A stretch of 64,000 nt of DNA from an uncultured Elusimicrobiaceae bacterium. GTDB lineage: Bacteria > Elusimicrobiota > Elusimicrobia > Elusimicrobiales > UBA9959. The stretch spans positions 318-64,317 of the forward strand of contig CAYQJX010000010.1 of NCBI GenBank assembly GCA_964417965.1, in the 5' to 3' direction. This document shows, piece after piece, positions 1 to 64,000 of this stretch; the first letter of the stretch is position 1; each line of letters begins with the position of its first letter. The position numbers and the translations under genes are program-made. The notes below the pieces were generated by a model. That model was not told where the DNA came from. It was given only the letters and a program-made list of their open reading frames with translations, and did no database searches.

Positions 1-1293
1 AACGAGTGCTATAACATCATAGCCCGCAATACCGACGGCCTTTACGAGGGCATCGCCATAGGCGGCGACGCCTACCCCGGATCGACCCTGCTTGAGCACA
101 TCCTGCGCTACGAGGCCATCCCGGCCGTTAAGATGATAGTGGCGCTGGGCGAGATAGGCGGCACCGAGGAGCTGCGCATAGTGGAGGCCCTCAAAGCCAA
201 ACAGATAAAGAAGCCGCTGGTCATCTGGGTGACCGGCACCTGCTCCAAGATGTTCCCCGCGGGCGTGCAGTTCGGCCACGCGGGCGCCAAGGCCGGCTCC
301 GACCTGGAGACCGCCGACGCCAAGAACGCCGCGCTTAAAGCCGCCGGCGCGGTAGTGCCGGATTCTTTCGACGACTACGGCGTGAAGATCAACGAGACGT
401 ATGAAAAGCTGGTGAAGAAGGGCGCCATCAAGCCCGCGGCCGAAGTAACTGCCCCGGCGCTGCCGATGGACTTCGCGCAGGCCATGAAGGAAGGCAAGAT
501 CCGCAAGGCCACCACCTTCATCAACACCATCTCCAACGAGAAGAAGGAAGAGCTGGAATACCTGAACATCCCGATCTCCAAAGTGCTCGAGAGCGAGATG
601 GGCATCGGCGGCGTGATAGGCCTGCTCTGGTTCCGCCGGGACCTGCCGGACTACGGCCGCAAGTTCCTGGAGACCGCGCTGATGCTGACCGCCGACCACG
701 GCCCCGCCGTAAGCGGCGCGCATAACGCCATAGTGGCGGCCCGCGCCGGCAAGGACATCATCTCGTCGCTGGCTTCGGGCCTGCTCACCATCGGCCCGCG
801 CTTCGGCGGCGCCATAGACGGCGCGGCGCAGCACTTCAAGCGCGCCTACGACGCCGGCCTTACGCCCGAGCAGTTCATTAAGGACATGAAAGCCAAGGGC
901 ATCAACATCCCCGGCATCGGCCACAAGGTAAAGAGCCTCACCAACCCCGACATGCGCGTGACGCAGCTGAAGGCCTTCTGCAAGAAGAACTTCAAAGATA
1001 CCGCGCTGCTGGACTACGCGCTGGAAGTGGAACAGCTGACCACCGCCAAGAAGGGCAACCTGATCTTGAACGTGGACGGCTGCATAGGCATCTGCTTCGT
1101 GGACATGCTCACCAGCGCCGGCTCGTTCACCAAGGACGAGATCGACAACATCGTCAACATGGGCTGCCTCAACGCCCTGTTCGTGGTGGGCCGCTCCATC
1201 GGCATCTTCGGGCACATCTTCGACCAGAAGCGCCTGAAGCAGCCCCTGTACCGCACCCCCTACGACGAGATAGCCTACATGACGGACCTCTAA
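1..1293 (+). CDS. aclA: ATP citrate lyase alpha subunit, 5'-truncated by the window edge
   Basis: Frame is open from base 1 ([23 protein letters not shown]...). Succinyl-CoA-synthetase-alpha-like phospho-His motif QFGHAGA is followed by a citrate-synthase-like domain ([30 protein letters not shown]). Confidence 0.88.
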
Positions 1294-1306
1294 GCGTCCG
1301 CCTCAC

Positions 1307-1342
1307 AAAAAAAAAGAACCCCGGGCCTCCCCGGGGTTCTTT
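1307..1342. terminator. Bidirectional intrinsic terminator between aclA and the TA operon
   Basis: Stem AAGAACCCCGGG / CCCGGGGTTCTT with a 4-nt loop and a flanking A tract. Confidence 0.8.
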
Positions 1343-1373
1343 AATTCCGGGGAATCCGAGATTGTCTCCGAGA

Positions 1374-1703
1374 TTAGTGCGTGTGGCGGAGCTGGATTAT
1401 GAGGGCGGTGTGGAGGACGGCGGCTATTTTAGCGAGGGTGCGGATGGTGAGGTTCTGGTTGCCGGCTTCGATGCGGGAGATCACGGACTGGGTAGTACCT
1501 ATGGCTTTGGCCAGCTGGCCCTGGGTCAGCTTCGCCTTGGCGCGGGCCTTGGCTATCTGCAGTGCCAGCCGCACTTCGATATCGGCCTTGGCATAAGCCT
1601 CTTTCCAGCGCGGATCGCTCTCCGCGCCGGCAAAGACTTCGTCCAAGGGAACACTTGCGCGTTTCTTTTTCATAAGTTTTCCCAGCCTCTCCGTGAAACC
1701 CAA
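1374..1703 (-). CDS. XRE-family HTH antitoxin (HigA-like)
   Basis: C-terminal HTH (LTQGQLAKAIGTTQSVISRIEAG); lies downstream of and overlaps a RelE-like gene. Confidence 0.8.
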   Translation of the reverse strand: MGFTERLGKLMKKKRASVPLDEVFAGAESDPRWKEAYAKADIEVRLALQIAKARAKAKLTQGQLAKAIGTTQSVISRIEAGNQNLTIRTLAKIAAVLHTALIIQLRHTH

Positions 1704-2035
1704 TCCGACATCGAACTTTTGGACCTTTCTATCTCCGCGGCCGGCACTTCCGGGGACTTCTTCAAAAACGCATTAGTAACCACTACAAACTCTTTCCAGA
1801 ACGAGTACAAGAACCTGTGCTGGTGATGCAGGATAATGATCCGCAGCTCCCATACTCCGTCCCGGAGATACTTTCCATACTCATCCGGCAGCTCCGGCCC
1901 CAGTTCGGCCAAAGCTTTAAACCATCTTTTCGCCTTGGCCTGGTGGTTAATATCCATTGCCCGCGCATAATCGCAAGCCTGGCATCTCCCGCCCGCGTTG
2001 CGGTAAAAATAAACCTTATATTTAGCCCCGTCCAT
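1670..2035 (-). CDS. RelE/HigB-like toxin (Gp49/DUF891 type)
   Basis: GVWELR, HRFLY and NAFLKKSPEVP..EIER motifs; toxin-first order. Start taken at MDGAKY (2035); alternative ATG at 2047. Confidence 0.75.
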   Translation of the reverse strand: MDGAKYKVYFYRNAGGRCQACDYARAMDINHQAKAKRWFKALAELGPELPDEYGKYLRDGVWELRIIILHHQHRFLYSFWKEFVVVTNAFLKKSPEVPAAEIERSKSSMSDWVSRRGWENL

Positions 2036-2063
2036 ATTATAGCACATATGCTATGTTTGTCAA
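2036..2063 (-). promoter_or_regulatory. Consensus sigma-70 promoter of the TA operon, containing a palindromic operator
   Basis: Minus strand TTGACA(2063-2058)-N16-TATAAT(2041-2036); inverted repeat ATAGCA-CATA-TGCTAT at 2039-2054. Confidence 0.7.
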
Positions 2064-2084
2064 CAGCAATGCCCCCGTTCGCTA

Positions 2085-2121
2085 ATAGTCTACCAGACCG
2101 CCCCGACACCATACTGTCGGG
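2085..2121 (-). promoter_or_regulatory. PafBC/RecA-NDp-like promoter, copy 1
   Basis: Minus strand CCCGACA-N6-TGTCGGG-N8-GTAGACTAT, with spacing identical to the copy upstream of recA. Confidence 0.65.
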
Positions 2122-2216
2122 GGAATTTTGGTTATTTCGGCCTCGGGAAAAGACCCCAGGCCTCCGCGGGGGGCGCCCGGCGCGGGCTGCCTCACTGTAT
2201 TTGATAAGATTGAAAC

Positions 2217-2492
2217 ATGGACCCTGCAGCTCAGAACGACCTCGGACAGCTGGCGGCCAAAAGCTCCGCCGGGATACTTGCTGGGCTCACCGTCTGGGGG
2301 CTTGTAGCCGGACTAGTTGTTTCCGCCGTTGGTTTTTTTTATTTCAGGTACGGGAAGCAGAATAACAGTTTTTTCACCATGGGCACCGGGGTGGCGCTCA
2401 TGGCCTTCCCTTATTTTGTCACGCAGACGCTGTATATCGTTCTTATCGCCGCCGGCCTGATCCTCTTCCACCGCTTCTCCGGAAACAGCTAA
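2217..2492 (+). CDS. Small membrane protein, hypothetical
   Basis: 91 aa with about 3 hydrophobic segments; TAAGAT -10 box 6 nt before the ATG. Confidence 0.65.
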   Translation: MDPAAQNDLGQLAAKSSAGILAGLTVWGLVAGLVVSAVGFFYFRYGKQNNSFFTMGTGVALMAFPYFVTQTLYIVLIAAGLILFHRFSGNS

Positions 2493-2504
2493 TTCGGCTA
2501 CGCC

Positions 2505-3542
2505 CTACCAGCATTTATTGCTATTAAAATCGCCGTGCCAGTCATCCAGGTCGCATTCGCGCATGCCGTCCGGCTGTACCACATTGATGAAAGAATAGAA
2601 GCGGCGCCATTCGCCCAGGGTGGCTATTTCGGTCTTGCCGGCCCAGGCGTCCACGTAGATAGCCGTGCGCAGCGGGTCCGTGCCCCTGGGCCAGACCAGC
2701 GCCACAAAATGCGGCAGCAGCTTCCAGCCGTACATCGCCGCCGTGTCGTATTTGGCGGTGAGGTTCTTATCCGCGCGCAGCGCGTCCACGGAAGCGAAGG
2801 CCCAGCTGCTGCAGCCGGAATCCGGGATCTCCCTGTCGGCGCCGATGCGCCTGAGGAAAGGGTTCAAGGCCTGGCGGGCGTTTCCGTTCCAGCCGTGCAC
2901 GTGGCCGGCGGAGTCGCGTTTGGCGCGCGCGGCCTCTACCAGCCCGCGTATCCTGGCCATGTCGCCCCCGCCAAACCCGCGGGCCGCGAAACGGGAATCG
3001 TCCGGTCCGTCGCCAAGCGCTATACCTTTGTTCCCGGCGCGGCCGGCGAACCCCGCAGGGGCGGCTTCGCCATCCGGCTCCGGGTACAACGTAGCGGCGA
3101 AACCGGGCTCCATGTAAACCTGGGCGGCGCTCCTGTCCGCGCCGGTAAGGGCGTGCGCCTTGGCGTGCGTCAGCAGGTCCCGCACCGCGGCCAGCTTTTT
3201 CCTGGCGAAATCTTCTTCGGCCGGACCGAGGTCCTGGCCCAGCGCCAGCAGGTGCTGCTCTCCTACCGAGCGCAGCAGGCGCTCGGCCTGTTCCACGTTC
3301 CAGCGCGCCCGCAGGGCGCGGGAGAACTCCAGCCCTTCGCTGGAACCGCTCTCCGCCACGGCTTCGGCGGCGGCGGGTACGGCGGGGACGTCTACTGAAG
3401 AGGAATCCATTCCGGAGGCCCAGCCAGAATCGCGCGGCGCGTCCCTGAAGTCGGAAGGACGGGAACAAAGCGCCGGCCCCCCGGCCGCAAAAAGGGCCGA
3501 GGCGCAGAAGAAAGCGAAAACAGCTAAGCTCCTGTTCTCCAT
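2505..3542 (-). CDS. Secreted protein with a candidate papain/transglutaminase-like Cys-His-Asp domain
   Basis: N-terminal signal peptide; GCSSWA...PHFVALV...YVDAW order near the C-terminus. Confidence 0.55.
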   Translation of the reverse strand: MENRSLAVFAFFCASALFAAGGPALCSRPSDFRDAPRDSGWASGMDSSSVDVPAVPAAAEAVAESGSSEGLEFSRALRARWNVEQAERLLRSVGEQHLLALGQDLGPAEEDFARKKLAAVRDLLTHAKAHALTGADRSAAQVYMEPGFAATLYPEPDGEAAPAGFAGRAGNKGIALGDGPDDSRFAARGFGGGDMARIRGLVEAARAKRDSAGHVHGWNGNARQALNPFLRRIGADREIPDSGCSSWAFASVDALRADKNLTAKYDTAAMYGWKLLPHFVALVWPRGTDPLRTAIYVDAWAGKTEIATLGEWRRFYSFINVVQPDGMRECDLDDWHGDFNSNKCW

Positions 3543-3690
3543 AAAAGCCTCATCATAGTGTAGGGTCCCCCCCGTAAATTGTCAAGGTACCTTAGGCACC
3601 CCTCCCGGCGCCGCGGCCTTCAGGAACCCGAGTCTTTAAACGTTTTTACCTATTAGGTATACTTTCTCTATACCGGGCACAGGAGACCAC

Positions 3691-4929
3691 ATGAAAGACC
3701 AGATACTTAAAAAAATCGAGACCTATGAGAATTACGCCATAGAGATACAGCGCGGCCTCACCGCCATACCGGCGCTGGCCCCGTCCTCCGGCGGCAACGG
3801 CGAATACGACAAGGCCGTTTGGCTGGAAGGCGAGCTGAAGAAGCTGAAGTTCGACTCCATAGAATGGATCAACGCCCCCCAGAAGGAAGCCAAGAACGGC
3901 ATCCGCCCCAACGTCATCGCCCGCTACAAGGGCAAGAGCTCGAAGAAGACCATCTGGTTCATGGCCCACCTGGACATCGTTCCCCCCGGCGAGGCCAAGC
4001 TGTGGAAGACCGACCCTTATAAGATGGAAGTGCAGGGCCGCAACCTGATAGGCCGCGGCGTGGAGGACAACCAGCAGGCCATAGCGTCGAGCCTCATGGT
4101 GGTGAAAGCCATGATGGAGCTGGACTACCGGCCCGAGTACGACATCGCCCTGCTGTTCTGCGCCGACGAGGAGACCGGCTCCGGCTACGGCGCCGACTAC
4201 ATTTCCGACAACAGGCCCGACATCTTCGGCAAAGAGGACATGTTCTTCGTGCCCGACTCCGGCTGCGAGGACGGCTCGCTGATAGAGGTGGCCGAGAAGT
4301 CCATCATGTGGATGAAGGTCATCACCAAGGGCAAGCAGTGCCACGCCAGCCGCCCGTCGCTCGGCATCAACGCCTTCAAGGCGGCCAGCGAGCTGGTGGT
4401 TAAGTACCAGGGCCTCTACGAGAAGTTCCCCCACAAGGACGCCCTCTACGAGCCCCCGATCAGCACCTTCGAGCCCACCAAGAAAGAGGCCAACGTGCCC
4501 AACGTCAACACCCTGCCCGGCGAGGACGTGTTCTACATGGACTGCCGCGTAATGCCGGTGTACCAGCTCACCGACGTGAAGGCCGAAATGCGCCGCCTGG
4601 CCGACGAGGTGGAGAAAAAGCACGGCGTGAAGATCTCCTTCGAGCCGCAGCAGGAAGCGCAGGCCGCGCCCCCCACCGACCCGAACGCCGACATAGTGGT
4701 GGAACTGAAGAAGGCCATCAAGGAAATTCTCAACGTGGAGCCCAAGGCCTACGGCATAGGCGGCGGCACGGTGGCCGCTTTCTTCCGGCGTCTGCACCTG
4801 CCGGTGGTGGTGTACTCCCGCCTCAACGAGACGGCGCACATGCCCAACGAGTCCTGCGTGATAGACCACATGATGGGCGACGCCAAGGTGTTCGCCGTCA
4901 CCACGCTGAACCTCTGCGCCAAGAAGTAA
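3691..4929 (+). CDS. M20 family metallo-hydrolase (ArgE/DapE-like)
   Basis: AHLDIVP, GRGVEDN, ADEETGS and AHMPNE metal-ligand motifs; AGGAG RBS. Confidence 0.88.
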   Translation: MKDQILKKIETYENYAIEIQRGLTAIPALAPSSGGNGEYDKAVWLEGELKKLKFDSIEWINAPQKEAKNGIRPNVIARYKGKSSKKTIWFMAHLDIVPPGEAKLWKTDPYKMEVQGRNLIGRGVEDNQQAIASSLMVVKAMMELDYRPEYDIALLFCADEETGSGYGADYISDNRPDIFGKEDMFFVPDSGCEDGSLIEVAEKSIMWMKVITKGKQCHASRPSLGINAFKAASELVVKYQGLYEKFPHKDALYEPPISTFEPTKKEANVPNVNTLPGEDVFYMDCRVMPVYQLTDVKAEMRRLADEVEKKHGVKISFEPQQEAQAAPPTDPNADIVVELKKAIKEILNVEPKAYGIGGGTVAAFFRRLHLPVVVYSRLNETAHMPNESCVIDHMMGDAKVFAVTTLNLCAKK

Positions 4930-4940
4930 AGCCTTAAAAT

Positions 4941-4982
4941 AAAAATACGGCGCCGGTTAACACCCGGCGCCGTATTTTTTTA
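4941..4982. terminator. Bidirectional intrinsic terminator
   Basis: AAAAATACGGCGCCGG-loop-CCGGCGCCGTATTTTT between convergent genes. Confidence 0.85.
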
Positions 4983-4993
4983 TCCCAGCGGAG

Positions 4994-5902
4994 CTATTTG
5001 GCTTTCAGCACCGCTATGTTCCCGGTTTTGGATGTGGCGAGCACCTGGAAGGAGCCGCCGCCGGCGAAATCGTTCTTTACAGAGCCAGTGTCGCTCTTCA
5101 GGCTGGCGCTGATAGCGGCCTCCAGCGGAAAGACCAGCGAGATGTCCGCGCCCCCGGTCTTAACGCTGGCCGTTCCGGAAGCGGGGACCGTGGCCCATTC
5201 CATGGCTACGCTGCCGGCGCCGATATCTATAGCCGCCGGCCCGCAGAGTCCTTTCAGAGCCACCTTCGAGCCGCGCCCCTTGACGATCAGCTGTTTAGCG
5301 CAGAACTCCCCGGAAATATCGGCCAGGCCGAGGTCCGCCTCCACCACGCCGGCCATACCGGAAACGTTTACCTTGCCCATGCCGGACTTGGCTTTAAGAT
5401 CCACTCCAGAGGGGGCCCGCACCTTGAAGCCCGCCGGACAAAAGGTCCATTTCCGGTTGCTCTCCGCCTTGAGCAGAAGCGTGCCGTCCCGCAACTCCAC
5501 GCTCAGCGCGCATTTGCGGGGATCGCCGCCAAAAATCTCCACCGTAACGTCCCCTTCTCCGCCCGCCACCGTGACCGGCCCTGTCTCCGTATCCACGGAG
5601 ATCTCTTTTATCTCGGCTGCGGGGAAAATCCAGATCTTCCCCCCTATGATCGGGACCAGTGGCGGCACCGGGTCTTCGGAAGGAGGCAGTTCACTGGGGT
5701 CGCCGGGCTCCGGGATGATGATAGGATCGGGGTTGGGCGGGAGTTCCGGGATGATAGGGGATTCGTCGTCCTTGCCGCCCGAACGGATGGAATCGGCGGC
5801 CGCGCTATAAGCCGTCCCGGACGAAACTACGCCGGCAAAAGCGGCGGCCCCCAGGCCGAAGATCAATATCGCCGCGAGGGCGGCCAGGATCGTCTTTTTC
5901 AT
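4994..5902 (-). CDS. Secreted DUF4097/adhesin-like beta-strand repeat protein with a Pro-rich linker
   Basis: Signal peptide, PIIPELPPNPDP linker and repeated G-x-V/I beta strands; paralog of 9057-9857. Confidence 0.7.
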   Translation of the reverse strand: MKKTILAALAAILIFGLGAAAFAGVVSSGTAYSAAADSIRSGGKDDESPIIPELPPNPDPIIIPEPGDPSELPPSEDPVPPLVPIIGGKIWIFPAAEIKEISVDTETGPVTVAGGEGDVTVEIFGGDPRKCALSVELRDGTLLLKAESNRKWTFCPAGFKVRAPSGVDLKAKSGMGKVNVSGMAGVVEADLGLADISGEFCAKQLIVKGRGSKVALKGLCGPAAIDIGAGSVAMEWATVPASGTASVKTGGADISLVFPLEAAISASLKSDTGSVKNDFAGGGSFQVLATSKTGNIAVLKAK

Positions 5903-6009
5903 TTTCAGTTTTCCCCTATTCCCACAGTACTGTTATCTTACAATACCCGGGCTCCGCGCGACAGGGCTTTTGGACCTAAGAGGAGCCTGGGCCCATAGCC
6001 GGCCTGGCG

Positions 6010-7500
6010 CTAAGCCCAGGGCGGTTCTTTGCCGGCAACTTTAATCCAGCTTATCGTAGAAAATTTTTCAGGGGAATGCCCGGTCTCCAGGCAGAGGTCG
6101 GTAAACCCCATCTCCTTGAGCTGTACCGCGATCTCCTCCCCCCTTATGCCGTCGCCCAGGTTGGAATCGATGTAGATGGGGGTGTCCTTGGCCACCCCTC
6201 CGGCCGAGGCCAGGAAATCGGCCGGGGCTGAGAAAACAAGGAGCTCTACGCCGTGGACGCGGGCGGCGGTCTTCCAGTTTATGCGCACCAGCGCGTCGTC
6301 GTCAATAAGCACCGCGGTCTTCGGAGCGGCCTGCGGTACCGCTTCCGGCAGGTCTATCGTCACTTCGGTCCCGGCGCCTGGCCGGGAAGTTATACTGAGG
6401 CTGCCGCCCCAGCCCTCGGCGCAGGAGCGGGCGTGGTAAAGGCCGAGCCCGGTGCCGCCGGCCTTGCCGTGCGTGGCGCCCTTCTGCCCCAGCCGGGAGA
6501 GTATCTCCGGCGGTATGCCCTTCCCGTCGTCGCGCACCTTCAGCGTCACCCTGCCGCCGCCCCGGGACAGGCCCACCGACACGCGGCCGGCGCCGTCCAG
6601 GGCCTCCACGGCGTTATTTACGAGGTTGGACACCAGGCGGCGCAGCTCCGCCGGGTGAACCCTGGCCCTGGCTTCTGCTTCTCCGGAAAACTCTATCACC
6701 AGGCCGGCCCGGGAAGAGTACTGGGCCCGTTTCTCGGCCAGCACCGGAGAGACCAGGGACTTAAGGTCGTGCGCGGAAGCGGCCTTCGCGGCCGGGGCGG
6801 CGGCGCCGGGCGCCCTGTAATTTTCAAGCAGGTCCCTGGCTATTTCGCCGATGCGCCCCAGCGCGCCGCGGGCCAGCTCACGCCTTTCCTCAGGCAGGGC
6901 GGAGAAATCCGCGAGGGAGGAGTCCAGCGCGGCCAGCGGCGACCTGATGTCGTGCGCCACCTGGGCGGCCAGCGCCGAATAGGATTCTTTTATGCGCAGG
7001 TCCAGGAGCAGGGTATAGTCTTTTATCAGCCTGCGCCGCTCCCTCAGCGCCACCGGCAGCGAGAGCAGCGCCAGGAGCAGCCAGGACAAGACGCCCCAGG
7101 CGGCCGGAGTCCAGCGGGGGTAGTAGAACAACAGTTCCCCGGCCGGGACCTTCTTGTCTTCGTCGAAATAAACGCCTACCCGGGAAGAAGCGTAGAGCAT
7201 CCCGGAGGAGCTCTCGGCGCCGGCCGGCACGCTGAACCCTTTCTCCTGCCCAGCGGGCTTCCAGGCCATGCCGGCAAAGTCGCGCGAAATGGAGGAGGGC
7301 ATGGTGGTTATCACGTGGCGCGCGTCCCCGGCCAGCAGCGAGTCGCGGGAAGCGGCGGCCAGCTGCCTGGCCAGCCGGGCCTTGAAGTAACCCGTAAAAA
7401 GCAGCGACAGCGCCAAGGCCGCGACAAAGATCACCGCCTGGAAAAGCAGGAACTTAACGGCGAGCTGGCGCACGGATCTTTTAATTTCAGGGTCCATCAC
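6010..7500 (-). CDS. Membrane hybrid histidine kinase (HisKA-HATPase-REC), copy 1
   Basis: Two TM helices; H-box VAHDIRSPL, N-box NLVNNAVEA, DDGKG and GTGLGL; C-terminal receiver (IDDD...IDS...ETG...GKEPPWA). Confidence 0.9.
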   Translation of the reverse strand: MMDPEIKRSVRQLAVKFLLFQAVIFVAALALSLLFTGYFKARLARQLAAASRDSLLAGDARHVITTMPSSISRDFAGMAWKPAGQEKGFSVPAGAESSSGMLYASSRVGVYFDEDKKVPAGELLFYYPRWTPAAWGVLSWLLLALLSLPVALRERRRLIKDYTLLLDLRIKESYSALAAQVAHDIRSPLAALDSSLADFSALPEERRELARGALGRIGEIARDLLENYRAPGAAAPAAKAASAHDLKSLVSPVLAEKRAQYSSRAGLVIEFSGEAEARARVHPAELRRLVSNLVNNAVEALDGAGRVSVGLSRGGGRVTLKVRDDGKGIPPEILSRLGQKGATHGKAGGTGLGLYHARSCAEGWGGSLSITSRPGAGTEVTIDLPEAVPQAAPKTAVLIDDDALVRINWKTAARVHGVELLVFSAPADFLASAGGVAKDTPIYIDSNLGDGIRGEEIAVQLKEMGFTDLCLETGHSPEKFSTISWIKVAGKEPPWA

Positions 7501-9011
7501 TTTCTCCTAAGCCGCCATAAAGGATCTCCGGCGATAGCCGCCGGGTAATTGAATTCCCACGGCGCGCGCGCCAGCGAAGCGTAAGGCATAAGGCCGATAG
7601 GCAGGGCGCGCGCGCCGGCCAGGGTCTTGTAATGCAGTTCCCGGAGCATGGCCATCCGCTCTTTCTTGCCCGGGCAGGCCACGTAAGCGGCCAGCCACTT
7701 CTCTTTGGCCTCCGGGCTCAGGTCGAAGAACTCGAGGTCCAGGTAGTACAGCACCAGGCCGATATCGTCCTGGTAGCCGATGTCGCTGCCCAAAAGGAAA
7801 AAATCGGGTTTAGGCGGGTTTTTCCTGTCCTTGAGCGGCGCGGTATCGGCGTAGGCTATCCCCGGCAGCCATTTTTTTATTTCGTCCCCGTCCAGCCAGA
7901 AATAACTGTAGAGACGCCTGGCCTCTACCGTCTTATTTATCACCAGTTCAGGCCCGCCGTCCAGCCGGGCGCGGACATCTTCCAGCTGGGCCCTGGACAG
8001 CGCGCCCTCCATGTTGAACAGCTGGTGCGGGGTCTCGTTCATGCGCCGACGGGCGGGATAAAGCGCGCGCAGCTTCCTGGCTATAAAAAATCTTTCCTCC
8101 CTGGAAAGCCGCTTCAGCCCGCGGTCGGTGAAGACGATGTAGATAATCCTGACCGGCCGCGTAAAGTGCACGGAGTAGCCGGGGTGGGCGGCGGCGAAGT
8201 CGGCCTTATCCTCCGGTTTAAGGACCAGGCCGATCGACAGATAGTCGGCCGTGCCGCCCGAGAGCGTGGCGAGGGACTCCTCGTTGGTGTTGTATTTTTT
8301 AAGACTGACTATCCTGACCTGCCGCGGCATTTTAGAGGAGTAGCGGTAATGCGCGGGGTTGGCCCGGAGCACCATGTCCCCCAGGCCCAGGTCGGCGTCC
8401 ACGTAATACGGCCCCGACGTATTGCGGTAGTCTGTTATCTTCAGGGTCGCCGGGTCTACGGAGCCGCGCGGGATTACGGAGTAGGCCGCGTTGGTCAGCA
8501 GGTGGAAAAGAAAAGGTTTTGGCCCGCCGAGCTTCATCACCAGCCGGCGGCCACCGTCGCGCACCTCCAGGCCCGGGCAGGGGTCCTGCAGGTTTTTCAG
8601 GCTGCTCCGCCCGCACAGCATGCGGCCGAGGAAACTGTAGCTGGTGCCGCCCAGGACGAAGGCTCTTTTCAGGCTCTGTTCGGCGTCGAAGGCGTCTATC
8701 GGCCGGCCGCCAACGGTCTTAAGGCCGGGGCGCATGGTGAAGACGGCTTCTCTCCCCGCCCATTCGAACTGCCCGGCCAGCTCGGAAACCAGCTCGTTGC
8801 CGGAAGAATAGCCCACCAGCGGGCTGAAGAGGTTCTCGGAAAAAAAGTAGTCCCGCGTGTAGTTGAGCGAGACCGGGTCATAGACGGAAGGAGGGTTGGA
8901 CGAATCCATCAGCAGCTTCAGCGCGCCGGGTTCCTGCGCCCTGAAAACGGCGAAAGCCGAATAAAGCGCCGCCCCGATAAGAAGGGGCGGAAATATTATT
9001 CGGAGTTTCAT
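7497..9011 (-). CDS. Family-5 (OppA/DppA-like) solute-binding protein, no ABC permease adjacent
   Basis: N-terminal anchor; LFSPLV...ELVSELA...FTMRPG and SGPYYV segments; stop overlaps the kinase start. Start set at ATG 9011 (alternative TTG 9047). Confidence 0.72.
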   Translation of the reverse strand: MKLRIIFPPLLIGAALYSAFAVFRAQEPGALKLLMDSSNPPSVYDPVSLNYTRDYFFSENLFSPLVGYSSGNELVSELAGQFEWAGREAVFTMRPGLKTVGGRPIDAFDAEQSLKRAFVLGGTSYSFLGRMLCGRSSLKNLQDPCPGLEVRDGGRRLVMKLGGPKPFLFHLLTNAAYSVIPRGSVDPATLKITDYRNTSGPYYVDADLGLGDMVLRANPAHYRYSSKMPRQVRIVSLKKYNTNEESLATLSGGTADYLSIGLVLKPEDKADFAAAHPGYSVHFTRPVRIIYIVFTDRGLKRLSREERFFIARKLRALYPARRRMNETPHQLFNMEGALSRAQLEDVRARLDGGPELVINKTVEARRLYSYFWLDGDEIKKWLPGIAYADTAPLKDRKNPPKPDFFLLGSDIGYQDDIGLVLYYLDLEFFDLSPEAKEKWLAAYVACPGKKERMAMLRELHYKTLAGARALPIGLMPYASLARAPWEFNYPAAIAGDPLWRLRRK

Positions 9012-9056
9012 CCAGATAATTGTGCCTTTTTTGCCGAGCTCCCGCAATTTGGGCGC

Positions 9057-9857
9057 CTACCTGGCTTTCAGCACGGAAATGTCTCCCGTTCCGGATTTGG
9101 CCTGCAGCTGGAAAGGCCCTTCGGCGGCGAACTCGTTCTTTATGGAGCCGGTACCGCTCTTCAGGTTGGCGCCTACAGCGGCCCCTGCCGGGAAGGTGAC
9201 GGAGATATCCGCGGTCCCGGTCTTTACCCTGGCGGTGCCGGAAGCCGGCGCCTTCAGCCAGTCCAGAGCTACGCTGCCAGTGCCGGTACCTATTTCCACG
9301 GGCCCGCAGAGCCCCTTCAAGTTCACCTTCACGCTGCCGCCTTTGACGGTCAACTGTTTGGAGCAAAGTTCGCCAAAGATGTCGCCGGTGCCGCTGTCCA
9401 CCTCCACCTTGCCGGCCAGGGCCGACAGGGCCACGGCGCCGGTGCCGCTCTTAACGGAAACCGTGCCGGTTATCCCGGAGACGCCTATCTTGCCGGTACC
9501 GGACTTAGCCTCAAAATCTATCCCGGACGGCGCCGACACTTTAAAGCCTGCGGCGCAATCCACCCATTTCCCGCCGAAGCCGAAGGGCCCCTTCACCTTA
9601 AGTATTTTGCTGCTCTCGGCCTTAAGCAGCAGCTTGCCATCCAGCACCCCCATGGTCAGCACGCAGGTGTCGGGCAGGTTCCCGAAAACCTCCACTTTAA
9701 TATCCCCGGGCGAGCCTGCCACCGTGATCGGCCCGACCTCCGTGTTAGCGGAGATTCCGTTTATGCCCTTGGCGGGAAAAGTTTTAATCTCCAAATCCGC
9801 GCAATAGCCCTGCCCGGCCAAAGCGAGCAGCGCTGAAAACATTATGGTCTTTTTCAT
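9057..9857 (-). CDS. Secreted DUF4097-like beta-strand repeat protein
   Basis: Signal peptide, repeated SGTG motifs and GGAGG RBS; paralog of 4994-5902. Confidence 0.72.
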   Translation of the reverse strand: MKKTIMFSALLALAGQGYCADLEIKTFPAKGINGISANTEVGPITVAGSPGDIKVEVFGNLPDTCVLTMGVLDGKLLLKAESSKILKVKGPFGFGGKWVDCAAGFKVSAPSGIDFEAKSGTGKIGVSGITGTVSVKSGTGAVALSALAGKVEVDSGTGDIFGELCSKQLTVKGGSVKVNLKGLCGPVEIGTGTGSVALDWLKAPASGTARVKTGTADISVTFPAGAAVGANLKSGTGSIKNEFAAEGPFQLQAKSGTGDISVLKAR

Positions 9858-9955
9858 TTTTCCTCCAGGAACCTGTGCCGCTCTTTAGAATACGTAAGGA
9901 CCTGCGCAACGGTTGCGTCAGTAATACTACCTCTTTCAGGTCAGAATCGGGGCCT

Positions 9956-10816
9956 TTACTGCCCCGCCGTGGACGCCGGAAAGCGGCTAGCCTGCAAATA
10001 CTTCATTTCCGCCGCGTATTTGCCGCAAACAGAATTATCAAAGCCTTCCTTGCCGTAAAACCTGAAGCACTCAGAGATGTCGCTGGTAATGCAGCCCGAC
10101 GCAGGTTTGCCGATAGCCTCAAGGTTCGCGCACGCTTCCGACTCCGCCACGAAGCCGGGCTTCTTCGTCCTTTGGTAGGCGTTATTTATCTCCAGCTCCC
10201 GCTTCGCGTCGTCCGTTCTGCCAAGGTTCCAGGCAAGCTGCGCGAGATTGGAGCTTTTATCTTCCGCTTTTATGTTTATGGCGGCATCAAGATCGCCGAG
10301 GGCGTTAACCTTGTCGCCCTTGGCGAAATATGCCTCGCCGCGATCCTCCAGTATCCAGGTTTTAACATTCGGATTTTTGGTTGTTTGAAGTACTTTGGTG
10401 AACAAAGCTATTGCCGCATCGTAGTCCCCGCGCAGAAAACTGCTCATCCCCATACCCTGCCGTCCCGCGTCAGTATCCCAAAGGCCATTCCTGCGCAGGT
10501 TCGCGTCTATAAGGTCGGCAAGGTGCCGCATCTTGCCTTGCTGCACTTTAGTTCTCTCTTCGAGAGACATTCCTTTGAGTTGAGGTTTTTTCTTGCGAAG
10601 ATCCGCCATTAACCGGCGGATTTCGTCCTCGGCGGAGCCGGCATCTTCCCTGAATTTCTTGTCCGTATCTGGGCATTCAGCGCGGTCATCATTGCTCCGG
10701 CCGGCGCTTTTTGTCTGGACCGGTTTCACTTCCGGAGTCTCTCCGGGGCCGGCAAGTGCGGGCCCGGGAACAAGAACAACGGACAAGAGCGCATAAACGA
10801 ATAAACACCATTTCAT
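9956..10816 (-). CDS. Secreted TPR-repeat protein
   Basis: Signal peptide; GDYDAAIALFTKVL...RGEAYFAKGDKVNALGDLDAAI TPR pattern; ATGA overlap with the upstream gene. Confidence 0.7.
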   Translation of the reverse strand: MKWCLFVYALLSVVLVPGPALAGPGETPEVKPVQTKSAGRSNDDRAECPDTDKKFREDAGSAEDEIRRLMADLRKKKPQLKGMSLEERTKVQQGKMRHLADLIDANLRRNGLWDTDAGRQGMGMSSFLRGDYDAAIALFTKVLQTTKNPNVKTWILEDRGEAYFAKGDKVNALGDLDAAINIKAEDKSSNLAQLAWNLGRTDDAKRELEINNAYQRTKKPGFVAESEACANLEAIGKPASGCITSDISECFRFYGKEGFDNSVCGKYAAEMKYLQASRFPASTAGQ

Positions 10817-11589
10817 AAATTCTCCTCACCATTGCTACAGGATACTCCGCCTTGCATGTTCCCGGCACCTCCGGCCGCAACAGCCTCAAGCACGTCTACA
10901 CTGCGGCTGGCGGGGACCAGCAGCAGGCCCAGCTGATCCTTAAGCGCGACGGAGAGCGCCTCGCTGCTACCGCCGGCCCACGCCAGTTCTACGCGGTATA
11001 GTCCGGCCAGACCTGTCTCGTCCAGGACCGGCATGGAGAACTTCCCCTCGAGCGCCCTCGCCAAGCCGTTCATCTTCAGGCCGGCAGAACGGAGATGGCC
11101 CCGCCCGTCGCTGCACGAGCCGCCGGCGATGCCCGGGGAAAGGCCGGGCGTCGCGGCGCCCTTGTCGCGGCGGAGCAGCAGTACCCGCTTTTCTTTCTTG
11201 AGCTGCCGCACTTCCACGCCATATACAGCCTTTACGGCCTGTCGCAGCAGCGGTTTCATAATCTCTTCCGAAGCCTTCGGCACATGCACCAGGAAATCGT
11301 AATTTTTTCCCGGCAGCTCCGGCGCGATTTCTATGTTCCACCCGCTAATATCGTAAGCATGGGAAAGCATGGAGCACAGGTCCAGGCGGGTATACCTGAG
11401 CGTCGCCGTTTTGCTGTTGGAAACGTACACCAGGCCCGTTTGCCCGCTGTCCGCAGAACGGGTAACCTGCACGGTGAGAACCTCCCGGAGAACATCGCTT
11501 ACGTCCCCCTCCGGGCCCGCCGCGGGCTGCGCATTAAGGAAGTCCTTTACGATCTCGGCTGTTTCGCCGGCGCCGGGTTTTATCTTCAT
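10813..11589 (-). CDS. TIGR03435/DUF3738-like protein
   Basis: VLDETGLAGLYRVELAW and ALKDQLGLLLVP...VDVL C-terminal signature; start at 11589 overlaps the GT9 stop (ATGA). Confidence 0.65.
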   Translation of the reverse strand: MKIKPGAGETAEIVKDFLNAQPAAGPEGDVSDVLREVLTVQVTRSADSGQTGLVYVSNSKTATLRYTRLDLCSMLSHAYDISGWNIEIAPELPGKNYDFLVHVPKASEEIMKPLLRQAVKAVYGVEVRQLKKEKRVLLLRRDKGAATPGLSPGIAGGSCSDGRGHLRSAGLKMNGLARALEGKFSMPVLDETGLAGLYRVELAWAGGSSEALSVALKDQLGLLLVPASRSVDVLEAVAAGGAGNMQGGVSCSNGEENL

Positions 11590-12368
11590 TTTTTTATATC
11601 CGTCCGCCCGGCACCAAGGGTCTTCAAAGCCCTGTCCACTATCTCGCCGGCGGCTATGCTGTCCATGCCGCCGGTTCCCTCCGCGGCAGTTATCGCCTGG
11701 TGCTCCGCATACCCGTGCATGGTGGCGGCCGCGGACCCCCAAAGAGAGATAACGGGGGTGCCGGTCATGTGCGCGGCATGCATGAGGAAGTTGTCGGAGG
11801 TGATCAGCAGGTCCATCCGCTTTAGCAGCAGCACCGCCTCCTGGGGAGTGGTCACTCCGGCCAGCGAATAGGCGTATTTAACTTTTTCCGCCCCGCCCTG
11901 CCCGAGCTGCACCACCAGCGCCCCGCTGTCTCCGAGGGCCTTGGCCACCTCTCCCCACTTGCTCCTGGCCATCATCTTGCCCGGAGAAGCACTGTCCGGG
12001 GCGATGGCCACGTTCTTTGCCTGCCACGGGATCATGGAAGCCACCAGGTCGTCCGAAACCCCGTCCATAGGCAGGTACAGGGTTTCCGGCGCGGGCAGTT
12101 CCAGACCGAAGAGTTTAGCCAGACGCTGGAAAGCGCGGGAAGCGCCGCCGGCTTCGGCCCTGTCAACGGTCAGCACCGGCGCGCCCTTAGGCAGATAATC
12201 TATCTTTTCTATGGCCGGGTGGCCGGCCAGCATTCCGGCCGAGGCAGCGCGCCGGATGACGTTATACTTCTTCCCCAGCCTGTCGTGAGCCAGCTTAAGC
12301 ACCCCCGAGAGCAGCAGCGTGCCGCCCAGGCTTTCCGGAGCGTCTATCCATTGTGTCTCAGTTGTCAT
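11586..12368 (-). CDS. Glycosyltransferase family 9 (heptosyltransferase-like)
   Basis: LITSDNFLMHAAHMTGTPVISLWG and LAGVTTPQEAVLLLKRMDL GT9 C-terminal motifs. Confidence 0.75.
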   Translation of the reverse strand: MTTETQWIDAPESLGGTLLLSGVLKLAHDRLGKKYNVIRRAASAGMLAGHPAIEKIDYLPKGAPVLTVDRAEAGGASRAFQRLAKLFGLELPAPETLYLPMDGVSDDLVASMIPWQAKNVAIAPDSASPGKMMARSKWGEVAKALGDSGALVVQLGQGGAEKVKYAYSLAGVTTPQEAVLLLKRMDLLITSDNFLMHAAHMTGTPVISLWGSAAATMHGYAEHQAITAAEGTGGMDSIAAGEIVDRALKTLGAGRTDIKK

Positions 12369-13467
12369 GTTTGGCTCCCCCCTCGTAACGTAAGCCGGTT
12401 ATCGGCTCGAAATACTTTGTCAGGAACAGTTTAGTCGCGGCGCACCAGCCGGTCTTATGGCGCAGGTCACCGTGAAGGGCCAGGGAGTTCATGGGGCACC
12501 CGCCGTGGCAGATGCCCCAGAAACGGCACCCCCCGCACTCACCGGCCTGCAGCACTGCGGAACGCTCCAGCCAGTCCTTGCGCTTCTCCCTGCCGAACAC
12601 CTCGCCGATGGTGGTATCCGCGATGTTGCCGTAATTGACAAGGTTCCAGTCGGCGGAGCAGCTGCAATGCGAAAGCTCGCCCCGCGGGCCGATGTACATG
12701 TGATTATTCCCGCAGCGGCCGCCCCTGGTGCAGAGCAGGCCAGTGTCCTTACTCGTGTAGTAGCCGTAGTATTCGGAGAAGGGACGCACCATGCCGCGCC
12801 AGCCCGGGGTCTTCCACCAAAGCTTGAACATCTCACCCAGGAAATCCGCGTACTCTTCGGCCGTTATCCCGAGATCCCCCTGGTTCCCGCCTTGCACAAG
12901 CACCGGGTTTATCATCAGGTTGTCCGTCAGATTGGTCAGGAATTTCAGCAGTTCCCGCGGAACGGCCAGGGATTTTTTGGTCACCACGTAGATGATGCCC
13001 CACCGCATATCGCTTTCCTCCAGCAGGGACACGCCTTTGAGAAAGAGCTTGTTATAGCTGCCGGAATCCCTGCCGCCGCCGAACCCGCGCACATTATCCA
13101 GCGGGTCATAGCTGGTCCCGACGTTCGTTATGCCCAGGTTGCGCAGCGCGGCCACCAGTTCAGGATTGAGCAGCGTGAGGTTGGATTGTATGAGATTGGA
13201 GATCCTGCTCTTGGTGGAAGGGCAACACTCGGCCTGCAGCCGCGCCGCCTTGTTCAGGTAGTCGGCCCCGAGCATCAGCACTTCCCCGCCGTGCCAGGTC
13301 AGGTTGACATGCTCGGCCGGCCGGGCCTTAAGGTACTCGTCCACGCGGGTGAACACCAGCCTCAGCATGTCCAGAGACATGTCCGGAACGCTTTCTTTAT
13401 GCACCACGTCGCAATAGGCGCAATTGGCGTTGCAGCGCTCGGTAGCTTTGAAAATTATTGTCGGCAT
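12358..13467 (-). CDS. Radical SAM/SPASM maturase (anSME-like branch)
   Basis: CNANCAYC; WHGGE; SPASM cysteines C..C...HCSC...CGGCRFWGICHGGCP...C. Confidence 0.88.
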   Translation of the reverse strand: MPTIIFKATERCNANCAYCDVVHKESVPDMSLDMLRLVFTRVDEYLKARPAEHVNLTWHGGEVLMLGADYLNKAARLQAECCPSTKSRISNLIQSNLTLLNPELVAALRNLGITNVGTSYDPLDNVRGFGGGRDSGSYNKLFLKGVSLLEESDMRWGIIYVVTKKSLAVPRELLKFLTNLTDNLMINPVLVQGGNQGDLGITAEEYADFLGEMFKLWWKTPGWRGMVRPFSEYYGYYTSKDTGLLCTRGGRCGNNHMYIGPRGELSHCSCSADWNLVNYGNIADTTIGEVFGREKRKDWLERSAVLQAGECGGCRFWGICHGGCPMNSLALHGDLRHKTGWCAATKLFLTKYFEPITGLRYEGGAKHDN

Positions 13468-14285
13468 TTGTTGTTAACCTCATCGGCGGCTTCCAGCAGC
13501 GCCGTTATGAACGGCTTCATCCTGCAGGCGTTGGCGTCCTCGCTTTTCCTGAAACCGCACATCCGCCACGCGGGGCAAAGGGCGCAGCCCCCGAAGTTCA
13601 GCAGCGGGGCGCGGCGCTTTTCCCTGGCGGACAGGCTGAGCCCCGCGAAGTCCACAGCCTCCGGCTTATCCAACGTTCCCACAAAGTCACCTTTAGCCAG
13701 GGCGGCGCGGGAAACGGCGATATTACCCGCCTCGTCGCAGTGGAAGAAGGTCCCCTCTTTTTCCAGATAAAGCTCGTTGTAATCCGCCTGCTGGTTCTTG
13801 TACTCGGTATAAGCGTAGAGGAAGGGCTCCACCGAAGTGTGGGCCACTTTACCGCAGGAGTCATAAGCCAGCAGGTCTTCCATGGCGTCCCAGTCGGCGT
13901 TGTCCCCGTCCAGGATCAGCCCCGTCTTCACCATCAGCGAGGACAGCACGCGCGCCGCGGTGATATTTTCCGGAGTGGCCGGGAAATAAAAACGCGCCGC
14001 CGAGCTGCGCAGATTCTCAAGGGCCGGGGCACAGTCCAGAAGGCGCCCGGCGCTTTGCAGGCGGAAAACCAGCGGCAGGTCCAGCCATTCTTTTTTCAGC
14101 TCCACCCCGGCAAGGCTGTCGGCGGAGACCTCTATGCAATGCAGCCTGTCGCGGCTTACGGCCGCGGCTATCCTGCCGATCTCCCCGGCGTCCCCGGTGC
14201 GCACGGCGAGGCGGCGGGCGCCCGTTTTAGCGATGACGGCCCCGCTGAAAGGAACCACAAAGATTTGCTTTGTCGTATCTGTCAT
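13455..14285 (-). CDS. Degenerate radical-SAM-like protein: SPASM-type Cys tail but no CxxxCxxC
   Basis: FHCDEAGNI and CALCPAWRMC near the C-terminus; overlaps both flanking rSAM genes (start reset to ATG 14285). Confidence 0.6.
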   Translation of the reverse strand: MTDTTKQIFVVPFSGAVIAKTGARRLAVRTGDAGEIGRIAAAVSRDRLHCIEVSADSLAGVELKKEWLDLPLVFRLQSAGRLLDCAPALENLRSSAARFYFPATPENITAARVLSSLMVKTGLILDGDNADWDAMEDLLAYDSCGKVAHTSVEPFLYAYTEYKNQQADYNELYLEKEGTFFHCDEAGNIAVSRAALAKGDFVGTLDKPEAVDFAGLSLSAREKRRAPLLNFGGCALCPAWRMCGFRKSEDANACRMKPFITALLEAADEVNNKCRQ

Positions 14286-15283
14286 ATTTTGAAAGCGCGT
14301 ACGCCACCCTCCCGGTCTATCTCGCGCAGCACGTGCGCCGCGCAGCCGCCGTCGCATACCCCTTTTTTTCGCCAGGAGCAGCTGTCGCATTTTTCGTAGA
14401 TGCCGCCGGCTTCCTGCCTGATGTTCTTAGTGAACGTCCTGAAGTATTCCATCATGCCGTTGTAATCGTCGAAGTCGTACACCGATTTGCGGTGCGTGCC
14501 GGACAGCGGGAAGCAAGCCCACGCCATCATGTCCGGACCTATGTCCACGGGACCGCCGCAGGTGAATTTATGAACGCCCTTGGTGGCTTTATACAGCTGC
14601 CCCAGCTTTTCGTCGCTGAAAAGGCACATGGGGAACCCGCAGTCCAGCCCCGGGCAGACGTTCTGCTGGTCGAACACCGGCAGGTGGTTCAGCAGTCTGT
14701 CCACGATCCCCTGGATGTCGGGGATGGAGATGAAGGAATTATTCTCCCGCAGGATCGGGTGCGTAAGCCCCAGCCGTATGGAGCGCTTAAGCCCGTAACG
14801 GTTTATGTACTTGAAAAGGAAATCCAAACTGAAGTCTTTGCGGTAGATGTTAAAACCCGGCGTCACATGCGCCCCGAACTCCTCAAGGAACTCCTCCACC
14901 CGTTTAGTTTCGCTTTCCGGGGAGAAGGCCGGGTCGTTAAGGTTGCAGAGGAAGGAAACTTTCCTGTCGGCCTGCGGAACGGTCTTGTAAACCCGGCGCA
15001 GGTCATTTTTCACCTTCTCGGACATGATGCCGCTGCTGAAGACCGTAACGGAAAAATCCCGCTTAAGCGCGTAGGCCAGGAAGTCGGCGAACTGCGGGTG
15101 CAGCGTCGGCTCGCCCCCGAGGAACCTCATTTCGCGGCAGCCGCCCTGCGCGAACAGATCCGCGAGATAGACCAGGTCTTCCCATTTGATCACGTCGCCG
15201 CCGTCGTTCTCACCCATCTGCTTCTTGGCGAAGCAGTACGGGCAGGAACGGACGCATTTTTGTGTAAGCAGTATGTTTGGCAT
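14282..15283 (-). CDS. Radical SAM/SPASM protein
   Basis: CVRSCPYC; FLGGEPTLH; CGGPVDIGPD...AC and CDSC...CDGGC. Confidence 0.88.
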   Translation of the reverse strand: MPNILLTQKCVRSCPYCFAKKQMGENDGGDVIKWEDLVYLADLFAQGGCREMRFLGGEPTLHPQFADFLAYALKRDFSVTVFSSGIMSEKVKNDLRRVYKTVPQADRKVSFLCNLNDPAFSPESETKRVEEFLEEFGAHVTPGFNIYRKDFSLDFLFKYINRYGLKRSIRLGLTHPILRENNSFISIPDIQGIVDRLLNHLPVFDQQNVCPGLDCGFPMCLFSDEKLGQLYKATKGVHKFTCGGPVDIGPDMMAWACFPLSGTHRKSVYDFDDYNGMMEYFRTFTKNIRQEAGGIYEKCDSCSWRKKGVCDGGCAAHVLREIDREGGVRAFKI

Positions 15284-15321
15284 ATTAGGTTCTTCTTTTC
15301 GGCTTTCTTGCCCCGGGCGTC

Positions 15322-15354
15322 AGCCGCGGCTGCGGTAATTCCGCCGCCGCGGCT
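15322..15354 (-). promoter_or_regulatory. GC stem-loop after precursor 1 (no U tract)
   Basis: AGCCGCGGC-T-GCGG / CCGC-C-GCCGCGGCT arms. Confidence 0.55.
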
Positions 15355-15368
15355 TCCCCAGGCTGCAC

Positions 15369-15668
15369 TTAGTCTTTGTACTGCACGTACTGATCATAAT
15401 AGTAGGTGTTCCCGTTACTATAACCAGCGCCGTTCGTATAGGTCCCGCTCCTGTCGCTGTTTTCCGCCGCAGCCGCCTGCAAACCGGTGACAGCAGAAGC
15501 CACATGTCCTATGGTGCTGAACTTGGGCCCCTGTACTGCGGCCGTAGCCGCATGCGCCGCCGGCACGAAAGCCCCGATGAGCTGAAGACCCATGCCCACC
15601 CCTACCGAAGCTTTCGCCATCCGTTTAAGCGCCTCGCGCCGCGAAACCCTTCCGTCTTTAACTTCCAT
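15369..15668 (-). CDS. Putative RiPP precursor 1: Tat-type signal peptide and Tyr/Asn-rich C-terminal core
   Basis: AAGGAGG RBS; SRREALK twin-Arg motif, h-region and AHA cleavage site; core GTYTNGAGYSNGNTYYYDQYVQYKD; first gene of the rSAM operon. Confidence 0.75.
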   Translation of the reverse strand: MEVKDGRVSRREALKRMAKASVGVGMGLQLIGAFVPAAHAATAAVQGPKFSTIGHVASAVTGLQAAAAENSDRSGTYTNGAGYSNGNTYYYDQYVQYKD

Positions 15669-15722
15669 TTTCTCCTCCTTACTGCCTTTTCGGAAGCCGA
15701 TGCCCCCGATCGCATCTCTCGA

Positions 15723-15738
15723 AGCAATTATAATGCCA
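15723..15738 (-). promoter_or_regulatory. Sigma-54 (-24/-12) promoter of precursor 1
   Basis: TGGCATTATAATTGCT on the minus strand, GG-N10-GC spacing. Confidence 0.8.
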
Positions 15739-15790
15739 CCCCTGAGAAACCGCTTAAAGGGCCCTTCCCCTGGGGTTAGGGACGACGGAT

Positions 15791-15826
15791 ATTCTCATTT
15801 AAGACCGCTTATTTTCATTTGAAAAT
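15791..15826. promoter_or_regulatory. Tandem palindromic activator-binding sites (candidate UAS)
   Basis: ATTCTCATTTAAGACC (15791) and ATTTTCATTTGAAAAT (15811), starts 20 bp apart. Confidence 0.65.
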
Positions 15827-15831
15827 GGCAA

Positions 15832-15851
15832 CCGCCGGGGAAGCCCGGCGG
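15832..15851 (-). terminator. Probable terminator hairpin
   Basis: CCGCCGGG-GAAG-CCCGGCGG downstream of the 15873-16400 gene. Confidence 0.45.
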
Positions 15852-15872
15852 CTGCGATAGCGGGAGGTGTTA

Positions 15873-16400
15873 TTATTTAGCCGCTTCGACCGTAACTTCA
15901 ATGCGGTTCTTCGGTTCGTCCAGGATAAGGGTGCTTTTCCCGAGCAGGAGCCGCGTCGCGGCCTGGAAACTCACGAACGCAACCTGTGCGCCCGCCCCTG
16001 GCACAAGGAGAGGTCCCTGCAGTTCGAACTGGGATTCAAGGATAACACAATTCCTGTCCTGCGGATCCGTTAAAGGCTTGAACCTGGCCTTGCTCATATA
16101 GCGTTTCATGTCGTACTTACGCTTACCGTCGACTTCTCCCAGGTCCACATTGGTCTCCCCGCTGGAGGAGAACTCGGCGTCCGCCCTGTCCACAGCCGTC
16201 AGGCTGCCGGAACTCTTCAGGATCTCCGTACTTATTTTGTAGGTTATCCTGTAATTGTCTACGCCGTACCTTACCATCTGTACCGGCCGATTATCCGCGC
16301 CCTCGCCCATTTTCGGACCCTTCTCGGCGGCATTGCCCTGGCCCGCCAAGGCAAGCGCCATCACGCCGAAAAGCGCGGCCACTATCATTCTTTTACCCAT
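15873..16400 (-). CDS. Secreted hypothetical protein
   Basis: Signal peptide MGKRMIVAALFGVMALALAGQGNA after a GGAG RBS; preceded by a sigma-54-type promoter. Confidence 0.65.
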   Translation of the reverse strand: MGKRMIVAALFGVMALALAGQGNAAEKGPKMGEGADNRPVQMVRYGVDNYRITYKISTEILKSSGSLTAVDRADAEFSSSGETNVDLGEVDGKRKYDMKRYMSKARFKPLTDPQDRNCVILESQFELQGPLLVPGAGAQVAFVSFQAATRLLLGKSTLILDEPKNRIEVTVEAAK

Positions 16401-16464
16401 TTTCTTGTCCTCCCGTTTATCAGACCTGACTTTGAAAACAATTTTAACGCTTTGCAAAAGGGGG

Positions 16465-16480
16465 AGCATTTTCCATGCCA
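16465..16480 (-). promoter_or_regulatory. Sigma-54-type promoter
   Basis: TGGCATGGAAAATGCT on the minus strand (GG-N10-GC). Confidence 0.6.
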
Positions 16481-16509
16481 GCAGGATAGCCCGGCAATGC
16501 TATTTCCAT

Positions 16510-16594
16510 ATGGAAATAAAAAAAGCGGGCTTACTGCCCGCTTTCGTGGTTTCTGGGTAGCTCCGGGGGGTCAGGCCCAGGGCGGTTCTTTGCC
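16510..16594 (-). repeat. Imperfect direct repeat, copy A: kinase 3' end plus terminator
   Basis: Aligns with 22141-22221; includes the hairpin AAAGCGGGC-TTACT-GCCCGCTTT. Confidence 0.8.
16571..16594 (-). pseudogene. Orphan 3' remnant of a hybrid kinase gene (GKEPPWA-stop)
   Basis: 24 bp identical to 22198-22221; no kinase ORF upstream of it. Confidence 0.7.
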
Positions 16595-16661
16595 CGCGCC
16601 TTTGTGCCCGGTGAAGTCACCAACCTGCATGATATTTACGGGCTTGCGGCCCGTCAGTGCC

Positions 16662-18440
16662 CTAGCTCATATATTTGCTGCTGGATTCCCAGAGCTTGCG
16701 GTAGTACGGCAGTCCGGCCAACAGCTCCTCATGGCTTCCCTCTCCCGCGATGTTGCCATTGCGCAGGACAACGACACGCTCGGCTAATTTTATCGCGCCA
16801 AGCCGGTGCGTGATGATGACGGCCGTGTGCCCCTTCTTAAGTTCCATGAAGTCCTGATATATGCGGTCTTCCTCAAACGGATCTATCGCGGCCGTGGGTT
16901 CGTCCAGCACGATCAGTTGATGTCCCCTGTAATACGCCCTGGCGATGGACAGGCGCTGCCATTCACCGCGGGATAATTCGGTACCATCGAATTCTTTACT
17001 GAGCAATGTCTCCAGACCCCGGTCCAGCCGTTTAAGGTCGACGTGGAAATCCGCGGCAGCCAGCGCGGATCGCACCCGCTTGTCGGAACGGTCCTGCTCA
17101 TTCGAGAACGCGCTGATCCTGACGTTGTCCCCCAGCGTGAGCTGGTACCGCTGGAAATCCTGAAAAACGCACGACACGTTACCGTAAAGGTCGTCTTTCA
17201 CGATATCTTTAAGAGCGATGCCGCCCGCGAGGACCTCGCCTTCCCCGGGTGCGTACAAGCCGAGCAGCAGCTTGGACAGCGTGGTTTTTCCGGACCCGTT
17301 CTCCCCTACGACGGCAACGGTCTCGCCAGCACGGAGGATCAACGAGATGCGGCTTAAAGCCGGCGTGGATGCGCCCGGGTACGTAAAACCGACCTCTTTC
17401 ATGACAAGGTCTTTCCTATCTCCGCAGCGCAGTTCACCGTACTTCTGCTCCTGCATTTCGAAAAAGGAGAAATACTTTTCCAGTCGGCCGGCGCTGACGG
17501 AAAGCTCTCCGAGCCTGCTGTCGAAAACTTCCTCCATCATCGCGAACATCTCCATGGTAGCCGCCAGGATGGCCGAGAACGCACCTATGGAGATGCTGCC
17601 CTTGATCAGCAGCGAGATCAGGAACACCAGGATGCTCATATACCCGGCCAGCGAGAACGCCTTGGCGGCGGTCTCCACGCCCTGGCTTTTCAGGTCGGCC
17701 CTGTATTTAAGCTGCTGGATCTTCTTGAAGGTCAGGTCGTAAAGCAAGAGGAAGAAGCCACTGGCGCCCAAAGCCCGCGTCTCCTTCAGGTATGTCCGGG
17801 ATACCAGGCATTCCTTGTAGTGCTCTTCTTTCCGGCGCAGCGCGACGGACTGGTCTTCAAGCCGGGTGTAGTAGCGGGAGCGCAGGAGATGTGAGGCCAG
17901 GACCGGGACGAAAACAAGGGGCAGTATCAACGGCAGCAGCGGCTGTACGCGGTACAGGTAAGCTCCCATGAAACCGAAATAGGGGATATAGAGGCACAGG
18001 ATATCCATGAGTACATGGACCAATTTGCGCACGTCGGCTGCTCCCCGGTAGGCTTGGCTGATCCGGTCCAGCACGTCCGGATCCTCGAACCCGGCTGCCG
18101 GCAGCCTGGCGGCTTTCTGGTTTAAGAGCTCGGTCATTTTCTGACCGCTCTTGCCGGCATAGAATTCACCGTAAAAGTTGGCGACACCGTCCACAGCTTC
18201 GTCCAGCACCTTTATAACGGCGAACACACAGAGGTACCACAGCACCGACGAGAATGGGACGCGGCCTGCGGCCAGCGCGACGACCTGGTCGAAGAACTTC
18301 TGTAGCCAAACCGTGGTAACGACCAGCATGACGGCGTCCAGGAACGTGAACGCGTACTCTATGACGAAATGCCGGGGCGAGACGCGGAACACCTGCGGGA
18401 TAGCCCTGAGGGCCTGAAGCAGGAAATGCGGCAGGGTCAT
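16662..18440 (-). CDS. ABC exporter, TMD-NBD subunit B
   Basis: GENGSGKTT Walker A, LSRGEWQR signature, LDEPT Walker B; start at 18440 overlaps the upstream stop. Confidence 0.88.
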   Translation of the reverse strand: MTLPHFLLQALRAIPQVFRVSPRHFVIEYAFTFLDAVMLVVTTVWLQKFFDQVVALAAGRVPFSSVLWYLCVFAVIKVLDEAVDGVANFYGEFYAGKSGQKMTELLNQKAARLPAAGFEDPDVLDRISQAYRGAADVRKLVHVLMDILCLYIPYFGFMGAYLYRVQPLLPLILPLVFVPVLASHLLRSRYYTRLEDQSVALRRKEEHYKECLVSRTYLKETRALGASGFFLLLYDLTFKKIQQLKYRADLKSQGVETAAKAFSLAGYMSILVFLISLLIKGSISIGAFSAILAATMEMFAMMEEVFDSRLGELSVSAGRLEKYFSFFEMQEQKYGELRCGDRKDLVMKEVGFTYPGASTPALSRISLILRAGETVAVVGENGSGKTTLSKLLLGLYAPGEGEVLAGGIALKDIVKDDLYGNVSCVFQDFQRYQLTLGDNVRISAFSNEQDRSDKRVRSALAAADFHVDLKRLDRGLETLLSKEFDGTELSRGEWQRLSIARAYYRGHQLIVLDEPTAAIDPFEEDRIYQDFMELKKGHTAVIITHRLGAIKLAERVVVLRNGNIAGEGSHEELLAGLPYYRKLWESSSKYMS

Positions 18441-20236
18441 GCGGGCACCTCCCGGTGCTCCTTGTACCATTTTGCCTGTGCCGTGAACATCTCCGCGTAA
18501 TAACCGTTCCGGGCAAGAAGGATGTCGTGCGGGCCTTGTTCGATGATCCGGCCTTCGTTCATGACTATTATTTCGTCGGCCAGCCGTGCCGCCGCCAGGC
18601 GGTGCGTGATGTATAAAGTGGTCATCCGCCCGTTAAGGCCGGACCTTCTGACGGTCTCGTAGAGGTTATTCTCGGCTAGCACATCAAGGGCCGCCGCCGG
18701 TTCGTCGAACACAAAAAGCCTGGCTTCCCGGCCGAAACTCCTGGCCAGTGCCAGCAGTTGCCATTGCCCGCCGGACAGGTCCGTGCTGTCCGGCTCCAGT
18801 TTACCCAAAGCGGTATCGGCGCCTTTTGGGAACGAACGGACTTTCACGGCCAGGCCCATCTGCTCCAGCAGCGCGTCTATCTTTCCCGCGGGAAGAGCGG
18901 GATTTCCCAATCTCAGTTGTTCCGTTACCGTCAGTTGATACTTGGCGTATTCCTGGTAAAGCACCGAGAAGTACGCTTTCCTTTCCGCGGCGGTGAAGGA
19001 GTTTATATCCCTGTTGTTCAGCAGTATCCTGCCAGTATAGTTCCGGTAGAGGCCCGTCAGCAACTTTATCACGGTCGATTTCCCGCAACCGTTCCTGCCC
19101 ACGAAGGCATACTGCTTGCCGGGAAGGATGGTAAGCGAAAAATCGCGGAGAATCTCCCTTTCGGACCCGGGATACTTAAAGCTAACGCGGTCGAAAACCA
19201 AGCTTTCCAGCGGCATGCCGCAAATGCGCTCATCCGGGGCCAGGTCGCTGCCGGGCACCTCCGAAAGCCGCTGCGCGCACTCCAAGTCTTCCAGGTACAG
19301 CCGGTTGCCGGTGTAGTCTTTGAGCAGTCCCGAAAGTTGCCAGGACAAGGTATGGATAAGCGCCGAAAGGGAGATCACCAGGCTTATAAAGACGCCGGCC
19401 GTCATCCTGTTCTCCTTTACGAGCAGCAGCAAAAGCAGGGAAACAGCTACGAGCAGCAGCGTGAAGACCGCGCTTACGCTCTTTGAGCGGAGAAAGATCT
19501 TCCTGTCCGCCTTAAAATCCAGCTCTATTCTCCGGTCCGTCTCCTCGCCCCAGAATTTGCCTATCCTGTCGCCAAAGCCGAACAGCGTCCTCTCCGAGGC
19601 CGCTTCCCTGGAAGACAGCAGGGACCTGAAATACTTGGCCTTCCTCGCGTGGGGAGCTATCTGCGCACCGGCTTCGTACGCCTCGGTCCCGCTCTTCTTG
19701 GCGATCATGACCACCGGAAAGGCCAGCAGCAGGCACGCGACGGCGGCCGGAACGGAGGAGTGGCCTATAATGGCGATAAGCCCCAGGACGCTGAGGATAA
19801 TCGCGGCCAGGTCCAGCAGATTAGTGAAACCGCGCTCTATCGAGCCGGGAAGGTCTTCGCCTACGCGCTCAAGCAGGTCGTAGGTCTCGTCGTTCTCGAT
19901 ATGCTCGTAGGAAAGACGGTTGAGCTTTGTGACAAGCTGCGGTTTCAGCTTGTTTTCAAGACGCATGTTGAAGCTGAGCTCCGCGAGCCGGGCCGCGGCC
20001 TGGAGCAGATAGCCGGCCATTAATACGGCAAAAAGCCCCGCCAGCGGAAAAAAGGCGGCGGACAGGCTTTGGGCGGAGATAACTCCGGGCAATACGTCAA
20101 GCAGGCCGGCGATGGCCAGCGTCTGCAGCACAGGCAGGGCGGCCTGCGCGGTGCGGAGGAGCAGCAGGCCCGCGGTTAACGGCCTGCTGCAATGGAAAGA
20201 TATGGCGATGTACCTTAGGTTCTTGAGAGTATTCAT
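18437..20236 (-). CDS. ABC exporter, TMD-NBD subunit A
   Basis: GRNGCGKST, LSGGQWQ, FDEPAA; N-terminal TM domain with no C39 peptidase domain. Confidence 0.88.
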   Translation of the reverse strand: MNTLKNLRYIAISFHCSRPLTAGLLLLRTAQAALPVLQTLAIAGLLDVLPGVISAQSLSAAFFPLAGLFAVLMAGYLLQAAARLAELSFNMRLENKLKPQLVTKLNRLSYEHIENDETYDLLERVGEDLPGSIERGFTNLLDLAAIILSVLGLIAIIGHSSVPAAVACLLLAFPVVMIAKKSGTEAYEAGAQIAPHARKAKYFRSLLSSREAASERTLFGFGDRIGKFWGEETDRRIELDFKADRKIFLRSKSVSAVFTLLLVAVSLLLLLLVKENRMTAGVFISLVISLSALIHTLSWQLSGLLKDYTGNRLYLEDLECAQRLSEVPGSDLAPDERICGMPLESLVFDRVSFKYPGSEREILRDFSLTILPGKQYAFVGRNGCGKSTVIKLLTGLYRNYTGRILLNNRDINSFTAAERKAYFSVLYQEYAKYQLTVTEQLRLGNPALPAGKIDALLEQMGLAVKVRSFPKGADTALGKLEPDSTDLSGGQWQLLALARSFGREARLFVFDEPAAALDVLAENNLYETVRRSGLNGRMTTLYITHRLAAARLADEIIVMNEGRIIEQGPHDILLARNGYYAEMFTAQAKWYKEHREVPA

Positions 20237-20287
20237 GTTGCTTTCGCCGCGGCCGTATTACGGCCATTTAACCGCTGCAGCGGCAGA

Positions 20288-21370
20288 TTAAAGGCAGCGG
20301 TCGGCCCGTGTTTTAAACTTGGTCCCTTCTCCGGTAGTCCCGCCTTTTCTCATGACCCGGTATTCCGATTCGGCCGTTCTTTTAGAATCGGAAGAGCAGG
20401 CGAGCGGCGAACCGTCCTCCAGCAACGCGTGCCCGGGACAATGGACGCACTTTTCCTTCAGGCCGCAGGTGGAACACTGCTGCAGATCGCTTTTCTTCAA
20501 CGACAGCAGATATTTCCGCTCGGGGGAATCATACCAGATGGTCTTCAGATCGCTCGAGAAGACATCCCCCAGCTTATGGCGGAAACTGATGCAGGGGAAA
20601 ACCTCACCGCTTGCATCTATGAAGATGGTGTTCTTGAGCGACGGGCAGATGCTCTCGTCCTGCCTCACTTTCTCCAGCAGCGCTTCGGCCTCCGGATTGC
20701 TGCTGGCCAGTATCAGGGCAATGGCGTCATCCATCCCGTCATCGTCCATGCGCAGGTCCCGCACTGACGTGTCGCCGTTCATTTTTGAGGAAATGGTAGG
20801 ACAGGGATTGAAATCGAAACCGTTTTCGGCACAGAATCCGCCCACTTCGCGGAAATCATGCCGATTGGTCTTAAGTATCGGAGTTTTTATCTCTACGGCG
20901 ATCCCATGCTTCTTCAGCAAAGCCACATTATCAAGGGCCTTCCGCAGAGACCCCTTGACTCCGGTAATGGCCTCGTGGACCTCATGGTTCAGGGAAAAGA
21001 TGGTCGTACCGAATGAGGAAATGTGAAGGTCCGCGAGCTCTTTGGCTATGCTCTCATTAATAAGCGTCGCGTTGCTCAGCAGATTGACGCTGAACCCCAG
21101 TGACCGGGCGTCCCTTACAGTGCCCATGATGTTCTTTCTTAGGAAGATCTCGCCTCCGGTCAGATTAAGGTACAACGCCCCAAGTTCCCTCAATTCCCGC
21201 AGAAGTCTCGCGACCACTGCGTCATCAAGCCCTTCAGAAACGCGTTCGGGAATATAGCAATGGGTGCATTTCAGGCTGCACCTGGTCAGAAGCTCAATGG
21301 TAACATTGAGCGGGATATCGGCTTTCTGGGTTATTGTCTGCAGCGAAACGGCCTTGATATTTTCTTTCAT
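20288..21370 (-). CDS. Radical SAM/SPASM peptide maturase (PqqE-like)
   Basis: CSLKCTHC; LTGGE; CPSL...GEVFPC...CSTCGLKEKCVHCPG...C. Confidence 0.9.
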   Translation of the reverse strand: MKENIKAVSLQTITQKADIPLNVTIELLTRCSLKCTHCYIPERVSEGLDDAVVARLLRELRELGALYLNLTGGEIFLRKNIMGTVRDARSLGFSVNLLSNATLINESIAKELADLHISSFGTTIFSLNHEVHEAITGVKGSLRKALDNVALLKKHGIAVEIKTPILKTNRHDFREVGGFCAENGFDFNPCPTISSKMNGDTSVRDLRMDDDGMDDAIALILASSNPEAEALLEKVRQDESICPSLKNTIFIDASGEVFPCISFRHKLGDVFSSDLKTIWYDSPERKYLLSLKKSDLQQCSTCGLKEKCVHCPGHALLEDGSPLACSSDSKRTAESEYRVMRKGGTTGEGTKFKTRADRCL

Positions 21371-21642
21371 TTTGCCAGCTCCCCGGAAGCAGCGATGAAC
21401 CCCTTCTCGACCAGGAGTTCCGTAAGTCCGGTCATATCAGCATCCAGCACTCTTTCCTCCACGTCATAGCTTTTTAGCAGCTCGGCCCTGATGGCCTCAT
21501 AGTCATGGAGCTTCCCGATAAGCAGCCAGAAATCTTTCCCGACATTGTCGAGGGCGTAGATGAACGAGTTCCGCTCATCGCGGAGATACAGCGTGTCCAG
21601 GATCACCTGCCACGCCACGTTAAACGTATATGTCAAACGCAT
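21367..21642 (-). CDS. PqqD/RRE peptide chaperone
   Basis: 91 aa; IYALDNVGKDFWLLI...ELLKSYDVEERVLDADMTGLTELLVEKGFI; ATGA overlap with the rSAM gene. Confidence 0.85.
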   Translation of the reverse strand: MRLTYTFNVAWQVILDTLYLRDERNSFIYALDNVGKDFWLLIGKLHDYEAIRAELLKSYDVEERVLDADMTGLTELLVEKGFIAASGELAK

Positions 21643-21808
21643 CCGGCTGTCCCCTTTTAGCGAAAGTGTAAGGTAAAAAAGCCTGAAACCCACCTGCTTC
21701 GAATAAATCCCGGAAAAGATCTAACCCGAACGTATTATATTCTTAAATGGCCGGACTGGTCCAGAACATGCCGGAGGCAGCCGGGAACCGAAACCGCAAT
21801 ATAGGCGC

Positions 21809-21855
21809 CAGGACAACGGCAGCGGACACTAACTACTCGTCCCTGCCGTTGCCTG
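21809..21855 (-). promoter_or_regulatory. Stem-loop after precursor 2
   Basis: CAGG-A-CAACGGCAG-C-GGAC pairs with GTCC-CTGCCGTTG-CCTG. Confidence 0.6.
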
Positions 21856-21867
21856 ACCCGGGACCGT

Positions 21868-21981
21868 TTAGAGCACCTCGCCGGATTTGCCGTTGCAGGC
21901 ATTGCCGTGACCGCAGCGCGTGGCGGTTTTGGCGCAATTGGAAACAACGGTCAGAACGGGCGTCGAGTAAGTTTTTTTCAT
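21868..21981 (-). CDS. Putative RiPP precursor 2 (37 aa, 3 Cys)
   Basis: AGGAG RBS; MKKTYSTPVLTVVSNCAKTATRCGHGNACNGKSGEVL with a YxxPxL RRE-binding leader motif; directly upstream of the PqqD and rSAM genes. Confidence 0.82.
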   Translation of the reverse strand: MKKTYSTPVLTVVSNCAKTATRCGHGNACNGKSGEVL

Positions 21982-22040
21982 GATAATCTCCTGGTAATTT
22001 TGTTCGTTTTCTGCGTTACAAGTTGTTACGCCCAATACGG

Positions 22041-22056
22041 AGCAATTTATATGCCA
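22041..22056 (-). promoter_or_regulatory. Sigma-54 promoter of precursor 2
   Basis: TGGCATATAAATTGCT on the minus strand. Confidence 0.8.
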
Positions 22057-22111
22057 GGGCGCCTTGTTACAGAAGCGGCCAAGTGTTTTGCTTACGGATG
22101 CCGCAAAATAT

Positions 22112-22147
22112 ATTCTCATTTGAAAATATTGTTTTCAAATATGAATA
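22112..22147. promoter_or_regulatory. Palindromic activator site (candidate UAS) plus a weaker second site
   Basis: ATTCTCATTTGAAAAT at 22112-22127, identical to 28617-28632; degenerate GTTTTCAAATATGAAT from 22131. Confidence 0.65.
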
Positions 22148-22221
22148 GAAAAGCAGGGCAATGGCCCGCTTTCCTAGTTTTGGATAGCTCCGGGAGGTCA
22201 GGCCCAGGGCGGTTCTTTGCC
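22141..22221 (-). repeat. Imperfect direct repeat, copy B: kinase 2 3' end plus terminator
   Basis: Aligns with 16510-16594. Confidence 0.8.
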
Positions 22222-23880
22222 GGTTACTTTAAGCCAGGGGAGATGAGAGAATTTTTCGGGGCCGTGGCCGGTGGCCATGGTGAGGTCGGTAAAACCTTTC
22301 GCATGCAGGGCCTGGGCCGTGTCTTCGCCCTTAACGTCGCCGCCCAGCTCGGAGTCTATATAGATTGGCGTATCTTTGGGCAGGGCTTCAGTGCCGGCGA
22401 TAAGTTCTTCCGGGGTTTTATGCGCCTTGAACTCCACGCCTGCGGCTTTGGCGGCCATCCGCCAGTTCATGTGCACCAACAGGTCGTCGTCCAGCAGCAC
22501 CGCGCGCGCAGGCGCGGTTTTAGCCGCGGCCGCCGGCAGTTCCAGCGTAACGGCGGTGCCTTTGCCCGGCTCGGATTCCATCCTGAAGCTGCCGCCCCAG
22601 GCCTCCACCGTTTTGCGGGCGTGGTAAACGCCCAGGCCGGTGCCGCCGGCCTTGCCGTGCGTTTCGCCCTTCTGCCCCAGCCTGGCCAGGATCTCCGGCT
22701 GTATGCCTTTGCCATTGTCCTTTACGGTCAGCAGCACTTTGTGGTCCAGGGCGGACAGGGAGACCGAGACGGTACCCGGCCCGCTGAAGGCTTCTACCGA
22801 GTTATTGATAAGGTTTGAGACCAGCCGCTGGAATTCGGTGGGCTCCACTGAAGCTTTGATCTCCGCAGCGCCGGCGGCGAAATCGATACTGACGCCGGGC
22901 TTATCCTTGTGCTGCAGCCGCTTCTCCGCGACCACCTGCTCCACAAGACCGCCAAGAGCGAGCACCGCGGTTTTGGGTTTAGCCGGCCCGGAGGACGGCG
23001 CGCGGTAACGGGTTAGCAGTTCGTCGGCTATGCCCTGCATGCGCGCCACCGCCCCGTCTATCATGTTGCGCTGCTCCTGCGGGAGCTCCAGCCCTTTAGC
23101 CGCCGCATCCAGCGCCGCCAGCGGCGACCGTATATCGTGCGCCACCTGCGCGGCCAGGTCTGAGGTGGCCTTGGAGATAGCCAGCTCGCTCTCCAGCCGC
23201 GCCGCCTTGCCGAGCGCGTCGCTCATGCGCCCCGTCATCTGCGCGAAAGGCGTGCCTATGGTGCCGGACGGCAGGCCGGCTATATGTTTTTTTATGGACT
23301 CCCGGATGACCTCGCTGTGCCGGGAGTCGGCCACGGCGTTGATCTCGTTGACCGAGCGCTCTATAGCGAGCAGCGTCTTCATTGCACCCAGATTGGAGAT
23401 AATCAGCAGCCCCAAGAAAAAGAAGACCACGGTAATGAACAGCACGTAGTTCTGGCCGAACACCGCGGCGTTTACGTCCAGCAGGTCTATCACGTACTCA
23501 AGCCGGCCCAGCTCAGCGCCGTTGGAGACGAACGGCACGTTATGCGTTATCTGCGCGCGCGGCCGGTCGTAAAGATTGCCTACTATCGCCTCTTTGAAGA
23601 TCCACCTGCTGCCCTCGAACACTACCGGGTGGAAAGCAATGCGTTTTATGTTTTCGTTCTTTATGCGCCACATTATGCGCTGCGTCTCAAAAACGTCGCC
23701 GTCCAGGAAGGCCTTCTCAAAGTAGGCCGCGTTCTGCCGCATGGCGGTCAGCAACTTGTCATCAGCCACCCGCACAGCGGAAAACGCCGAGAAAGCCTGC
23801 CAAAAAGCGACGAAGACCAGCACCGACACAGCATAGTGCCGCCAGTTATAAGCGAATATCCTGAGAAATATTTTTACCAT
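22198..23880 (-). CDS. Membrane hybrid histidine kinase (HisKA-HATPase-REC), copy 2
   Basis: VAHDIRSPL, NLINNSVEA, DNGKG, GTGLG; receiver LDDD...IDS...ATG...GKEPPWA; C-terminal half closely similar to copy 1. Confidence 0.9.
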   Translation of the reverse strand: MVKIFLRIFAYNWRHYAVSVLVFVAFWQAFSAFSAVRVADDKLLTAMRQNAAYFEKAFLDGDVFETQRIMWRIKNENIKRIAFHPVVFEGSRWIFKEAIVGNLYDRPRAQITHNVPFVSNGAELGRLEYVIDLLDVNAAVFGQNYVLFITVVFFFLGLLIISNLGAMKTLLAIERSVNEINAVADSRHSEVIRESIKKHIAGLPSGTIGTPFAQMTGRMSDALGKAARLESELAISKATSDLAAQVAHDIRSPLAALDAAAKGLELPQEQRNMIDGAVARMQGIADELLTRYRAPSSGPAKPKTAVLALGGLVEQVVAEKRLQHKDKPGVSIDFAAGAAEIKASVEPTEFQRLVSNLINNSVEAFSGPGTVSVSLSALDHKVLLTVKDNGKGIQPEILARLGQKGETHGKAGGTGLGVYHARKTVEAWGGSFRMESEPGKGTAVTLELPAAAAKTAPARAVLLDDDLLVHMNWRMAAKAAGVEFKAHKTPEELIAGTEALPKDTPIYIDSELGGDVKGEDTAQALHAKGFTDLTMATGHGPEKFSHLPWLKVTGKEPPWA

Positions 23881-25292
23881 CTAAAATCAGCCACCTCTGG
23901 ATATTCCGAGAACCCCCGACCGACATCTAAATTTTTAATATTTTGTGGATAATAAAGCTTTGTACTGCTTTGATACAACGGCAAGACAACAGCCTCCCGC
24001 TGCACCCCGCTCGCCAACGCCATCGCTGCCTTCACCTTATCGGCCCTACCGTCCAGGGAGAGTAATTCCTTGTACATTTTCCTGAGATCGGCAGGAACAC
24101 TATCTATCACAGCAGCCTCACCCAGATAGTACTCAAAAAACGGCGCATATTCCGGCCTGACCGTATCAGATACAATCACGATCAGCCCATAAGACTTCAA
24201 CTTAGAGCGATTATGCAATTCGCTTACCAGATCCTTTGGCACGTAGTTCTTAATAATTAGTTTGAGCCCAGTACGATCGAAGAGTCGTTTAGAGAACTCT
24301 CTAAGCTGCACAGCATTGTTTTGGTATAGATTCGCTAAAACAATTTGTTTGTTCTTTAAATAGTGCTTTTTCTCATTAGTGCATGCCGTACTACTTCTGC
24401 CCGCCTCCCCCCCTGGAATGCCTAAAGGCAGCAGCCACTTCACATCCAGTAACCCCTTCCTTTCCGGAAGAAAAGCTTCCCTAAATTCTCCCGCGTCGAC
24501 ACAATTATATACAGCATCGCGAAAACGGCTATCTGGATTATTGATGGCTAATCCCACGACACGCAGTTCGATGTTGAAAAATCCGGCAAACTCTTTCTGG
24601 ATCCATTCCGGCTGCTGGAATGTGGACAGTTTGTTGAAGTCACAGATACTCCTATCGTTAAGCCGCACGTCCCCCGGGCCGGAATACTCATGAAAGATTA
24701 CTTTGTTGTATCCATTTCGGACCGGCTTTTTTCTTTCCAGTGTGATTTGCTTACTCTTCACGCTTTTCACGAAAAAGGGGCCCAGCCCGGATTCGTATCC
24801 GGTTTCAACTTTTATGCTGGGCGCATTATCAAATTTTGATAAAAAGTCCAGATACCCATGCTTCGGTTTCTGGAACCTTATAGAAACACAGCCTTCGTTT
24901 TTGTTTATAGTGGCCCCTGGCTCATATTTCTTTGTGACTTCGGAAATATATGAGAGGAAATACTGGAAAGAAAATCCGTTTTTCGCGTCAAAGCGCAGGG
25001 TCGTGTCGGGACAAAACAGGTACTCAGTAGATAAGTTGTTGCGTCCCCAGCGTTTTAATATGCGTGACGCATAGTTCTGGCCGTCATCTTGGCGAAAAAC
25101 CGGTTCGTGCGTCTGCCGGAGGACATAGAAGGTGGAGGTTTCAGATTCGTTCTTAACGGACACTTCCGCAGGCAAGGCTCCGATCAGCACCTTCCAAACA
25201 TCCTTCTCAGAGGACGTGCCGGCAGCGCACTCCCCGGCAAAGATCGGACAAAAGAGTACCCCTAATATCCAGGCCGCGTGATTTGTAGACAT
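23874..25292 (-). CDS. Family-5-like solute-binding protein, copy 2
   Basis: Signal peptide; HEPVFR...ASRIL, GLGPFFV and VLPLYQ segments; overlaps the kinase start; AT-rich. Confidence 0.65.
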   Translation of the reverse strand: MSTNHAAWILGVLFCPIFAGECAAGTSSEKDVWKVLIGALPAEVSVKNESETSTFYVLRQTHEPVFRQDDGQNYASRILKRWGRNNLSTEYLFCPDTTLRFDAKNGFSFQYFLSYISEVTKKYEPGATINKNEGCVSIRFQKPKHGYLDFLSKFDNAPSIKVETGYESGLGPFFVKSVKSKQITLERKKPVRNGYNKVIFHEYSGPGDVRLNDRSICDFNKLSTFQQPEWIQKEFAGFFNIELRVVGLAINNPDSRFRDAVYNCVDAGEFREAFLPERKGLLDVKWLLPLGIPGGEAGRSSTACTNEKKHYLKNKQIVLANLYQNNAVQLREFSKRLFDRTGLKLIIKNYVPKDLVSELHNRSKLKSYGLIVIVSDTVRPEYAPFFEYYLGEAAVIDSVPADLRKMYKELLSLDGRADKVKAAMALASGVQREAVVLPLYQSSTKLYYPQNIKNLDVGRGFSEYPEVADFRW

Positions 25293-26008
25293 TCAGAATG
25301 GAAACCTATTTTTTTCAGGAATTTATTGGATGCGACATTGAACGGGTTGGCGCCTGTAGCCACAACATCCACAACCTGCGACTTTAACCAAGAGACCATC
25401 CGGCTTTTCACCTCGCACCTCTCATCCCCGGTCAACCCCGGGTCTATCCACACCCAGGTTATCCAATCAATATCCGTCCCGTCAAAGTATTTCGCCTTGT
25501 TCAATGGCAGCAATGCAATAGGATGACCGCTTTTACCGAGACAAAACACTTTTGCTTCCGGGATATGCTGTTCCGCGTTCGTTTGAATGATCTTAAGGTA
25601 CTCACTCTCAAGATATTGTTTCCACGGATACCCGAGTTTTTTAGCCCATGGACCACCGAAGTAGTTTTTCTCCGTAGACAAATAGAGTTCCTGCACCTCC
25701 GCTGAGCTCTTAAACGGATAGTCATCGATTCCAGACGGCGTTGCGCATTGGTTGGGGACAGTTAGCCCATCTCGTTGCGTCCGGTAGATCAACCTGGCTA
25801 AATATTTACCAGAAAGGTTCTTGTTCAGCGCGGCAAAGTCTTCGGGGATCTCATGCTTAAAATTCACAAGAAGTGTCGGGGTTTCCAAAGGCCAAGGAAT
25901 ATTATCCACAAGAGCGTTAGTAATCACGGCTGCATCATCCGCTTCGCACACCAGCAGCCTGTTCGTTTTGCTCACAACCTTTATTTTTTCCGGCATATCA
26001 TGACCCAT
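25262..26008 (-). CDS. Putative GNAT-fold protein
   Basis: C-terminal ITWVWIDP...NPFNVASNKFLKKIGF resembles GNAT motifs A/B; start may be 25996. Confidence 0.5.
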   Translation of the reverse strand: MGHDMPEKIKVVSKTNRLLVCEADDAAVITNALVDNIPWPLETPTLLVNFKHEIPEDFAALNKNLSGKYLARLIYRTQRDGLTVPNQCATPSGIDDYPFKSSAEVQELYLSTEKNYFGGPWAKKLGYPWKQYLESEYLKIIQTNAEQHIPEAKVFCLGKSGHPIALLPLNKAKYFDGTDIDWITWVWIDPGLTGDERCEVKSRMVSWLKSQVVDVVATGANPFNVASNKFLKKIGFHSECLQITRPGY

Positions 26009-26876
26009 AAATTGTTTTTTTATCCGTTGTCAGTTTCCTGAAAACTTTTTCACATAACACGCATGGAGCCGAATCCTCCGGGAGGAACGGGGCCATATTT
26101 AAACCAAATTTTTTGATAATCCCCCTGAAAGACAAACTTCGCATCATACGGTAAAACTCACTGTCCAAGTGAGCTTTAAGCGTTGGATGACAAATGTTTT
26201 GGATATTAGTATCAAAAACCAGAGAAGAGCAACAAATACTAAATCCTTTTTCCGGCAAGCAGGTTATTACTTTTTTATTAGGGCACCTGCGAGACAAGAC
26301 ATTGCGGTCAAAACTGGGATGCTGGTAAAAGATCCTGTTACTCCGGGCCCGCCCTACTGGCAACACCTTTTGCATCCCTATCTGAAAGTCTCCGATGTCC
26401 TTCAACTTATTAAGCAGCAGCATATCCATCGGCGACTGAACAGATGCCACCACTCCGAACCCGATATTCAAACTGCGACAGGCATTATGCAGGTTCCGGA
26501 TGTAGGAGAATGGCAAGAACTTCTTATGAAATTTATCATAAGACAACTGCACAGAATCCAATTTTTTAAACGAGGAGAGAAGTGTGACCGCGGAGCTCTT
26601 TGTTTTAGCAAAATGCCCGTTAGTGGTTATTTTGACTTTGAATTTATTCAATTTCCCGAGTTTCGAAAGGAACGCATTTGTACGGTCGAGATATAGGGTG
26701 GGCTCTCCCCCCAGAAAATGCAACGTTTTCATGCCATGCGATTCAACCGCATCCAGCAGAAGGCTCTCTTCTCGCGGATTAAGCGCCGCACTTGCATCAG
26801 GAGAACAACAGTGCGCACATGCAAAGTTGCATTTAAATCCGAACATGATGCCGATCTTGGATATTCTTTCAGTCAT
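25998..26876 (-). CDS. Radical SAM enzyme resembling the YydG/EpeE peptide epimerase
   Basis: CNFACAHCC, TTNGHFA, LSYDKFH, PVGRA, RCP...ICCSSL.F and CVLC follow the YydG/EpeE motif order as recalled from memory. Confidence 0.72.
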   Translation of the reverse strand: MTERISKIGIMFGFKCNFACAHCCSPDASAALNPREESLLLDAVESHGMKTLHFLGGEPTLYLDRTNAFLSKLGKLNKFKVKITTNGHFAKTKSSAVTLLSSFKKLDSVQLSYDKFHKKFLPFSYIRNLHNACRSLNIGFGVVASVQSPMDMLLLNKLKDIGDFQIGMQKVLPVGRARSNRIFYQHPSFDRNVLSRRCPNKKVITCLPEKGFSICCSSLVFDTNIQNICHPTLKAHLDSEFYRMMRSLSFRGIIKKFGLNMAPFLPEDSAPCVLCEKVFRKLTTDKKTIYGS

Positions 26877-26888
26877 TTTCCACAAAAA

Positions 26889-26927
26889 TTAACGCCCGAG
26901 TTACCTTTGGTAAAGCCCGGGCGTTAA
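26889..26927 (-). promoter_or_regulatory. Stem-loop after candidate precursor 3
   Basis: TTAACGCCCG...CGGGCGTTAA outer stem with inner TTACC/GGTAA. Confidence 0.55.
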
Positions 26928-26962
26928 CCCATTTGAATATCGAAAAGAACTTTACAGAAAGA

Positions 26963-27175
26963 TCACCCGACCTTGGTGGGCTTGGGGTCCCCATGGACAA
27001 GAACCTGGGCGCACACATTATTTAACATGCGCTGCTTCGCAGGATTCTGGATTACCTGCATAAGAGAATTCTTTTGTTTAGCCGGGAGGGTTCGGACATA
27101 CTGAACCGCCTGTATTGCAGAAAATAAGCCGACCGACACCAAAAAAGCCGCTATTATTTTGTCTTTCGTTGTCAT
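26963..27175 (-). CDS. Candidate precursor 3 (70 aa, Sec-type signal peptide)
   Basis: AAGGGG RBS; hydrophobic N-terminus ending AIQA; internal PAKQ repeat; first gene before the rSAM. Confidence 0.55.
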   Translation of the reverse strand: MTTKDKIIAAFLVSVGLFSAIQAVQYVRTLPAKQKNSLMQVIQNPAKQRMLNNVCAQVLVHGDPKPTKVG

Positions 27176-27236
27176 TTTGTTTTCCCCTTAACCCCTATAT
27201 TCTGCCATTTTTGCGGGTTTTGCGCAATTTGCCGAT

Positions 27237-27273
27237 AAAAAAAGGGAAAGCAAAGTGACTTTTTGCTTTCCCT
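27237..27273 (-). terminator. Intrinsic terminator of the rpoN-like gene
   Basis: AGGGAAAGCAAA / TTTGCTTTCCCT stem with a T tract on the minus strand. Confidence 0.75.
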
Positions 27274-27412
27274 GGATACATCCGATTAAGGTCGGATCGT
27301 GGATACTCTGGGGCCAATCCCCCAAATTACAAGGAAGACTACACGGATAGTGTACATCGCGGGGCTTGCGCGCGTAAGGGCATTAGTGCCCACGCGGCGC
27401 TAGGCCCTTGGG

Positions 27413-28465
27413 CTACCGCGCGCCGGCGGCGGCGAGGCTGAGGTCTTTGCGGTACTGGGCGATGGAGCGGCGGCTCAGGTCCACGCCGTGGCGGGAGCGC
27501 AGCTCCGCGCAGAGCCGGGTGTCGCTGAGCTGCGGCTGTTCGGCGGCTATGGAGTAGAGGCGGTCCAGGTTGACCTTCTTGGAGCTGGGCAGCAGCACCT
27601 CCATGGGCGCCTCCATGCCCCAGGGCATCTGTATCGATTTATTGGAGACCAGGCGGTTGAGCACGCTGGCGTCCACCTCCAGGTTCTTGGCCAGCGTCTT
27701 CTGGGACAAGGGGCGGCGGCGGCTGGGGTCCCCGGTGGCCAGGTAGTCGGCCTGCACGCTGATTAGGATCTCCAGCGCGCGGTAAAGGGTGGTCTTGCGC
27801 TTGTCGGCGAACTCTATCTTTTTCAGCAGCTTCTCCACGCGCTTGCGCTCGGCGGGGTCCATACCGGGCAGCAGGGCGGCCAGCTTGTCGCCGTCCACCT
27901 TGTAGCGGCCTTTCCAGATCTCGCGATGAAAGAAGGCCAGCACGGGCTCGCCGTCGTCCAGCTCTATGCCGGCCACGGCGCTGAACACCTTGGCGGCGGG
28001 GGCCTCGGGCTTCGCCTCGAATTCGGCCTGGATGAAGGCCCGGTTGACGAAATCGCGCAGGCGTTCGGCGTCCTTAATTGTAATGTCGCATTCTTCGGCG
28101 CGCTCTATGTCGCTCATCACGGCGTCGCGCAGGAAGCAGGCCTCGAACTTCTCCTGGCCTATCCCCTGGATCAGCTTCACCAGGTCGCCAGTGCCGTCGG
28201 CCAGCTCGGGCAGGTCGCCGCTGGCCATATTGAGGCCGTAGCCGGCGTATTTGCGCGCGGCGTAGCGGGCGGCGGGAAATTCGCTCAGGTTGATGGCGCC
28301 GGAGGTCTTGAGCAGCTGGAACACGCGGCCGCCCTCCAGGTCCTTTATCATCTCCGCGAATTCTTCCTCGGGCATTTCGGCCATCTGGGCCATTTTAAGC
28401 GCGCCCAGCAGGGCGGCCGAAGTTCTTGCCCCGGTGGAGGCGGTGAGTTTAAAGCTGTGTTTCAT
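27413..28465 (-). CDS. rpoN: Short, divergent sigma-54 factor
   Basis: HTH PLSQKTLAKNLEVDASVLNRLVSNKSIQMPWG and RpoN-box-like SRRSIAQYRKDL; only 350 aa. Confidence 0.78.
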   Translation of the reverse strand: MKHSFKLTASTGARTSAALLGALKMAQMAEMPEEEFAEMIKDLEGGRVFQLLKTSGAINLSEFPAARYAARKYAGYGLNMASGDLPELADGTGDLVKLIQGIGQEKFEACFLRDAVMSDIERAEECDITIKDAERLRDFVNRAFIQAEFEAKPEAPAAKVFSAVAGIELDDGEPVLAFFHREIWKGRYKVDGDKLAALLPGMDPAERKRVEKLLKKIEFADKRKTTLYRALEILISVQADYLATGDPSRRRPLSQKTLAKNLEVDASVLNRLVSNKSIQMPWGMEAPMEVLLPSSKKVNLDRLYSIAAEQPQLSDTRLCAELRSRHGVDLSRRSIAQYRKDLSLAAAGAR

Positions 28466-28509
28466 AAAAAGCTCCCTATGCGCACATTATACCTGTTATT
28501 CAAGAACAG

Positions 28510-28525
28510 AACAATTTTAATGCCA
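28510..28525 (-). promoter_or_regulatory. Near-consensus sigma-54 promoter in front of the rpoN-like gene
   Basis: TGGCATTAAAATTGTT (-12 is GT rather than GC). Confidence 0.5.
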
Positions 28526-28596
28526 GCGCTGCGGACAGCAAACTCCGATTTGGCCCCCGAGCGCCGGAAGTTTGTATAATATAGATAGGGTTATAT

Positions 28597-28632
28597 ATTC
28601 TCATCCGAGAACTGCCATTCTCATTTGAAAAT
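28597..28632. promoter_or_regulatory. Tandem palindromic activator sites between rpoN and the activator gene
   Basis: ATTCTCATCCGAGAAC (28597) and ATTCTCATTTGAAAAT (28617), starts 20 bp apart as at 15791/15811. Confidence 0.68.
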
Positions 28633-28653
28633 CAAAGCGGCCCCTGGGGGAGC

Positions 28654-30000
28654 ATGGAAAAACTCAATATTTTCGTACTGGAAGACGACAAACTGGCCCA
28701 GAAGGTGATGGGCGCGCACCTGTCCCCCCACACAGTGGACATGGCGGCCGACCTGGACTCGGCCCTTAAAAAGCTGGACGCCGGCCGCTACGACATGGGC
28801 TTCTTCGACCTGATGCTGGGCGTGAACGACGACTATTCCGGCCTTAAGGCCATAGCCGCGGCCGCCAAAAAAGGCATCTACAGCGTGGTGGTCTCCAGCT
28901 CGGACTCGGACGAGATGATAGACAAGGCCTACGCCCTGGGCGCCTCTGATTTCTACGCCAAGGGCAACGAAGAGGCTAACGTGGAGGAGATCCTGCGCAA
29001 GTTCCTGCAGAACCGCAGGGCCGCGGCTTCCGACGATATCTTCACCTCCGCCTTCATCACCGAGGACCCCGAGACCCGCGCGGCGGCCACGGAAGCGCTT
29101 AAGTACGCGCCCACCGACCTCCCCATCCTTATCCTGGGCCCCTCCGGCACCGGCAAGACCTCGCTGGCCAACATCCTGCACGAACATTCCGGCCGCGAGG
29201 GCGCCTTTGTCTCCATCAACTGCTCCGCCTATACCGACGACCTGCTGGAGGCCGAGCTGTTCGGCCACAAGAAGGGCGCTTTCACCGGCGCGTCCGAGGC
29301 CCGCAAGGGCCGCCTGCTGGAAGCCCACCGCGGCACCCTGTTCCTCGACGAGATCGGCACCATGAGCCACAACATGCAGATGAAGCTGCTCAAGGCCATA
29401 GAGGAAAGGACCTTTTATCCCCTCGGCTCCGAGAAGCCCGAGCGGTCCGAGTTCCGCATCATCAGCGCCACGCTGGAGGACCCGCAGGCCCTCATCGCGC
29501 AGGGCAAGATGCGCTTCGACCTGTTCCAGCGCATCCACGGCTACACCATCAACCTCAAACCGCTGGCGCGGCGCCGCGCGGACATCTTCCCGCTGGTGCA
29601 CCATTTCACCAAGGGCGGCCGGCGGCTCTCTTTCAGCCCGGACGCCAAGGCCTTCATGCAGGACTACGCCTGGCCGGGCAATATCCGCGAGCTCAAGAAG
29701 TTCACGGACCTCGTGTCCGGCGGGCAGCAGGGGCGGGTGGACCTGGACACGGCAAAGCGGCATCTCAAGGGGCAGGCCCTGGCCGCGGGCGCGGGCTACG
29801 AGGATTCGCTCTACGCGCTGGCGCTGGCCGAAGGCCTGGACGCCGCGCTGGAGAAGGTGACCGGCGAGCTGGTAGGGCGCAGCCTCCGCGAGAACGGCGG
29901 CGTGCGCACCAAGACGCTGACCGACCTGAAGATCTCTACAAGGCTTTTATACGCCACCCTCAAAAAACTGGGGCTGGATACCGAAGGGGGAAAGAAATGA
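28654..30000 (+). CDS. NtrC-family sigma-54 enhancer-binding response regulator
   Basis: REC domain (EDD, FFDL, YAK); GPSGTGKT; [13 protein letters not shown]; LFLDEI; WPGNIREL; C-terminal HTH. Confidence 0.92.
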
Positions 30001-30179
30001 CCGGGATAGATAATTCGAAACTGCTGCACGACCTGCGCTCCAAGTGCTCCAGCCTCAAGAGCGCCGCCGAACTCTACAAGGACTGTTCGCCCGCGGAAAA
30101 GAAGGAAATGCTGGCGCTGATGAACTCGGCCGCCGCCGAGATAACCAGACTGCTGGGCCAGCTTGAGAAGTCCGCCTAG
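29997..30179 (+). CDS. Stand-alone 60-aa HisKA/DHp-like protein
   Basis: LLHDLRSKCSSLKSAAEL H-box-like helix plus a second helix; ATGA overlap with the activator gene. Confidence 0.6.
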   Translation: MTGIDNSKLLHDLRSKCSSLKSAAELYKDCSPAEKKEMLALMNSAAAEITRLLGQLEKSA

Positions 30180-30243
30180 AGCGGGGTTAATAAGTATAAT
30201 TAGGTGGTCGCCCGTACCGTGGCGAATTCTTATGGAGGAAACA

Positions 30244-31764
30244 ATGAAATCATTAGCGCTGCTGCCTCTGCTGCTGCTCTGCTGCGCGCCGCTCTACGCG
30301 GCCGGCGGACAGAAGGACGAGCTCCCGCCGGGAGCCTCCATAGAGAAAGACCCCAAATACCCGCCCGTGATCGCCTACACCCTCAAGAACGGGCTGAAGC
30401 TGCTCATCCTCGAGAAAAAATTCGTGCCCACCGTCTCCTTCACCCTGATGTTCAAGGCCGGCAACGTGGACGGGCAGCAGGGCAAGACCGGCCTGGCCCA
30501 CCTGATGGAGCATATGGCCTTTAAAGGCACCAAGACCATCAACTCCGCCAATTACGCCAAGGAAAAGATCGCCCTGGAGAAGGTAGAAAAGGCCGCCCAG
30601 GCCATGATAGCCGCGGAGTCCGCCGCCGCGCCCGACCTGAAGAAGGTGGAAGAACTGCGCAAGGCCCTGGACGCCGCCGAGAAAGAGGCCGACGCCCTGA
30701 TAGTGAAGGACGAATACTGGAAGCTTTACAACACGCTGGGCGAATCCGGCATGAACGCGATGACCTCCACCGACTATACCGGCTACGTGGTCTCGCTGCC
30801 CGCCAACCGGCTGGAAGCCTGGATGGTGATAGAATCCGACCGCTTCAAGAACCCGGTGCTGCGCGAGTTCTACCGGGAGCGCAACGTGGTGATGGAAGAG
30901 CGCCGCATGGGCGAAGCCGACCCCAACAGGACGATGTGGGAAACGCTGGTCTCCAACGCCTTCGTGGCGCACCCCTACCAGAACCCGACCATCGGCTGGA
31001 TGGACGACCTGAAGCGCCTCACCCGCACCGACGCCGAGGCCTTCTTCAAGGCCTTCTACGTGCCCAACAACGCCACGCTGGCCGTGGTAGGCGACGTGAG
31101 ACCGGCCGAAGTGATAAAGCTGGCCGAAAAATATTTCAGCGACTGGCAGAACCGCCCGCTGCCCGCGCGCGACTACACCAGGGAGCCCGCGCAGAAGTCG
31201 GAAAAAGTCATCAGCGTCTTCTTCAAAGCCAAGCCCGCGCTGCGCATGGGCTTCCACAACCCCGGCATGGACAACCCCGAGATCTTCCCGCTGATCATGG
31301 CCTGCGAGGTGCTCTCCAACGGCAAGACCGGGCGCTTCTACAAGACCCTGGTGGAAGGCCAGGAGCTGGCGCTCTACGCCGAAGCCTACGCCTCCTTCCC
31401 CGGCAACCGCTACCCGTCGCTCACCGTGATCGCCGCGGCCCCCAAGGCCCCGCACACGGTGGAGGAACTGGACGCCGCGCTGCTGGCCGAGGTGGAGACG
31501 CTCAAGAAAGAGCCCCCGACGCGCTGGGAGCTGGACAAGATCCTCAATAACTACGAAGCCGAGATGATAAAGCAGCTGGAGTCCAACTCCGGCCTGGGCA
31601 TGAACCTGGCCCAGAACGAGCAGATCTTCGGCGACTGGAAGTACGACTGGAAGATAGGCGAGGAGCTGCGCAAGGTGACCCCGGAGCAGATCTCCGCGGC
31701 CGCCGCCAAATACCTCACCCGTGACAACCGCACGGTAGTTTTCCTTAAAGAGCCGCTCAAATAA
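30244..31764 (+). CDS. M16 (pitrilysin-family) peptidase, catalytic subunit, secreted
   Basis: Signal peptide; HLMEH (HxxEH) and ERNVVMEE; GGAGG RBS, start at 30244. Confidence 0.88.
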   Translation: MKSLALLPLLLLCCAPLYAAGGQKDELPPGASIEKDPKYPPVIAYTLKNGLKLLILEKKFVPTVSFTLMFKAGNVDGQQGKTGLAHLMEHMAFKGTKTINSANYAKEKIALEKVEKAAQAMIAAESAAAPDLKKVEELRKALDAAEKEADALIVKDEYWKLYNTLGESGMNAMTSTDYTGYVVSLPANRLEAWMVIESDRFKNPVLREFYRERNVVMEERRMGEADPNRTMWETLVSNAFVAHPYQNPTIGWMDDLKRLTRTDAEAFFKAFYVPNNATLAVVGDVRPAEVIKLAEKYFSDWQNRPLPARDYTREPAQKSEKVISVFFKAKPALRMGFHNPGMDNPEIFPLIMACEVLSNGKTGRFYKTLVEGQELALYAEAYASFPGNRYPSLTVIAAAPKAPHTVEELDAALLAEVETLKKEPPTRWELDKILNNYEAEMIKQLESNSGLGMNLAQNEQIFGDWKYDWKIGEELRKVTPEQISAAAAKYLTRDNRTVVFLKEPLK

Positions 31765-31774
31765 AGGAAAAACC

Positions 31775-33172
31775 ATGAAAAAATCGATAACAGGAGCCGT
31801 ACTGATGACCCTCTTTAGCGCCGCCTCTTTCGCGCTGCCCCCCGCCCTGCCCAAGCTGGCCGGCGTAGACTTCAAACCGCCGCAGGGCTCGCGCGTCGTG
31901 CTGCCCAACGGCATGATCGTCTACCTCATGAAGGACAACACCCTGCCGGTGGTCCACATGACCGCCTTCATCCGCACCGGCAAGCTCAACGACCCCTTAG
32001 AGAAGGTCGGCCTGGGCGAGATGACCGCAGGCCTGCTCAAGGACGGCGGCACGCTTAAGTACAAGCCGGAAGAGATAGACAAGACCCTGGAATTCCTGGC
32101 CGCCTCGGTGGAAACCTCCATGGGCATAGAGGAAGCGCGGGCCAACATGACCGTGCTTAAGAAGGACCTGGACGCGGTGCTGGACATCTACGCCGACACG
32201 CTGATGAACCCCGCCTTCGCCCCGGACAAGGTAAAGCTCAAGCGCGACGAAACCCTGGAGCTCATCCGCCGCCGCAACGACGATCCCGGCCGCGCGGTGG
32301 TGCGCGAGGCCCTGCGCGCCTTCTACGGCCCGGCCCACCCCTACGGCTGGCGCAGCGAGGAGGCCACGGTCAACGCCGTCACTATCGAGGACATGAAGGC
32401 GTACCACGCCAACTACTACAAGCCCAACAATATCATCATCGCCGTGGCCGGCGACTTCGGCTCGGAGGAGGAGATGCTGGCCAGGCTCAAGGCGAAGTTC
32501 GGCGCCTGGCCCCGCGGCGAGGTTAATTTCCCCGTCATCCCCCCCGTGGAACTTAAGGCCGGCCGCCAGGTCTTCCACGTGGAGAAAGAAAGCTCCCAGG
32601 CCTATATCGTGATGCTGCAGAAGGGCATAAAGCGGCACGACCCGGTGGAATACCCGCTCAGCGTGACCACCGAGATGCTGGGCGGCGGCCTCTCGTCGCG
32701 CCTGGCGGCCGAGATCCGCTCGCGCAAAGGGCTGGCCTATACCGTCTACGCCTATTCGGCGAAAAAGCCGGATTACGGCTATATCCTGGCCTATTGCGGC
32801 ACCAAGCCCGAGACCTATTCGCAGGCGCTCTCCGAGATGCTGCGCCAGTTCAAGCTGATCACGGAGGAGGCCGCGCCCGCCGAGGAAGTGGTCCGCGCGC
32901 GCGACTCCATAGTAAATTCCTTCGTCTTCAGGTTCCCCACGCCGTTCGAGCTCCTGAGCGAACGGGCCTCCTTCGAATATTACGGCTACAAGACGGACTA
33001 CCTGGACAACTACGTGGAGAACATCGCCAAAACCGACCCCGCGGCCGTGCTGGCGGCCTCCAAACGGCTGTTCAAGCCCGACGAGGCCATGCTGTTCGTG
33101 ATCGGCAACTCCAAGAAGTTCGACAAGCCGCTCTCCGAGTTCGGGCCGGTGACGGAGCTGAAGGAAGACTGA
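31775..33172 (+). CDS. M16 peptidase partner subunit (no HxxEH)
   Basis: M16 fold motifs; LSSRLAAEIRSRKGLAY substrate-binding R/Y segment. Confidence 0.85.
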   Translation: MKKSITGAVLMTLFSAASFALPPALPKLAGVDFKPPQGSRVVLPNGMIVYLMKDNTLPVVHMTAFIRTGKLNDPLEKVGLGEMTAGLLKDGGTLKYKPEEIDKTLEFLAASVETSMGIEEARANMTVLKKDLDAVLDIYADTLMNPAFAPDKVKLKRDETLELIRRRNDDPGRAVVREALRAFYGPAHPYGWRSEEATVNAVTIEDMKAYHANYYKPNNIIIAVAGDFGSEEEMLARLKAKFGAWPRGEVNFPVIPPVELKAGRQVFHVEKESSQAYIVMLQKGIKRHDPVEYPLSVTTEMLGGGLSSRLAAEIRSRKGLAYTVYAYSAKKPDYGYILAYCGTKPETYSQALSEMLRQFKLITEEAAPAEEVVRARDSIVNSFVFRFPTPFELLSERASFEYYGYKTDYLDNYVENIAKTDPAAVLAASKRLFKPDEAMLFVIGNSKKFDKPLSEFGPVTELKED

Positions 33173-33188
33173 GCCGGGGCCAGCCCCC

Positions 33189-33223
33189 AAAAAAGAAAGG
33201 CCCCGGAAGGGGCCTTTTCTTTT
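33189..33223. terminator. Bidirectional terminator
   Basis: AAAGGCCCC-GGAA-GGGGCCTTT with flanking A and T tracts. Confidence 0.8.
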
Positions 33224-33238
33224 GCGCGGAGCCGGCGG

Positions 33239-33631
33239 TCAGACGGCCTTATCCTTCTCCAGCGCCGCCTTTACTTCCTCCGGCAGCTCTATCAGCCTGA
33301 GGTCGCGCCCCACGCAGACCAGGTCCGTCTCGGCCCGGCCCAGCAGGCGGCCGTCCTGGTTGTGGATCTCGTAGGCGAAAACGATGCGGTAGGGCGTGAA
33401 CTCCTTCACCCAGGCCTTGATGTCCAGCACGTCGCCGTAAAGCGCCGGGGCCTTGTACTCCATCTCGACCCGCCGCACAGCAAAACCCACACCCTTCTCC
33501 AGCAGGCCCTTTACGGTAAGCCCGCGCGCTTCCAGGTATTCGGAGCGCGTCTCCTCCAGGTATTTAAGATAATTGGCGTGGTAGACCGCCCCGCTGTTGT
33601 CCGTATCGTAGTAGTAGATGCGTCTTTTCAT
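33239..33631 (-). CDS. YbgC/FadM-family acyl-CoA thioesterase
   Basis: YYDTDNSGAVYHANYLKYLE hot-dog fold motif. Confidence 0.85.
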   Translation of the reverse strand: MKRRIYYYDTDNSGAVYHANYLKYLEETRSEYLEARGLTVKGLLEKGVGFAVRRVEMEYKAPALYGDVLDIKAWVKEFTPYRIVFAYEIHNQDGRLLGRAETDLVCVGRDLRLIELPEEVKAALEKDKAV

Positions 33632-34048
33632 TTATTCTCCGATTATCTTTATAAGCAGGCGCTTGTCGCGCCGGCCGTCGAACTCGCCGTAGAAGATCCG
33701 CTCCCACGGCCCGAAATCCAGCTCGCCTTCGGTGACGGCCACCACCACCTCGCGGCCCATGAGGGTGCGCTTCAGGTGGGCGTCGCCGTTGTCCTCGCCG
33801 GAGAGGTTATGCCTGTAGCCGTGCGCGTCGTAAGGCGCGAGCCGCTCCACCCACTCCAGGAAGTCCTGGTGCAGGCCGCTCTCGTTGTCGTTAATGAAGA
33901 CGCTGGAGGTGATGTGCATGGAATTCACCAGGCACAAGCCCTCCCTGATCCCGCTCCGGGCCAGCTCGGCCTCCACTTTGTCCGTGATGTTTACTATGGC
34001 GCAGCGTTCCGAAGTGCGCATTGTCAGGTAGGCTGTATGTGATTTCAT
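33632..34048 (-). CDS. yjbQ: YjbQ (secondary thiamine-phosphate synthase) family protein
   Basis: [31 protein letters not shown]. Confidence 0.88.
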
Positions 34049-34130
34049 TTTTTTTCCGTGGTCCCGGCCGGCGGCTACAGGACTATTTTACAAACTTTAT
34101 CCGCGCGGTATGATTTGCTATAATAAACAC

Positions 34131-34325
34131 ATGGCTTATAAATGTGAACTTTGCGGCAAAAAGTCCGTTTCCGGTAACTCTTACAGCCATTCCAATAAGG
34201 CTACCAAACGGCTTTTCAAGCCCAACCTTCAGAAACAGAAAGTGGTGCACAATGGCAAGACCCAGTCGGTCTATGTCTGCACCATCTGCATAAAGAGCGG
34301 CAAAGCGGTACGCCCGGTTAAGTAA
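34131..34325 (+). CDS. rpmB: 50S ribosomal protein L28 (zinc-ribbon type)
   Basis: CELCGKKSVSGNSYSHSN..TKRLFKPNLQ...VCTICIKSG; TATAAT 6 nt before the ATG. Confidence 0.92.
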   Translation: MAYKCELCGKKSVSGNSYSHSNKATKRLFKPNLQKQKVVHNGKTQSVYVCTICIKSGKAVRPVK

Positions 34326-34553
34326 CCCGGACGCACTCCCCTCCCTTCTTGTTTCCAGGTCTGGCCGCCCCCCGCGGGGCGGCCGGACTTATTTGTCCCC
34401 GCAGGCGCCCCGCCAAAGCCGGAAACAAGAATTTAATAATTTATAAACAAGCCTTTTGTATAATTTTCCTGTATCTTATAAAGGGATTCTATATTTATCC
34501 CTTTATATCTTTTATACCGATTTTGGGCGTACCGGTCCCGGAGGACTAAAAAA

Positions 34554-37500
34554 ATGGAGCAGGAACCTAAACTGGACCCGTCGACAATTACCGACGTGGA
34601 AACCGCCAAACTGGCGCTGCGCTGGGCCGTGGAGAAGATCCACGGCCTGCAGGAGGAAACGGGGCGCCTGCGCGAGGACAACCGGACCAAGACCTCCATC
34701 AACCGCTCCCTGACCGAACAGGTGGAGCAGAAAACCGAGATCCTCAAGAAGTGGCAGGGCACCATAAAGACCTGGGAAGAGAACTGGAAGACCCAGACCG
34801 CCATGGAGTCGGACCTCAAGTCCAAGCTCCGCGAACAGATCCTCAACGAAGAGAGCACCAACTGGCGCGCCGCCCGCATCCAGCTCGAGAAAGAGATCGT
34901 CGCCCTGAAGAACGAACTCGCCGCCCGCGAGAACGAGATCGGCCGCGTGAAGATGGCGATGATAGACGAGTCCCGCAAGGCCTCCGAGGTCAAAGAGGCG
35001 GAACTCAACGCCCTGCTTTCCAAACACCAGGACAACCTCGCCTCCCGCGAGGCGGCCCTGCGCGAGAAGTACGAGCGGCTGGAACACGAGCTGATGGCCG
35101 CCCAGCGCCTGCGCGCGGAGCAGGAAGAACTGTCCCTGCGCGAGCGCTACGAGGTGAAGGCCCAGGAGCTCTCCAAACTGCACGAGCAGAAAGAGGCGCA
35201 GCTGGAAGCCTTCCGCACCCGCCTGGAGAACGACTATTTCGAAAAAACCGGCGCCGTTAAAGGCGAAGCCGCCAAGGAGCTGGAGGCCCGCCGCCTGGAG
35301 CTGGAAGGCTCCTACCGCGACCTGAAGACCTCGCTGGAGAAGGAGCTGGAGGAGAAGCAGGCCAAGAGCAGGGCCGAAGAAGAAGCCCGCAGCCAGGAGC
35401 GCCGCGCCTCGTTCGACAACAGGCTGGCCGCCCTGGAAAAAGATTACGCCGAGCGCCTCACCCGCGCCGAAGAAGAAAAGACCGCCGAGATCGCGGCCTT
35501 CAAGAGCGCCGCCCAGCGCGAGCTGGAGACGCTGCGCGTGCGCACCCAGGAGGCCGCCGGCAAGCGCGAGCAGGAATACGTGGACCTGCGCCTGGAGATG
35601 GAAGGCCAGCTGGTGGAGCTGGTCAAGAAGCGCGAGGAGGAGATCCGCGCCCGCTACGAGCGGGCGGCCGACGAAACCCGCCTGCGCTGGGAGCGGGCCT
35701 CCAACGAAACCCGCGCCGCGCGCGACGCGGAAGCCGTCAAAGCGGCCGAGCGGGCCGAAGCCGAATTCAAGCGCCGGGAGGAAGAGCTGCGCGCCCGCCA
35801 GCAGGAGGAGTTCAAGGCTTTCCGCGGGAAGACCGAGGACGAACTGCGGGGCAGGGAAGAAGCCCTGCGCGCCGCCATGCTGGAGGAGCAGAACGCCTGG
35901 ACGGTGCGCCAGCAGGCCGCCGCCGACGAAACCCGCCGCGCCCTGGAGGCCAGCCACGCCGACAGGCTCGACAGCCTGCGGGCCGGGCTGGAAGAAGCCT
36001 ACCACATGAAGGAAAAAGCGCTGGAGACCAGGGTGGCCTCCGTGCAGCGCAAGATCAAAGCCGAATGGCTGGCCCGCGAGGACGAGTGGCGCATAGAGAA
36101 GGAAGCCGTCCTGCACGAGGAGAAGGAGAAACTTAAGGCCGAGTTCGAGGACCACCGCTCCCTCCTGCACAAGAAACTTTCGCAGTTCGAAGACGAGATG
36201 AAGCTCAAGTTCGCGCAGAAGGAGGCCGAGGCGGACAACGCCCGCAAGGCCTCCATCGCCGCGGCCGCCGACGAGCTGAAGAAAGAGCTCGAGGCCGAAA
36301 AGGCGCGCCTGCGCGACCAGGTCTCCTTCGCCAAACGCGAGCTGGAAACCCGCGAGAACGCCGTACGGCAGGAAGCCGACGCGACGGTGAAGACCATGGC
36401 GGACAATCTGCGCCGGCAGGAGGAAGAGCTCAAGGACAGGCAGCGCCGCAAACTCGAAGAAGCGGAAGCCGCCTTCAGCTCGCGCCTGGACGCCGAGCGC
36501 GCCAGGCTGGCTTCGGAGTTCTCGGCGCGCGCCGCCGCCGCCGAACAGGAGCGCCTCAAGGTGCTGGAAGAAAAGTCCGCCCTCGAGGAGGCGCACGCCG
36601 CCAAGGTCCGCCAGCTGGAGGCCGCCGGCGAAGACCGCGCCCGCCAGGAGCGCGCGAAGGCCGAAGAGGCCTTCCATTCCCGAGAGCTGCACATGAAATC
36701 CCGCGAGGCCGAGCTGGACAAGCTGCGCATCACGCTGGAGCAGCAGCACAACGACCTGAAGCTGAAGCTTTACGCCGAACTGCAGGAGAAGGAGCACGAG
36801 CTGTTCGGCAAGCTGGCCTCCGCCAAGGAGGAGATGTACAAGGCCCTTAACGCCCACCGCGAGGTGCTCGACAAGGAGCACGAGGCCCGGCTCTCCGGCC
36901 TGATGCAGAAGGAAGAGGAGATGCAGGGGCGCTTCGACGAAAAGATCAAAGCCGCGGAAGCCGCGCTGAAGCAGCGCCTGCAGGACGAGACCGACAAGCT
37001 CGCCGTGGAATTCGAGGGCCGCAAGGCCGACCTGGACACCAAGCTGAAGGCCAGGGAGCAGTCGCTGCTGTCGGCCTTCTCGGAAAAAGAAGCCCGCATG
37101 GAGGCCGAAGCCGCCATCCGCGAAAAGAACGCCGCCGCGGCCCAGGAAAAAGCCGCCGAGCGCCGCCGCCAGGACATGGAGAACACGCTGGCCCGCCGCG
37201 AGAAGGAACTGGACAAGAAATACACCGAACTTTCCGAGAAGCTCAACACCCAGTTCAGGTCCGAAAAGGCCTCCTGGGAAGCGCAGAAGCTTTCGGTGCT
37301 GAACGCCGACCGCCAGGCCCTCAGGGCCGAGTTCGAGAAGAAGGACGCCGTCATCGAACAGAAGTTCAACGAGGAGCTGGCCAGGAGCCGCCAGGAAAAA
37401 TCCCGCATGGACGAGGAGCTCTCGGCCAAGAAGGAAGAACTGGAGAAAGCCTATTACGCGGAACTGGAACGCAGCCGCGCAGCCGCGGAAAAAGTCAGGA

Positions 37501-37718
37501 AAGAGCAGGAAGCCCAGCTTAAGGTCCGCTTCGAGGAACTGGAGCGCGAGCAGAACAGGCTCAGCCTGTGGACCGTGAGCAAAGAGGACGAATACGCCAA
37601 GCGCTGCCAGGCCCGCGAAAAAGAGCTGATGAAACTCTGGGAGGACAAGCAGGCCGAGCTGGAGAAGGAATATTCCGCCAAGCGAAAGGAACTGGAGGCG
37701 AAGTTCGGCAGCAGGTGA
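34554..37718 (+). CDS. Giant coiled-coil protein A (1054 aa)
   Basis: Continuous E/K/R/A/L-rich heptad-like sequence with no Walker A, TM or signal peptide. Confidence 0.8.
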   Translation: MEQEPKLDPSTITDVETAKLALRWAVEKIHGLQEETGRLREDNRTKTSINRSLTEQVEQKTEILKKWQGTIKTWEENWKTQTAMESDLKSKLREQILNEESTNWRAARIQLEKEIVALKNELAARENEIGRVKMAMIDESRKASEVKEAELNALLSKHQDNLASREAALREKYERLEHELMAAQRLRAEQEELSLRERYEVKAQELSKLHEQKEAQLEAFRTRLENDYFEKTGAVKGEAAKELEARRLELEGSYRDLKTSLEKELEEKQAKSRAEEEARSQERRASFDNRLAALEKDYAERLTRAEEEKTAEIAAFKSAAQRELETLRVRTQEAAGKREQEYVDLRLEMEGQLVELVKKREEEIRARYERAADETRLRWERASNETRAARDAEAVKAAERAEAEFKRREEELRARQQEEFKAFRGKTEDELRGREEALRAAMLEEQNAWTVRQQAAADETRRALEASHADRLDSLRAGLEEAYHMKEKALETRVASVQRKIKAEWLAREDEWRIEKEAVLHEEKEKLKAEFEDHRSLLHKKLSQFEDEMKLKFAQKEAEADNARKASIAAAADELKKELEAEKARLRDQVSFAKRELETRENAVRQEADATVKTMADNLRRQEEELKDRQRRKLEEAEAAFSSRLDAERARLASEFSARAAAAEQERLKVLEEKSALEEAHAAKVRQLEAAGEDRARQERAKAEEAFHSRELHMKSREAELDKLRITLEQQHNDLKLKLYAELQEKEHELFGKLASAKEEMYKALNAHREVLDKEHEARLSGLMQKEEEMQGRFDEKIKAAEAALKQRLQDETDKLAVEFEGRKADLDTKLKAREQSLLSAFSEKEARMEAEAAIREKNAAAAQEKAAERRRQDMENTLARREKELDKKYTELSEKLNTQFRSEKASWEAQKLSVLNADRQALRAEFEKKDAVIEQKFNEELARSRQEKSRMDEELSAKKEELEKAYYAELERSRAAAEKVRKEQEAQLKVRFEELEREQNRLSLWTVSKEDEYAKRCQAREKELMKLWEDKQAELEKEYSAKRKELEAKFGSR

Positions 37719-37740
37719 TCCGCCGCAGGCGGAGCCGTCT

Positions 37741-40656
37741 ATGACTAACGGGATCCCCCCCCACGATTTCGAGGATATCCTCAAAGAAACCGAGTTGGAC
37801 TCGGCCAAGATGATCCTGCGCCTCACCTCCGAGCTGCACGACAAGGAGGTGGAGGTCGCCTCCACGCGCTCGCGCAGCTTCGAGGAGATCCAGCGCAACA
37901 ACAAGGCCAAGGAGGCCGAGTTCGAGGCGCTGATGCGGGCGCAGGAGGAGCGCATCGCCAAGCGCGAACAGGAACTGGCGCGCCTGCTGGTGGATAAGGA
38001 ATCCGCCCTCTGGCAGAAGTACCAGGCCATGCTCGACGACGCGGTCAGCCGGCAGCGCGGGGAATTCGAATCGGAGCGCGAACTGCTGAGATCCGATATA
38101 GAAAAAAAAGAGGCCGAACTGGCCGCCCAGAAGAAGAACCTCCGGCTGGAGATGGAAGCCCTTTTCAAGAAGTGGGAGGCCGAGCGCGAGGCCGATTTCA
38201 AGAACGAGCGCGAAACTTTCATAGAAGAGCTAAAACTGGGCCGCGAGACCGCAAAAAAAGACGCCATGGAACGTGCCCGGCACATGGAAGAGCTCTGGCG
38301 CCAGAAACTGCTGCAGCAGGAAGCCGATTTCAAGAACCGCGAGGCCATAGCCGCCGAGGAAATACGCAGCCACATGCGCCGCGAAAGGGTGGAGGAGCTC
38401 AGGGAGGTCAACGACCGCCTTAATTCCGAATTTTCAAAGCGCGAGGCCGAGCTCTACGCCCACTACGCCGCCTGGCTGGAAGAGAACAAGAAGCTCATAG
38501 AGGACAAGCACGCCAGGCGCTCGGAGGCCGTGGAGGCCGAGCACAGGGAAAGGACCGCCCGGCTGGAGGATTCGCTGGCCAAGACGCGCCAGGAGCTGGA
38601 TGCCCGGGAGAAGACCTGGGAAGAAAAGTACGGAGAGCTGCGCCGCTCTTACGCCGAGAAAGAGGCCGCCCTGGACGCCCAGGGGCGCGGGCTGGAAGCG
38701 CAGCACCTGACCCGCGACCGCGAGCTTTCCGAGAAATACGAAGAGCTCGCCCGCTCGCTGCGCGAAGACGCCGCCCGGCGCAAGGACGCGCTCCTCAATA
38801 AGGAAAAAAGCCTCGAGACCCAGTACGCCGCCAACCTGGCGGATTTCGCCGCGGAGAGCGAGCGCCGCCTTAAATCCATAGAGACCAGGGAAGCCAAAGC
38901 GGCCGCCGAGCGCGGCGAGCTGGCCGCGCTGCGCGCCCAGATAGGTTCGCTGCTGGCCCAGAAACAGCAGGACCTGGAGAAAACTTTTGCCGAGCGCAAC
39001 TCCCTGGCCATGCAGTCGCTGGAGGAGTCCTACAAGATAAAAGAAGCGAGCCTCGCCAAGAAATACGAGGACATCGACCGCCATTACGCCTCCCTCGCGG
39101 CGCAGCGGGACGAGGCCCTGGCCAGGGCCGACGCGGCGCAGCAGGAGAACGCCAGGCTTAAGGACGCTCTCTCCTCGCTGGACTCGGACGCCAGGGGCGC
39201 CGCCGAGGCCGAGCGGGCGCGCCTCGCCGCGGAGCGCGACAGGCTGGAGGCGGAGTTCCGCGCTAAGACCGAAAAATTCAAAACAGAAGCCGCGGAGCGG
39301 GAGCGGGCAATGAAAGCCGCCTACGCCGAAAAGCTGGAGGCCGAAAGCTCCAGGCTGGGCGCCCAACTGAAGATAAAGGAAGAGGCGCTGGAAAAAGAGC
39401 GCGAGGAGCTGGACCGGCGCTCCGCGGAAACGGAAGAGCGCTTCATGCAGGCGCTCAAAGAACGGGAAGGCGAGATCAGCGGCAACTTCCTCCGGCACTC
39501 CGAGCACCTTAAGAACCAGGCGGAAGCCGCCCGCCGCGCGTGGGAAGAGGAGCGCGCCGCCCTTGCCGCGGCCGCGGACGCCGAGACGGCCAAGGCGCGG
39601 GAGCAGGAGCGCGAAGCCGCCGCCAGGCGGGAGGCCGAGCTGAAAGTTTTTTACGAGGCGAGGGAAAAAGAGTACCGCGCCTCCGCCGACCAGGCCGCGC
39701 AGGCCACCGAGCGCCACCTGGCGGAGAATTTTGCCATCAAGGAGCAGTCCGTCACTGCCAGGGTGAAGGCCCTCGAGGAAAGCCTGGCCAAGCTGTCGGG
39801 GGAAGGTGAAACGGCCGCCCGCGAACTCGCGGCCGCCAAGAACGAACTGGAGCTGTTCAGCACCCGCCTGGAAGAGGCCGCCCGCGAAAAGCAGAAGCTC
39901 ATACAGGAGAACCTCACCAAGGCCCGCGACCTGCGCCAGACCCTGGAGAAGGAATTCCTCGACAAGCTCAAGGACATAGAGCAGAACTACCTCGGCCAGC
40001 TGACCGACCTGTCGAAGCGCTCGGAGGAGGCCCGCCGGGCCGACCAGGACGAATATTTCCGCAAGCTGCAGTTCGTGAAGGACGATTTTAACGCGCAGCT
40101 GGCCGAGCAGGCCAAAGCCATGGAGGCCGCCTACCTGGAGCGCGAAAAGAACCTTTCCGCGGCCATGGAGCAGTCCTTCAAGCTCAAGGAAAAAGCGCTC
40201 GGCGCGCGCCAGGCGCAGCTGGAGAACAGCTACCAGGCCATGCTCTCGGAAAAATCCTCCCTGATAGACACGGACCGCGAGCTGGCCGACAGCGTAGGCC
40301 GCATGAAGGACGAACTCGAGGCGAAAAACCTGGAGCTCAAAGAGACCATAAACTCCTACAACACCCGCCTGGCGGAACTTGAGACCAGGCTGCGCTCTGA
40401 TTTCGAGGCCCGCCGCAAGGACCTGGAGGACACGCAGCGCATGCGGGCCTCGCAGCTGGAATCCGAACGCGCCAAACTGAAAGCCGTGCTCGACCAGGAG
40501 CAGCGGCTGGTGACGGACCTGCAGAAGCGCGAAGCCGCGCTGCAGGAAGGCTACGCGGCGCGGGAAGCCGAGCTGGCGCGCCGCTTCAAAGAAGCCCGCG
40601 AGCGCCTGGAAAAAGATTACCAGGACAAGCTGAAAGAACAGGGCGGGAATAAGTAA
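37741..40656 (+). CDS. Giant coiled-coil protein B (971 aa)
   Basis: Same composition as protein A; begins 22 nt after its stop. Confidence 0.8.
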   Translation: MTNGIPPHDFEDILKETELDSAKMILRLTSELHDKEVEVASTRSRSFEEIQRNNKAKEAEFEALMRAQEERIAKREQELARLLVDKESALWQKYQAMLDDAVSRQRGEFESERELLRSDIEKKEAELAAQKKNLRLEMEALFKKWEAEREADFKNERETFIEELKLGRETAKKDAMERARHMEELWRQKLLQQEADFKNREAIAAEEIRSHMRRERVEELREVNDRLNSEFSKREAELYAHYAAWLEENKKLIEDKHARRSEAVEAEHRERTARLEDSLAKTRQELDAREKTWEEKYGELRRSYAEKEAALDAQGRGLEAQHLTRDRELSEKYEELARSLREDAARRKDALLNKEKSLETQYAANLADFAAESERRLKSIETREAKAAAERGELAALRAQIGSLLAQKQQDLEKTFAERNSLAMQSLEESYKIKEASLAKKYEDIDRHYASLAAQRDEALARADAAQQENARLKDALSSLDSDARGAAEAERARLAAERDRLEAEFRAKTEKFKTEAAERERAMKAAYAEKLEAESSRLGAQLKIKEEALEKEREELDRRSAETEERFMQALKEREGEISGNFLRHSEHLKNQAEAARRAWEEERAALAAAADAETAKAREQEREAAARREAELKVFYEAREKEYRASADQAAQATERHLAENFAIKEQSVTARVKALEESLAKLSGEGETAARELAAAKNELELFSTRLEEAAREKQKLIQENLTKARDLRQTLEKEFLDKLKDIEQNYLGQLTDLSKRSEEARRADQDEYFRKLQFVKDDFNAQLAEQAKAMEAAYLEREKNLSAAMEQSFKLKEKALGARQAQLENSYQAMLSEKSSLIDTDRELADSVGRMKDELEAKNLELKETINSYNTRLAELETRLRSDFEARRKDLEDTQRMRASQLESERAKLKAVLDQEQRLVTDLQKREAALQEGYAAREAELARRFKEARERLEKDYQDKLKEQGGNK

Positions 40657-40677
40657 TTCTCCCCCCGCGGCCCGCGC

Positions 40678-40717
40678 AAAAAAACACGGCGGCATCAGCC
40701 CGTCGTGTTTTTTTTAT
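40678..40717 (+). terminator. Intrinsic terminator
   Basis: AAAACACGGCGGC / GCCCGTCGTGTTTTTTT imperfect stem with a T tract. Confidence 0.65.
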
Positions 40718-40802
40718 TTCCCGAAATATTTGTATATAATTTATCTCCCGCGCAAAGCATAAAAACCGCGCGGGAACAGCGGCGGTTATTATTAAGAAGG
40801 CG

Positions 40803-42272
40803 GTGAATCTTAAAATGAAAGAATTCAAAAATAAAATACTTTTTGTGGGCTACGGCGCGGTCGCGCAGTGCACGCTGCCAATCCTGATGAAGCTCATGAA
40901 AGTATCTGCCAGGAACATCACGGTGATGGATTTCGAGGACAAGCGCAAAGAGCTTAAGCCGTGGATCGCCAAGGGCGTCACCTTTATCCGCAAGAAGGTC
41001 ACGCAGGACAACCTGGACGCCACCGCCGGCAAATACCTCTCCGCCGGAGACATCCTGATAGACCTCGCCTGGAACATAGAGTGCGGCTCGCTGCTGCAGT
41101 GGTGCCACGACCGCGGCGTGCTCTACCTCAACACCTCCACCGAACTCGAGGACCCTTACACCGGCGCGCTGGACAAGCACCCGACGGAGCGCACCCTCTA
41201 CTGGCGGCACATGAACATCCGCCGCCAGATAGCCAAGTGGAAGACCCCGGGCCCCACGGCGGTGCTCGAGCACGGCGCCAATCCCGGCCTGATTTCGCAT
41301 TTCACCAAGAAGGGCCTGATCGACATCGGCAACCGCCTGATAACGGACAAGAAAGTTAAAGGCAAAGACGCCGAAATTATCCGCCAGCTGATCAGCGACC
41401 AGACCTTCAACGAGCTCTCCAGGAAGCTGGGCGTGAAGGTGATACATTGCAGCGAGCGCGATACGCAGATCTCCGCAAAACCCAAGGAAGTGGACGAGTT
41501 CGTAAACACCTGGAGCGTGGAGGGTTTCCGCGAGGAAGGCACCACTACCGCCGAGATGGGCTGGGGCACGCACGAGAAGGAACTGCCGCCGCTCGCCTAC
41601 CAGCACAAGACCGGCCCCAAAAACCAGATCTGCCTGGCCCGCATGGGGATGAACACCTGGGTCACCTCGTGGGTCCCGAATTACAAAGTGCGCGGCATGG
41701 TGGTCCGCCACGGCGAAGCTTTCACCATCTCCGACAAGCTGACCGTCTGGAAGAACGGCAAGGCCGTGTACCGCCCTACGGTGCATTACGCCTACTGCCC
41801 CTGCGACGCGGCTACGGTGTCCCTTGAGGAATTAAGGGGCGACGACTACAAGCTGCAGCCCAAGTTCCGCATCATGACCGACGAGATCATAAAGGGCGAG
41901 GACACCCTGGGCGCGCTAATAATGGGTCACGCCTACAACTCCTGGTGGACCGGCACCAAGCTGGACATCCACGAATCGCGCGAGCTGGTGCCGCACCAGA
42001 ACGCCACCACCATGCAGGTGGCCATTTCCGTGGTGGCCGCCACCATGTGGATGATAGAGAACCCGGACCGCGGCGTGCTGGTGCCCGACGACCTGCCGCA
42101 CGAATATATCCTGAAGATATCCAAGCCCTACCTGGGCAAGATGCTCTCCATCCCATCGGACTGGACGCCGCTCAAGCATTACACCAACGCCTTTCACGGG
42201 CATAACAACCCCGCCGTAGACAGGAAGGACCCGTGGCAGTTCAAGAACTTCCTGATCACGGACGGCGATTAG
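40803..42272 (+). CDS. hss: Homospermidine synthase
   Basis: VGYGAV Rossmann start; EHGANPGLISHF, IHCSERDTQ, NTWSVEGF.EEG, HGEAFTI, RPTVHYAYCPCD, QNATTMQV. Start is GTG 40803 or ATG 40815. Confidence 0.9.
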   Translation: MNLKMKEFKNKILFVGYGAVAQCTLPILMKLMKVSARNITVMDFEDKRKELKPWIAKGVTFIRKKVTQDNLDATAGKYLSAGDILIDLAWNIECGSLLQWCHDRGVLYLNTSTELEDPYTGALDKHPTERTLYWRHMNIRRQIAKWKTPGPTAVLEHGANPGLISHFTKKGLIDIGNRLITDKKVKGKDAEIIRQLISDQTFNELSRKLGVKVIHCSERDTQISAKPKEVDEFVNTWSVEGFREEGTTTAEMGWGTHEKELPPLAYQHKTGPKNQICLARMGMNTWVTSWVPNYKVRGMVVRHGEAFTISDKLTVWKNGKAVYRPTVHYAYCPCDAATVSLEELRGDDYKLQPKFRIMTDEIIKGEDTLGALIMGHAYNSWWTGTKLDIHESRELVPHQNATTMQVAISVVAATMWMIENPDRGVLVPDDLPHEYILKISKPYLGKMLSIPSDWTPLKHYTNAFHGHNNPAVDRKDPWQFKNFLITDGD

Positions 42273-42323
42273 GTTTTTGTATAAACTAAAAAATCGGGAA
42301 ATGGAGGAAGACCAGACAAAAGT

Positions 42324-43472
42324 ATGATCACAAAGAAACAGATGCAGGACCTCGCCAAGAAGCACGGCACGCCCCTTTTCATCGTAGACCACGATGAAAT
42401 ACGCAAGAACTACGCGACATTCAAGAAGTACATGCCCCGCGTACAGGCCTACTACGCGGTGAAGTGCGAGCCGATGGCCGAAATAGTGAAGACGCTCTAC
42501 AAGGCGGGCGCCAGTTTCGACGTGGCTTCCATGCCGGAGTTCATGATCGTGCACGAGTACATCAAGAACATGCCGGACAAGAAGCGGCTGGCCTGGATCT
42601 GGGACAAGATCATCTACGCGAACCCGATAAAGCCCAATGAGACCCTCAAGGAGCTGGACCAGTACCGGCCCCTCGTCACCTTCGACAACCTGGAAGAGAT
42701 ACACAAGATAAAGAAGTACGCCCCCCACGCCGGCCTGTGCCTGCGCATCCGGGTGCCCAACACCGGCGCCGTGGTGGAACTGTCCTCCAAGTTCGGCGCC
42801 TCCCCCGGCGAGGCCGTGGACCTGATCCTCGAGGCCGTGCGGCAGGGCCTCGGCGTGGAAGGCCTCAGCTTCCACGTGGGCAGCCAGACCACCAACTTCG
42901 AGAACTACGTGCAGGCCATCAACCTGGCCGCCGACATCTTCAAGGAAGCCAAGGAACGCGGCTACGACAAGATGAACCTGCTCGACATCGGCGGCGGCTT
43001 CCCGGCCCCGTACGACTCCTCCGTGAAACCGTTCCAGGAGCTGGCCCGGACCATCAACGCCGAGCTGGAGCGCCTGTTCCCGGACCCGAAGATAGAGATC
43101 CTGGCCGAACCCGGCCGCTTCATGATAGCGACCGCCGGCACCTCGGTAGTGCGGATCAACGGCAAGACGGTGCGCGACGGCAAGACCTGCTACTACGTCA
43201 ACGACGGCGCCTACCACACGTACTCGGGCATCATCTTCGACCACCAGCACTGCAACATGTTCTCCTTCCGCAAAGGCAAGAAGGCCGAGAACTGCGCCGT
43301 GTTCGGCCCTACCTGCGACGCCCTGGACGTCATCTCCACCGCGATGCCGCTGCCGACGGACCTGCAGCTGGGCGAGCTGATGTACAGCACCAACATGGGC
43401 GCGTACAGCCACGCGTCCTCCACCTGGTTCAACGGCTTCCCGCCGGCCAAGGTGATACACGTGAACAAGTAG
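42324..43472 (+). CDS. Fold-type-III PLP decarboxylase (ornithine/lysine decarboxylase-like)
   Basis: YAVKC (PLP Lys), KFG, FHVGSQ, DIGGGF, EPGRF, GPTCDALD, GAYS. Confidence 0.88.
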   Translation: MITKKQMQDLAKKHGTPLFIVDHDEIRKNYATFKKYMPRVQAYYAVKCEPMAEIVKTLYKAGASFDVASMPEFMIVHEYIKNMPDKKRLAWIWDKIIYANPIKPNETLKELDQYRPLVTFDNLEEIHKIKKYAPHAGLCLRIRVPNTGAVVELSSKFGASPGEAVDLILEAVRQGLGVEGLSFHVGSQTTNFENYVQAINLAADIFKEAKERGYDKMNLLDIGGGFPAPYDSSVKPFQELARTINAELERLFPDPKIEILAEPGRFMIATAGTSVVRINGKTVRDGKTCYYVNDGAYHTYSGIIFDHQHCNMFSFRKGKKAENCAVFGPTCDALDVISTAMPLPTDLQLGELMYSTNMGAYSHASSTWFNGFPPAKVIHVNK

Positions 43473-43490
43473 CGCCCCGGGAACCCGGAA

Positions 43491-43526
43491 AAAAATACCG
43501 CGGGCCGGCGCCCGCGGTATTTTTTT
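43491..43526 (+). terminator. Intrinsic terminator inside the polyamine cluster
   Basis: AAAAATACCGCGGGC / GCCCGCGGTATTTTT. Confidence 0.8.
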
Positions 43527-43557
43527 CGCCCCCCGCGTAATTTATTATAATTTACCT

Positions 43558-44109
43558 ATGTCACTACACCTGGTACCCAAAGAAGTTTTCCTGACCAAAG
43601 GCCTCGGCCGCCACAAGGAAAAGCTGGCGAGCTTCGAGGAAGCCCTCCGGGACGCCAAGATAGCCAAGTACAACCTTGTGCACGTCTCCAGCATCTTCCC
43701 CCCCTACTGCAAGGTGATCCCGGCCAAGAAGGGGATCCCCAAGCTCAGCGACGGCCAGATCCTGCACTGCGTGCTGAGCCGCAACGCCATCAACGAGAAC
43801 CACCGCCTGATCGCCTCCTCCGTAGGCCTCGCGGTGCCCAAGGACCGTTCCCATTACGGCTACATCTCCGAACACCACACCTTCGGCGAGACCGACGAGA
43901 AGACCGGCGACTACGCCGAAGACCTGGCGGCCATGATGTTATCCACCATCCAGGGCGTGGAGTTCGGCAGCGAGACCACCTGGGACCAGAAGGAAGAGAT
44001 CTGGAAGCTGAGCGGCAAGATCGTGCGGGCCGCCAACATCACCCAGTCGGCCATAGGCACCGAGGGCGTCTGGACCACCACCGTGGCCGCCGCCGTCTTC
44101 CTGTTCTGA
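43558..44109 (+). CDS. pdaD: Pyruvoyl-dependent arginine decarboxylase
   Basis: SFEEALRDAKIAKYNLVHVSSIFPP autocleavage (S-S) motif; YGYISEHH; WTTTVAAAVF. Confidence 0.88.
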   Translation: MSLHLVPKEVFLTKGLGRHKEKLASFEEALRDAKIAKYNLVHVSSIFPPYCKVIPAKKGIPKLSDGQILHCVLSRNAINENHRLIASSVGLAVPKDRSHYGYISEHHTFGETDEKTGDYAEDLAAMMLSTIQGVEFGSETTWDQKEEIWKLSGKIVRAANITQSAIGTEGVWTTTVAAAVFLF

Positions 44110-44165
44110 AAATTTCCGGCGCCTGACGGGCCGGATGGCCGGCCCGGTAACACCCAAAGGTAATT

Positions 44166-45026
44166 ATGATCTTCAAACCGGCTAAAAAGCAGTTCCTGTT
44201 CGGTGACCTGAAGGCTCCCGGCGGCGCGGCCTTCGTCATCCTGCCGGTGCCCTACGAGAAGACCGTCTCCTACGGCAAGGGGACCAGGAAGGGCCCCGGA
44301 GCCATTGTGGACGCCTCCTGGCAGCTGGAGCTGTGGGACGAAGAGACCAAGGCCGAGACGTGGAAGCGCGGCATCTTCACCGCCGCCCCCGTCAACTGCG
44401 CCCTGCCCGACAAGAAGTTCTTTCCCCTCCTGGAGAAGACCGTGGACGGGCTGCTCGCCTCCACCCAGGCGCTGCCCTTCTTTATCGGCGGGGAGCACAG
44501 CATAACCCAGGCGCTGCTGCCGCCTTTTATAAAGCGCCACAAAAATCTCTCCATCCTGCATTTCGACGCGCACGCGGACCTGCGCGTGTCCTACCACGGC
44601 GACCGGCACAGCCACGCCTGCGCGGTCTATCCCGCCTCGCGCACCAACCGTGTGGTGCAGGTGGGCATCCGCAGCGTGGGCCACGACGAGCGCCAGTTCC
44701 ACAACGCGGGCAACGTGACCACCCACCTGATGCACGAGAACCGCGACCTGAAAAAACTGGAACGCGCCGTGCTGCGCGAGCTGACGGACACGGTTTACCT
44801 GACCATAGATGTGGACGGCTTCGACCCGTCCGTGATGCCCGGCACCGGCACGCCCCAGCCCGGCGGCTTCGGCTGGTACGAGGCGCTGCGCCTGTTCAGG
44901 ACGGTTTGCAGGAACAAGCGCGTGGTCGGGGTGGACATCGTAGAGGTGGCCCCGGTCAAAGGCTCGCACGTCAGCGAGCTCACCGCGGCCAAGCTGGCAT
45001 ACCGGCTGATGGGCTACCTGTCCTGA
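44166..45026 (+). CDS. speB: Agmatinase (ureohydrolase family)
   Basis: GGEHS, HFDAHAD, DVDGFDPS, GTGTPQPGG, DIVEVAP. Confidence 0.9.
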   Translation: MIFKPAKKQFLFGDLKAPGGAAFVILPVPYEKTVSYGKGTRKGPGAIVDASWQLELWDEETKAETWKRGIFTAAPVNCALPDKKFFPLLEKTVDGLLASTQALPFFIGGEHSITQALLPPFIKRHKNLSILHFDAHADLRVSYHGDRHSHACAVYPASRTNRVVQVGIRSVGHDERQFHNAGNVTTHLMHENRDLKKLERAVLRELTDTVYLTIDVDGFDPSVMPGTGTPQPGGFGWYEALRLFRTVCRNKRVVGVDIVEVAPVKGSHVSELTAAKLAYRLMGYLS

Positions 45027-45040
45027 ACGCCCGGGGCGAC

Positions 45041-45070
45041 AAAAAACCGCGGGCCTTCCCGCGGTTTTTT
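45041..45070. terminator. Bidirectional terminator
   Basis: AAAAAACCGCGGG-CCTT-CCCGCGGTTTTTT. Confidence 0.85.
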
Positions 45071-45089
45071 TACGCCCGGCCCGGGGCCC

Positions 45090-45383
45090 TCAGTGCGGGA
45101 CCAGGTGCAGCCAGGGCAGTTCGGCCAGGGCCGCGGCGGTAGCCGAGTCCAGGTCCGGGTATTTCTCGGCCGTGCCTTCCTTCACCGGCAGCCAGGCCAT
45201 CTCCAGGATCTTGTCGTCGAAATATTCCTCGCGGTAGCCGCAGACGCCGTCCTCGTCCCTGCGGAAGAAGCGCACCCTGCGCTTGCCGTCCGGGGCGTAG
45301 ACCGTCTTGACCACGGCCACGGTATCCGTCTGCGCGCCGGGCAGGAAAAACGCGGCCAACGCTCTTTTTAATCCCCTGAACAC
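45090..45383 (-). CDS. Hypothetical protein
   Basis: 97-aa ORF with a GGAGGG RBS and typical codon usage. Confidence 0.6.
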   Translation of the reverse strand: MFRGLKRALAAFFLPGAQTDTVAVVKTVYAPDGKRRVRFFRRDEDGVCGYREEYFDDKILEMAWLPVKEGTAEKYPDLDSATAAALAELPWLHLVPH

Positions 45384-45434
45384 GCGCCCTCCTTAATCCC
45401 TGACCTGGACATAAAATTTGATATCATTTCTGTT

Positions 45435-45812
45435 ATGCCTCCGCCGAACAAAAAGATCCTGGTCATGGACGACGACAAAACGGTACATTCCATTCTTAAG
45501 CTGGTCTTTGAAAAGGCCGGCTACCAGGTTTTTTCAGCGCTGGACGCCATGCAGGGCATGATGATGGCCAAGCAGGTCAAGCCCGACCTGATAGTGCTCG
45601 ACATCATGATGCCCGCGGGCGGCGGCTTCGCCGTCTACGAGCGCCTGCAGATGATGTCCGGCACTTTCCAGGTCCCTTTCCTTATCTATTCTTCCGTGAG
45701 CCGGGAGGACATCCTGGCCAAGATCCCGGAAGGCCAGCGGGTGGAAGTGCTGTCCAAAACTGCCCCCATCGACACCATCCTCGCCGCGGCTGAACGGCTG
45801 CTTAAGCCCTGA
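45435..45812 (+). CDS. Single-domain response regulator
   Basis: MDDD, PDLIVLDIMMP, YSS, SKT receiver motifs. Confidence 0.88.
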   Translation: MPPPNKKILVMDDDKTVHSILKLVFEKAGYQVFSALDAMQGMMMAKQVKPDLIVLDIMMPAGGGFAVYERLQMMSGTFQVPFLIYSSVSREDILAKIPEGQRVEVLSKTAPIDTILAAAERLLKP

Positions 45813-45816
45813 CGCG

Positions 45817-46926
45817 CTAAAACGTGTCCAGCTTGTCGAACTCTGAAACTTTCTTTTTCTCCAGCAGCCCGGCCAGGTCGCGGCTGTAGGCGAACGGTCC
45901 TCTGGGCCAGCCGAAGGCCAGCTTCACGGCCGTCTCTATATCGTACTCGGAGGCCATGATCTCGGCGGCCAGCAGCCTGGCCTCCTCCACCACGGGCCGC
46001 ATCAGTTCCCCGAAAATTTCTTCTTTCCCGGTCTTCTTCAGGCCGAGGTACTTTATCATGTTCGGCAGGCCCGGGTTCTCCCCGGCTATGCGGCCCTCCT
46101 CGTAAATGTAGAAGCCGATGGTGGTCTTGCGCCCCAGCTGCCCGTACTGCACGAGGCGCCGCAGGGTCGGCGAAGGGGTCAGGCGCTCGGGGCTGCCGAG
46201 CGCGGCGTAGATGGCCTCCGAAGCCCGGAAGTCCGAATCCAGGCCGGCGAGGTCCAGCATCTCAAAGGGCCCGGCCGCGGCGCCGGCTATTTCCTTGAAA
46301 GCGGCGTCGATCTCGTGCGGGTAGCCTTTGCCGGACTCGAGCAGGCGCAGCGCGGCCAGCAGGAAAGGACGGGCCAGGCGCTCCACTATCTGGCCGGGGT
46401 TGTCCTTGACCATGATCGGCGTCTTGCCTATCTTGCGCAGCAGCGCGACGACGGCCTCCACGTATTCGTCCTTGGTGTGGTCGGTGCGCACCACCTCCAC
46501 CAGGGCGTTGGTCCGTACCGGCTTTAGCAGATGAAACCCGAGCACGCGTTCCCTGGGCAGCTCGGCGAAATCCAGCATTTCTTTAAGCGGGGTTACGGCG
46601 CAGCGGGCGGCCACCACGCAGCCCCCGTCCAGGTGCGGGCGCAGCTTGGTATACAGCAGCTTTCTCTCCTCGGGGGACTTGGAGGCGGCCTCGATAACGA
46701 TATCGGCGCCGCTGAACTTGGACAGGTCCTGGATGCCTTCTATATTGCCCAGCAGGTCCTCTTTGCCGGCCTGGCGCAGCGACCAGGAGATCTTGGCCAG
46801 CGCCACATTGAGGCTGTCTTTGAAATCGTCGTAAAGCCGCACCTGGTAGCCGTGCTTTACGAACAGCTCGGCCGCGCCGCAGCCGGTGGTATTGCCGCCG
46901 ATAATTCCTATCGCTTTTATTTCCAT
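45817..46926 (-). CDS. Divergent 3-hydroxyacyl-CoA dehydrogenase family protein
   Basis: DIVIEA, GFHLLKP, LVEVVR, DNPGQIVER, GPFEMLDLAGLD, GQLGRKT; NAD motif altered to GGNTTG. Confidence 0.72.
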   Translation of the reverse strand: MEIKAIGIIGGNTTGCGAAELFVKHGYQVRLYDDFKDSLNVALAKISWSLRQAGKEDLLGNIEGIQDLSKFSGADIVIEAASKSPEERKLLYTKLRPHLDGGCVVAARCAVTPLKEMLDFAELPRERVLGFHLLKPVRTNALVEVVRTDHTKDEYVEAVVALLRKIGKTPIMVKDNPGQIVERLARPFLLAALRLLESGKGYPHEIDAAFKEIAGAAAGPFEMLDLAGLDSDFRASEAIYAALGSPERLTPSPTLRRLVQYGQLGRKTTIGFYIYEEGRIAGENPGLPNMIKYLGLKKTGKEEIFGELMRPVVEEARLLAAEIMASEYDIETAVKLAFGWPRGPFAYSRDLAGLLEKKKVSEFDKLDTF

Positions 46927-46954
46927 GTTCAGCAAAACTCCTCGCGGGAGGCGG

Positions 46955-48535
46955 CTAGGCCACCCTGACTTCTTCCAGCCGCACGATCCCGTCCTTGCCG
47001 GCGACTATCCTGATACGTTCGTAATGGATGGTGACCTGCTCTTCTTTGTCGAAATAGGTGTACTTCAGGACCAGGTTGATGTGGTAGACCCGCGAACAGA
47101 CCGCCGCGCGCAGGTCGCCGGTGGCCGGGTCCACGTAGGGATAATCCACGGCCGCGTCGTCGGCCTGCGCCACGAGCTCGCGGATATTGAAGCGCATGAT
47201 GTCGTTAAGGTCGCGGCGGCGCTCGTGGCTCTTGAGGATGACCTCGGGGTAGAGCAGGATCTCCTTCTTGTACTTGAAGACGCGTTCCGGCTTGCCCTCC
47301 TCGTCCACCGAGGTGATATTGTCTATGCGGCGCAGGCGGGCTATGTCCGGCGGGATGTCCCGGTCCGAGATGAAGGTGAAGGCCTCTTTGAGCAGGCCGA
47401 TGCGCGCGCCGCCGCCGGAGGAGTCCAGGATGTCTATCTTGCGGTCGGAGATCCAGCGGGTGAGGCTCTTGGAGAACAGCAGCTTGAGCCAGTCCTTGAT
47501 GCGGTCCTTGAAGATATAGCTGATCACCACGGCCAGCACGAAGGGCATGCTGTTCATGGCGTAGCGCTGCTGGAAGAACAGGGTGACCAGCACGGCGAAC
47601 AGCATGGCGCTCCCGGCGGCCAGGCCGAAGAACACCTGCGTCAGGCCCTCCCACTCGGAGAACTCGGCCTTGAGATAGAGCACGCTGGAGATAAACTTCT
47701 TCAGCACGCCCCGGCGGTAGATGATGGTCTCGTTGGTGGAGCCGGGCGTGAGCACCGACGGGTACTTCATGGCCTGCCGGTAGCGGCTCTGGGCCGTCAC
47801 GATAGCCAGCACGCCCCGTTCCACGTCGGCGAAGCGCTCCCTGGCGCCCGGGTTATTGCGGATGGCCTCCAGCAGCGAGGTCAGGTACTCCTCCAGCAGC
47901 AGGCTGACATACTCGTCGAAGAAAGCGGCGGTCTCGCGGATCTTAAGCGGCACGGCCGGGTCCGAGACCTCGGCTTTAAGGGAGGACAGCGCGGTCTCGA
48001 GGTTCTTAAGGTCTCCGAGGAAATTCTCCAGGCCTTCCCCCACGAAAAGCCTGCGCTGCGCGGCCGGCACGGCGTTCCCGTAGGTGGCCAGCCCGTCCAC
48101 GAAGATCTTTACGTAGTCGCGCAGCTCGCCGCGGATAATGCAGCCCAGCAGGCGGAACTCGCCGCAGATCTTGTCGGAGAGCGCCGGGTCCCCCTCGCCG
48201 GCCAGCACCCGCGACAGGTCCTGCCGTACGCGGTTGAGCGGCGAGGTGGCCAGCGCCGGGTCGCAGACCTTGCCCAGGCTCATCTTGGGCGTGCGGAAGC
48301 GGATGTAGCGCTGGCTGGAGTTGTAGAAATTCTCTTTCTTGTAATTATGCGGGCCCACGTTGAGCGCCCGCGGCACGAAGAAGTAGGTCTCCACCTCGTA
48401 GGAGCTCCTGGCCGTGGCGTCCAGGTCGATGTCGAGCTTGATCTCGAAGCGGTGCCTGTCGTGCTGCTTTATGCGTGAGTCGAAAATATCGTTCTGGTCG
48501 TCAATCATAAGGTGATGGCGGCCCGCGGGGGCCAC
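46955..48535 (-). CDS. Hypothetical membrane protein with two TM helices
   Basis: 526-aa ORF with strong codon bias; GTG start 6 nt after TATAAT (alternative ATG 48508). Confidence 0.65.
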   Translation of the reverse strand: MAPAGRHHLMIDDQNDIFDSRIKQHDRHRFEIKLDIDLDATARSSYEVETYFFVPRALNVGPHNYKKENFYNSSQRYIRFRTPKMSLGKVCDPALATSPLNRVRQDLSRVLAGEGDPALSDKICGEFRLLGCIIRGELRDYVKIFVDGLATYGNAVPAAQRRLFVGEGLENFLGDLKNLETALSSLKAEVSDPAVPLKIRETAAFFDEYVSLLLEEYLTSLLEAIRNNPGARERFADVERGVLAIVTAQSRYRQAMKYPSVLTPGSTNETIIYRRGVLKKFISSVLYLKAEFSEWEGLTQVFFGLAAGSAMLFAVLVTLFFQQRYAMNSMPFVLAVVISYIFKDRIKDWLKLLFSKSLTRWISDRKIDILDSSGGGARIGLLKEAFTFISDRDIPPDIARLRRIDNITSVDEEGKPERVFKYKKEILLYPEVILKSHERRRDLNDIMRFNIRELVAQADDAAVDYPYVDPATGDLRAAVCSRVYHINLVLKYTYFDKEEQVTIHYERIRIVAGKDGIVRLEEVRVA

Positions 48536-48559
48536 CGCTACATTATAGAAATTGTAGGC

Positions 48560-48644
48560 AGGGGACGCTGATGACTATATTCCTAATTGCTACTAACTCC
48601 AGCACGCGTTGCGGGAAATAGTCATATAGTCATCAGCGTCCCCT
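48560..48644. repeat. 21-bp perfect inverted repeat with a 43-nt spacer
   Basis: AGGGGACGCTGATGACTATAT (48560-48580) and ATATAGTCATCAGCGTCCCCT (48624-48644). Confidence 0.85.
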
Positions 48645-48649
48645 ACCTT

Positions 48650-49537
48650 CTATTTGTCGGGGTGGAATTTGTCGTGGGCGCGCTTTACGTCGCCTTTGTC
48701 CACGTGGGCGTAGATCTGGGTGGTGTTCAGGCTGGCGTGGCCCAGCATCTCCTGCACGGAGCGCAGGTCGGCCCCGCCCTGCACCAGGTGGCTGGCGAAG
48801 GTGTGGCGGAACAGGTGCGGGTGCGGTTTAAGTTCCACCCCCGCCTCGCGGCCGAAAGCCACTATGTCCTTCCACATCTGCTGGCGGCTGAGTTTCACTC
48901 CGGAACGGTTGAGGAACAGCTCGTCGGCCACCGCCCGGCCGCCGAATTTAAGCTGCCTGGCCTCCAGGTACTCCTTCAGGCGGCTCAGCGCGGCCGCGTT
49001 GACCGGCACCATGCGCTCCTTGGCGCCCTTGCCGAAGACGCGCAGCCAGCCCTGCTGAAAATTAACCGATTCCAGCCGCAGGCCCAGCAGCTCCGACACC
49101 CGCATGCCGCTGGCGTAGAGCAGCTCTATGGCCGCCGCCGCGCGCACATGGGCGAAGGCCTGCCCCGCCGGGAAACCGAGCAGCTTCTCGGTATCGCGGC
49201 GGTCCAGGAAGCGCGGCACTTTGCGCGGCAGCTTGGGAGCCCTGAAATTGGCGGTGGGATCTTTCTGCGCCTTGCCTTCCAGCCGCAGGTAGCGGTAGAA
49301 GGCCCGGAGCGCCTCGGTCTTGCGGAAGATGGAGGCCGGGCCGAGCCCGCGGTCCTTTTTAAGGGACCACAGGTAGCCCTCCACGAACGTCGCCTCGGCT
49401 ATGGCGGGGTCGGTCTTCCTGGCCTCGCAGTAGGCCAGGAAGGCTTCCACGTCCCCGGAGTAGGCGAGGCAGGTGTTTTTTGCCAGGCCCCGCTCCATCC
49501 CCAGGTAACGCGAGAAATCAGCCGCTAAAGGACGCAT
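48650..49537 (-). CDS. xerD: Site-specific tyrosine recombinase XerD-like
   Basis: ELLYASGMRVSEL, GKGAKER.VP, PHLFRHTFASHL..GGADLRSVQEMLGHA...TTQIY. Confidence 0.88.
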   Translation of the reverse strand: MRPLAADFSRYLGMERGLAKNTCLAYSGDVEAFLAYCEARKTDPAIAEATFVEGYLWSLKKDRGLGPASIFRKTEALRAFYRYLRLEGKAQKDPTANFRAPKLPRKVPRFLDRRDTEKLLGFPAGQAFAHVRAAAAIELLYASGMRVSELLGLRLESVNFQQGWLRVFGKGAKERMVPVNAAALSRLKEYLEARQLKFGGRAVADELFLNRSGVKLSRQQMWKDIVAFGREAGVELKPHPHLFRHTFASHLVQGGADLRSVQEMLGHASLNTTQIYAHVDKGDVKRAHDKFHPDK

Positions 49538-50626
<1,089 letters not shown>

Positions 50627-50659
50627 AATTTGTAACCTCCGTTAAATTTTCTTACCTAG

Positions 50660-50696
50660 ATAGTCTACAACCTCAACCCGACAGCGTAGTGTCGGG
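50660..50696 (-). promoter_or_regulatory. PafBC/RecA-NDp-like recA promoter, copy 2
   Basis: Minus strand CCCGACA-N6-TGTCGGG-N8-GTAGACTAT, i.e. TGTCGG-N10-TAGACT. Confidence 0.7.
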
Positions 50697-50808
50697 GTGG
50701 CGGAAAAGTATTATGTTAACATTTCTGCACCTCAGTTAAAGAACCTTTTCGCCGCGACCTCATTGAGTATAGATGATTTTTCTCCAGCTGTCAAGTATTA
50801 AGGAGATA

Positions 50809-50837
50809 TTGACTTTAGCGATATAATATATTATCCT
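50809..50837 (+). promoter_or_regulatory. Leaderless-type sigma-70 promoter of the lexA-like gene
   Basis: TTGACT-N17-TATCCT, 6 nt before the ATG; palindrome ATAATATATTAT at 50823-50834. Confidence 0.55.
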
Positions 50838-50843
50838 TTATAT

Positions 50844-51500
50844 ATGCATCCCATACAAGAGAAGCTCCTGAATCTTTCCAAAGCCAACAACCTGGCGCAG
50901 TTCAGCCTGCGCGAAATGGCCGCCGCTATCGGCCTGCCGCAGGAATCCCCCCAGAAGATAAAGCACCATCTCCTGCAGCTCGAGAAGAAGGGCTTTTTCA
51001 CCATAGACCGGGCGAAGGGCCTGATGGAAAAGGCGAAGCTCCTGCCGGGCCTGGCCAGCGGCCTGCTGAAAGAAGCTTCCGCCCTCTTCTCCATCCCCAT
51101 AATCGGCATGGCGAACTGCGGTCCCGCCACCATCTACGCCGAGCAGAACTTCGAGGGCTTCCTGCGCGTCTCCGGGCGCCTGATCGGCCGCTCCACCCCG
51201 GCCGGCCTCTACGCCCTCAAGACCAGCGGCTCGTCCATGAACCGCGCCGAGATAGCGGGTAAGAAGATAGAGGACGGCGACTACGTGGTGATAGACAGCA
51301 ACAAGCGCGTGCCGGCCAACAACGATATTGTGCTGGCCATCATAGACAACAAGGCCACCATCAAGCGCTTCATCGACGACCGGGCCAACGGCCAGGTGAT
51401 CCTGAAGGCCGACTCCTCCCACGACTACGAGCCCATCTACCTGCACCCCGACGACGACTTCCTCATCAACGGCAAAGCCGTCGCCGTCATCAAGAGATAA
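50844..51500 (+). CDS. lexA: LexA-like repressor (winged HTH plus S24 peptidase)
   Basis: SLREMAAAIGL...HHLLQLEKKGF; IPIIGMANCG cleavage region; GSSM catalytic Ser and ATIKRF catalytic Lys; divergent from recA. Confidence 0.72.
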   Translation: MHPIQEKLLNLSKANNLAQFSLREMAAAIGLPQESPQKIKHHLLQLEKKGFFTIDRAKGLMEKAKLLPGLASGLLKEASALFSIPIIGMANCGPATIYAEQNFEGFLRVSGRLIGRSTPAGLYALKTSGSSMNRAEIAGKKIEDGDYVVIDSNKRVPANNDIVLAIIDNKATIKRFIDDRANGQVILKADSSHDYEPIYLHPDDDFLINGKAVAVIKR

Positions 51501-51542
51501 TTTTGCCCCGGCGCCGGCGCAATTGAAATTAAGGAGGGATCC

Positions 51543-51827
51543 ATGAACAGAGAAACCGTCTTTAAACAGCTTAAATCTTTTCGCGGCAACTGCGTTAAGA
51601 TCAAGATGCGCGATGGGAGCGCCGAGAGCATTGTCGTTCCCAAAAGCTATGAGATCGGGATCCTGGAATCGGAAAGCAAAGACGGGAAAGAAACCGTTTG
51701 GCTTAGGATCTGGAACAATGAGCTCCAGTTCAGGCTGGAGAATATTTCATCCATCACCAAAACAGCCATGCTCCATGATATTGACGTTAGCGGACTAATA
51801 GTAAAACATCAACCGTATTTTGCCTGA
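51543..51827 (+). CDS. Hypothetical protein
   Basis: 94-aa ORF with an AAGGAGG RBS. Confidence 0.6.
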   Translation: MNRETVFKQLKSFRGNCVKIKMRDGSAESIVVPKSYEIGILESESKDGKETVWLRIWNNELQFRLENISSITKTAMLHDIDVSGLIVKHQPYFA

Positions 51828-51897
51828 AAATTTTACTTGCCTTGGCCGGACGGATTAGGTTTAATCTGACTAGAGTCAATTGACCGGAGGCAAGTAC

Positions 51898-52845
51898 ATG
51901 AAAAAAATAGCACTGTTCACCGCGGCCCTGGCGTTCTGCGCCGGCTCCGCCTTTTCCGCCGAAAAAGTAATTTACGGTTCCGACGACCGCCTGGACATCT
52001 ACCAGGTTTCCGACGCCCGCCTGCTCAAGCTGGCGGATTCCACCGTGGGCCTGTTCCAGGGCTACGACGTGACCATCGAAGGTTCCAAGGCCAAGCTGGC
52101 CACCGAATCCTACGCCGACGGCTACAATCTCTGCAAAGAAGAACCCTTCTACGAACAGGTCACCGGCGCCTTCTGCTCCGGCTCGCTGGTAGCCCCGGAC
52201 ATCATCATGACCGCCGGCCATTGCGTAAAGACCGAAGACGCCTGCAAGGGCACCAAGTTCGTGTTCGGCTTCGCGGTGAAGGCCAAGGGCGTAATGCCCT
52301 CCGAAGTGCCCGCCAACGACGTATACGGCTGCGCGCAGCTGATTGGCCGCGAGCAGGTAGGCACCGGCGCCGACTGGGCGCTGATCCGCCTGGACCGCAA
52401 AGTGACCGGCCATGAGCCGCTCAAATATAACACCGCCGACACCGTTAAGAACGGCGACGAGCTGGTAGTCATCGGCCACCCGGCCGGCCTGCCCACTAAA
52501 GTGGCCGGCGGCGCCACCGTGCGCGACGCTTCGCCCAAGGGCTACTACGTGGCCAACCTCGACACCTACGGCGGCAACTCCGGCTCCGCGGTGTTCAACG
52601 CCAGGACCGGCGTGATAGAGGGCATCCTGGTGCGCGGCGAGAACGACTACGTGTACAAGGACGGCTGCTCCGTCTCCAACGTCTGCCCCTCCACGGGCTG
52701 CCGCGGCGAGGACGTGACCAAGCTTTCCGCCATCACTTCCCCCTTCACCAAGGCCTCGCTGGCCGGCGCCGGCGAAACCGTGACCGTAGCCAAGGCCGCC
52801 CCGGCCTTCGAGCTGCTCAAGACCGTGGCTCCCGAACTCAACTAA
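51898..52845 (+). CDS. Secreted trypsin-like (S1) serine protease
   Basis: Signal peptide; TAGHC, DWALIRL and GGNSGS catalytic triad. Confidence 0.9.
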   Translation: MKKIALFTAALAFCAGSAFSAEKVIYGSDDRLDIYQVSDARLLKLADSTVGLFQGYDVTIEGSKAKLATESYADGYNLCKEEPFYEQVTGAFCSGSLVAPDIIMTAGHCVKTEDACKGTKFVFGFAVKAKGVMPSEVPANDVYGCAQLIGREQVGTGADWALIRLDRKVTGHEPLKYNTADTVKNGDELVVIGHPAGLPTKVAGGATVRDASPKGYYVANLDTYGGNSGSAVFNARTGVIEGILVRGENDYVYKDGCSVSNVCPSTGCRGEDVTKLSAITSPFTKASLAGAGETVTVAKAAPAFELLKTVAPELN

Positions 52846-52857
52846 ACCAAGGGCCAT

Positions 52858-52888
52858 AAAAAAACCCCCGGCCGCCCGGGGGTTTTTT
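52858..52888. terminator. Bidirectional terminator
   Basis: AAAACCCCCGG / CCGGGGGTTTTTT. Confidence 0.8.
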
Positions 52889-52906
52889 ATTTATACCCTT
52901 AATAAA

Positions 52907-55048
52907 CTATTCCACCACGCTGAACCGCACCGTGCGGGCCCGCACGGTTTCCGTACCGCGGGAGAGCGTAAAGCTGACGCTGTGCGCCCCGGGCGCCAAC
53001 GGCCAGGGAGCGCCGTTCCCGCGTTCGGCCAGCTCCTTGCCGTCCACCGTCCAGGCGATCTCCCCCTCCTCCTCCCCGGCCTTGAAGAAAAGGGCCTGCG
53101 AAGCGCGAGGCACCTGCGGGTCCAGCCTGAAAACATCCCCTTCCGAAGGGAATTTTACCGAGGGCTTTCCGGCAGGGCGGGGGAGCGCGGCCTCCGGCGG
53201 GGAATGCTCGGAGCATTGGCCGGCGGGCAGGAGCGCGGCGGTGAAGACCTCCTCCATGGAGGAAGGGCAGAACTGCGAAGGCAGTTGGCCGGAGACGGGG
53301 CAGACCCGGGCGGTCTTTATGCCTGGCGGCCGCCGGAACGGGGTGGAGCCGTAAAGTTTTTTAAGCGCCAGCGCAGTTTCCTTTAACACGGGCGCCGCGC
53401 CGGTGATGCCGGAAACCCGGCGCATGGGCGCGCCGCTGAAATTCCCCACCCACACGCCTACTGTCCACTCCGGCGTATACCCCACGGCCCAATTGTCGCG
53501 GTAATCCTTGGTGGTGCCGGTCTTGGCCGCCAGTTCGAAGGGCAGGTTGAAGACCGAATCCGCGCCGAAAGCCGGCGCGCGGGCGGAGTTGTCCGAGAGG
53601 ATATTGGTGACGATATAGGCCTCGGCCCGGCCTATAGCCCGGCGGGCCCCGGCCGGCTCGCCCATAGTCAGCCGCGCCGGCAGCCAGATGCCGCTCCGCG
53701 CCAGCGCCGCGTAGGCCGCGGTCAGCTCCAGCAGCGTCACCTCGCCGTTACCCAGCGCCAGGCCCTCGCCGTAAAAGTCGGCCGGCTTATCCAGCGAAGC
53801 GAAACCGAAATCCTTAAGCTTTGCCAGCAGGTCCTGCACGCCGACGCGCTGCGCCAGCCGCACCGCCGGCACATTATAGGAACAGGCCAGCGCCTGGCGC
53901 AGGCGCACCCGGCCATGGTAGGAACGGTCGTAGTTCTCCGGGGCGTGGCCGCCGGCGGCGTAGAGCGGGGAATCGTCCAGCAAGTCAGAAGCCCGCGCGC
54001 CTTTTGAAATAGCCAGGGCGTAGAGAAAAGGTTTAAGCGCCGAGCCCGGCTGCCGGCGGGCGAGCACACCGTCCACCTGGCCGTTATTGATCCCGTCGAA
54101 AAAATCATTGGACCCTACCCATGCCAGAACGCCGCCGGTGGCGTTATCCAGCACCAGCACGGCCCCGTTCTTAACGTGATTGCGCCCGGCCAGGCCGGCA
54201 AGGTGGCTGCTAAGTGCCCGCGCGGCGGCCTCCTGGGCGCGGCTGTCCAGCGTGGTGGCCACGGTGCCTCCGGCCGGGGCGCGCCGCAGCGCCTGGTCGG
54301 CGAAGTGGGGCGCGCTGAAAGATCTTTCCTTCTCCCTGGCCGCCGTCTTTTCCGCCAGCGCCAGGCGGTAGGTCTCGGCGTCCAACAGGCCCAGGTCTGA
54401 CATGCGGCGCAGGATCAGCCGGCGGCGGTCTTCTGCCGCCCCGGGGTGGCGGCGAGGATCGTAATTTACAGGGGATTTGGGAATGCCGGCCAGCAGGGCC
54501 GCCTGGGCGGGGCTCAGGTCGGCCGCGGGTACGCCGAAATAATCCAGCGAGGCCGCGCCGGCCCCGGTGAGCAGCGCCCCGTAGGAGACGCCGTTAAAAT
54601 ACGCCTCAAGGATCTCCTCCTTGCTGTGCCCGGTCTCCAGCCGCAGGGCGGAGAACATCTCCTTAAGCTTGCCGAACACGGTGCGGGGGCGCGGAACCAG
54701 GGCGCGCGCGAGCTGCTGGGTTATGGTGGAGGCGCCGGACACCGTGCGGCCGCGGCTGGCGTTCTGCGCAAAGGCCCGCGCCGCGGCGCGGAAGTCCACC
54801 CCCGGGTGGGCGAAAAATCGCTTATCTTCGGCCGCCACCGTGGCCAGCACCAGCCAGGGCGAGATCTCCGCGAGCTTAAGGGGCACGCAGGCGGCGTCGG
54901 CCCCCCCGTCCAGGTAGGAGCGCAGCGGCCGGCCGGCGCGGTCGGTGACAACGGTGGAAGCCCTGGGCGCCTCCATGGCGGCCAGAGCCGGCGGGGACGC
55001 CGCGCAGCACAGCAGGGACAGCGCCAGACCAACGGCGGATGAATTCAT
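52907..55048 (-). CDS. pbpC: Penicillin-binding protein 1C
   Basis: EDKRF transglycosylase motif, GASTITQQLAR, RQPGSALKP (SxxK), SYN, KTGT; C-terminal BiPBP-like domain. Confidence 0.88.
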   Translation of the reverse strand: MNSSAVGLALSLLCCAASPPALAAMEAPRASTVVTDRAGRPLRSYLDGGADAACVPLKLAEISPWLVLATVAAEDKRFFAHPGVDFRAAARAFAQNASRGRTVSGASTITQQLARALVPRPRTVFGKLKEMFSALRLETGHSKEEILEAYFNGVSYGALLTGAGAASLDYFGVPAADLSPAQAALLAGIPKSPVNYDPRRHPGAAEDRRRLILRRMSDLGLLDAETYRLALAEKTAAREKERSFSAPHFADQALRRAPAGGTVATTLDSRAQEAAARALSSHLAGLAGRNHVKNGAVLVLDNATGGVLAWVGSNDFFDGINNGQVDGVLARRQPGSALKPFLYALAISKGARASDLLDDSPLYAAGGHAPENYDRSYHGRVRLRQALACSYNVPAVRLAQRVGVQDLLAKLKDFGFASLDKPADFYGEGLALGNGEVTLLELTAAYAALARSGIWLPARLTMGEPAGARRAIGRAEAYIVTNILSDNSARAPAFGADSVFNLPFELAAKTGTTKDYRDNWAVGYTPEWTVGVWVGNFSGAPMRRVSGITGAAPVLKETALALKKLYGSTPFRRPPGIKTARVCPVSGQLPSQFCPSSMEEVFTAALLPAGQCSEHSPPEAALPRPAGKPSVKFPSEGDVFRLDPQVPRASQALFFKAGEEEGEIAWTVDGKELAERGNGAPWPLAPGAHSVSFTLSRGTETVRARTVRFSVVE

Positions 55049-55146
55049 ATGCGGAGAATAATTATAACCCTTTTTGACGGCCGTCATTAGCAGCCGGAAC
55101 GCTTATTGGTAAAATTGATAAGCGCCCGACATCAAAGGGCCACAAC

Positions 55147-55941
55147 ATGAAAACTACACTCTTAACCCTATTCGCCCTGGCAGTCTCCCTGGCCGCGCCC
55201 GCGGCCGCGGAAACCCTGAGGATAATAAGCCCCTACATAGGCAGCGTCACCAACAAATACGCCAACACCGCCTATGGTCTGGACCTGGCCGATACGGCGC
55301 AGATGCGCGGCGTCTACGCCCAGTGGATAAATACCGAAAAATTCCAGGCTAACGCCTTCTACTACGGCGCCCCGGAAGTAAACTACAGCGAGGTTACCGG
55401 CCTGCACCTGAACCTGGACTTCTATTTCCGGCCTACCCGGGCCGGCAAATGGGTGGCCGGGGCCGGTCTGGAGAGCCTCAATATAGACATGTCCGCGGGC
55501 AACGCCATACCCGGACTGACCTCTTTCGACATGGACAATACCGTAACCTTCTGGTTCGCCAGGACCGGCCGGTATTTCTACTACAAGAACGGCCCGCTGG
55601 ACGCCTCCCTGCTGCCCTACGCCGGCTGGGCGCACGAGTCGGTCACCGGGGACATAGCGCTTAACCCGGCCGGCCCCGCCCCCCTGACCAGGGTGGATAT
55701 AGACGACAGTGACGACCACGCGCTGGCCGGCCTGAACCTGAACGCGACCCTCTGGCATTTCATAGACCTGCAGGGTAAATGGATGGGCCGGTTCAAGGAC
55801 GGCGACCGTCTGGACGAGTACTCCCTGATGGCCAACCTCTACCTCAACCGCCACTGGGGCCTGTCCTACCGCTACAAGTACATGGAGTACGGTTCCTCCT
55901 CCAACGGCTACCACCTGGGCGGGGTGGCCTATTGCTTCTAG
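55147..55941 (+). CDS. Putative outer-membrane beta-barrel protein
   Basis: Signal peptide, alternating aromatic beta strands and C-terminal Phe (GGVAYCF). Confidence 0.6.
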   Translation: MKTTLLTLFALAVSLAAPAAAETLRIISPYIGSVTNKYANTAYGLDLADTAQMRGVYAQWINTEKFQANAFYYGAPEVNYSEVTGLHLNLDFYFRPTRAGKWVAGAGLESLNIDMSAGNAIPGLTSFDMDNTVTFWFARTGRYFYYKNGPLDASLLPYAGWAHESVTGDIALNPAGPAPLTRVDIDDSDDHALAGLNLNATLWHFIDLQGKWMGRFKDGDRLDEYSLMANLYLNRHWGLSYRYKYMEYGSSSNGYHLGGVAYCF

Positions 55942-56022
55942 CCGGCAGTTTTATGCTAGTATCTAGGCATATAACCCTTTTACCACTATCTCGGTCTAAG
56001 GAACACTTAAGGAGAACTAAAC

Positions 56023-56268
56023 ATGGCAAACCCGAAATTCATGAAAGAAATGCAGCCTGACGCGGAACTCAGCGCCGTTATTGGAGCGGAGCCCGTTGCC
56101 CGCCCCACCGCGGTCAAGAAGATCTGGGACTACATTAAGAAGAACGGTCTCCAGGACAAGGTCAACAAGCGCAACATCAACGCCGATGACAAGCTCCTGA
56201 AGATGTTCGGCAAGCCCCAGATAACGATGTTCGAACTGGCCGGCATCCTCGGCAAGCACCTGAAGTAA
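56023..56268 (+). CDS. SWIB/MDM2-domain protein
   Basis: ELSAVIG...RPTAVKKIWDYIKKNGLQD..NKRNINADDKL...QITMFEL. Confidence 0.9.
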   Translation: MANPKFMKEMQPDAELSAVIGAEPVARPTAVKKIWDYIKKNGLQDKVNKRNINADDKLLKMFGKPQITMFELAGILGKHLK

Positions 56269-56285
56269 TCAGCCGTGCGGCGCAT

Positions 56286-56320
56286 AAAGGGCTTCCCGTT
56301 AACCCGGGAGGCCCTTTTTT
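56286..56320 (+). terminator. Intrinsic terminator
   Basis: AAAGGGCTTCCCG / CGGGAGGCCCTTTTTT. Confidence 0.75.
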
Positions 56321-56323
56321 GCC

Positions 56324-57397
56324 ATGTCTGAAGAGAACGAAGCCCCCAAACCCCATAAACGCCGCGTCCGCTACGCCGGCAAGCACCCCCGCAATTTCGA
56401 GCAGAAATACAAGGAACTGGACCCCGCAAAGTACGCGGACCAGATAGCCCATATCATAGCCAAGGGCCTCACCCCGGCCGGCACCCACCGCCCCATCTGC
56501 GTGGACGAGATCCTGGCTATCCTGGCCCCCAAGCCCGGCGAAGTCGCCTTCGACGCCACGCTGGGCTACGGCGGCCATACCCGCACGCTGCTGCCGCGGC
56601 TGCTGCCGGGCGGCCGCTTGTTCGCCGTGGACGTGGATACGGTGGAGCTGCCCAAGACGGAAGCCCGCCTGAGGGGAGAAGGTTTCGGCCCGGACGTGCT
56701 GGTTATAAGGAAGATGAACTACGCCGGCATAATGGGCTTGATCGGAGAGGCCGGCGGCGGTTTTGACTGCGTGCTGGCTGACCTGGGCGTGTCCTCCATG
56801 CAGCTCGACAACCCCGAAAGGGGCTTCACCTACAAGGCCGACGGCCCGCTGGACCTGCGGCTCAACCCCGAGCGCGGCAAACCGGCAGCCGAATTCCTGA
56901 AGACCGTGACGGCCGAAAAGCTGGCGGCCCTGCTGACAGAGAACGCCGACGAGCCGCACGCCGCAACCATCGCCCGCGCCATAAAGGAAAGTCCCGCGGC
57001 CATACTCACCACGGCGCAGCTCACCGAGGCCGTTACGGCCGGGATGAAGCGGACTGACCCCAAACTGGGCGAGGACATCATAAAGAAATCGCTGCAGCGC
57101 GTCTTCATGGCCCTGCGCATAGAGGTCAACGAGGAGTTCAGCGCCCTGGACCGCTTCCTGGCGGCCCTGCCCTGGTGCCTTAAACCTGGCGGCCGCGCGG
57201 CCATCCTCACCTTCCATTCCGGCGAGGACCGCCGCGTTAAGAAAGCTTTCGCCAGGGGAGAGGCCGACGGGACATATTCAAGCGTGTCGCCTACCCCGGC
57301 GCGCCCCTCCCCCGCCGAACGCCGCTCCAACCCCCGCTCTGCCTGCGCCAAGCTGCGCTGGGCCGTCCGCTCTGACGCCTTGCCGGGAGCCCTATGA
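56324..57397 (+). CDS. rsmH: RsmH/MraW-family methyltransferase with an N-terminal extension
   Basis: DATLGYGGH, ADLGVSSMQLD..ERGF, PLDLR, ALRIEVN.E, TFHSGEDRRVK, NPRSACAKLR. Confidence 0.8.
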   Translation: MSEENEAPKPHKRRVRYAGKHPRNFEQKYKELDPAKYADQIAHIIAKGLTPAGTHRPICVDEILAILAPKPGEVAFDATLGYGGHTRTLLPRLLPGGRLFAVDVDTVELPKTEARLRGEGFGPDVLVIRKMNYAGIMGLIGEAGGGFDCVLADLGVSSMQLDNPERGFTYKADGPLDLRLNPERGKPAAEFLKTVTAEKLAALLTENADEPHAATIARAIKESPAAILTTAQLTEAVTAGMKRTDPKLGEDIIKKSLQRVFMALRIEVNEEFSALDRFLAALPWCLKPGGRAAILTFHSGEDRRVKKAFARGEADGTYSSVSPTPARPSPAERRSNPRSACAKLRWAVRSDALPGAL

Positions 57398-58098
57398 AAA
57401 GACCCCTTCTCCTGGCCGCGCTGGCGGCCGTGCTGGTGGCCGGCATAGCCGGGCTAAGCCGCGGCACCTCCCTGCTGGAGACGGCGGCGAAAGAAGTGCT
57501 CAAACAGGACCCGAAAGGCCGGAAGATACTCAAAGATTTAGAGCGCTACCAGAAACTGGCGCATATCTTCAAAAAATACCACGACAGCCGGACGCTCGAC
57601 GACGCGGACCTGCTGGAAGTGCTGCGCGAAACCGGGGTTATAAAAGGCGCCGCGCCGGCTAAAGGCGCGAAACCAGCGAAGCCCCCGAAACCCTTCCCTA
57701 TACAACAATATTCAGGCAAGTACCGCTGGCCCATGGACGCCGGGGTGGTCAGTTCGGAATTCGGCCCCCGCTGGGGCAAGCAGCACCAGGGGCTGGATAT
57801 CGCAGCCGATATGGGCGTGCCGATAAGGGCCATCGCCCCCGGCGAGGTCATCTACTCCGGCAGCCATATCACCGGCTACGGCAACGTGATAATAATGCGC
57901 CACGACCAGGATACTACCACTACCTACGCCCACAACAAGGTCCTCAAGGCAAAGAAAGGCGACAAAATAAAAGCCGGGCAGATCATAGCCCTGCTCGGTT
58001 CCACAGGCCACTCCACCGGGCCTCACCTGCATTTCGAGTTCCGCACAGGCAACGCGCCGGTAAACCCGCGCGCCAAACTCCCTAAAAGCGTTTTTTAA
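57394..58098 (+). CDS. M23 family peptidase
   Basis: HQGLDIA, YGNVIIMRH, YAHN, STGPHLHFE; ATGA overlap with the rsmH-family gene. Confidence 0.9.
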   Translation: MKRPLLLAALAAVLVAGIAGLSRGTSLLETAAKEVLKQDPKGRKILKDLERYQKLAHIFKKYHDSRTLDDADLLEVLRETGVIKGAAPAKGAKPAKPPKPFPIQQYSGKYRWPMDAGVVSSEFGPRWGKQHQGLDIAADMGVPIRAIAPGEVIYSGSHITGYGNVIIMRHDQDTTTTYAHNKVLKAKKGDKIKAGQIIALLGSTGHSTGPHLHFEFRTGNAPVNPRAKLPKSVF

Positions 58099-58153
58099 CC
58101 CTCACAAACAAAAACCGCCGGGCGGCCGGCGGTGAGAGCTGTAAAGGCGCGGG

Positions 58154-59074
58154 TTATTTTATCTGCGCCGTCATCTTGTGCAGCGAGCCTGCCACGTTGG
58201 CGTAGCTGCCTTTGTAGTAGTGCCCCCATTTCAGGCAGACCAGGTTGTTCATCTCGGAAGCCGCGATCTCGTGGAAGAACATGGCCGTGGAGAAAGCCAG
58301 CAGCGGCAGGCTGGCGGCGCTTACTGCCGCGCCGGCCCCGTGCCAGGCCAGCCTTTCAAAAGCGAACTCCAGCACCTTCTCCGTGCCTATCATGCCGCCT
58401 TCCTTAACGGCGTGCCAGGCCAGGTGGTGGCCCACGGTAGAGGCCCCCTCTACGTGGCCCACATACACCTCTTTGACGTCCTGTTTAACCACTTTCGCGA
58501 ACTGTTCCAGCAGCGCGTCGGCCTCGGCCTGCCTGGCCTTGTCCTTTTCGAAGCTCTTATGGCAGCCGGCGGCGGCGCGCAGCGAGAAGTACACCGAACT
58601 CTGCAGGTCCCCGGCGCAGGAGCCCCTGCCCTCGGCGCAGTCGCGCTCTCCCATCTTCCCCAGCATCGCGCCGCAGGCCATCCAGTACATGGGGGTCACT
58701 TCCCCGTCCTCGGCCTGCTGTTTGCACATCTCCAGCACTGCGCCCACGCAGTTGAAGCCGCGGTTATTGCAGCGGCCGCCGCCTATGCCCTTGGCGAAAT
58801 CCCGCAGCCAGAGGTCTTTGCCGTTGCAGTCGTCCATGTGCTTGTCGCAGTAGGCGATCATCCCGCTAAGGTGGCGGATGACGGCCGGCTTCAGATCGTC
58901 CTTGGGCGGGGCCGCCGGGGTGGATTTCTCGTATACGGCCGTAGGCTGGATGTCGGCCGGCGCGCCGCGTCCTTCCTGCAGCGTGGCGCGCAGCGAAGCG
59001 CCGGCGGCGCTGAAGTCGTCGGCGTAGGCCGCGGGGGCGGCCAGCAGCAGGGCTAACAGGGCGGTCTTTAACAT
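58154..59074 (-). CDS. Secreted Cys-rich hypothetical protein
   Basis: Signal peptide, 10 Cys and a hydrophobic C-terminal helix. Confidence 0.65.
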   Translation of the reverse strand: MLKTALLALLLAAPAAYADDFSAAGASLRATLQEGRGAPADIQPTAVYEKSTPAAPPKDDLKPAVIRHLSGMIAYCDKHMDDCNGKDLWLRDFAKGIGGGRCNNRGFNCVGAVLEMCKQQAEDGEVTPMYWMACGAMLGKMGERDCAEGRGSCAGDLQSSVYFSLRAAAGCHKSFEKDKARQAEADALLEQFAKVVKQDVKEVYVGHVEGASTVGHHLAWHAVKEGGMIGTEKVLEFAFERLAWHGAGAAVSAASLPLLAFSTAMFFHEIAASEMNNLVCLKWGHYYKGSYANVAGSLHKMTAQIK

Positions 59075-59082
59075 ACCCTAAT

Positions 59083-59121
59083 AGTATAAGGGGCCGGCCT
59101 TGACATGTCAAGGCCGGCCCC
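59083..59121 (-). promoter_or_regulatory. Promoter embedded in a perfect 32-bp palindrome
   Basis: GGGGCCGGCCTTGACA|TGTCAAGGCCGGCCCC at 59090-59121; minus strand TTGACA-N17-TATACT. Confidence 0.7.
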
Positions 59122-59139
59122 TCATGGCGCGAACGCTGC

Positions 59140-61191
59140 CTACTTAAGCAGGCCGCTGTGCCTGAGCAGGGCTTTGGGACTGGGCGCCCTGCCGCGGAAC
59201 TTCTTGAACACCTCGGCCGGGTGCAGGCCGCCGCCGAGAGAAAGCACCGTATCGCGGAACCTGGCGCCGGTGACCGCCAGGGCCTCCTCGTCCTCCAGGC
59301 CGGCTTCCTCGAAAGCCTCGAAGGCGTCGGCGCTGAGCACCTCCGCCCACTTGTAGCTGTAGTAGCCGGCAGCGTAGCCGCCGGAGAACAGGTGAGTGAA
59401 GGAGTTCAGGAACCTGTCCTCCGCCAGCGGCGGGATCACGGCGGTGCGGGCTGCTACCTGCCGCTCTATGGCCTTCAGGTCGGGCTTGTCGGCGGTGTGC
59501 ATGGCCATGTCGGTCATGCCGAAGTTGAGCTGGCGCAGCATCATGATGCCGGCCATGAAAGTAGCGGAGGCCTTTATCTTCTCGAAGGTGGCCTCTGGCA
59601 GGGTCTCGCCGGTCTCATAATGCTTGGCCAGGCCGAGCAGCGTGGCCTTGTGATAGCACCAGTTCTCCATGAACTGGCTGGGCAGCTCCACGGCGTCCCA
59701 TTCCACGCCGCCTATGCCTGCCACGTCGGGGTAGCCCACGGTGGTCAGCATGTGCTGCAGGCCGTGGCCGAACTCGTGGAACATGGTGGTGACTTCCCTG
59801 AAGGTCATCAGCGACGGCTTGCCGCCCACCGGCGGGGTGAAGTTGCAGGTCAGCGTGGCCACCGGCAGCCGGTCATGCGCGGGGCCCACGCGCTTTACCA
59901 CGGCCACGTTCATCCAGGCCCCGCCGCGCTTGTTCTCGGGGCGGCTGTAGGCGTCGAGGTAGAAAGAGGCGATATGCTTGCCGGCCTTGTCGAAGATCTT
60001 GAAGAACCGGGTGTCCGGGTTCCACACGCGGGCCTCGCCGTCAGCGGCCTTAACGGTGACGCCGAAGATGCGGTTGACAAGCGCGAACATGCCGTCCAGC
60101 ACGCGCGGCAGCGAGAAGTAGGGTTTAAGCTCCTCCTCGGTATAGCCGAACTTCTTCTCCTCCAGGCGCTTGGCCCAGAAGTACAGGTCCCACTGCTCCA
60201 GCGGGCCGGCGTGGCCCGACGCGTTGGCCAGCGCGGTGACCTCCGCGAGTTCGGCCTTGGCCGGCCCGGCGGCGGCCGCCAGCAGCTCCTCGAACAGGGC
60301 CGCCACTTCGGCCGCGGAACCGGCCATCTTGCGGGCCAGCGACAGCTCGGCGTAATTTTTATAACCCAGCAGCAGCGCCTTCTCGCGGCGCAGCTCCAGG
60401 ATGCGGGCCATCAGCGGCGTGTTGTCGGTGTCGCCGGAAGAAGCGCGGGTGATGAAGGCGCGGTAGAGCCGCTCGCGCAGGGCGCGCGACCTGGCGAAGT
60501 CCCTGACGGCCAGGTACACCGGCATGTCCAGCGTCACCAGCCACGGGCCGTTGGCCGGGTCGGGCTTGGCCGGCGGGTTCTGCTTTGCGTAGGAATGCGC
60601 CAGCATCTCCTGCGCCGAGGCAGAGAGGCCGTCCACCTCGGCCTTGTCCTTGAGGACCAGCTTGAAGGCTTTGGTGGCGTCTATCACGTTATTGGTGAAC
60701 TTGGTGGCGAGCTGGGAAAGTTCCTCCTCCAGCTTGTTGAAGCGCTCCTTCTCCCCGCCCTTAAGGTCTATGCCGGAGAGCTTGGCCCCCAGCAGGCGGC
60801 CGTCTATGGCGCGGCGCTGCGCGCCGTCGAACCTGGCCCATTCGGAGCCGTTCTTCATCTCCAGCAGCTTGGCGTAGAGGGGAGCGGACTGCCCCATCTT
60901 CAGGTCCAGCGCCACCACCTTGGGCTGGGCGGCCTGGTAGGCGTCGCGCAGGGCCGGCTCGTTGCGCACTACGTTCAGGTGCCCCACCGGCAGCCAGATG
61001 CGCGCGGCCCAGTCTTCGGCGTCGTTTAGCGGCTCTATAACGGTGGCCCAGGAGGCGGGCCGGCTGTCGGCTTCCACTTCGGCCAGGGCTTTCTCGGTTA
61101 TCTCCACCAGTTTGTCCACGGCCTCGGCCACGTGTTCGGGTTTTATCTCGTCGTACCTGGCCAGGTCTTCGCCGCTAAGTAAGGGGTTCAT
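59140..61191 (-). CDS. prlC: Oligopeptidase A (M3A)
   Basis: KRGGAWM, FHEFGHGLQHML, WDAVELPSQFMENW, YAAGYYSYKWAEVL, FRGRAP. Confidence 0.9.
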   Translation of the reverse strand: MNPLLSGEDLARYDEIKPEHVAEAVDKLVEITEKALAEVEADSRPASWATVIEPLNDAEDWAARIWLPVGHLNVVRNEPALRDAYQAAQPKVVALDLKMGQSAPLYAKLLEMKNGSEWARFDGAQRRAIDGRLLGAKLSGIDLKGGEKERFNKLEEELSQLATKFTNNVIDATKAFKLVLKDKAEVDGLSASAQEMLAHSYAKQNPPAKPDPANGPWLVTLDMPVYLAVRDFARSRALRERLYRAFITRASSGDTDNTPLMARILELRREKALLLGYKNYAELSLARKMAGSAAEVAALFEELLAAAAGPAKAELAEVTALANASGHAGPLEQWDLYFWAKRLEEKKFGYTEEELKPYFSLPRVLDGMFALVNRIFGVTVKAADGEARVWNPDTRFFKIFDKAGKHIASFYLDAYSRPENKRGGAWMNVAVVKRVGPAHDRLPVATLTCNFTPPVGGKPSLMTFREVTTMFHEFGHGLQHMLTTVGYPDVAGIGGVEWDAVELPSQFMENWCYHKATLLGLAKHYETGETLPEATFEKIKASATFMAGIMMLRQLNFGMTDMAMHTADKPDLKAIERQVAARTAVIPPLAEDRFLNSFTHLFSGGYAAGYYSYKWAEVLSADAFEAFEEAGLEDEEALAVTGARFRDTVLSLGGGLHPAEVFKKFRGRAPSPKALLRHSGLLK

Positions 61192-61223
61192 GGGATCTCC
61201 TTGAAAGTAGTCTCTAAATTATA

Positions 61224-62375
61224 TCAAGCCGAAAGCAGTTTGGCCCGCTCGGACCAGATCTGTTCCATGGCGGCCCTGGCCGGCGGGCGCGGCGCGTCCA
61301 GGCCGCGGGCCACGGCGCCCAGCAGCTCTATCAGGCCGTGGTAATCCGCGGCGGAGATGAACTCCGGCGCCACGCGCGCCTTCTTCTTGCCGGCCAGTAC
61401 GGCGTCAGGGGCGGCCATGTTGTGGTAGTTGCCCAGCGGCAGGCACAGGCAGGAGGATTTTATGCCGTAGCTCGCAAAGCCGGTGGCTTCGCAGGCCCCG
61501 CCGGCCATCAGCTTGCGCTGGTAACGGAAAGCCGGGTTGGCTTTCTGATAGGCCGCGGCTATGGCCGAAATGGTATTGGTGAGCTCCGGGGTGAACACGC
61601 TCATTTTGTCCCCCACCCGCACTATGGGCCCCGCGCCTATGGGCGAGTCGTGCGGGAAACTGCGGGAACATTCCAGGCAGACCAGCCTGGCGCCCTTGGG
61701 AATGGAGCCGCCGCGGGCCGCGCCTATGGCCCCGACAAAACCCACTTCTTCGGCCCTGGTGAACAGCAGCGCCACATGCGCCGCCTTGTTGTCGCGGGAG
61801 ATTTTTTCGTAGGCCAGCAGGGCGGCGGCCAGGCAGGCCAGGTCGTCGCAGGCGTGCAGCCGCGCGAGGCCGCCAGAGACCGCGCCGGCGGGGAAGCGCC
61901 AGCGGCCTATGCAGCCGGGCGTCACGTACGGCGCTCCCTTGGCCAGCCGCACCGCCACCGTCTTAAAAGGTTTTGCCGCCGCGTCCAGCGACAGCACGGT
62001 GGCCGGGCAGGCGCGCTTTAGTTCTTTATCGTAGATCTCTATGGCCGCGCCCTTGAAATACCTGTCATGCACGCCGCCGCGGAACTCCAGGACGGCGCGG
62101 CGGCCTTCCACCGTTTTCACTATGAAAGCCGGGTGGTCCATGTGGGCCGTTATCAGCAGCGCCGGCAGCCGGCGGCAGGCTTTCTCGAAATCGGGGCGGG
62201 AGACCAGCAGGTTGCCGCAGGGGTCGCGCTTTATCACCAGCCGCGGCCTGGCGCCAACCCAGCGCCGCACAAAGTCCGCCACCGCCCCCTCGTGCCCGGC
62301 CGCGGTAGGCAGCGAGGCTATTTCCACCAGCAGGCGTTCGGCGGTCTTTTTAAGGGCAGCGGTATTTTTGGCCAT
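61224..62375 (-). CDS. M20/M42-like metallopeptidase
   Basis: TAHMDHP, ACDDLA, TRAEEVG, GGACEA, YHNM. Confidence 0.7.
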   Translation of the reverse strand: MAKNTAALKKTAERLLVEIASLPTAAGHEGAVADFVRRWVGARPRLVIKRDPCGNLLVSRPDFEKACRRLPALLITAHMDHPAFIVKTVEGRRAVLEFRGGVHDRYFKGAAIEIYDKELKRACPATVLSLDAAAKPFKTVAVRLAKGAPYVTPGCIGRWRFPAGAVSGGLARLHACDDLACLAAALLAYEKISRDNKAAHVALLFTRAEEVGFVGAIGAARGGSIPKGARLVCLECSRSFPHDSPIGAGPIVRVGDKMSVFTPELTNTISAIAAAYQKANPAFRYQRKLMAGGACEATGFASYGIKSSCLCLPLGNYHNMAAPDAVLAGKKKARVAPEFISAADYHGLIELLGAVARGLDAPRPPARAAMEQIWSERAKLLSA

Positions 62376-62396
62376 GGGGATATTTTATTAAATAAA

Positions 62397-62427
62397 AAAT
62401 GCGCCGGCTTTTAAGGCCGGCGCATTT
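62397..62427 (-). terminator. Intrinsic terminator
   Basis: AAATGCGCCGGC / GCCGGCGCATTT with a T tract on the minus strand. Confidence 0.75.
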
Positions 62428-62442
62428 CCAGTTCGTTAAGAC

Positions 62443-63615
62443 TTATATCTCCCTGGCGCCGAGGGCCTTCAGCAGGGCGGCGGCGGGCACCTTGGGGTAG
62501 GTCATGGTGATGCAGTGCACCGAACCCTGGCCCTGGTTGGAGAGGGCTTTGGAGTCGGCGCCGCTGGCCTTGAGGCCGAGGCTCTGGTACACGGCCAGCG
62601 CCTGGGCGTCGGTGGAGCGGCCGAACACGGGCACGATCACCTGGTCGTTCATGATGAGGGAATTCACGTAGGTCTCGTAAGGGCCGGAGGGCTTGGGCAG
62701 CATGTGCACGGTGAAGCCTTTGCCCTGCAGCACGTCCTTGTACTGGGGCAGGTCGGTGACCAGCACCTTCTCGGAGATGAAGCGCACGTGCTCGTCTATA
62801 TGGCCGATGCCGTCCACGAAGGGCAGGCGGATCATTTCGCTGCAGCCGTACTGGCCGGTGAAGACGCTGTCGGGGATCTGGGTGTGGGCGCCATGGTTGA
62901 CCATGATGCAGGCGCCGGCGTGGTTGGCCATGAAGTTGCCGCCCTCGTAGTAGTACTGGTGCTTCTCGAGGCCCGCGCCGAAGAGCTTGGCTATCTGCGC
63001 GTCGGGCTCGAAGCGGTGGCCGTACACGGCGTCAACGACTACCAGCTTGCCGGCCTTGTCTATGGCGGGCACCGGTATGCCGTCGCGGGCCCAGAAACCC
63101 TGGTAGGCGCCGGCGAGGGCTATAACTTTAATGCGGGAGCGGGGCACTACCTTCTCGTAGGCGCGCACGATGTTCTCTTTGGTGCCGGCGTCGTCGTAAT
63201 CGGTGAAGATCACCAGCGTGCCGTCGGCCGGCAGCTTGCTGGCCATCAGCAGCTTGGCCTGGCTGGAGTTGAAATTGAAATCGGCGCTCATGATGAGGTA
63301 GCCGGGAGCTTCGTAGTCGGCGAAGGGGCGGTACTTGCGCTCCACGCGCTCATCCTGCAGGACGATGCCTTTGTTGAAAGATTCCTGGAGGCCGGAGTTG
63401 TGCTCCCGCATGGCGCTCTGTTCGCCGGCGCTGAAGCCGTGGGCGGGCACCGCTTTAACGGGGAGCGCCTTCTCGCCCGAAGAAGGGGCGGGAACGGCCG
63501 GGGCCTGGGCGGCCTGGTCCACGCTGAGGCCGGCGCCGTCGAAAGGACCGGCCGCTTTAACGTTAACCGCCGCAAAGGCCGCGAACACAGCTATCAAAGG
63601 GAATATTCTTTTCAT
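62443..63615 (-). CDS. Secreted agmatine/peptidylarginine deiminase family protein
   Basis: Signal peptide; FWARD, EGGN, GHIDEH, YVNS and GSVHCIT catalytic motifs. Confidence 0.78.
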   Translation of the reverse strand: MKRIFPLIAVFAAFAAVNVKAAGPFDGAGLSVDQAAQAPAVPAPSSGEKALPVKAVPAHGFSAGEQSAMREHNSGLQESFNKGIVLQDERVERKYRPFADYEAPGYLIMSADFNFNSSQAKLLMASKLPADGTLVIFTDYDDAGTKENIVRAYEKVVPRSRIKVIALAGAYQGFWARDGIPVPAIDKAGKLVVVDAVYGHRFEPDAQIAKLFGAGLEKHQYYYEGGNFMANHAGACIMVNHGAHTQIPDSVFTGQYGCSEMIRLPFVDGIGHIDEHVRFISEKVLVTDLPQYKDVLQGKGFTVHMLPKPSGPYETYVNSLIMNDQVIVPVFGRSTDAQALAVYQSLGLKASGADSKALSNQGQGSVHCITMTYPKVPAAALLKALGAREI

Positions 63616-63725
63616 GTATATAGTCTACATACATAAAGGTTTCCCAGTATGAGGCAAAGGGCCCAGGCCCCCGTTGAAAGAGTACCCAGGCCCATCTAGG
63701 GCTATGGACTGCCTGGCGGCAGGCC

Positions 63726-64000
63726 TCAGGTAAGTTTGGTGATCAGCTCCCCGGAGGCAGGGAAATCCCGCAGCAGGGCGGCGCGCCCCCGCAGTTCAAA
63801 GTCGTCGAACTCGAAACCGGGGGCCACGGTGCAGCCCACGAAGGAGAATTTAGTGCCAGGCTCCGGGTAGGCGCCGAACCAGCAGCCGGCCGGCACCAGG
63901 AGCTGCTGCACCTGGCCGGCGGCGGGGTCCGGCCCCAGGGTTACCCGCGCCTCGCTGTTGTCCGGGAAGAGCTGCCCCACGGTCAACGGCCCGCCCAGGT
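63726..64000 (-). CDS. DUF985/cupin-family protein, 5'-truncated by the window edge
   Basis: QLLVPAGCWFGA...FSFVGCTVAPGFEFDDFEL; frame is open to the window end. Confidence 0.8.
   Translation of the reverse strand, partial: LGGPLTVGQLFPDNSEARVTLGPDPAAGQVQQLLVPAGCWFGAYPEPGTKFSFVGCTVAPGFEFDDFELRGRAALLRDFPASGELITKLT

Follow-up and report, generated by a model that had tools for sequence, protein, structure and literature searches.

GT9 enzymes are mostly lipopolysaccharide (LPS) heptosyltransferases and are antivirulence drug targets. The glycosyltransferases of glycocin operons, SunS, ThuS and GccA, belong instead to GT2: they have a GT-A fold, use UDP-hexose donors and act on Ser, Thr or Cys of the core peptide, and we know of no obligate pairing of these enzymes with, or fusion to, radical SAM (rSAM) enzymes. 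An N-terminal catalytic aspartate (D13 in WaaC) has been reported for all heptosyltransferases. Its replacement lowered the activity of HepI (D13A) 4688-fold (PMC5713226) and abolished that of the protein heptosyltransferase TibC (D110A; PMC4358343), an enzyme with a reduced N-lobe and a Cys4 iron finger in its C-lobe (PMC4358343).

We analysed a window of 64,000 nucleotides from an uncultured Elusimicrobiaceae bacterium, in which a GT9-like gene lies in a minus-strand operon with the order precursor, rSAM1, a protein of about 278 aa (“mid”), rSAM/SPASM (“rSAM2”), GT9-like, DUF3738 and TPR. The genes, by their positions in the window, are:

15369..15668, minus strand: precursor of 99 aa; the leader is Tat-like (SRREALK), there is an AHA site and the C-terminus is rich in Tyr YTNGAGYSNGNTYYYDQYVQYKD
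14282..15283, minus strand: rSAM1, the first radical SAM enzyme, 333 aa
13455..14288, minus strand: mid, a conserved protein of about 280 aa which is fused to a GT9-like domain in other lineages
12358..13467, minus strand: rSAM2, an rSAM/SPASM maturase similar to DynA, DarE and cyclophane synthases, with an 11-nt overlap between its stop and the start of the GT9-like gene
11586..12368, minus strand: GT9-like gene, 260 aa, a degenerate form of an rSAM-associated GT9-like family (assigned from PF01075, an AF2 model, Foldseek, 50 homologues and a tree)
10813..11589, minus strand: DUF3738/TIGR03435 protein, 258 aa, ATGA-coupled to the GT9-like gene
9956..10816, minus strand: TPR protein at the operon end, confined to the window's subclade

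The GT9-like gene is the sole long ORF at its place with family support and, as the first-pass annotation had stated, it overlaps both of its neighbours. Its ATG at 12368 lies within the final codons of rSAM2 (ATGACAACTGA; overlap of 11 nt, with GGAG upstream) and its TGA overlaps the ATG of the DUF3738 gene at 11589 (ATGA), a 4-nt junction which is also found in the metagenome contig L017. The longest ORF of the DUF3738 gene, from a TTG at 11742, would give an overlap of 157 nt; homologues favour the ATG at 11589. This protein has neither a signal peptide nor a redoxin domain in the window, and its counterpart in canonical relatives is a secreted Redoxin-DUF3738 fusion. The nearest matches of rSAM2 were the peptide maturases DynA, DarE, AmcB and GrrM, the Pfam and NCBIfam profiles gave no match to mid, and the core of the precursor contains Ser, Thr and Tyr.

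The assignment to GT9 was confirmed by both profile and fold. The protein matched PF01075 (Glyco_transf_9) with E = 5e−10 and 39.5 bits (curated gathering cut-off 22), the match spanning only profile positions 72–215 of 247. Its AF2 model (pLDDT 91.6) is a two-lobe GT-B fold with a shortened N-lobe, and by predicted secondary structure the N-terminal beta-barrel is absent, the protein beginning at strand 1/helix 1 of the catalytic lobe. The best folds found by Foldseek were WaaF, 3TOV, WaaC and TibC (E 2e−11 to 1e−8), led by 1PSW (E = 1.9e−11, TMq 0.72) and then 3TOV and 2H1H; the TibC structures 4RAP and 4RB4 matched with E of about 1e−8 to 5e−11, TMq of 0.63–0.69 and rmsd of about 5 Å. Models of the family (pLDDT 91–92) have a short N-lobe, and TibC ranked third for a canonical member (TMq 0.68–0.69). 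When TibC was sought by the family profile among PDB sequences (E ≤ 1), WaaF, 3TOV and WaaC matched and TibC did not; no sequence homology to TibC was found, the fold alone being similar. Foldseek also matched GT9-like chains of chloroplast NDH-PSI supercomplexes (9GRX_1, 7WFF_a and 7F9O_6).

The family comprises about 70 clusters at 50% identity, is monophyletic and includes the window's protein at 100% support. Its members lie directly downstream of, or are fused to, the rSAM/SPASM of the core, and the window's gene lies directly downstream. The order rSAM1-mid-rSAM2-GT9like was found in 40 of the 40 genome loci, spread over about 12 diderm phyla, in which the upstream DNA was long enough, and likewise in every metagenome context; the P0024 and P0037 loci were read from gene tables only. 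Fusions of the GT9-like domain were seen with rSAM2 in P0060, P0087 and L046/L052 and with mid in P0064 (mid vs the P0064 N-terminus, BLASTP E = 4e−21), and the GT9 of the sister clade is fused to an rSAM1 homologue in P0116 (E = 3e−29). A gene-calling artefact of the 11-nt overlap was rejected as the source of these fusions, since about 40 aa of linker joins the domains and two Terracidiphilus MAGs carry continuous rSAM2-GT9like ORFs of 699 and 700 aa. Because of this synteny and these fusions, we interpret the GT9-like protein as a core subunit: with rSAM1, mid and rSAM/SPASM it would make up the four obligate components of a radical-SAM system which has not been described before. The first-pass annotation placed a GT9 within a radical-SAM peptide operon; this is supported, the protein being dedicated to the operon, a view which the separate clade described below also bears out, and its “unusual RiPP tailoring step” gives way to a component that is not optional.

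The hosts are all diderm lineages with LPS, including gut Bacteroidales and Muribaculaceae, and the four-gene core is widespread among uncultured bacteria of soil, groundwater and the gut. Tyr/Ser-rich precursors with a Tat-like leader adjoin the core in most loci across phyla, with related precursors in 30+ loci, and tyrosine makes up as much as 69% of the cores in this precursor class. Our literature searches on GT9 or heptosyltransferases in RiPP or radical-SAM pathways, Tat-leader rSAM precursors and Tyr-rich SPASM substrates returned nothing relevant; the four-gene core with its Tat-leader, Tyr-rich precursors is outside all curated Pfam and NCBIfam models and searchable papers.

A PF01075 match, in a family whose members are mostly LPS enzymes, could also come from an ordinary LPS core heptosyltransferase which sits in the operon by chance. 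We consider this extremely improbable and rejected it. The comparison with WaaC and WaaF which had been proposed as a check placed the GT9-like family in a clade apart from E. coli WaaC, WaaF and WaaU and from the four LPS-type GT9s of the same genome (SH-aLRT 99). Against the NCBIfam equivalogs TIGR02193, TIGR02195 and TIGR02201 the best score was 30.6 bits, far below the HepII cut-off of 134.6, and the genome's own C3 gene scored 143 bits for HepII. The genome has four canonical GT9 genes elsewhere, and on a different contig canonical GT9 genes adjoin hldE in an LPS cluster. The GT9-like family was never found in an LPS context and always with rSAM1-mid-rSAM2; the window's copy also lacks the catalytic Asp, as set out below. 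On this comparative sequence evidence the gene is not an LPS enzyme, because of the strict synteny (40/40), the fusions to partner enzymes and the separate clade.

Family members keep the equivalents of the WaaC triad (Asp13, Lys192 and Asp261): in our alignments the Asp of the GD pair is present in 44 of 47 sequences and the Lys, Asp and His in all 47; apart from the exceptions, the catalytic Asp does not vary in the roughly 12 phyla. The family motifs are W-I-N-P-x-G-G-L-G-D, S-P-R-K, D-N-F-x-M-H-A-A-H, W-G-P-T and a Cys4 tail. The corresponding features of the window's copy are:

12321..12335, minus strand: codons 12–16, E-S-L-G-G, in the loop before helix 1, where 44 of 47 relatives have G-G-L-G-D
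11976..11978, minus strand: Lys131, which corresponds to the donor-phosphate residue Lys192 of WaaC and is kept here and in 47/47 (2H1F hmmsearch alignment and MAFFT with E. coli WaaC)
11778..11795, minus strand: Asp192-Asn-Phe-Leu-Met-His197, equivalent to the WaaC sugar-binding motif D261-TGLS-H266, retained
11640..11700, minus strand: place from which the Cys4 insert (C-x5-7-C ... C-x6-7-C) has been deleted in frame; 42 of 46 relatives have at least four Cys here

The N-terminal catalytic Asp expected of a GT9 enzyme is thus missing from the window's copy, which has Gly16 at the position of the catalytic base (WaaC D13, TibC D110). Two metagenomic relatives have also replaced this Asp and deleted the Cys4 insert. 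W-I-D, the Lys and D-N-F-L-M-H-A-A-H are retained; GGLGD, the Arg of SPRK (now SPGK), the P-T of WGPT (now WGSA) and the Cys4 tail are gone, and in the alignment with relatives the tail of the window's protein contains no Cys.

At the family level, peptide glycosylation is the reading which the sequences and models best support, because the Asp, Lys and Asp equivalents are conserved and, much as in TibC, the N-lobe is reduced and the C-lobe carries a Cys4 insert. The four proteins would form one cytoplasmic complex for the maturation of peptides that combine a Tat-like leader with a Tyr/Ser-rich core. The canonical GT9-like subunit would act in the manner of TibC and AAH, with the nucleotide sugar held by the intact C-lobe (ADP-heptose being the obvious candidate donor) and the N-terminal Asp serving as general base, so that Ser, Thr or Tyr of the core would be O-glycosylated before export. 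For the donor pathway, an HldE kinase domain scored over its curated cut-off in this genome, and a GmhA-like gene fell just short of its own. We tentatively propose, at somewhat less than even odds, that these proteins form a new class of enzymes which glycosylate peptides, probably as O-heptosyltransferases, and are integral to a four-protein radical-SAM machine in at least 12 diderm phyla, which would make cross-linked, glycosylated, Tat-exported Tyr/Ser-rich polypeptides. Neither this product class nor the pairing of GT9 with rSAM is described in the searchable literature.

Alternatively, the family may not glycosylate a peptide at all: it could act with the radical SAM enzymes on a sugar or an envelope glycolipid (a heptose-type radical tailoring), or its fold could only bind a nucleotide cofactor, the Tyr-rich peptides being neighbours or scaffolds and not acceptors. 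That every host is a diderm with LPS would suit this alternative, which we nevertheless regard as improbable: across phyla, most loci have Tat-leader precursors beside the core, peptide maturases are the nearest matches of rSAM2, the cluster has no conserved genes for sugar-nucleotide biosynthesis, flippases or polyprenyl carriers, and the short N-lobe is like that of the protein-acting TibC and unlike lobes which bind lipid A-Kdo.

The earlier suggestion that this GT9 may glycosylate the core peptide is thus the best reading for the family, with its conserved Asp/Lys/Asp and TibC-like N-lobe and Cys4 insert, and is not supported for the gene in the window, with its Gly16, SPGK, WGSA and deleted Cys4. 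Because the key catalytic aspartate has been lost, the window's copy probably no longer adds sugar, and it is most likely a structural subunit impaired in glycosyl transfer, which may be retained mainly for structure, nucleotide binding or substrate docking in the maturase complex. We put the probability of the joint reading (an obligate fourth component, glycosyl transfer by canonical members and an impaired structural subunit in the window) at roughly 0.5.

The degeneration is recent and within the genus, the Cys4 insert having been lost first and the catalytic Asp (Gly16) afterwards. The ratio of GT9 to rSAM2 distances was 2.6–3.6 in the degenerate subclade vs 1.0–1.7 for canonical pairs, so that the window's copy has evolved about three times faster relative to its rSAM neighbour (from three degenerate and three canonical sequences). 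An assembly or sequencing error at Gly16 was rejected, as the independent contig L017 also encodes ESLGG, with GGA in place of the window's GGC, a synonymous difference. A pseudogene was likewise rejected, since three datasets carry the ORF intact and its dN/dS of 0.19–0.30 indicates purifying selection. The gene is single-copy, with no second, canonical family copy which might act in trans found in the 98.7%-complete assembly. In the lineage fused to mid (P0099, P0102 and P0108) the GT9 motifs decayed a second time, independently, and therefore the GT9 fold can persist without catalysis.

A still active peptide glycosyltransferase, working on core Ser, Thr or Tyr through a relocated base (Glu12), substrate-assisted catalysis or an acidic acceptor (the Tyr phenol), is a less likely account of the window's protein, to which we give about half the weight of the joint reading. 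Glu12, four residues ahead of the lost Asp, occurs in each of the three sequences without the Asp, and residue 16 of L018 is Glu, so that a relocated base in the degenerate members may be possible; Lys131, Asp192 and His197 of the donor site are kept, purifying selection continues (dN/dS 0.19), the HldE and GmhA-like genes are in the genome, and potential acceptors (Ser, Thr and Tyr) occur in the core. However, the Asp which was lost is otherwise invariant in about 12 phyla, and without it activity falls more than 10^3-fold in HepI and disappears in TibC; SPRK and WGPT are degenerate, the Cys4 insert is missing and the gene evolves about 3-fold faster vs its neighbour. The retained and selected donor-site residues fit residual activity and a structural role equally.

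If the family reading is true, the substrates of GT9-fold enzymes, so far LPS cores and autotransporters, would include a third class, and RiPP-type pathways would gain a glycosyltransferase which is hard-wired into the radical-SAM machinery instead of being an optional tailoring enzyme. The window itself can serve as a natural pseudo-enzyme control: its cluster has kept the GT9-like subunit but not the catalytic base, so that the product would be expected to be unglycosylated and the subunit structural, and it can be compared directly with a canonical cluster from a species of the same genus. Should the new-class reading hold, the series within this genus, from canonical to Cys4-less to Asp-less, would separate the structural from the catalytic role of the subunit.

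Among described systems, TibC and AAH (BAHT; PDB 4RAP and 4RB4) share with the family a WaaC-related GT-B fold, and they act on a polypeptide, in the cytoplasm and before export (PMC4358343). Further likenesses are the reduced N-lobe, the C-lobe Cys4 insert of canonical family members, the N-terminal Asp as general base and the Ser-rich repeat acceptors of TibC/AAH (PMC4358343). However, the likeness is structural only, with no HMM-detectable homology; the family is without the N-terminal beta-barrel (TibC residues 1–97) and has a different Cys spacing, there is no autotransporter substrate nearby and the partners are radical SAM enzymes, and the window's copy has neither the Asp nor the Cys4 insert. 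WaaC (HepI) and WaaF (HepII) are the best matches in both sequence and fold, with Lys192 and Asp261-x4-His kept and the Asp13 equivalent present in canonical members, but the GT9-like protein is shorter by 60–90 residues, its acceptor (N) lobe being truncated, and Gly takes the place of Asp13 in the window's copy. With SunS, ThuS and GccA the locus shares a dedicated glycosyltransferase within a ribosomal-peptide operon. The window's rSAM/SPASM is nearest the maturases of triceptide and DynA-DarE systems, and aromatic-x-Asn/Asp/Ser motifs in the cores are a further shared feature; the described systems of this kind, unlike the present one, have no GT9-fold subunit, second such rSAM, protein of about 280 aa or Tat-type leaders. 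The NDH-PSI GT9-like chains, which we take to be non-catalytic, are eukaryotic, belong to an unrelated context and are similar at the level of fold only, but they are a case of a GT9-like fold which persists as a structural subunit in a large complex.

The GT9-like gene of the window is a minus-strand ORF (11586..12368) which encodes 260 aa. The first-pass annotation had reported that it overlaps both neighbours, and the sequence confirmed this: its start ATG (12368, in ...GGGGGGAGCCAAACATGACAACTGA) lies 11 nt within the 3' end of the rSAM/SPASM gene, with GGAG ahead, and its TGA overlaps by 4 nt the ATG (11589) of the downstream DUF3738/TIGR03435 gene (AAAAAATGAAG), a junction which is identical in the orthologous contig L017.

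Genes of the operon, in operon order
15369-15668, minus strand: precursor, 99 aa; Tat-like leader (SRREALK), C-terminus rich in Tyr
14282-15283, minus strand: rSAM1
13455-14288, minus strand: mid, ~278 aa, no family assigned
12358-13467, minus strand: rSAM2, an rSAM/SPASM enzyme nearest to DynA, anSME, DarE and cyclophane synthases
11586-12368, minus strand: GT9-like gene
3' of the GT9-like gene, minus strand: DUF3738 gene, then a TPR protein gene, the last two of the operon

The protein matched Pfam PF01075 (Glyco_transf_9) at E=5e-10 and 39.5 bits (gathering score 22), over profile positions 72-215 of 247 only. An AlphaFold2 model built from a 41-sequence alignment was confident (pLDDT 91.6, pTM 0.89), and Foldseek against the PDB ranked WaaF (HepII; 1PSW) first (E=1.9e-11, TMq 0.72), followed by the Veillonella GT9 3TOV, then WaaC (HepI; 2H1H/2GT1/6DFE) and then every chain of the protein heptosyltransferase TibC (4RAP/4RB4, TMq 0.63-0.69). 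As modelled, the protein has a GT-B fold, and it passes Pfam GT9 membership. Compared with the LPS enzymes it is short by 60-90 residues, the missing part being in the N-terminal (acceptor) lobe, approximately residues 7-110.

A word-indexed search returned 50 relatives, which are 230-333 aa long and all belong to PF01075, and among 1.84 billion cluster representatives a profile search matched 71 at E<=1e-30 versus 15,426 at E<=1e-3. Within the GT9 superfamily, the rSAM-associated GT9-like proteins are a distinct family, and a small one. All readable metagenome contexts had, in this order, a ~333-aa rSAM gene, a ~280-aa gene, a ~369-aa rSAM/SPASM gene and, directly behind the last, the GT9-like gene, and tblastn with the window's proteins found the order rSAM1-mid-rSAM2-GT9-like kept in 40/40 loci with sufficient upstream DNA. 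Fusions to the partners were also found: rSAM2, linker and GT9-like in P0060 and P0087 (BLASTP E=3e-101) and, as uninterrupted 699/700-aa ORFs, in two Terracidiphilus MAGs; mid and GT9-like in P0064, P0099, P0102 and P0108 (E=4e-21); and rSAM1-type and GT9 in P0116 and P0126 (E=3e-29). We consider it very probable that the GT9-like protein is an obligate partner of rSAM1, mid and rSAM2.

When one genome per species was surveyed, the 42 true family members all came from MAGs of diderm lineages: Elusimicrobiota, Bacteroidota including Muribaculaceae, Nitrospirota, Fibrobacterota, Chitinivibrionales, Thermodesulfobacteriota, Geobacter, Myxococcota, Alphaproteobacteria, Acidobacteriota, Armatimonadota and Veillonellaceae. 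Within the window's order the family occurred in only 5 of 201 genomes (4 from the window's genus) and close relatives were without the system, a patchy presence typical of a horizontally exchanged cassette. In one alphaproteobacterial locus a second GT9-like gene, divergent and oppositely oriented, lies a short way upstream of the core (L036:2908-3588, minus strand), and one locus from Bacteroidales has two tandem rSAM/SPASM paralogues ahead of the GT9-like gene (L028:4809-6972, plus strand).

The phylogeny against WaaC/WaaF proposed in the first-pass annotation was run, and the maximum-likelihood tree placed the GT9-like family in one clade (SH-aLRT 99), separate from the E. coli enzymes WaaC/WaaF/WaaU and the four LPS-type GT9 genes of the window's own genome. 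Its sister was the rSAM1-fused GT9s (support 95); these (P0116, P0126 and P0124) are about 610-650 aa, with the GT9 fused C-terminally to the rSAM1-type domain, and carry the motifs GGIGD and VDSFLNHAT and a Cys-rich tail. The NCBIfam models for LPS heptosyltransferase I/II/RfaF/RfaQ all scored the window's protein far under cut-off (best 30.6 vs 134.6 bits). With this, the invariant rSAM synteny, the fusions and the separate clade, a chance LPS enzyme in the operon is essentially excluded.

The canonical GT9 genes of the own genome lie on a different contig, adjoining an hldE kinase domain (356 bits); since there is also a gmhA-like gene (202 bits, slightly below the 209-bit cut-off), ADP-heptose supply looks available. 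One further ORF, another unusual GT9 fusion, joins an asparagine-synthase/lasso-cyclase-like amidotransferase domain to a full-length GT9 domain (G000:C6:67356-67931; L006:1354-3342, minus strand; 662 aa or more, in an open frame of 981 aa). The best HepII-like gene (G000:C3:61287-62456; L005:790-2280, plus strand; 496 aa) has an extra ~165-aa N-terminal part, itself a weak GT9 N-lobe match, which suggests a partial internal duplication.

Most loci had small ORFs ahead of rSAM1 or behind the GT9-like gene. The precursor leader is (S/T)RR(E/D)ALKR(I/M)A, Tat-like, and the core is of low complexity and rich in Tyr/Ser/Asn (Tyr up to 69% in Bacteroidales), so Ser, Thr and Tyr acceptors are abundant. 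Bacteroidales/Muribaculaceae precursors of 120-220 aa (L023:4435, L026:4418, L024:6351 and L059:7045-8530, all plus strand; three in tandem behind the GT9-like gene in L059) have cores of nearly pure Y/S/N repeats (YYSYYYYYNYY...); by appearance they are closer to material-forming polypeptides than to the short cores of classical RiPPs.

By HMM and MAFFT alignments, WaaC D13 corresponds to the family motif W-I-N-P-x-G-G-L-G-D, K192 to S-P-R-K, D261-x4-H266 to D-N-F-x-M-H-A-A-H and YGPT to W-G-P-T. In HepI, activity falls 4688-fold in D13A, 2027-fold in D261A and 926-fold in K192A, and D13 is found in all heptosyltransferases (PMC5713226); TibC D110A abolishes heptosylation (PMC4358343). Among 47 family sequences (33-88% identity) the Lys, Asp and His were invariant and the GD Asp was present in 44, and 42 of 46 had a Cys4 insert near the C-terminus. 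The exceptions are the window's protein and its nearest relatives. In the window the catalytic-Asp loop reads E-S-L-G-G, as in L017 (E-S-L-R-E in the related contig L018), with SPGK for SPRK and WGSA for WGPT; the Cys4 insert is absent from the window, L017, L018 and L019. By alignment, the window's protein lacks the catalytic Asp which defines GT9. The Gly16 codon differs (GGC in the window, GGA in L017), which rules out a sequence error and establishes the substitution. Three states exist within the window's genus, canonical (G145), Cys4-less (G093/L019) and Asp-less plus Cys4-less (own genome), and no second family copy was found in the own genome.

The gene is still under purifying selection, more relaxed than on its neighbour rSAM2: dN/dS between the window and L017 was 0.19 for the GT9-like gene, 0.06 for rSAM2 and 0.38 for DUF3738, and the GT9/rSAM2 protein-distance ratio was 2.6-3.6 within the degenerate subclade versus 1.0-1.7 among canonical pairs. 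The mid-fused P0099, P0102 and P0108 are an independent second decay, with Lys, the MHAAH motif, GPT and Cys4 lost, so the GT9 fold can persist without catalytic residues.

Loss of the Cys4 insert coincides with other losses in the window's subclade. Its DUF3738 protein (10813-11589 in the window) is without a redoxin domain and signal peptide and its precursor core has no Cys, whereas canonical Elusimicrobia relatives have two core Cys and a downstream signal-peptide-bearing Redoxin(AhpC/TSA)-DUF3738 fusion (L001:8849-10030, L003:8172-11174), followed in L003 by DsbD.

The suggestion that the enzyme glycosylates the core peptide therefore fares differently at two levels. For the family, a peptide-directed, TibC-like glycosyltransferase is the best-supported reading and somewhat favoured, because the catalytic positions are conserved, the N-lobe is reduced, the Cys4 insert is present and TibC ranks third, ahead of WaaC, for the canonical member P0009 (AlphaFold2 pLDDT 90.7; E=5e-11, TMq 0.68-0.69, rmsd about 5 A); a sugar or envelope role of the whole family, away from peptides, is improbable. 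For the window's gene the suggestion is weakened because the catalytic base is missing, and this copy is quite likely to be catalytically impaired. Residual activity through Glu12, gained in all three Asp-less sequences (window, L017, L018), or through a Tyr acceptor that loses its proton readily is the main alternative, and a rather unlikely one. We give a probability of roughly 50% to the combined reading of obligate partnership, family-level peptide glycosylation and an impaired window copy. The GT9-like protein, rSAM1, mid and rSAM2 would form one complex; canonical members would O-glycosylate the core in the cytoplasm before Tat export, probably with heptose, and the window's copy may be retained because it has a part in structure, donor binding or substrate docking.

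Our literature search and the curated models yielded no paper or model that connects GT9 with RiPP or radical SAM systems, and the GT9-like proteins are of real interest at the family level. They are not members of the BAHTs (TibC/AAH), with no sequence homology detected, no beta-barrel and no autotransporter substrate. In TibC the N-lobe is reduced and the C-lobe holds an inserted Cys4 'iron finger' (PMC4358343), and canonical GT9-like members likewise combine a reduced N-lobe with a C-terminal Cys4 insert; among known enzymes, it is the BAHTs which their mode of action would, by analogy, most resemble.

Follow-up and report, generated by a model that had tools for sequence, protein, structure and literature searches.

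Classical sigma-54/NtrC-type regulons, such as NtrB-NtrC at glnAp2, ZraSR and AtoSC, combine a -24/-12 promoter (TGGCAY-N5-TTGCW) with palindromic activator sites some 80-150 bp upstream of the start, frequently in pairs, and with a REC-AAA+(GAFTGA)-HTH activator that has a partner histidine kinase; the activator sites also overlap the activator's own sigma-70 promoter region. PMC11999139 describes for Cereibacter (Rhodobacter) sphaeroides the pairs RpoN1/NifA, RpoN2/FleQ and RpoN3/AprX (Poggio et al. 2006 is cited there); here a genome encodes multiple sigma-54 factors, every one of them functionally coupled to a particular activator and a small gene set. ECF sigma cassettes have a dedicated sigma beside a regulator, a self-recognised promoter, a small neighbouring regulon and many paralogues, and radical-SAM RiPP clusters (YydFGHIJ epipeptide, darobactin/dynobactin with DarE/DynA, sacti-/ranthipeptides with a PqqD-like recognition element) have small precursor ORFs followed by radical SAM/SPASM genes, with a PqqD-like protein, ABC exporters and M16 peptidases nearby. 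The 2'-dG-II riboswitch class (RF03165; Weinberg et al. 2017; structure PMC6847200) had been seen in 12 metagenomic reads, none of them assigned to an organism (PMC5473149). The locus described here is like the first four systems in the features just named, and like the last in an end-to-end match to the class model with covarying helices P1-P3.

A first-pass annotation of the whole 64-kb stretch of elusimicrobial DNA that we analysed (the window) had proposed four sigma-54-type promoters in a regulon tied to a neighbouring sigma/activator pair. All four motifs lie where they had been placed, on the minus strand (Table 1), and the proposal is borne out by motif enrichment and strand bias, by upstream palindromes, by gene adjacency and by a GAFTGA-containing activator. 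We give a probability of roughly 60% to the full mechanism outlined below, in which the four motifs would be enhancer-dependent -24/-12 promoters of one co-regulated set of units. The comparison with related loci supports the view that the pair recurs throughout the phylum Elusimicrobia, where it would control peptide-modification modules. We infer from the DNA where transcription starts, what the activator binds and which promoters the sigma uses.

Table 1. Coordinates of annotated and predicted features of the cluster within the window (UAS, candidate activator-binding site)
Feature	Position	Strand	Description
P1	15723..15738	-	TGGCATTATAATTGCT; predicted -24/-12 promoter of precursor 1; 24.6 bits
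P2	16465..16480	-	TGGCATGGAAAATGCT; weaker -24/-12 site before 175-aa secreted protein; 14.2 bits
P3	22041..22056	-	TGGCATATAAATTGCT; predicted -24/-12 promoter of precursor 2; 31.3 bits
P4	28510..28525	-	TGGCATTAAAATTGTT; predicted -24/-12 promoter of sigma-54-like gene; 31.5 bits, best in window
UAS for P1 (candidate)	15790..15826	.	two copies 20 bp apart; perfect TTTTCAAATGAAAA centred 80.5 bp upstream of the T of TGGCA
Palindrome near P2 (doubtful part)	16501..16518	.	ATTTCCATATGGAAAT; between terminator and P2; UAS-like, 3 mismatches
UAS for P3 (candidate)	22111..22147	.	inverted pair TATTCATATTTGAAAA / TTTTCAAATGAGAATA; stronger copy centred 63.5 bp upstream of the T of TGGCA
UAS for P4 (candidate)	28596..28632	.	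two TTTTCAAATGAGAA-type palindromes 20 bp apart; stronger centred 99.5 bp upstream of the T of TGGCA
P1 unit	11586..15668	-	five genes
Precursor 1, 99 aa	15369-15668	-	twin-arginine-like signal, Tyr-rich C-terminus
Radical SAM	14282-15283	-	P1 unit
Protein of no known family, 311 aa	13455-14390	-	P1 unit
DynA/anSME-like radical SAM/SPASM	12358-13467	-	P1 unit
GT9 glycosyltransferase	11586-12368	-	P1 unit
175-aa protein	15873..16400	-	P2 target; signal-peptide-like N-terminus
Terminator	16521..16545	-	after ABC exporter genes, upstream of P2
P3 unit	16662..21981	-	five genes
Precursor 2, 37 aa	21868-21981	-	P3 unit
PqqD-like protein	21367-21693	-	P3 unit
Radical SAM/SPASM	20288-21370	-	P3 unit
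Two ABC exporters	18437-20236, 16662-18470	-	P3 unit
Terminator	22146..22176	-	after kinase gene; separates P3 from upstream transcription
Riboswitch-gated unit (predicted)	22198..27175	-	five genes, peptide to kinase
Precursor 3, 70 aa	26963-27175	-	small membrane peptide
YydG-like radical SAM	25998-26885	-	riboswitch-gated unit
Protein of no known family, 248 aa	25262-26008	-	riboswitch-gated unit
Protein of no known family, 472 aa	23874-25292	-	riboswitch-gated unit
Histidine kinase	22198-23880	-	riboswitch-gated unit
Intrinsic terminator	27243..27273	-	12-bp stem and T-run
2'-dG-II purine-riboswitch aptamer	27267..27337	-	Rfam RF03165, 85 bits (gathering score 60), E 1e-20
Sigma-54-like protein, 350 aa	27413..28465	-	compact; PF04552 Sigma54_DBD 1.7e-15, residues 217-349 only
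Sigma-70-type promoter overlapping P4	28486..28514	-	TTGTTC (28509-28514), 17 nt, TATAAT (28486-28491)
Extended -10, likely sigma-70 promoter of activator gene	28573..28580	+	TGTATAAT; k-mer enriched upstream of relatives' promoters
NtrC-type enhancer-binding protein	28654..30000	+	REC (PF00072), AAA+ (PF00158, 1e-55) with GAFTGA, C-terminal HTH
Two M16 peptidases	30163..33172	+	candidate leader peptidases, downstream of activator gene

In the 64-kb window the pattern TGGCATN5TTGYT has three matches against 0.11 expected, a number reached in none of 100 shuffles, and the looser TGGCAYN6TGS alone is not significant (3 against 2.09). When both strands were scanned with a matrix of 22 positions, built from 73 sites that all lie in other genomes, the four best sites in the window were P4, P3, P1 and P2, in that order. 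None of 300 shuffles reached the score of P1, and by this comparison of matrix scores with shuffles P1, P3 and P4 are well beyond chance. P2, with ATGC as its -12 element, is marginal by score, which was reached in 24 of 300 shuffles (8%) anywhere in 128 kb; it is supported by its position, as the intergenic sequence of the cluster, 1,442 nt on the coding strand, should hold only 0.003 sites of at least 14.2 bits by chance, and by its conservation in the related locus L077, where TGGCAT and ATGC are kept and the flanks have diverged. From each of the four sites a predicted untranslated leader of 34-54 nt runs to a start codon with a Shine-Dalgarno sequence. The word "local" for this regulon holds with the window as its scope, all four sites being inside the cluster and the remaining ~47 kb having none. 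Also as first described, there is no complete site before precursor 3, where the best candidate, TGGCAGAATATAGGGG, has no -12 element and the matrix gives no match.

The same motif is abundant in 76 related Elusimicrobia loci (1.146 Mb around homologous sigma genes), with 73 exact occurrences against 3.05 expected, a 24-fold enrichment, and 69 of these 73 are on the strand of the sigma gene, as are 118 of the 132 matrix sites of at least 16 bits. Positions that were not selected for are conserved as well (spacer position 10 is A in 71/73, +16 is C in 66/73 and +17 is T in 58/73). The sites are co-oriented with genes, 35-100 nt 5' of start codons and with an exact GG-N10-GC geometry, and the genes behind them are Cys/Gly-rich ORFs of at most 76 aa, signal-peptide proteins and, at 35 sites in as many loci, the sigma gene, preceded there by an orthologue of P4. 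The -12 element of P4 itself has GT, where most orthologous loci have the otherwise near-universal GC. In L077 the -24/-12 elements and the arms of the upstream palindromes are kept while the intervening sequence has diverged, and the changes in P1 are confined to the spacer. That the motifs are chance matches in AT-rich intergenic DNA, which the unenriched loose pattern and the score of P2 might suggest, has a negligible probability in view of the strong enrichment, the conservation in relatives, the strand bias and the associated palindromes, and for P1, P3 and P4 a chance origin is rejected on these grounds.

In the relatives the palindrome TTTTCAAATGAAAA (TTTTCA-N2-TGAAAA) lies 60-125 bp upstream of most sites, and we read it as the putative site (UAS) to which the neighbouring NtrC-type activator binds. 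Of 73 upstream regions, 25-41 contain its k-mers, where about 1-2 are expected, and a copy at -60 to -125, often paired 20 bp apart, accompanies 47 of the 73 sites. The window has six copies against 0.56 expected, every one at P1, P3 or P4. At P1 the arms are kept in L077, with diverged centre and flanks; at P4 the copies also fall within the leader of the divergent activator gene, a layout conserved in relatives. The palindrome at P2, at -29.5, is too near the promoter, and L077 has a deletion in its place. The core motif is not peculiar to this system: in 96 of 123 matches the identical 18-mer stands in unrelated metagenomic contigs with no UAS.

The protein encoded behind P4 had been called rpoN-like, which stands for its C-terminal DNA-binding domain but not for Region I and the core-binding domain, neither of which has sequence similarity to its first 200 residues. 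Profile matches to sigma-54 PDB chains extend over residues 201-350, the hhalign alignment with E. coli RpoN is confined to residues 219-350, an RpoN-box-like SRRSIAQYR is present, and PF00309 and PF04963 (AID and CBD) give no match at E<=10 in 23 family members. It could thus be asked whether a canonical RpoN encoded elsewhere reads the promoters and the 350-aa protein is an accessory -24/-12 binder that does not bind core (a competitor, repressor or anti-activator), all the more as a model of the N-terminal part alone has a pLDDT of only 50.7, too low to be of use. We regard this as rather improbable. The family is conserved over its full length, with many invariant positions in the N-terminal 200 residues, and in a Foldseek search with the predicted structure the top 28 matches are all sigma-54 chains; alignments of 280-420 columns and the order of predicted secondary-structure elements match only such chains. 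A canonical RpoN was absent from the Elusimicrobia DNA examined (the loci around the compact sigma genes), and E. minutum, the only cultured relative covered by the literature examined, has neither a canonical sigma-54 nor activators (PMC3162934). A competitor would, in addition, need neither an enhancer-dependent promoter of its own nor a sigma-70 bootstrap promoter.

Such a bootstrap promoter is a point beyond the first reading: the sigma gene appears to have a sigma-70-type promoter whose TTGTTC doubles as the -12 element of P4. In relatives TATAAT follows the -12 hexamer by 17-18 nt in 30 of 35 sigma-proximal promoters and in 2 of 43 others. This overlap, together with a spacer (WAAAA) and a 3' extension (TCT) more conserved than in typical sigma-54 promoters, could mean that the motifs only look like -24/-12 elements and serve instead as operators at which a repressor or activator controls sigma-70 promoters. 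The exact geometry, the orientation and the distances to start codons argue against it, as do the 41 of 43 non-sigma sites without any -10 hexamer at promoter spacing and the presence alongside the motifs of a GAFTGA activator and of a protein with a sigma-54 DNA-binding domain, so that very little weight is left to this reading.

The activator gene is divergent from the sigma gene, the two are adjacent in 55 of 76 loci, and TGTATAAT recurs as a k-mer in 21 of 73 regions upstream of relatives' promoters. The compact sigma family is large, usually found beside this activator family and sometimes present in several copies per genome, some with their own adjacent activator (L002/L005, L072/L076; two copies in L026). 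Adjacent sigma and activator genes are also found in a relative of 30% identity and 32.5% GC, which shares TGGCATAAAAATTGCC and has TTTTCA-N2-TGAAAA three times. That very divergent pairs have the same cis elements argues against pair-specific promoter recognition, and the proposed model leaves cross-talk between paralogous pairs unexplained. The 350-aa protein might instead be the general and only sigma-54 of the lineage, highly diverged at its N-terminus and shared with other activators, with the local regulon set by activator and UAS alone. The unchanged cis elements would fit, and so would a core promoter that is an ordinary sigma-54 consensus, found in unrelated organisms too, and the lack of a known canonical copy in the phylum, judging by E. 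minutum (PMC3162934). We find this unlikely, although less so than the other alternatives, as several genomes have at least two copies, some each beside its own activator, as the gene so often adjoins the same activator family, as unrelated activator genes were found neither in 1.15 Mb around these genes nor in the 64-kb window, and as all four sites of the window are inside the cluster.

The units are separated by predicted terminators, the closest relative lacks the modules behind three of the promoters, and we propose that the P1-P3 modules are strain-specific cargo on a conserved core of sigma, activator, M16 peptidases, riboswitch and kinase. The peptidases belong to this core next to the regulators and are syntenic in 10 loci and L001. 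The 175-aa protein has no family match and only four homologues.

The riboswitch aptamer is part of the leader that separates the sigma gene from the 70-aa ORF. Related loci hold 21 more copies, and 14 base pairs have changed on both sides, which none of 500 shuffles matches. The terminator is the predicted expression platform, since helix P1 of the aptamer shares part of its 3' strand with the 5' arm of the terminator, and the minimum-energy fold forms the terminator instead of that helix. Genes in this order also come after the riboswitch in L010, L014, L037 and L040-L043, and L042 and L059 have a -24/-12 site immediately 5' of it. The precursor 3 unit probably belongs to the regulon by riboswitch-gated read-through from P4, which would explain the lack of a separate promoter before it here.

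In the mechanism that we propose, weak sigma-70-type promoters would supply basal amounts of activator (from TGTATAAT) and of the 350-aa sigma (from TTGTTC-17-TATAAT), both motifs being conserved. RNA polymerase with the compact sigma would wait in closed complexes on TGGCAT-WAAAA-TTGCT at P1-P4 until the histidine kinase of the cluster phosphorylates the REC domain of the activator, which would bind TTTTCA-N2-TGAAAA at the distances found and open the complexes by its GAFTGA loop and ATP hydrolysis. P4 would then yield more sigma in a positive feedback, and its transcript would enter the 2'-dG-II riboswitch, whose default fold is predicted to be the terminator; ligand may allow read-through into the small peptide/YydG-like radical SAM/kinase unit. 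P1-P3 would drive two peptide-precursor/maturase/exporter modules and one secreted protein.

Compared with the classical regulons, the sigma here is about 350 aa, without a sequence-detectable Region I or core-binding domain, and is encoded beside the activator, under a -24/-12 promoter and in several copies per genome; its cargo is peptide-modification modules and not nitrogen, motility or envelope genes. In C. sphaeroides, by the account in PMC11999139, RpoN is full-length and specificity involves the -11 position and sigma-activator contacts, whereas here the cis elements appear identical across very divergent pairs, adjacent genes form the pairs and the sigma is predicted to be autoregulated. 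ECF cassettes use a group 4 sigma-70 and an anti-sigma factor, in contrast to a sigma-54-type factor and an ATP-dependent activator. Sigma-54-type control of radical-SAM RiPP clusters was not found in the literature searched, and all NCBIfam matches are far below the cut-offs (for example DynA 140 against 450 bits, YydG 67 against 300); by these profiles no module belongs to a named family. Unlike the known 2'-dG-II riboswitches, the copies here are upstream of a small peptide/radical-SAM/kinase unit or an activator-sigma operon and not beside nucleotide-metabolism genes, with a putative ligand, and the class is now placed in Elusimicrobia, inside sigma-54-type regulatory cassettes.

The four minus-strand 16-mers that the first-pass annotation proposed as sigma-54 promoters (P1 to P4, Table) were all recovered at their positions by pattern searches, and each is co-oriented with a gene and lies at a plausible distance upstream of it. 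The common geometry claimed for them was upheld, with deviations at -12. A sigma-54 promoter is recognised by TGGCAY-N5-TTGCW, in which exactly 10 bp separate the GG from the GC doublet; P1 and P3 match this in full, P2 has ATGC at -12, and P4 has TTGT, which is TTGC in most of the orthologous loci. The pattern TGGCATN5TTGYT is found three times in the window against 0.11 expected, and a looser one, TGGCAYN6TGS, was not enriched there. An earlier, hand-weighted consensus scan put three sites on top and missed P4 because of its GT, and a trained matrix was used instead; it has 22 positions, its training sites all come from other genomes, and the window was scanned on both strands. The four sites take ranks 1 to 4 of the whole window, with 31.5 bits for P4, 31.3 for P3, 24.6 for P1 and 14.2 for P2. 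A score of 24.6 bits was reached by none of 300 shuffles and 14.2 bits by 24 of them, and in the 1,442 nt of intergenic DNA of the cluster, coding strand only, 0.003 sites of at least 14.2 bits are expected. With transcription starts taken about 12 nt past the -12 doublet, the predicted leaders of P1 to P4 are 44, 54, 49 and 34 nt long, and a Shine-Dalgarno sequence precedes each start codon. P2 and P3 head separate units, since strong terminators stand upstream of them. The region from P2 to P1 has a counterpart with 88% identity in the Logan contig L077, where the -24/-12 elements of P1 and P2 are both kept while the intergenic flanks have diverged.

Table. Features of the cluster and of related loci (L numbers). 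UAS, candidate upstream activator-binding palindrome.
Feature	Position	Strand	Content or remark
P1 promoter and unit	15723-15738 (promoter)	-	99-aa protein, radical SAM, unknown, DynA/anSME-like radical SAM/SPASM, GT9 transferase
P2 promoter and unit	16465-16480 (promoter)	-	175-aa protein with signal-peptide-like N-terminus
Intrinsic terminator (strong)	16545-16521	-	upstream of P2
P3 promoter and unit	22041-22056 (promoter)	-	37-aa Cys-rich precursor, PqqD-like, radical SAM/SPASM, two ABC exporters
Intrinsic terminator (strong)	22176-22146	-	upstream of P3
P4 promoter and unit	28510-28525 (promoter)	-	350-aa sigma-54-like protein, leader, 70-aa small membrane peptide, YydG-like radical SAM, two unknowns, histidine kinase
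2'-dG-II aptamer (RF03165)	27267-27337	-	between sigma stop codon and 70-aa ORF
Terminator behind aptamer	27243-27273	-	5' arm overlaps 3' strand of the aptamer's P1 helix
Extended -10 of activator gene, TGTATAAT	28573-28580	+	conserved; between UAS and P4
Riboswitch copies in relatives	L001 11129-11199, L042 14933-15003, L068 8313-8383, L072 8463-8533		17 more
Sigma promoters with intervening small ORF	L030 9815, L031 559, L039 3444, L040 1000, L042 9797, L043 9798		

Other promoter-like sequences in the cluster fared differently. TGGCGCCTATATTGCG before the PqqD gene (21795-21810) was rejected as a promoter with 1.9 bits by the matrix, and the sigma-70-like TGGACC-18-TATAAT at 21734-21763 is a mere consensus match. 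Just 3' of P2 there is a block, GCGTTAAAATTGTTTTCAAAG (16437-16452, minus strand), that is kept in L077. It resembles the sigma promoter from spacer to -12 element, with half a UAS behind it, and may represent either a second, degenerate promoter or a half-site for the activator on the downstream side.

Comparative evidence for the promoter comes from 76 related genomic loci with a sigma-like gene, which with 10-kb flanks amount to 1.146 Mb. They contain 73 matches to TGGCA[CT]N5TTGC[ATC] against 3.05 in shuffles (maximum 8), and 69 of the 73 are on the same strand as the sigma gene. Positions outside the search pattern are also strongly conserved in these sites, giving TGGCAT-WAAAA-TTGCTCT, and 118 of the 132 sites of at least 16 bits in the loci are co-oriented. 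By our reading the downstream genes fall into three classes. In 35 loci it is the sigma gene itself; the others are small ORFs (about 30-76 aa), in many cases Cys/Gly-rich, and genes for proteins of 127-264 aa whose N-termini resemble signal peptides. At six of the 35 sigma genes an ORF of 31-33 aa, rich in Gly, Phe and Cys (e.g. MLINNLLMVVSFFGRFFGAGVCGGFCGGRCV), is found between promoter and sigma gene, with a gap of about 170-210 nt; a leader peptide or a precursor transcribed together with sigma are possible readings of this ORF. Six distant relatives (L054, L061, L062, L069, L075 and L076) have the activator and sigma genes in one operon. By eye only, these six show a variant promoter, [TC][GA]GCAT-WWAAA-TTG[CA]TC, on the opposite strand, some 150-250 nt before the start of the activator gene, and a TTTTCAAATGAAAA palindrome adjoining the TAAGAT -10 of the operon.

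A search for k-mers enriched in the 200 nt ahead of each of the 73 sites gave a single motif, the palindrome TTTTCAAATGAAAA(TAT), whose k-mers are present in 25-41 of the 73 regions against about 1-2 expected. At least one copy of this UAS is found at -60 to -125 in 47 of the 73, pairs 20 bp apart are frequent, and the offsets from the promoter cluster about 10 bp apart. The window has six copies against 0.56 expected, every one of them at P1, P3 or P4, with centres at -80.5, -63.5 and -99.5, respectively, counted from the T of TGGCA. L077 keeps the arms but not the centre, which is the pattern expected of a dimer site. A related palindrome before P2 (-29.5) was rejected as a conserved UAS as it is deleted in L077, and the comparison of the window with L077 gave no conserved UAS at P2. 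We regard the TTTTCAAATGAAAA palindrome as a candidate enhancer for the adjacent activator. A relative with a sigma only 30% identical and a genome of 32.5% GC also has an adjacent activator, and there TGGCATAAAAATTGCC and three copies of TTTTCA-N2-TGAAAA precede an MFS/radical-SAM operon. In a metagenome scan with the promoter 18-mer, where contigs were short, 27 of 123 matches have the palindrome within 160 nt, and in 11 of these 27 a sigma-like gene is present in the fetched stretch. The matches that lack the UAS look like products of chance or like sigma-54 promoters of the usual kind from other organisms.

What kind of protein would read these promoters is a more complicated matter. The gene was first annotated as rpoN-like, and that is borne out for the DNA-binding domain: PF04552 (Sigma54_DBD) matches residues 217-349 above cut-off (1.7e-15), is the sole Pfam match of the 350-aa protein, and is present in all 23 family members examined. 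The domain aligns to residues 332-474 of E. coli and 186-340 of A. aeolicus sigma-54, and LSRRSIAQYR, which is like the RpoN box, is invariant or nearly so across the family. Beyond this domain the label found no support from sequence. Neither Region I (PF00309), which interacts with the activator, nor the core-binding domain (PF04963) was matched in any of the 23 members at E<=10, the latter not by hhalign either, and TIGR02395, the NCBIfam rpoN equivalog, gave 58.9 bits where 277 are required. With a profile of the family, the match to sigma-54 PDB chains is confined to residues 201-350, and hhalign against an approximate E. coli RpoN sequence aligned the C-terminal part only. A conserved N-terminal helix is predicted at residues 11-30. 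The AlphaFold model (pLDDT 71.7) begins with a long N-terminal helix, after which come a bundle of helices and a small beta unit; a second, very long helix then leads to an HTH and to a C-terminal domain of three helices. The best 28 Foldseek matches of the full-length model are all sigma-54 chains (280-420 aligned columns, TM 0.3-0.4). This is only suggestive of a fold-level likeness to sigma-54 over the core-binding region; residues 1-205 predicted alone gave an unusable model (pLDDT 50.7). As every contextual feature fits sigma-54 while two of the three domains defined by sequence fail to match, we call the protein a compact sigma-54-like factor.

The family is large. About 250 homologues share words with the protein, nearly all of 340-360 aa, and every named one is from Elusimicrobia. 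An exhaustive HMMER search (E<=1e-10) gave 330 cluster representatives of about 340-390 aa that match from end to end with 26-34% identity; the only distant member with a name is likewise from Elusimicrobiales. Several genomes have two or more sigma copies, some of them each with its own activator. Some members, P0125 (914 aa), P0127 (839 aa) and P0116 (477 aa), are much extended at the C-terminus by sequence in which no domain can be recognised; they are not fusions of a sigma with an activator. Francke et al. found E. minutum to be without sigma-54 and without its activators (PMC3162934).

The divergent neighbour of the sigma gene has the parts of an NtrC-class enhancer-binding protein: an AAA+ domain with the GAFTGA loop (PF00158, 1e-55), a receiver domain above cut-off (PF00072, 9e-09), and a C-terminal HTH, seen by eye and in end-to-end NCBIfam alignments to AtoC/NtrX, with no separate match to Pfam HTH_8. 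Its extended -10 sits between the UAS and P4, so that the UAS is inside the activator's own leader, and the activator may therefore also regulate itself. The sigma gene in turn has TTGTTC-17-TATAAT (28514-28486, minus strand), a perfect TATAAT 17 nt past the -12 hexamer of P4. In the relatives a perfect or near-perfect TATAAT follows the -12 hexamer TTGCTC by 17-18 nt at 30 of 35 sigma-proximal promoters, against 2 of 43 other sites. Judging from this spacing, the -12 hexamer of the sigma gene can serve also as a sigma-70 -35 element, and the overlapping promoter would give a basal start to a sigma that activates itself. After the activator gene come two M16 (insulinase-type) peptidases (30163-33172, plus strand), syntenic in 10 related loci, which may be the leader peptidases that serve the peptide modules.

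The first reading had found no complete site before precursor 3, the 70-aa peptide ORF, and we likewise found no promoter in the stretch that separates the sigma gene from the aptamer ahead of this ORF. The aptamer matches the full RF03165 model (positions 1-71) with 85 bits, above the gathering threshold of 60, and its three-way junction shows covariation, with 14 of 21 pairs changed on both sides, a result matched by none of 500 shuffles. The minimum-energy fold of the leader is the terminator form. This, the overlap of aptamer and terminator, and the missing promoter are most simply read as a third unit that is transcribed by read-through from P4 and gated by the riboswitch; we infer that ligand binding would let transcription into the unit. 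By the class of the aptamer match, 2'-deoxyguanosine is the candidate ligand. A search model built from eight copies and run on the window and the 76 related loci gave 22 copies, in the window and in 21 of the loci, where the riboswitch precedes the same small-peptide/radical-SAM unit or, in distant relatives, the activator-sigma operon. L042 and L059 have a -24/-12 site directly upstream of it. The context is hence regulatory and peptide-modification genes and not nucleotide metabolism. According to McCown et al., the known members of the class numbered only 12, all in metagenomic reads that could not be assigned to a taxon (PMC5473149).

The units of the cluster are all encoded on the minus strand and occupy the stretch between 28.5 kb and about 11.6 kb. 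No maturase among them scored above the NCBIfam cut-off of a named family; the bit scores were 67 vs 300 for YydG, 140 vs 450 for DynA, 112 vs 650 for DarE and 95 vs 400 for GeoRSP rSAM. In the P1 unit the best match of the radical SAM/SPASM protein (12358-13467, minus strand) is the dynobactin maturase DynA (7e-41, below cut-off), and the first gene, precursor 1 (15369-15668, minus strand), starts with a signal of the twin-arginine type (SRREALK...AHA) and is rich in Tyr at its C-terminus, NTYYYDQYVQYKD. Instead of a precursor with the classical leader and core, it may be a small protein that is exported and cross-linked. The closest relative is L001, whose sigma is 97% identical. Its nucleotide synteny with the window extends over 27227-36189, breaks off immediately behind the riboswitch, restarts in the 3' half of the kinase, and then skips to 8000-9056 of the window; the segment of about 9.06-22.2 kb with P1, P2 and P3 is thus missing there, and the matrix found the sigma promoter as its sole site. 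The cargo of L001 between riboswitch and kinase also differs from that of the window. A direct repeat of about 94 nt (16521-16614 and 22149-22241, 75-83% identical over two aligned segments) consists of the kinase 3' end with its terminator, duplicated in the 3' untranslated region behind the ABC exporter genes. It brackets the whole precursor-2 module and resembles a scar left when a module was inserted or duplicated. The GC content of the cargo is 0.47-0.58 against 0.60-0.66 in the flanks, and the cargo genes are below the regulators in both GC and GC3. The absence from L001, the repeat and the GC content together indicate a variable cargo under a constant set of promoter, UAS and regulators. 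A homologue of the 175-aa secreted protein, 58% identical, is found in an unrelated context. Outside the cluster, at 34512-40695 (minus strand), ORFs of as much as 1299 and 753 aa, neither with a Pfam match, lie in a stretch where the AT skew is extreme (+0.27 to +0.42).

Taken as a whole, we hypothesize that Elusimicrobia have an undescribed sigma-54-type family of about 340-390 aa, in which Region I and the core-binding domain have been replaced or remodelled, and which travels as sigma/activator cassettes, sometimes several per genome. One invariant promoter and enhancer would switch on hypervariable, horizontally exchanged peptide-natural-product modules, with a sigma-70 bootstrap in the -12 element and a gate formed by a 2'-dG-II riboswitch, which would thereby gain its first organism and biological context. 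We give this complete reading a probability of roughly 45%, slightly less than even. Sigma-54 is viewed as one uniform family in which Region I and the core-binding modules are fixed, and yet here is a large family of about 350 aa where only the DNA-binding domain is recognisable, beside GAFTGA activators and textbook -24/-12 promoters. If the protein acts as a sigma, it would show how far the activator-dependent mechanism can shrink, and it would be a natural minimal sigma-54 for structural work. The promoter and UAS can be used as search terms for silent peptide-natural-product clusters of this uncultured phylum, and the sigma with a phosphomimetic activator is a possible switch for expressing them in a heterologous host. 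A phylum and a gene context for the 2'-dG-II class raise the question of what its ligand signals there, and a -12 element that doubles as a -35 hexamer would be a conserved answer to how a self-activating sigma is started up.

We found no description of this system in the literature searched. It would work in the same way as a classical NtrC-type sigma-54 regulon, and its logic is similar to that of the pairs of RpoN paralogues and cognate activators in C. sphaeroides (PMC11999139) and of ECF sigma cassettes. Unlike in these systems, the sigma here is compact and its gene is adjacent to that of the activator. It also differs in that the sigma is predicted to activate its own gene, in whose promoter a sigma-70 promoter is embedded, in the probable gating by a riboswitch, and in a cargo of peptide-modification genes.

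Follow-up and report, generated by a model that had tools for sequence, protein, structure and literature searches.

Paired palindromes upstream of sigma-54 promoters as probable enhancers of an adjoining bEBP in Elusimicrobia

Which protein acts at the palindrome ATTYTCA-N2-TGARAAT (ATTYTCANNTGARAAT) that recurs in the control regions of a groundwater Elusimicrobia bacterium? In the window, i.e. the whole 64-kb stretch of DNA analysed, this motif has three exact matches where none is expected (0 in 100 dinucleotide shuffles). Exact matching thus confirmed the three strong sites listed in an earlier note on this DNA: ATTTTCATTTGAAAAT at 15811-15826 and the identical palindromes ATTCTCATTTGAAAAT at 22112-22127 and 28617-28632. 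The motif is AT-rich, set in a genome of 60% GC. The dyad core of the 16-bp palindrome reads TTYTC-N6-GARAA; positions T2, T3, T5, C6, G11, A12, A14 and A15 each contribute about 2 bits of information, and the centre is free. Each strong site has a weaker partner 19-20 bp away, the spacings of the three pairs being 20, 19 and 20 bp. Two partners had been described before and were found again, each exactly 20 bp from its strong site: ATTCTCATTTAAGACC at 15791-15806, with three mismatches and a single good half-site, and ATTCTCATCCGAGAAC at 28597-28612, which is of the TTCTC-N6-GAGAA type and has two mismatches. The third, GTTTTCAAATATGAAT at 22131-22146 (three mismatches, 19 bp from the strong site), was absent from the earlier note. 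The partners at 15791 and 22131 are poor matches to the motif and three-mismatch matches are not significant singly (8 seen versus 3.3 expected in the window scan), but their fixed spacing of 19-20 bp matches the architecture at 44 of 82 related sigma-54 promoters.

All three strong sigma-54 promoters of the 64 kb, each on the reverse strand, carry a site pair with site centres 62-101 bp from the promoter GG. The PWM scan of the window scored them 24.7 (P1, a sigma-54 type -24/-12 promoter TGGCATTATAATTGC at 15724-15738), 31.0 (P2, TGGCATATAAATTGC, 22042-22056) and 34.4 (P3, TGGCATTAAAATTGT, 28511-28525) and detected beyond them no strong promoter, only a weak one at 16480. Centres of the strong sites lie 82 bp (P1, GG at 15738), 65 bp (P2, GG at 22056) and 101 bp (P3) from the GG, in agreement with the distance of about 50-110 bp upstream proposed previously. 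The strong palindrome is the distal site of the pair at P1 and P3 and the proximal one at P2, where the centre of the distal partner is 84 bp from the GG; the weak P1 partner corresponds in the alignment to the proximal sites at P2 and P3 and shares ATGAGAATAT with them. The P3 strong site ends 22 bp upstream of the activator ATG (28654), hence just before the activator gene as the earlier note had placed it, and is kept in at least 30 orthologous intergenic regions; its partner is likewise a conserved second site in orthologues.

The genes behind these promoters are also on the reverse strand. The first gene of the P1 operon encodes precursor 1 (15369-15668), which is 99 aa long, has an N-terminus resembling a signal sequence and is rich in aromatic residues at its C-terminus. 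Two radical-SAM genes (14282-15283 and 12358-13467) belong to the same operon, as do a GT9-like gene and an unknown ORF; the product of 12358-13467 resembles DynA/DarE-type maturases and scores under their cut-offs. The P2 operon is headed by precursor 2 (21868-21981), a RiPP-precursor-like, Cys-containing peptide of 37 aa (MKKTYSTPVLTVVSNCAKTATRCGHGNACNGKSGEVL), followed by genes for PqqD (21367-21693), a radical SAM/SPASM protein (20288-21370) and two ABC exporter genes (16662-20236). The P2 site pair is abutted by the 3' end of a histidine kinase gene (22198-23880), whose product is likely the sensor partner of the bEBP. P3 is the promoter of a short sigma-54 gene ('rpoN', 27413-28465) and is conserved upstream of its orthologues.

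The three copies could in principle be remnants of a duplicated promoter cassette without selected function. Indeed, the module consisting of the kinase 3' end, terminator, site and promoter was duplicated at least once within the window (16466-16600 versus 22042-22225), and two of the 16-mers are identical. However, the three control regions are unrelated in sequence except at the sites and promoters, with no similarity between these elements, and across species the motif is kept although the intergenic spacers have fully diverged. Moreover, the sole clearly decayed duplicate, a reverse-strand copy of the P2 control module at 16466-16517 (PWM score 15.0) whose function is doubtful, no longer shows the motif consensus or the spacing, which is what relaxed selection would lead one to expect. 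In this copy a weak promoter, TGGCATGGAAAATGC (16466-16480), is separated by just 31 bp from ATTTCCATATGGAAAT (16502-16517), a variant of the motif that forms a perfect palindrome. This palindrome was considered as a fourth functional site and rejected: about 50 bp have been deleted from the copy, and with the weak promoter at 31 bp it is probably non-functional. Since the cross-species footprint disfavours duplication without function, we rejected this explanation as well and regard it as extremely unlikely.

A comparison set of 79 related loci plus the window (1.3 Mb) contained 76 motif matches versus 0.8 expected, 82 sigma-54 promoters versus 5.6 expected and 46 promoter-motif pairs versus none expected, counts that are not independent events, as much of the signal stems from orthologous rpoN-bEBP intergenic regions and tandem pairs. 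The promoter-motif distances all fell within 64-119 bp, with clusters near 73, 93 and 113. At up to two mismatches the motif was carried by 55 of 81 promoters, and exactly two sites were present with a spacing of 20 bp at 36 promoters, and two sites with a spacing of 19 bp at 8. No strict promoter accompanies 21 of the matches; 10 of these are followed, at 84-124 bp, by a degenerate -24/-12 element, and 6 are found immediately ahead of the bEBP ATG. Helical phasing of the sites (Rayleigh R of 0.33 at 10.2 bp and 0.49 at 21 bp) is suggestive, and we did not rely on its p-values because of the same non-independence.

The only bEBP encoded within the window is the 448-aa product of 28654-30000 (forward strand), which combines a REC domain (acidic pair E10-D12, D52 and K103), an AAA+ Sigma54_activat domain (Pfam, E = 1e-55) with GAFTGA and Walker motifs, and a C-terminal HTH. 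The HTH was assigned from alignments that extend to the HTH-bearing C-terminal ends of the AtoC, NorR, PrpR and NtrX profiles and from the conserved helix LKISTRLLY; a Pfam search with the C-terminal 69 aa returned no HTH family, HTH_8 included, even at E = 10. Linkage of this bEBP to a short 350-aa sigma-54 gene is seen across the phylum, the two genes adjoining in divergent and co-directional arrangements alike. The motif follows the bEBP gene. In orthologues with the LKISTRLLY helix it lies almost always at -37 to -43 from their own ATG, with the second site at -18/-19. Eleven orthologues or paralogues have altered helices (ISKRLLY, ISNRLLY, IDTGLLY and IAAKVID, counting also the L046 protein, which gave no match to the helix pattern); nine of them are without a motif match and two have weak matches only. 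The ISNRLLY locus L055 has a single three-mismatch match, and two-mismatch matches remain at L041, where LQISTRLLY differs by one conservative change ahead of the helix. Loci with sigma-54 paralogues but no bEBP showed no motif. In the distant clade with IDTGLLY or IAAKVID, neither a replacement palindrome nor a recognisable sigma-54 promoter was found within 21 kb, and the covariation of helix and motif is thus one of presence and absence only.

We therefore read the palindromes as UAS (enhancers) at which the NtrC-type response regulator of 28654-30000 would bind, and consider this probable with good confidence. Enhancers of bEBPs lie roughly 70-200 bp from a -24/-12 (GG-N10-GC) promoter and usually comprise at least two dyad sites, suited to a dimeric HTH, on one face of the helix. 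The UAS distance, the 20-bp tandem dyads, the tracking of the bEBP gene and the loss with an altered helix together lend comparative support to the earlier suggestion that this protein binds the sites. The enhancer might instead be bound by a different bEBP or DNA-binding protein encoded elsewhere, the adjacent bEBP being just one of its targets. Paralogues of the bEBP with 54-58% identity do occur in some related loci (L012, 1899-3212; L016, 11708-13027), and 21-26 of the roughly 82 sigma-54 promoters are without the motif, implying that at least one other activator probably exists. Nevertheless, the motif keeps its offset of about 40 bp from the bEBP start despite changed gene order and at sigma-54 identities as low as 46%. 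Such a site is lacking at the paralogues whose helix differs, and the neighbourhood contains no further conserved gene for a bEBP or transcription factor. Binding by another regulator is thus rather unlikely.

Two further classes of DNA-binding protein were weighed. A Fur-family box (Fur, Zur or PerR), repressing by metal or redox status, had been put forward in the earlier note; the half-site TGAAAAT or TGAGAAT comes within one or two substitutions of TGATAAT, the half-site of Fur, and the AT-rich composition would also fit. Yet the Fur-family box is a 7-1-7 inverted repeat TGATAAT-N-ATTATCA (19-bp GATAATGATAATCATTATC), whereas the observed element is a 7-2-7 repeat ATTYTCA-NN-TGARAAT with the half-sites in the opposite order and A for T at half-site position four. 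The sites are situated far upstream of -24/-12 promoters and not over sigma-70 -35/-10 elements, and their occurrence tracks the bEBP gene and not a Fur gene. None of the genes downstream of the motif promoters is for iron uptake; they comprise rpoN and genes for small peptides, secreted proteins and radical-SAM maturases. With neither a 7-1-7 repeat nor an overlap with sigma-70 promoters of metal-uptake or redox genes, the Fur box was rejected, and we find it scarcely credible. An architectural or bending element, of IHF/HU type or due to intrinsic A-tract curvature, could aid looping without being the site of the activator; the motif has A/T tracts, is AT-rich and occupies the region ahead of sigma-54 promoters in which IHF sites often occur. 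One such site is present at psp (PMC3709507). Against this stand the strict dyad symmetry with its highly informative positions and free centre, the lack of fit to WATCAA-N4-TTR, the location at the distal UAS position instead of between UAS and promoter, and the lack of any other conserved upstream block fit to be the real UAS. The symmetry, the consensus and the position led us to reject an IHF site, and a bending element in general is very unlikely.

The 350-aa sigma-54 has a C-terminal Sigma54_DBD with RpoN box (Pfam, E = 1.7e-15), also matched by a PDB profile. Members of the RpoN family further have a core-binding domain and region I; the N-terminal 216 residues of the 350-aa protein gave no sequence match. 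Significant matches of the AF2 model of this protein (pLDDT 76.5) were sigma-54 chains only, over 240-440 aligned columns with a TM of about 0.35. The footprint of 33 orthologous intergenic regions consists of the bEBP ATG, two sites, TGTATAAT, a variable stretch, TGGCAT-N5-TTGC, TATAAT and the rpoN ATG. TATAAT (28486-28491, reverse strand), located between P3 and the rpoN start and at least 80% conserved in this alignment, is a putative sigma-70 -10 element for basal rpoN expression; direct reading of the sequence found no such element downstream of P1 or P2. The conserved TGTATAAT (28573-28580, forward strand; block TATTATACA in the rpoN orientation) may serve the bEBP gene as a sigma-70 extended -10 element and lies 17 bp upstream of the first site. 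Both sites thus fall between it and the bEBP start codon, an arrangement that argues for the autoregulation proposed earlier. Judging from this putative -10 element, the bEBP gene would most likely be repressed and the sigma-54 gene activated. The P3 pair would occupy about +10 to +45 of the activator mRNA, and its occupancy downstream of TGTATAAT should probably repress sigma-70 transcription of the activator itself, as PspF does at pspF. A run search with 27400-30000 matched DNA metagenomes only.

The sequence patterns suggest the following course of regulation. Dimers of the C-terminal HTH of the activator would bind the dyad TTYTCA-N2-TGARAA, and two dyads 19-20 bp, i.e. one to two helical turns, apart may nucleate the AAA+ hexamer upon phosphorylation of the receiver, probably by the linked histidine kinase 22198-23880. 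By DNA looping, the hexamer would then contact RNA polymerase with the short sigma-54 in its closed complex at the -24/-12 promoter, 60-120 bp downstream, and would open the promoter through ATP hydrolysis. Predicted targets in the window are the two RiPP-like peptide / radical-SAM operons at P1 and P2 and, at P3, the sigma-54 gene, giving a positive loop above a probable basal sigma-70 promoter.

The system is of a known type, bEBP/UAS control of sigma-54 promoters, and represents a new instance of it. In E. coli, PspF activates the sigma-54 promoter of pspA and represses the sigma-70 promoter of pspF from common UAS sites (PMC3709507). As there, the bEBP gene is divergent from a sigma-54 promoter and tandem UAS dyads lie in the shared intergenic region. 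However, PspF, which is under the control of PspA, lacks a receiver domain, whereas the bEBP here bears REC and has a histidine kinase linked to it. Its predicted divergent target is the gene of sigma-54 itself, the motif bears no relation in sequence to that of PspF and, unlike in psp, no IHF site was identified. NtrC is a response regulator of REC-AAA+-Fis-type HTH architecture that oligomerises on paired sites and binds in an autoregulatory manner. The layout resembles that of NtrC (NR-I) at glnAp2, with tandem dyad sites about 100-140 bp upstream of a -24/-12 promoter (PMC5159524). The recognition sequences differ (TGCACC-N5-GGTGCA type for NtrC, TTYTCA-N2-TGARAA here), as do the regulons, nitrogen assimilation in the case of NtrC and, as predicted, peptide / radical-SAM operons in ours, and all NCBIfam scores of the bEBP were far under the ntrC cut-off (207 versus 559 bits). 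Auto-activation of rpoN has a precedent in Rhodobacter capsulatus nifU2-rpoN. Similarly, a NifA/sigma-54 promoter drives prxS-rpoN2 in Mesorhizobium loti / Rhizobium etli, and auto-activated alpha-proteobacterial rpoN genes share a bEBP-dependent -24/-12 promoter and a weak additional basal promoter with the arrangement proposed here (PMC3538637). Those are second, specialised rpoN copies under NifA, in contrast to the phylum-conserved arrangement of a short 350-aa sigma-54 with a dedicated adjoining bEBP described here. In Myxococcus xanthus, bEBPs acting at sigma-54 promoters directly activate gene clusters for secondary metabolites (PMC7910581). Those clusters are of PKS/NRPS type and are served by other bEBPs (Nla-type), whereas the predicted targets here are small ribosomal peptides with radical-SAM maturases in cassettes that differ between strains. 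The only statement on sigma-54 in this phylum in the searched literature is that Elusimicrobium minutum is without a sigma-54 system (PMC3162934), and searches for Elusimicrobia with sigma-54 or RiPP found nothing describing the present system.

The locus offers a testable pair of cis-element and regulator for a phylum with almost no genetics, and its layout would be a further clear case in which a sigma-54 gene is controlled from an enhancer-dependent promoter of its own. The motif combined with a -24/-12 promoter could be used as a tag for co-regulated RiPP-like clusters in Elusimicrobia metagenomes, and the bEBP, sigma-54 and promoter parts could switch on silent peptide clusters in a heterologous host. 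Tentatively, and with slightly more doubt than belief, we propose that free-living Elusimicrobia possess a self-contained, phylum-wide switch made up of the short 350-aa sigma-54, one dedicated REC-type bEBP and the linked kinase. The sigma factor would be self-amplifying through a sigma-54 promoter laid over a basal sigma-70 promoter, and RiPP / radical-SAM cassettes that vary between strains and may insert at the 3' end of the kinase gene would bring along the enhancer-promoter plug of the switch, two TTYTCA-N2-TGARAA dyads 20 bp apart plus TGGCAT-N5-TTGC. If so, one signal would fire a changing arsenal of modified peptides. In 9 related loci, a motif match, usually as a site pair with a sigma-54 promoter, was found after the orthologous kinase gene.

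A pattern search of the 64-kb window for the 16-bp palindrome ATTYTCANNTGARAAT returned exactly three matches, at 15811, 22112 and 28617, and no match was obtained in 100 dinucleotide-preserving shuffles of the window, which confirms the three strong sites described in an earlier note on this DNA. When up to three mismatches were allowed, partner sites appeared beside each of them. Those at 15791 (3 mismatches, 20 bp from 15811) and 28597 (2 mismatches, 20 bp from 28617) had already been reported, while a third at 22131 (3 mismatches, 19 bp from 22112) had been overlooked. Matches of this quality are not rare by themselves (8 seen versus 3.3 expected in the window), hence the weak partners draw their weight solely from the fixed 19-20 bp spacing. 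Scanning with a position weight matrix derived from promoters of related loci revealed only three strong sigma-54 promoters across the 64 kb, all on the minus strand, and a single weak one at 16480. The -24/-12 elements of the strong promoters lie at 15724-15738 (P1, peptide operon 1), 22042-22056 (P2, peptide operon 2) and 28511-28525 (P3, the short sigma-54 gene, hereafter rpoN). The centres of the strong sites are placed 82, 65 and 101 bp from the GG of P1, P2 and P3, respectively, and the location upstream of sigma-54 promoters proposed before thus holds. When the three control regions are aligned along the direction of transcription, nothing but the dyad pair and the promoter is shared, and the spacers are unrelated.

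The first gene of P1 encodes a 99-aa protein, signal-like at its N-terminus and rich in aromatic residues at its C-terminus, and is followed by two radical-SAM genes and a GT9-like gene; one of the radical-SAM products is a DynA/DarE-like SPASM enzyme, scoring under the family cut-offs. P2 precedes a gene for a 37-aa Cys-containing peptide, then PqqD, a radical-SAM/SPASM enzyme and two ABC exporter genes, and the P2 site pair adjoins the end of a histidine kinase gene (22198-23880). The 350-aa product of the P3 gene (27413-28465, minus strand) is recognisable by sequence solely in its C-terminal DNA-binding domain (last 134 residues, Sigma54_DBD with RpoN box), and the only significant PDB matches to its AlphaFold model (pLDDT 76.5) were sigma-54 chains. 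Divergent from P3 and starting 22 bp past the 28617 site is the gene for the sole sigma-54 activator (bEBP) of the window (28654-30000, plus strand). In this 448-aa protein a receiver domain (acidic pocket, D52, K103) is joined to a GAFTGA-containing AAA+ domain for sigma-54 interaction and to a helix-turn-helix at the C-terminus; the protein matched no named NCBIfam equivalog, every score falling far under the cut-offs.

Relatives of the short sigma-54, likewise 350 aa long, occur throughout Elusimicrobia of groundwater, sediment and lake, the nearest being a 97% identical protein of Elusimicrobia bacterium GWB2_63_22. Several genomes encode two or three paralogues, part of them with their own adjacent bEBP (for example MGUL01: loci L049, L051 and L077) and part without. 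We combined the window with 79 loci around such relatives (L001-L079; 1.30 Mb in total) and derived expected counts from second-order Markov simulations. In this set the motif with at most one mismatch was seen 76 times versus 0.8 expected, the promoter consensus TGGCAY-N5-TTGY 82 times versus 5.6 expected, and promoters with a motif no more than 230 bp upstream 46 times versus 0 expected. All 46 distances fall within 64-119 bp and cluster near 73, 93 and 113. At two mismatches the motif is present at 55 of 81 sigma-54 promoters, and the prevailing layout is just two sites, spaced by 20 bp at 36 promoters or by 19 bp at 8, with TTYTC-N6-GARAA as the conserved core (about 2 bits per position). 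Among 21 motif matches lacking a strict promoter, 10 are followed 84-124 bp downstream by a slightly degenerate -24/-12 element and 6 stand immediately before the start codon of a bEBP. Genes downstream of motif-bearing promoters encode the short sigma-54, many Cys- or Gly-rich peptides of 30-45 aa and small secreted proteins. We conclude that the palindromes are very probably sigma-54 enhancers. The Fur-family box that the earlier note had offered as an alternative was rejected, as the half-sites form a 7-2-7 arrangement in reversed order, the sites lie far upstream of the -24/-12 promoters and the target genes contradict it. An IHF-type bending site fits poorly with a strict dyad at a distal position, and no further conserved block was detected that could act as the upstream activating sequence; repeats carried passively in a duplicated cassette are contradicted by the cross-species footprint. 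In distant relatives (L058 at 17861 and 8260, L046 at 1891) the half-site CATTTTC was observed upstream of sigma-54 promoters with different spacings, for instance ATTTTCA-N14-TGAAAAT in L058, and this half-site may predate the 16-bp dyad.

Where a locus extends far enough, a bEBP orthologue almost always adjoins the short sigma-54 gene, divergently in the closer clade and upstream and co-directionally in the distant clade. In both arrangements the motif is found 37-43 bp ahead of the start codon of the bEBP gene, and a second site, TTCTC-N6-GAGAA, is usually present at -18/-19. Furthermore, the motif accompanies the recognition helix LKISTRLLY in all but a few orthologues (e.g. those of L013 and L058, where a search of 220 bp gave no match). 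The helix is altered in eleven proteins: ISKRLLY (two paralogues), ISNRLLY, IDTGLLY, IAAKVID and the protein of L046, where the HTH helix pattern was not found. No match was obtained at 9 of these 11; the exceptions are L055 (ISNRLLY), with one 3-mismatch match, and L041 (LQISTRLLY), with 2-mismatch matches. The motif is absent from sigma-54 paralogue loci without an adjacent bEBP, and in the most distant clade neither a sigma-54 promoter nor a replacement palindrome was found. As read from these sequences, the link appears as co-occurrence and covariation in presence and absence, not as compensatory change. The only serious rival, binding of the motif by a different, unlinked protein, seems unlikely. 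Linkage, fixed offset, HTH covariation and the paralogue loci favour the main interpretation of the earlier note, and the adjacent bEBP probably binds the palindromes.

An alignment of 33 orthologous rpoN-bEBP intergenic regions contained only the following conserved blocks, in order: the bEBP ATG, two sites, TGTATAAT, a variable stretch, TGGCAT-N5-TTGC plus TCT, TATAAT and the rpoN ATG. The TGTATAAT block (28573-28580, read in the bEBP direction) is a putative extended -10 element of the bEBP gene. This would place the two dyads at about +10 to +45 of the bEBP transcript, so their occupancy should repress this gene; we slightly favour such repression. PspF likewise represses pspF and activates pspA from the same sites (PMC3709507). 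TATAAT, conserved at 28486-28491 (minus strand) and at orthologous positions about 17 nt past the -12 element of P3, is absent downstream of P1 and P2. We infer that it is a basal sigma-70 promoter for rpoN, which would remove the paradox of a sigma-54 gene that needs sigma-54 for its own transcription. There is a precedent in rhizobial prxS-rpoN2 operons, where NifA/sigma-54-driven rpoN has extra basal expression (PMC3538637). The sequence TTGCTCT at the -12 region of P3 might also serve as a -35 element and, together with TATAAT, suggests overlapping sigma-70 and sigma-54 promoters. In six loci (L029, L030, L038, L039, L041 and L042) a gene for a 31-33-aa Gly/aromatic-rich peptide (e.g. MGFFNIQYLWVFSYFGGVFGGGGFGGLPGRFNV) stands between the sigma-54 promoter and rpoN, with which it would be co-transcribed.

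In function the palindrome resembles a textbook bEBP enhancer, closest in layout to PspF/pspA-pspF and in domain architecture and tandem dyads to NtrC/glnAp2. To our knowledge, its recognition sequence is unlike those of characterised bEBPs. No account of an Elusimicrobia sigma-54 regulon turned up in the literature searched, and one survey records sigma-54 as absent from Elusimicrobium minutum (PMC3162934). In Myxococcus, natural-product genes have been shown to be under sigma-54 control, these being PKS/NRPS genes (PMC7910581), whereas the predicted targets here are peptide cassettes. The sequence comparisons thus point to a newly defined pairing of enhancer and bEBP, together with a putatively self-activating short sigma-54 and a variable peptide-cassette regulon; the mechanism is unsurprising, and the system is well defined, conserved phylum-wide and undescribed in the literature searched.

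Nine related loci have a motif match beyond the end of the kinase orthologue, mostly a site pair with a sigma-54 promoter; thus the kinase-end junction is conserved while the downstream cargo varies. The nearest relative, L001 (GWB2_63_22), lacks window 9056-22204 (about 13 kb, including both peptide/radical-SAM operons), its kinase 3' end being joined directly to sequence matching the window from 9056 downwards. This segment is a strain-variable island. Moreover, the module at 22042-22225, in which the kinase 3' end is followed by a terminator, one palindrome and a promoter, recurs in decayed form at 16466-16600, with about 50 bp deleted. This duplicate retains about 45 bp from the end of the kinase coding sequence and, at 16502, a palindrome of variant but perfect form, ATTTCCATATGGAAAT; it is probably a recombination scar of cassette insertion. 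This suggests exchange of cassettes by recombination at the kinase 3' junction. Between the kinase gene and a riboswitch, three genes (23874-25292 and 25262-26885, minus strand) encode a 472-aa secreted protein without family match, a 248-aa unknown protein and a YydG-like radical-SAM enzyme scoring below its own cut-off. These may constitute an additional module for peptide modification or sensing; the matrix scan of the window found no sigma-54 promoter for them. The riboswitch, a 2dG-II purine aptamer (Rfam RF03165, 85 bits; 27267-27337, minus strand), comes immediately after the short sigma-54 gene and precedes a 70-aa ORF (26963-27175) without family match, and DNA resembling window 27100-27390 was found again beside rpoN in many related loci.
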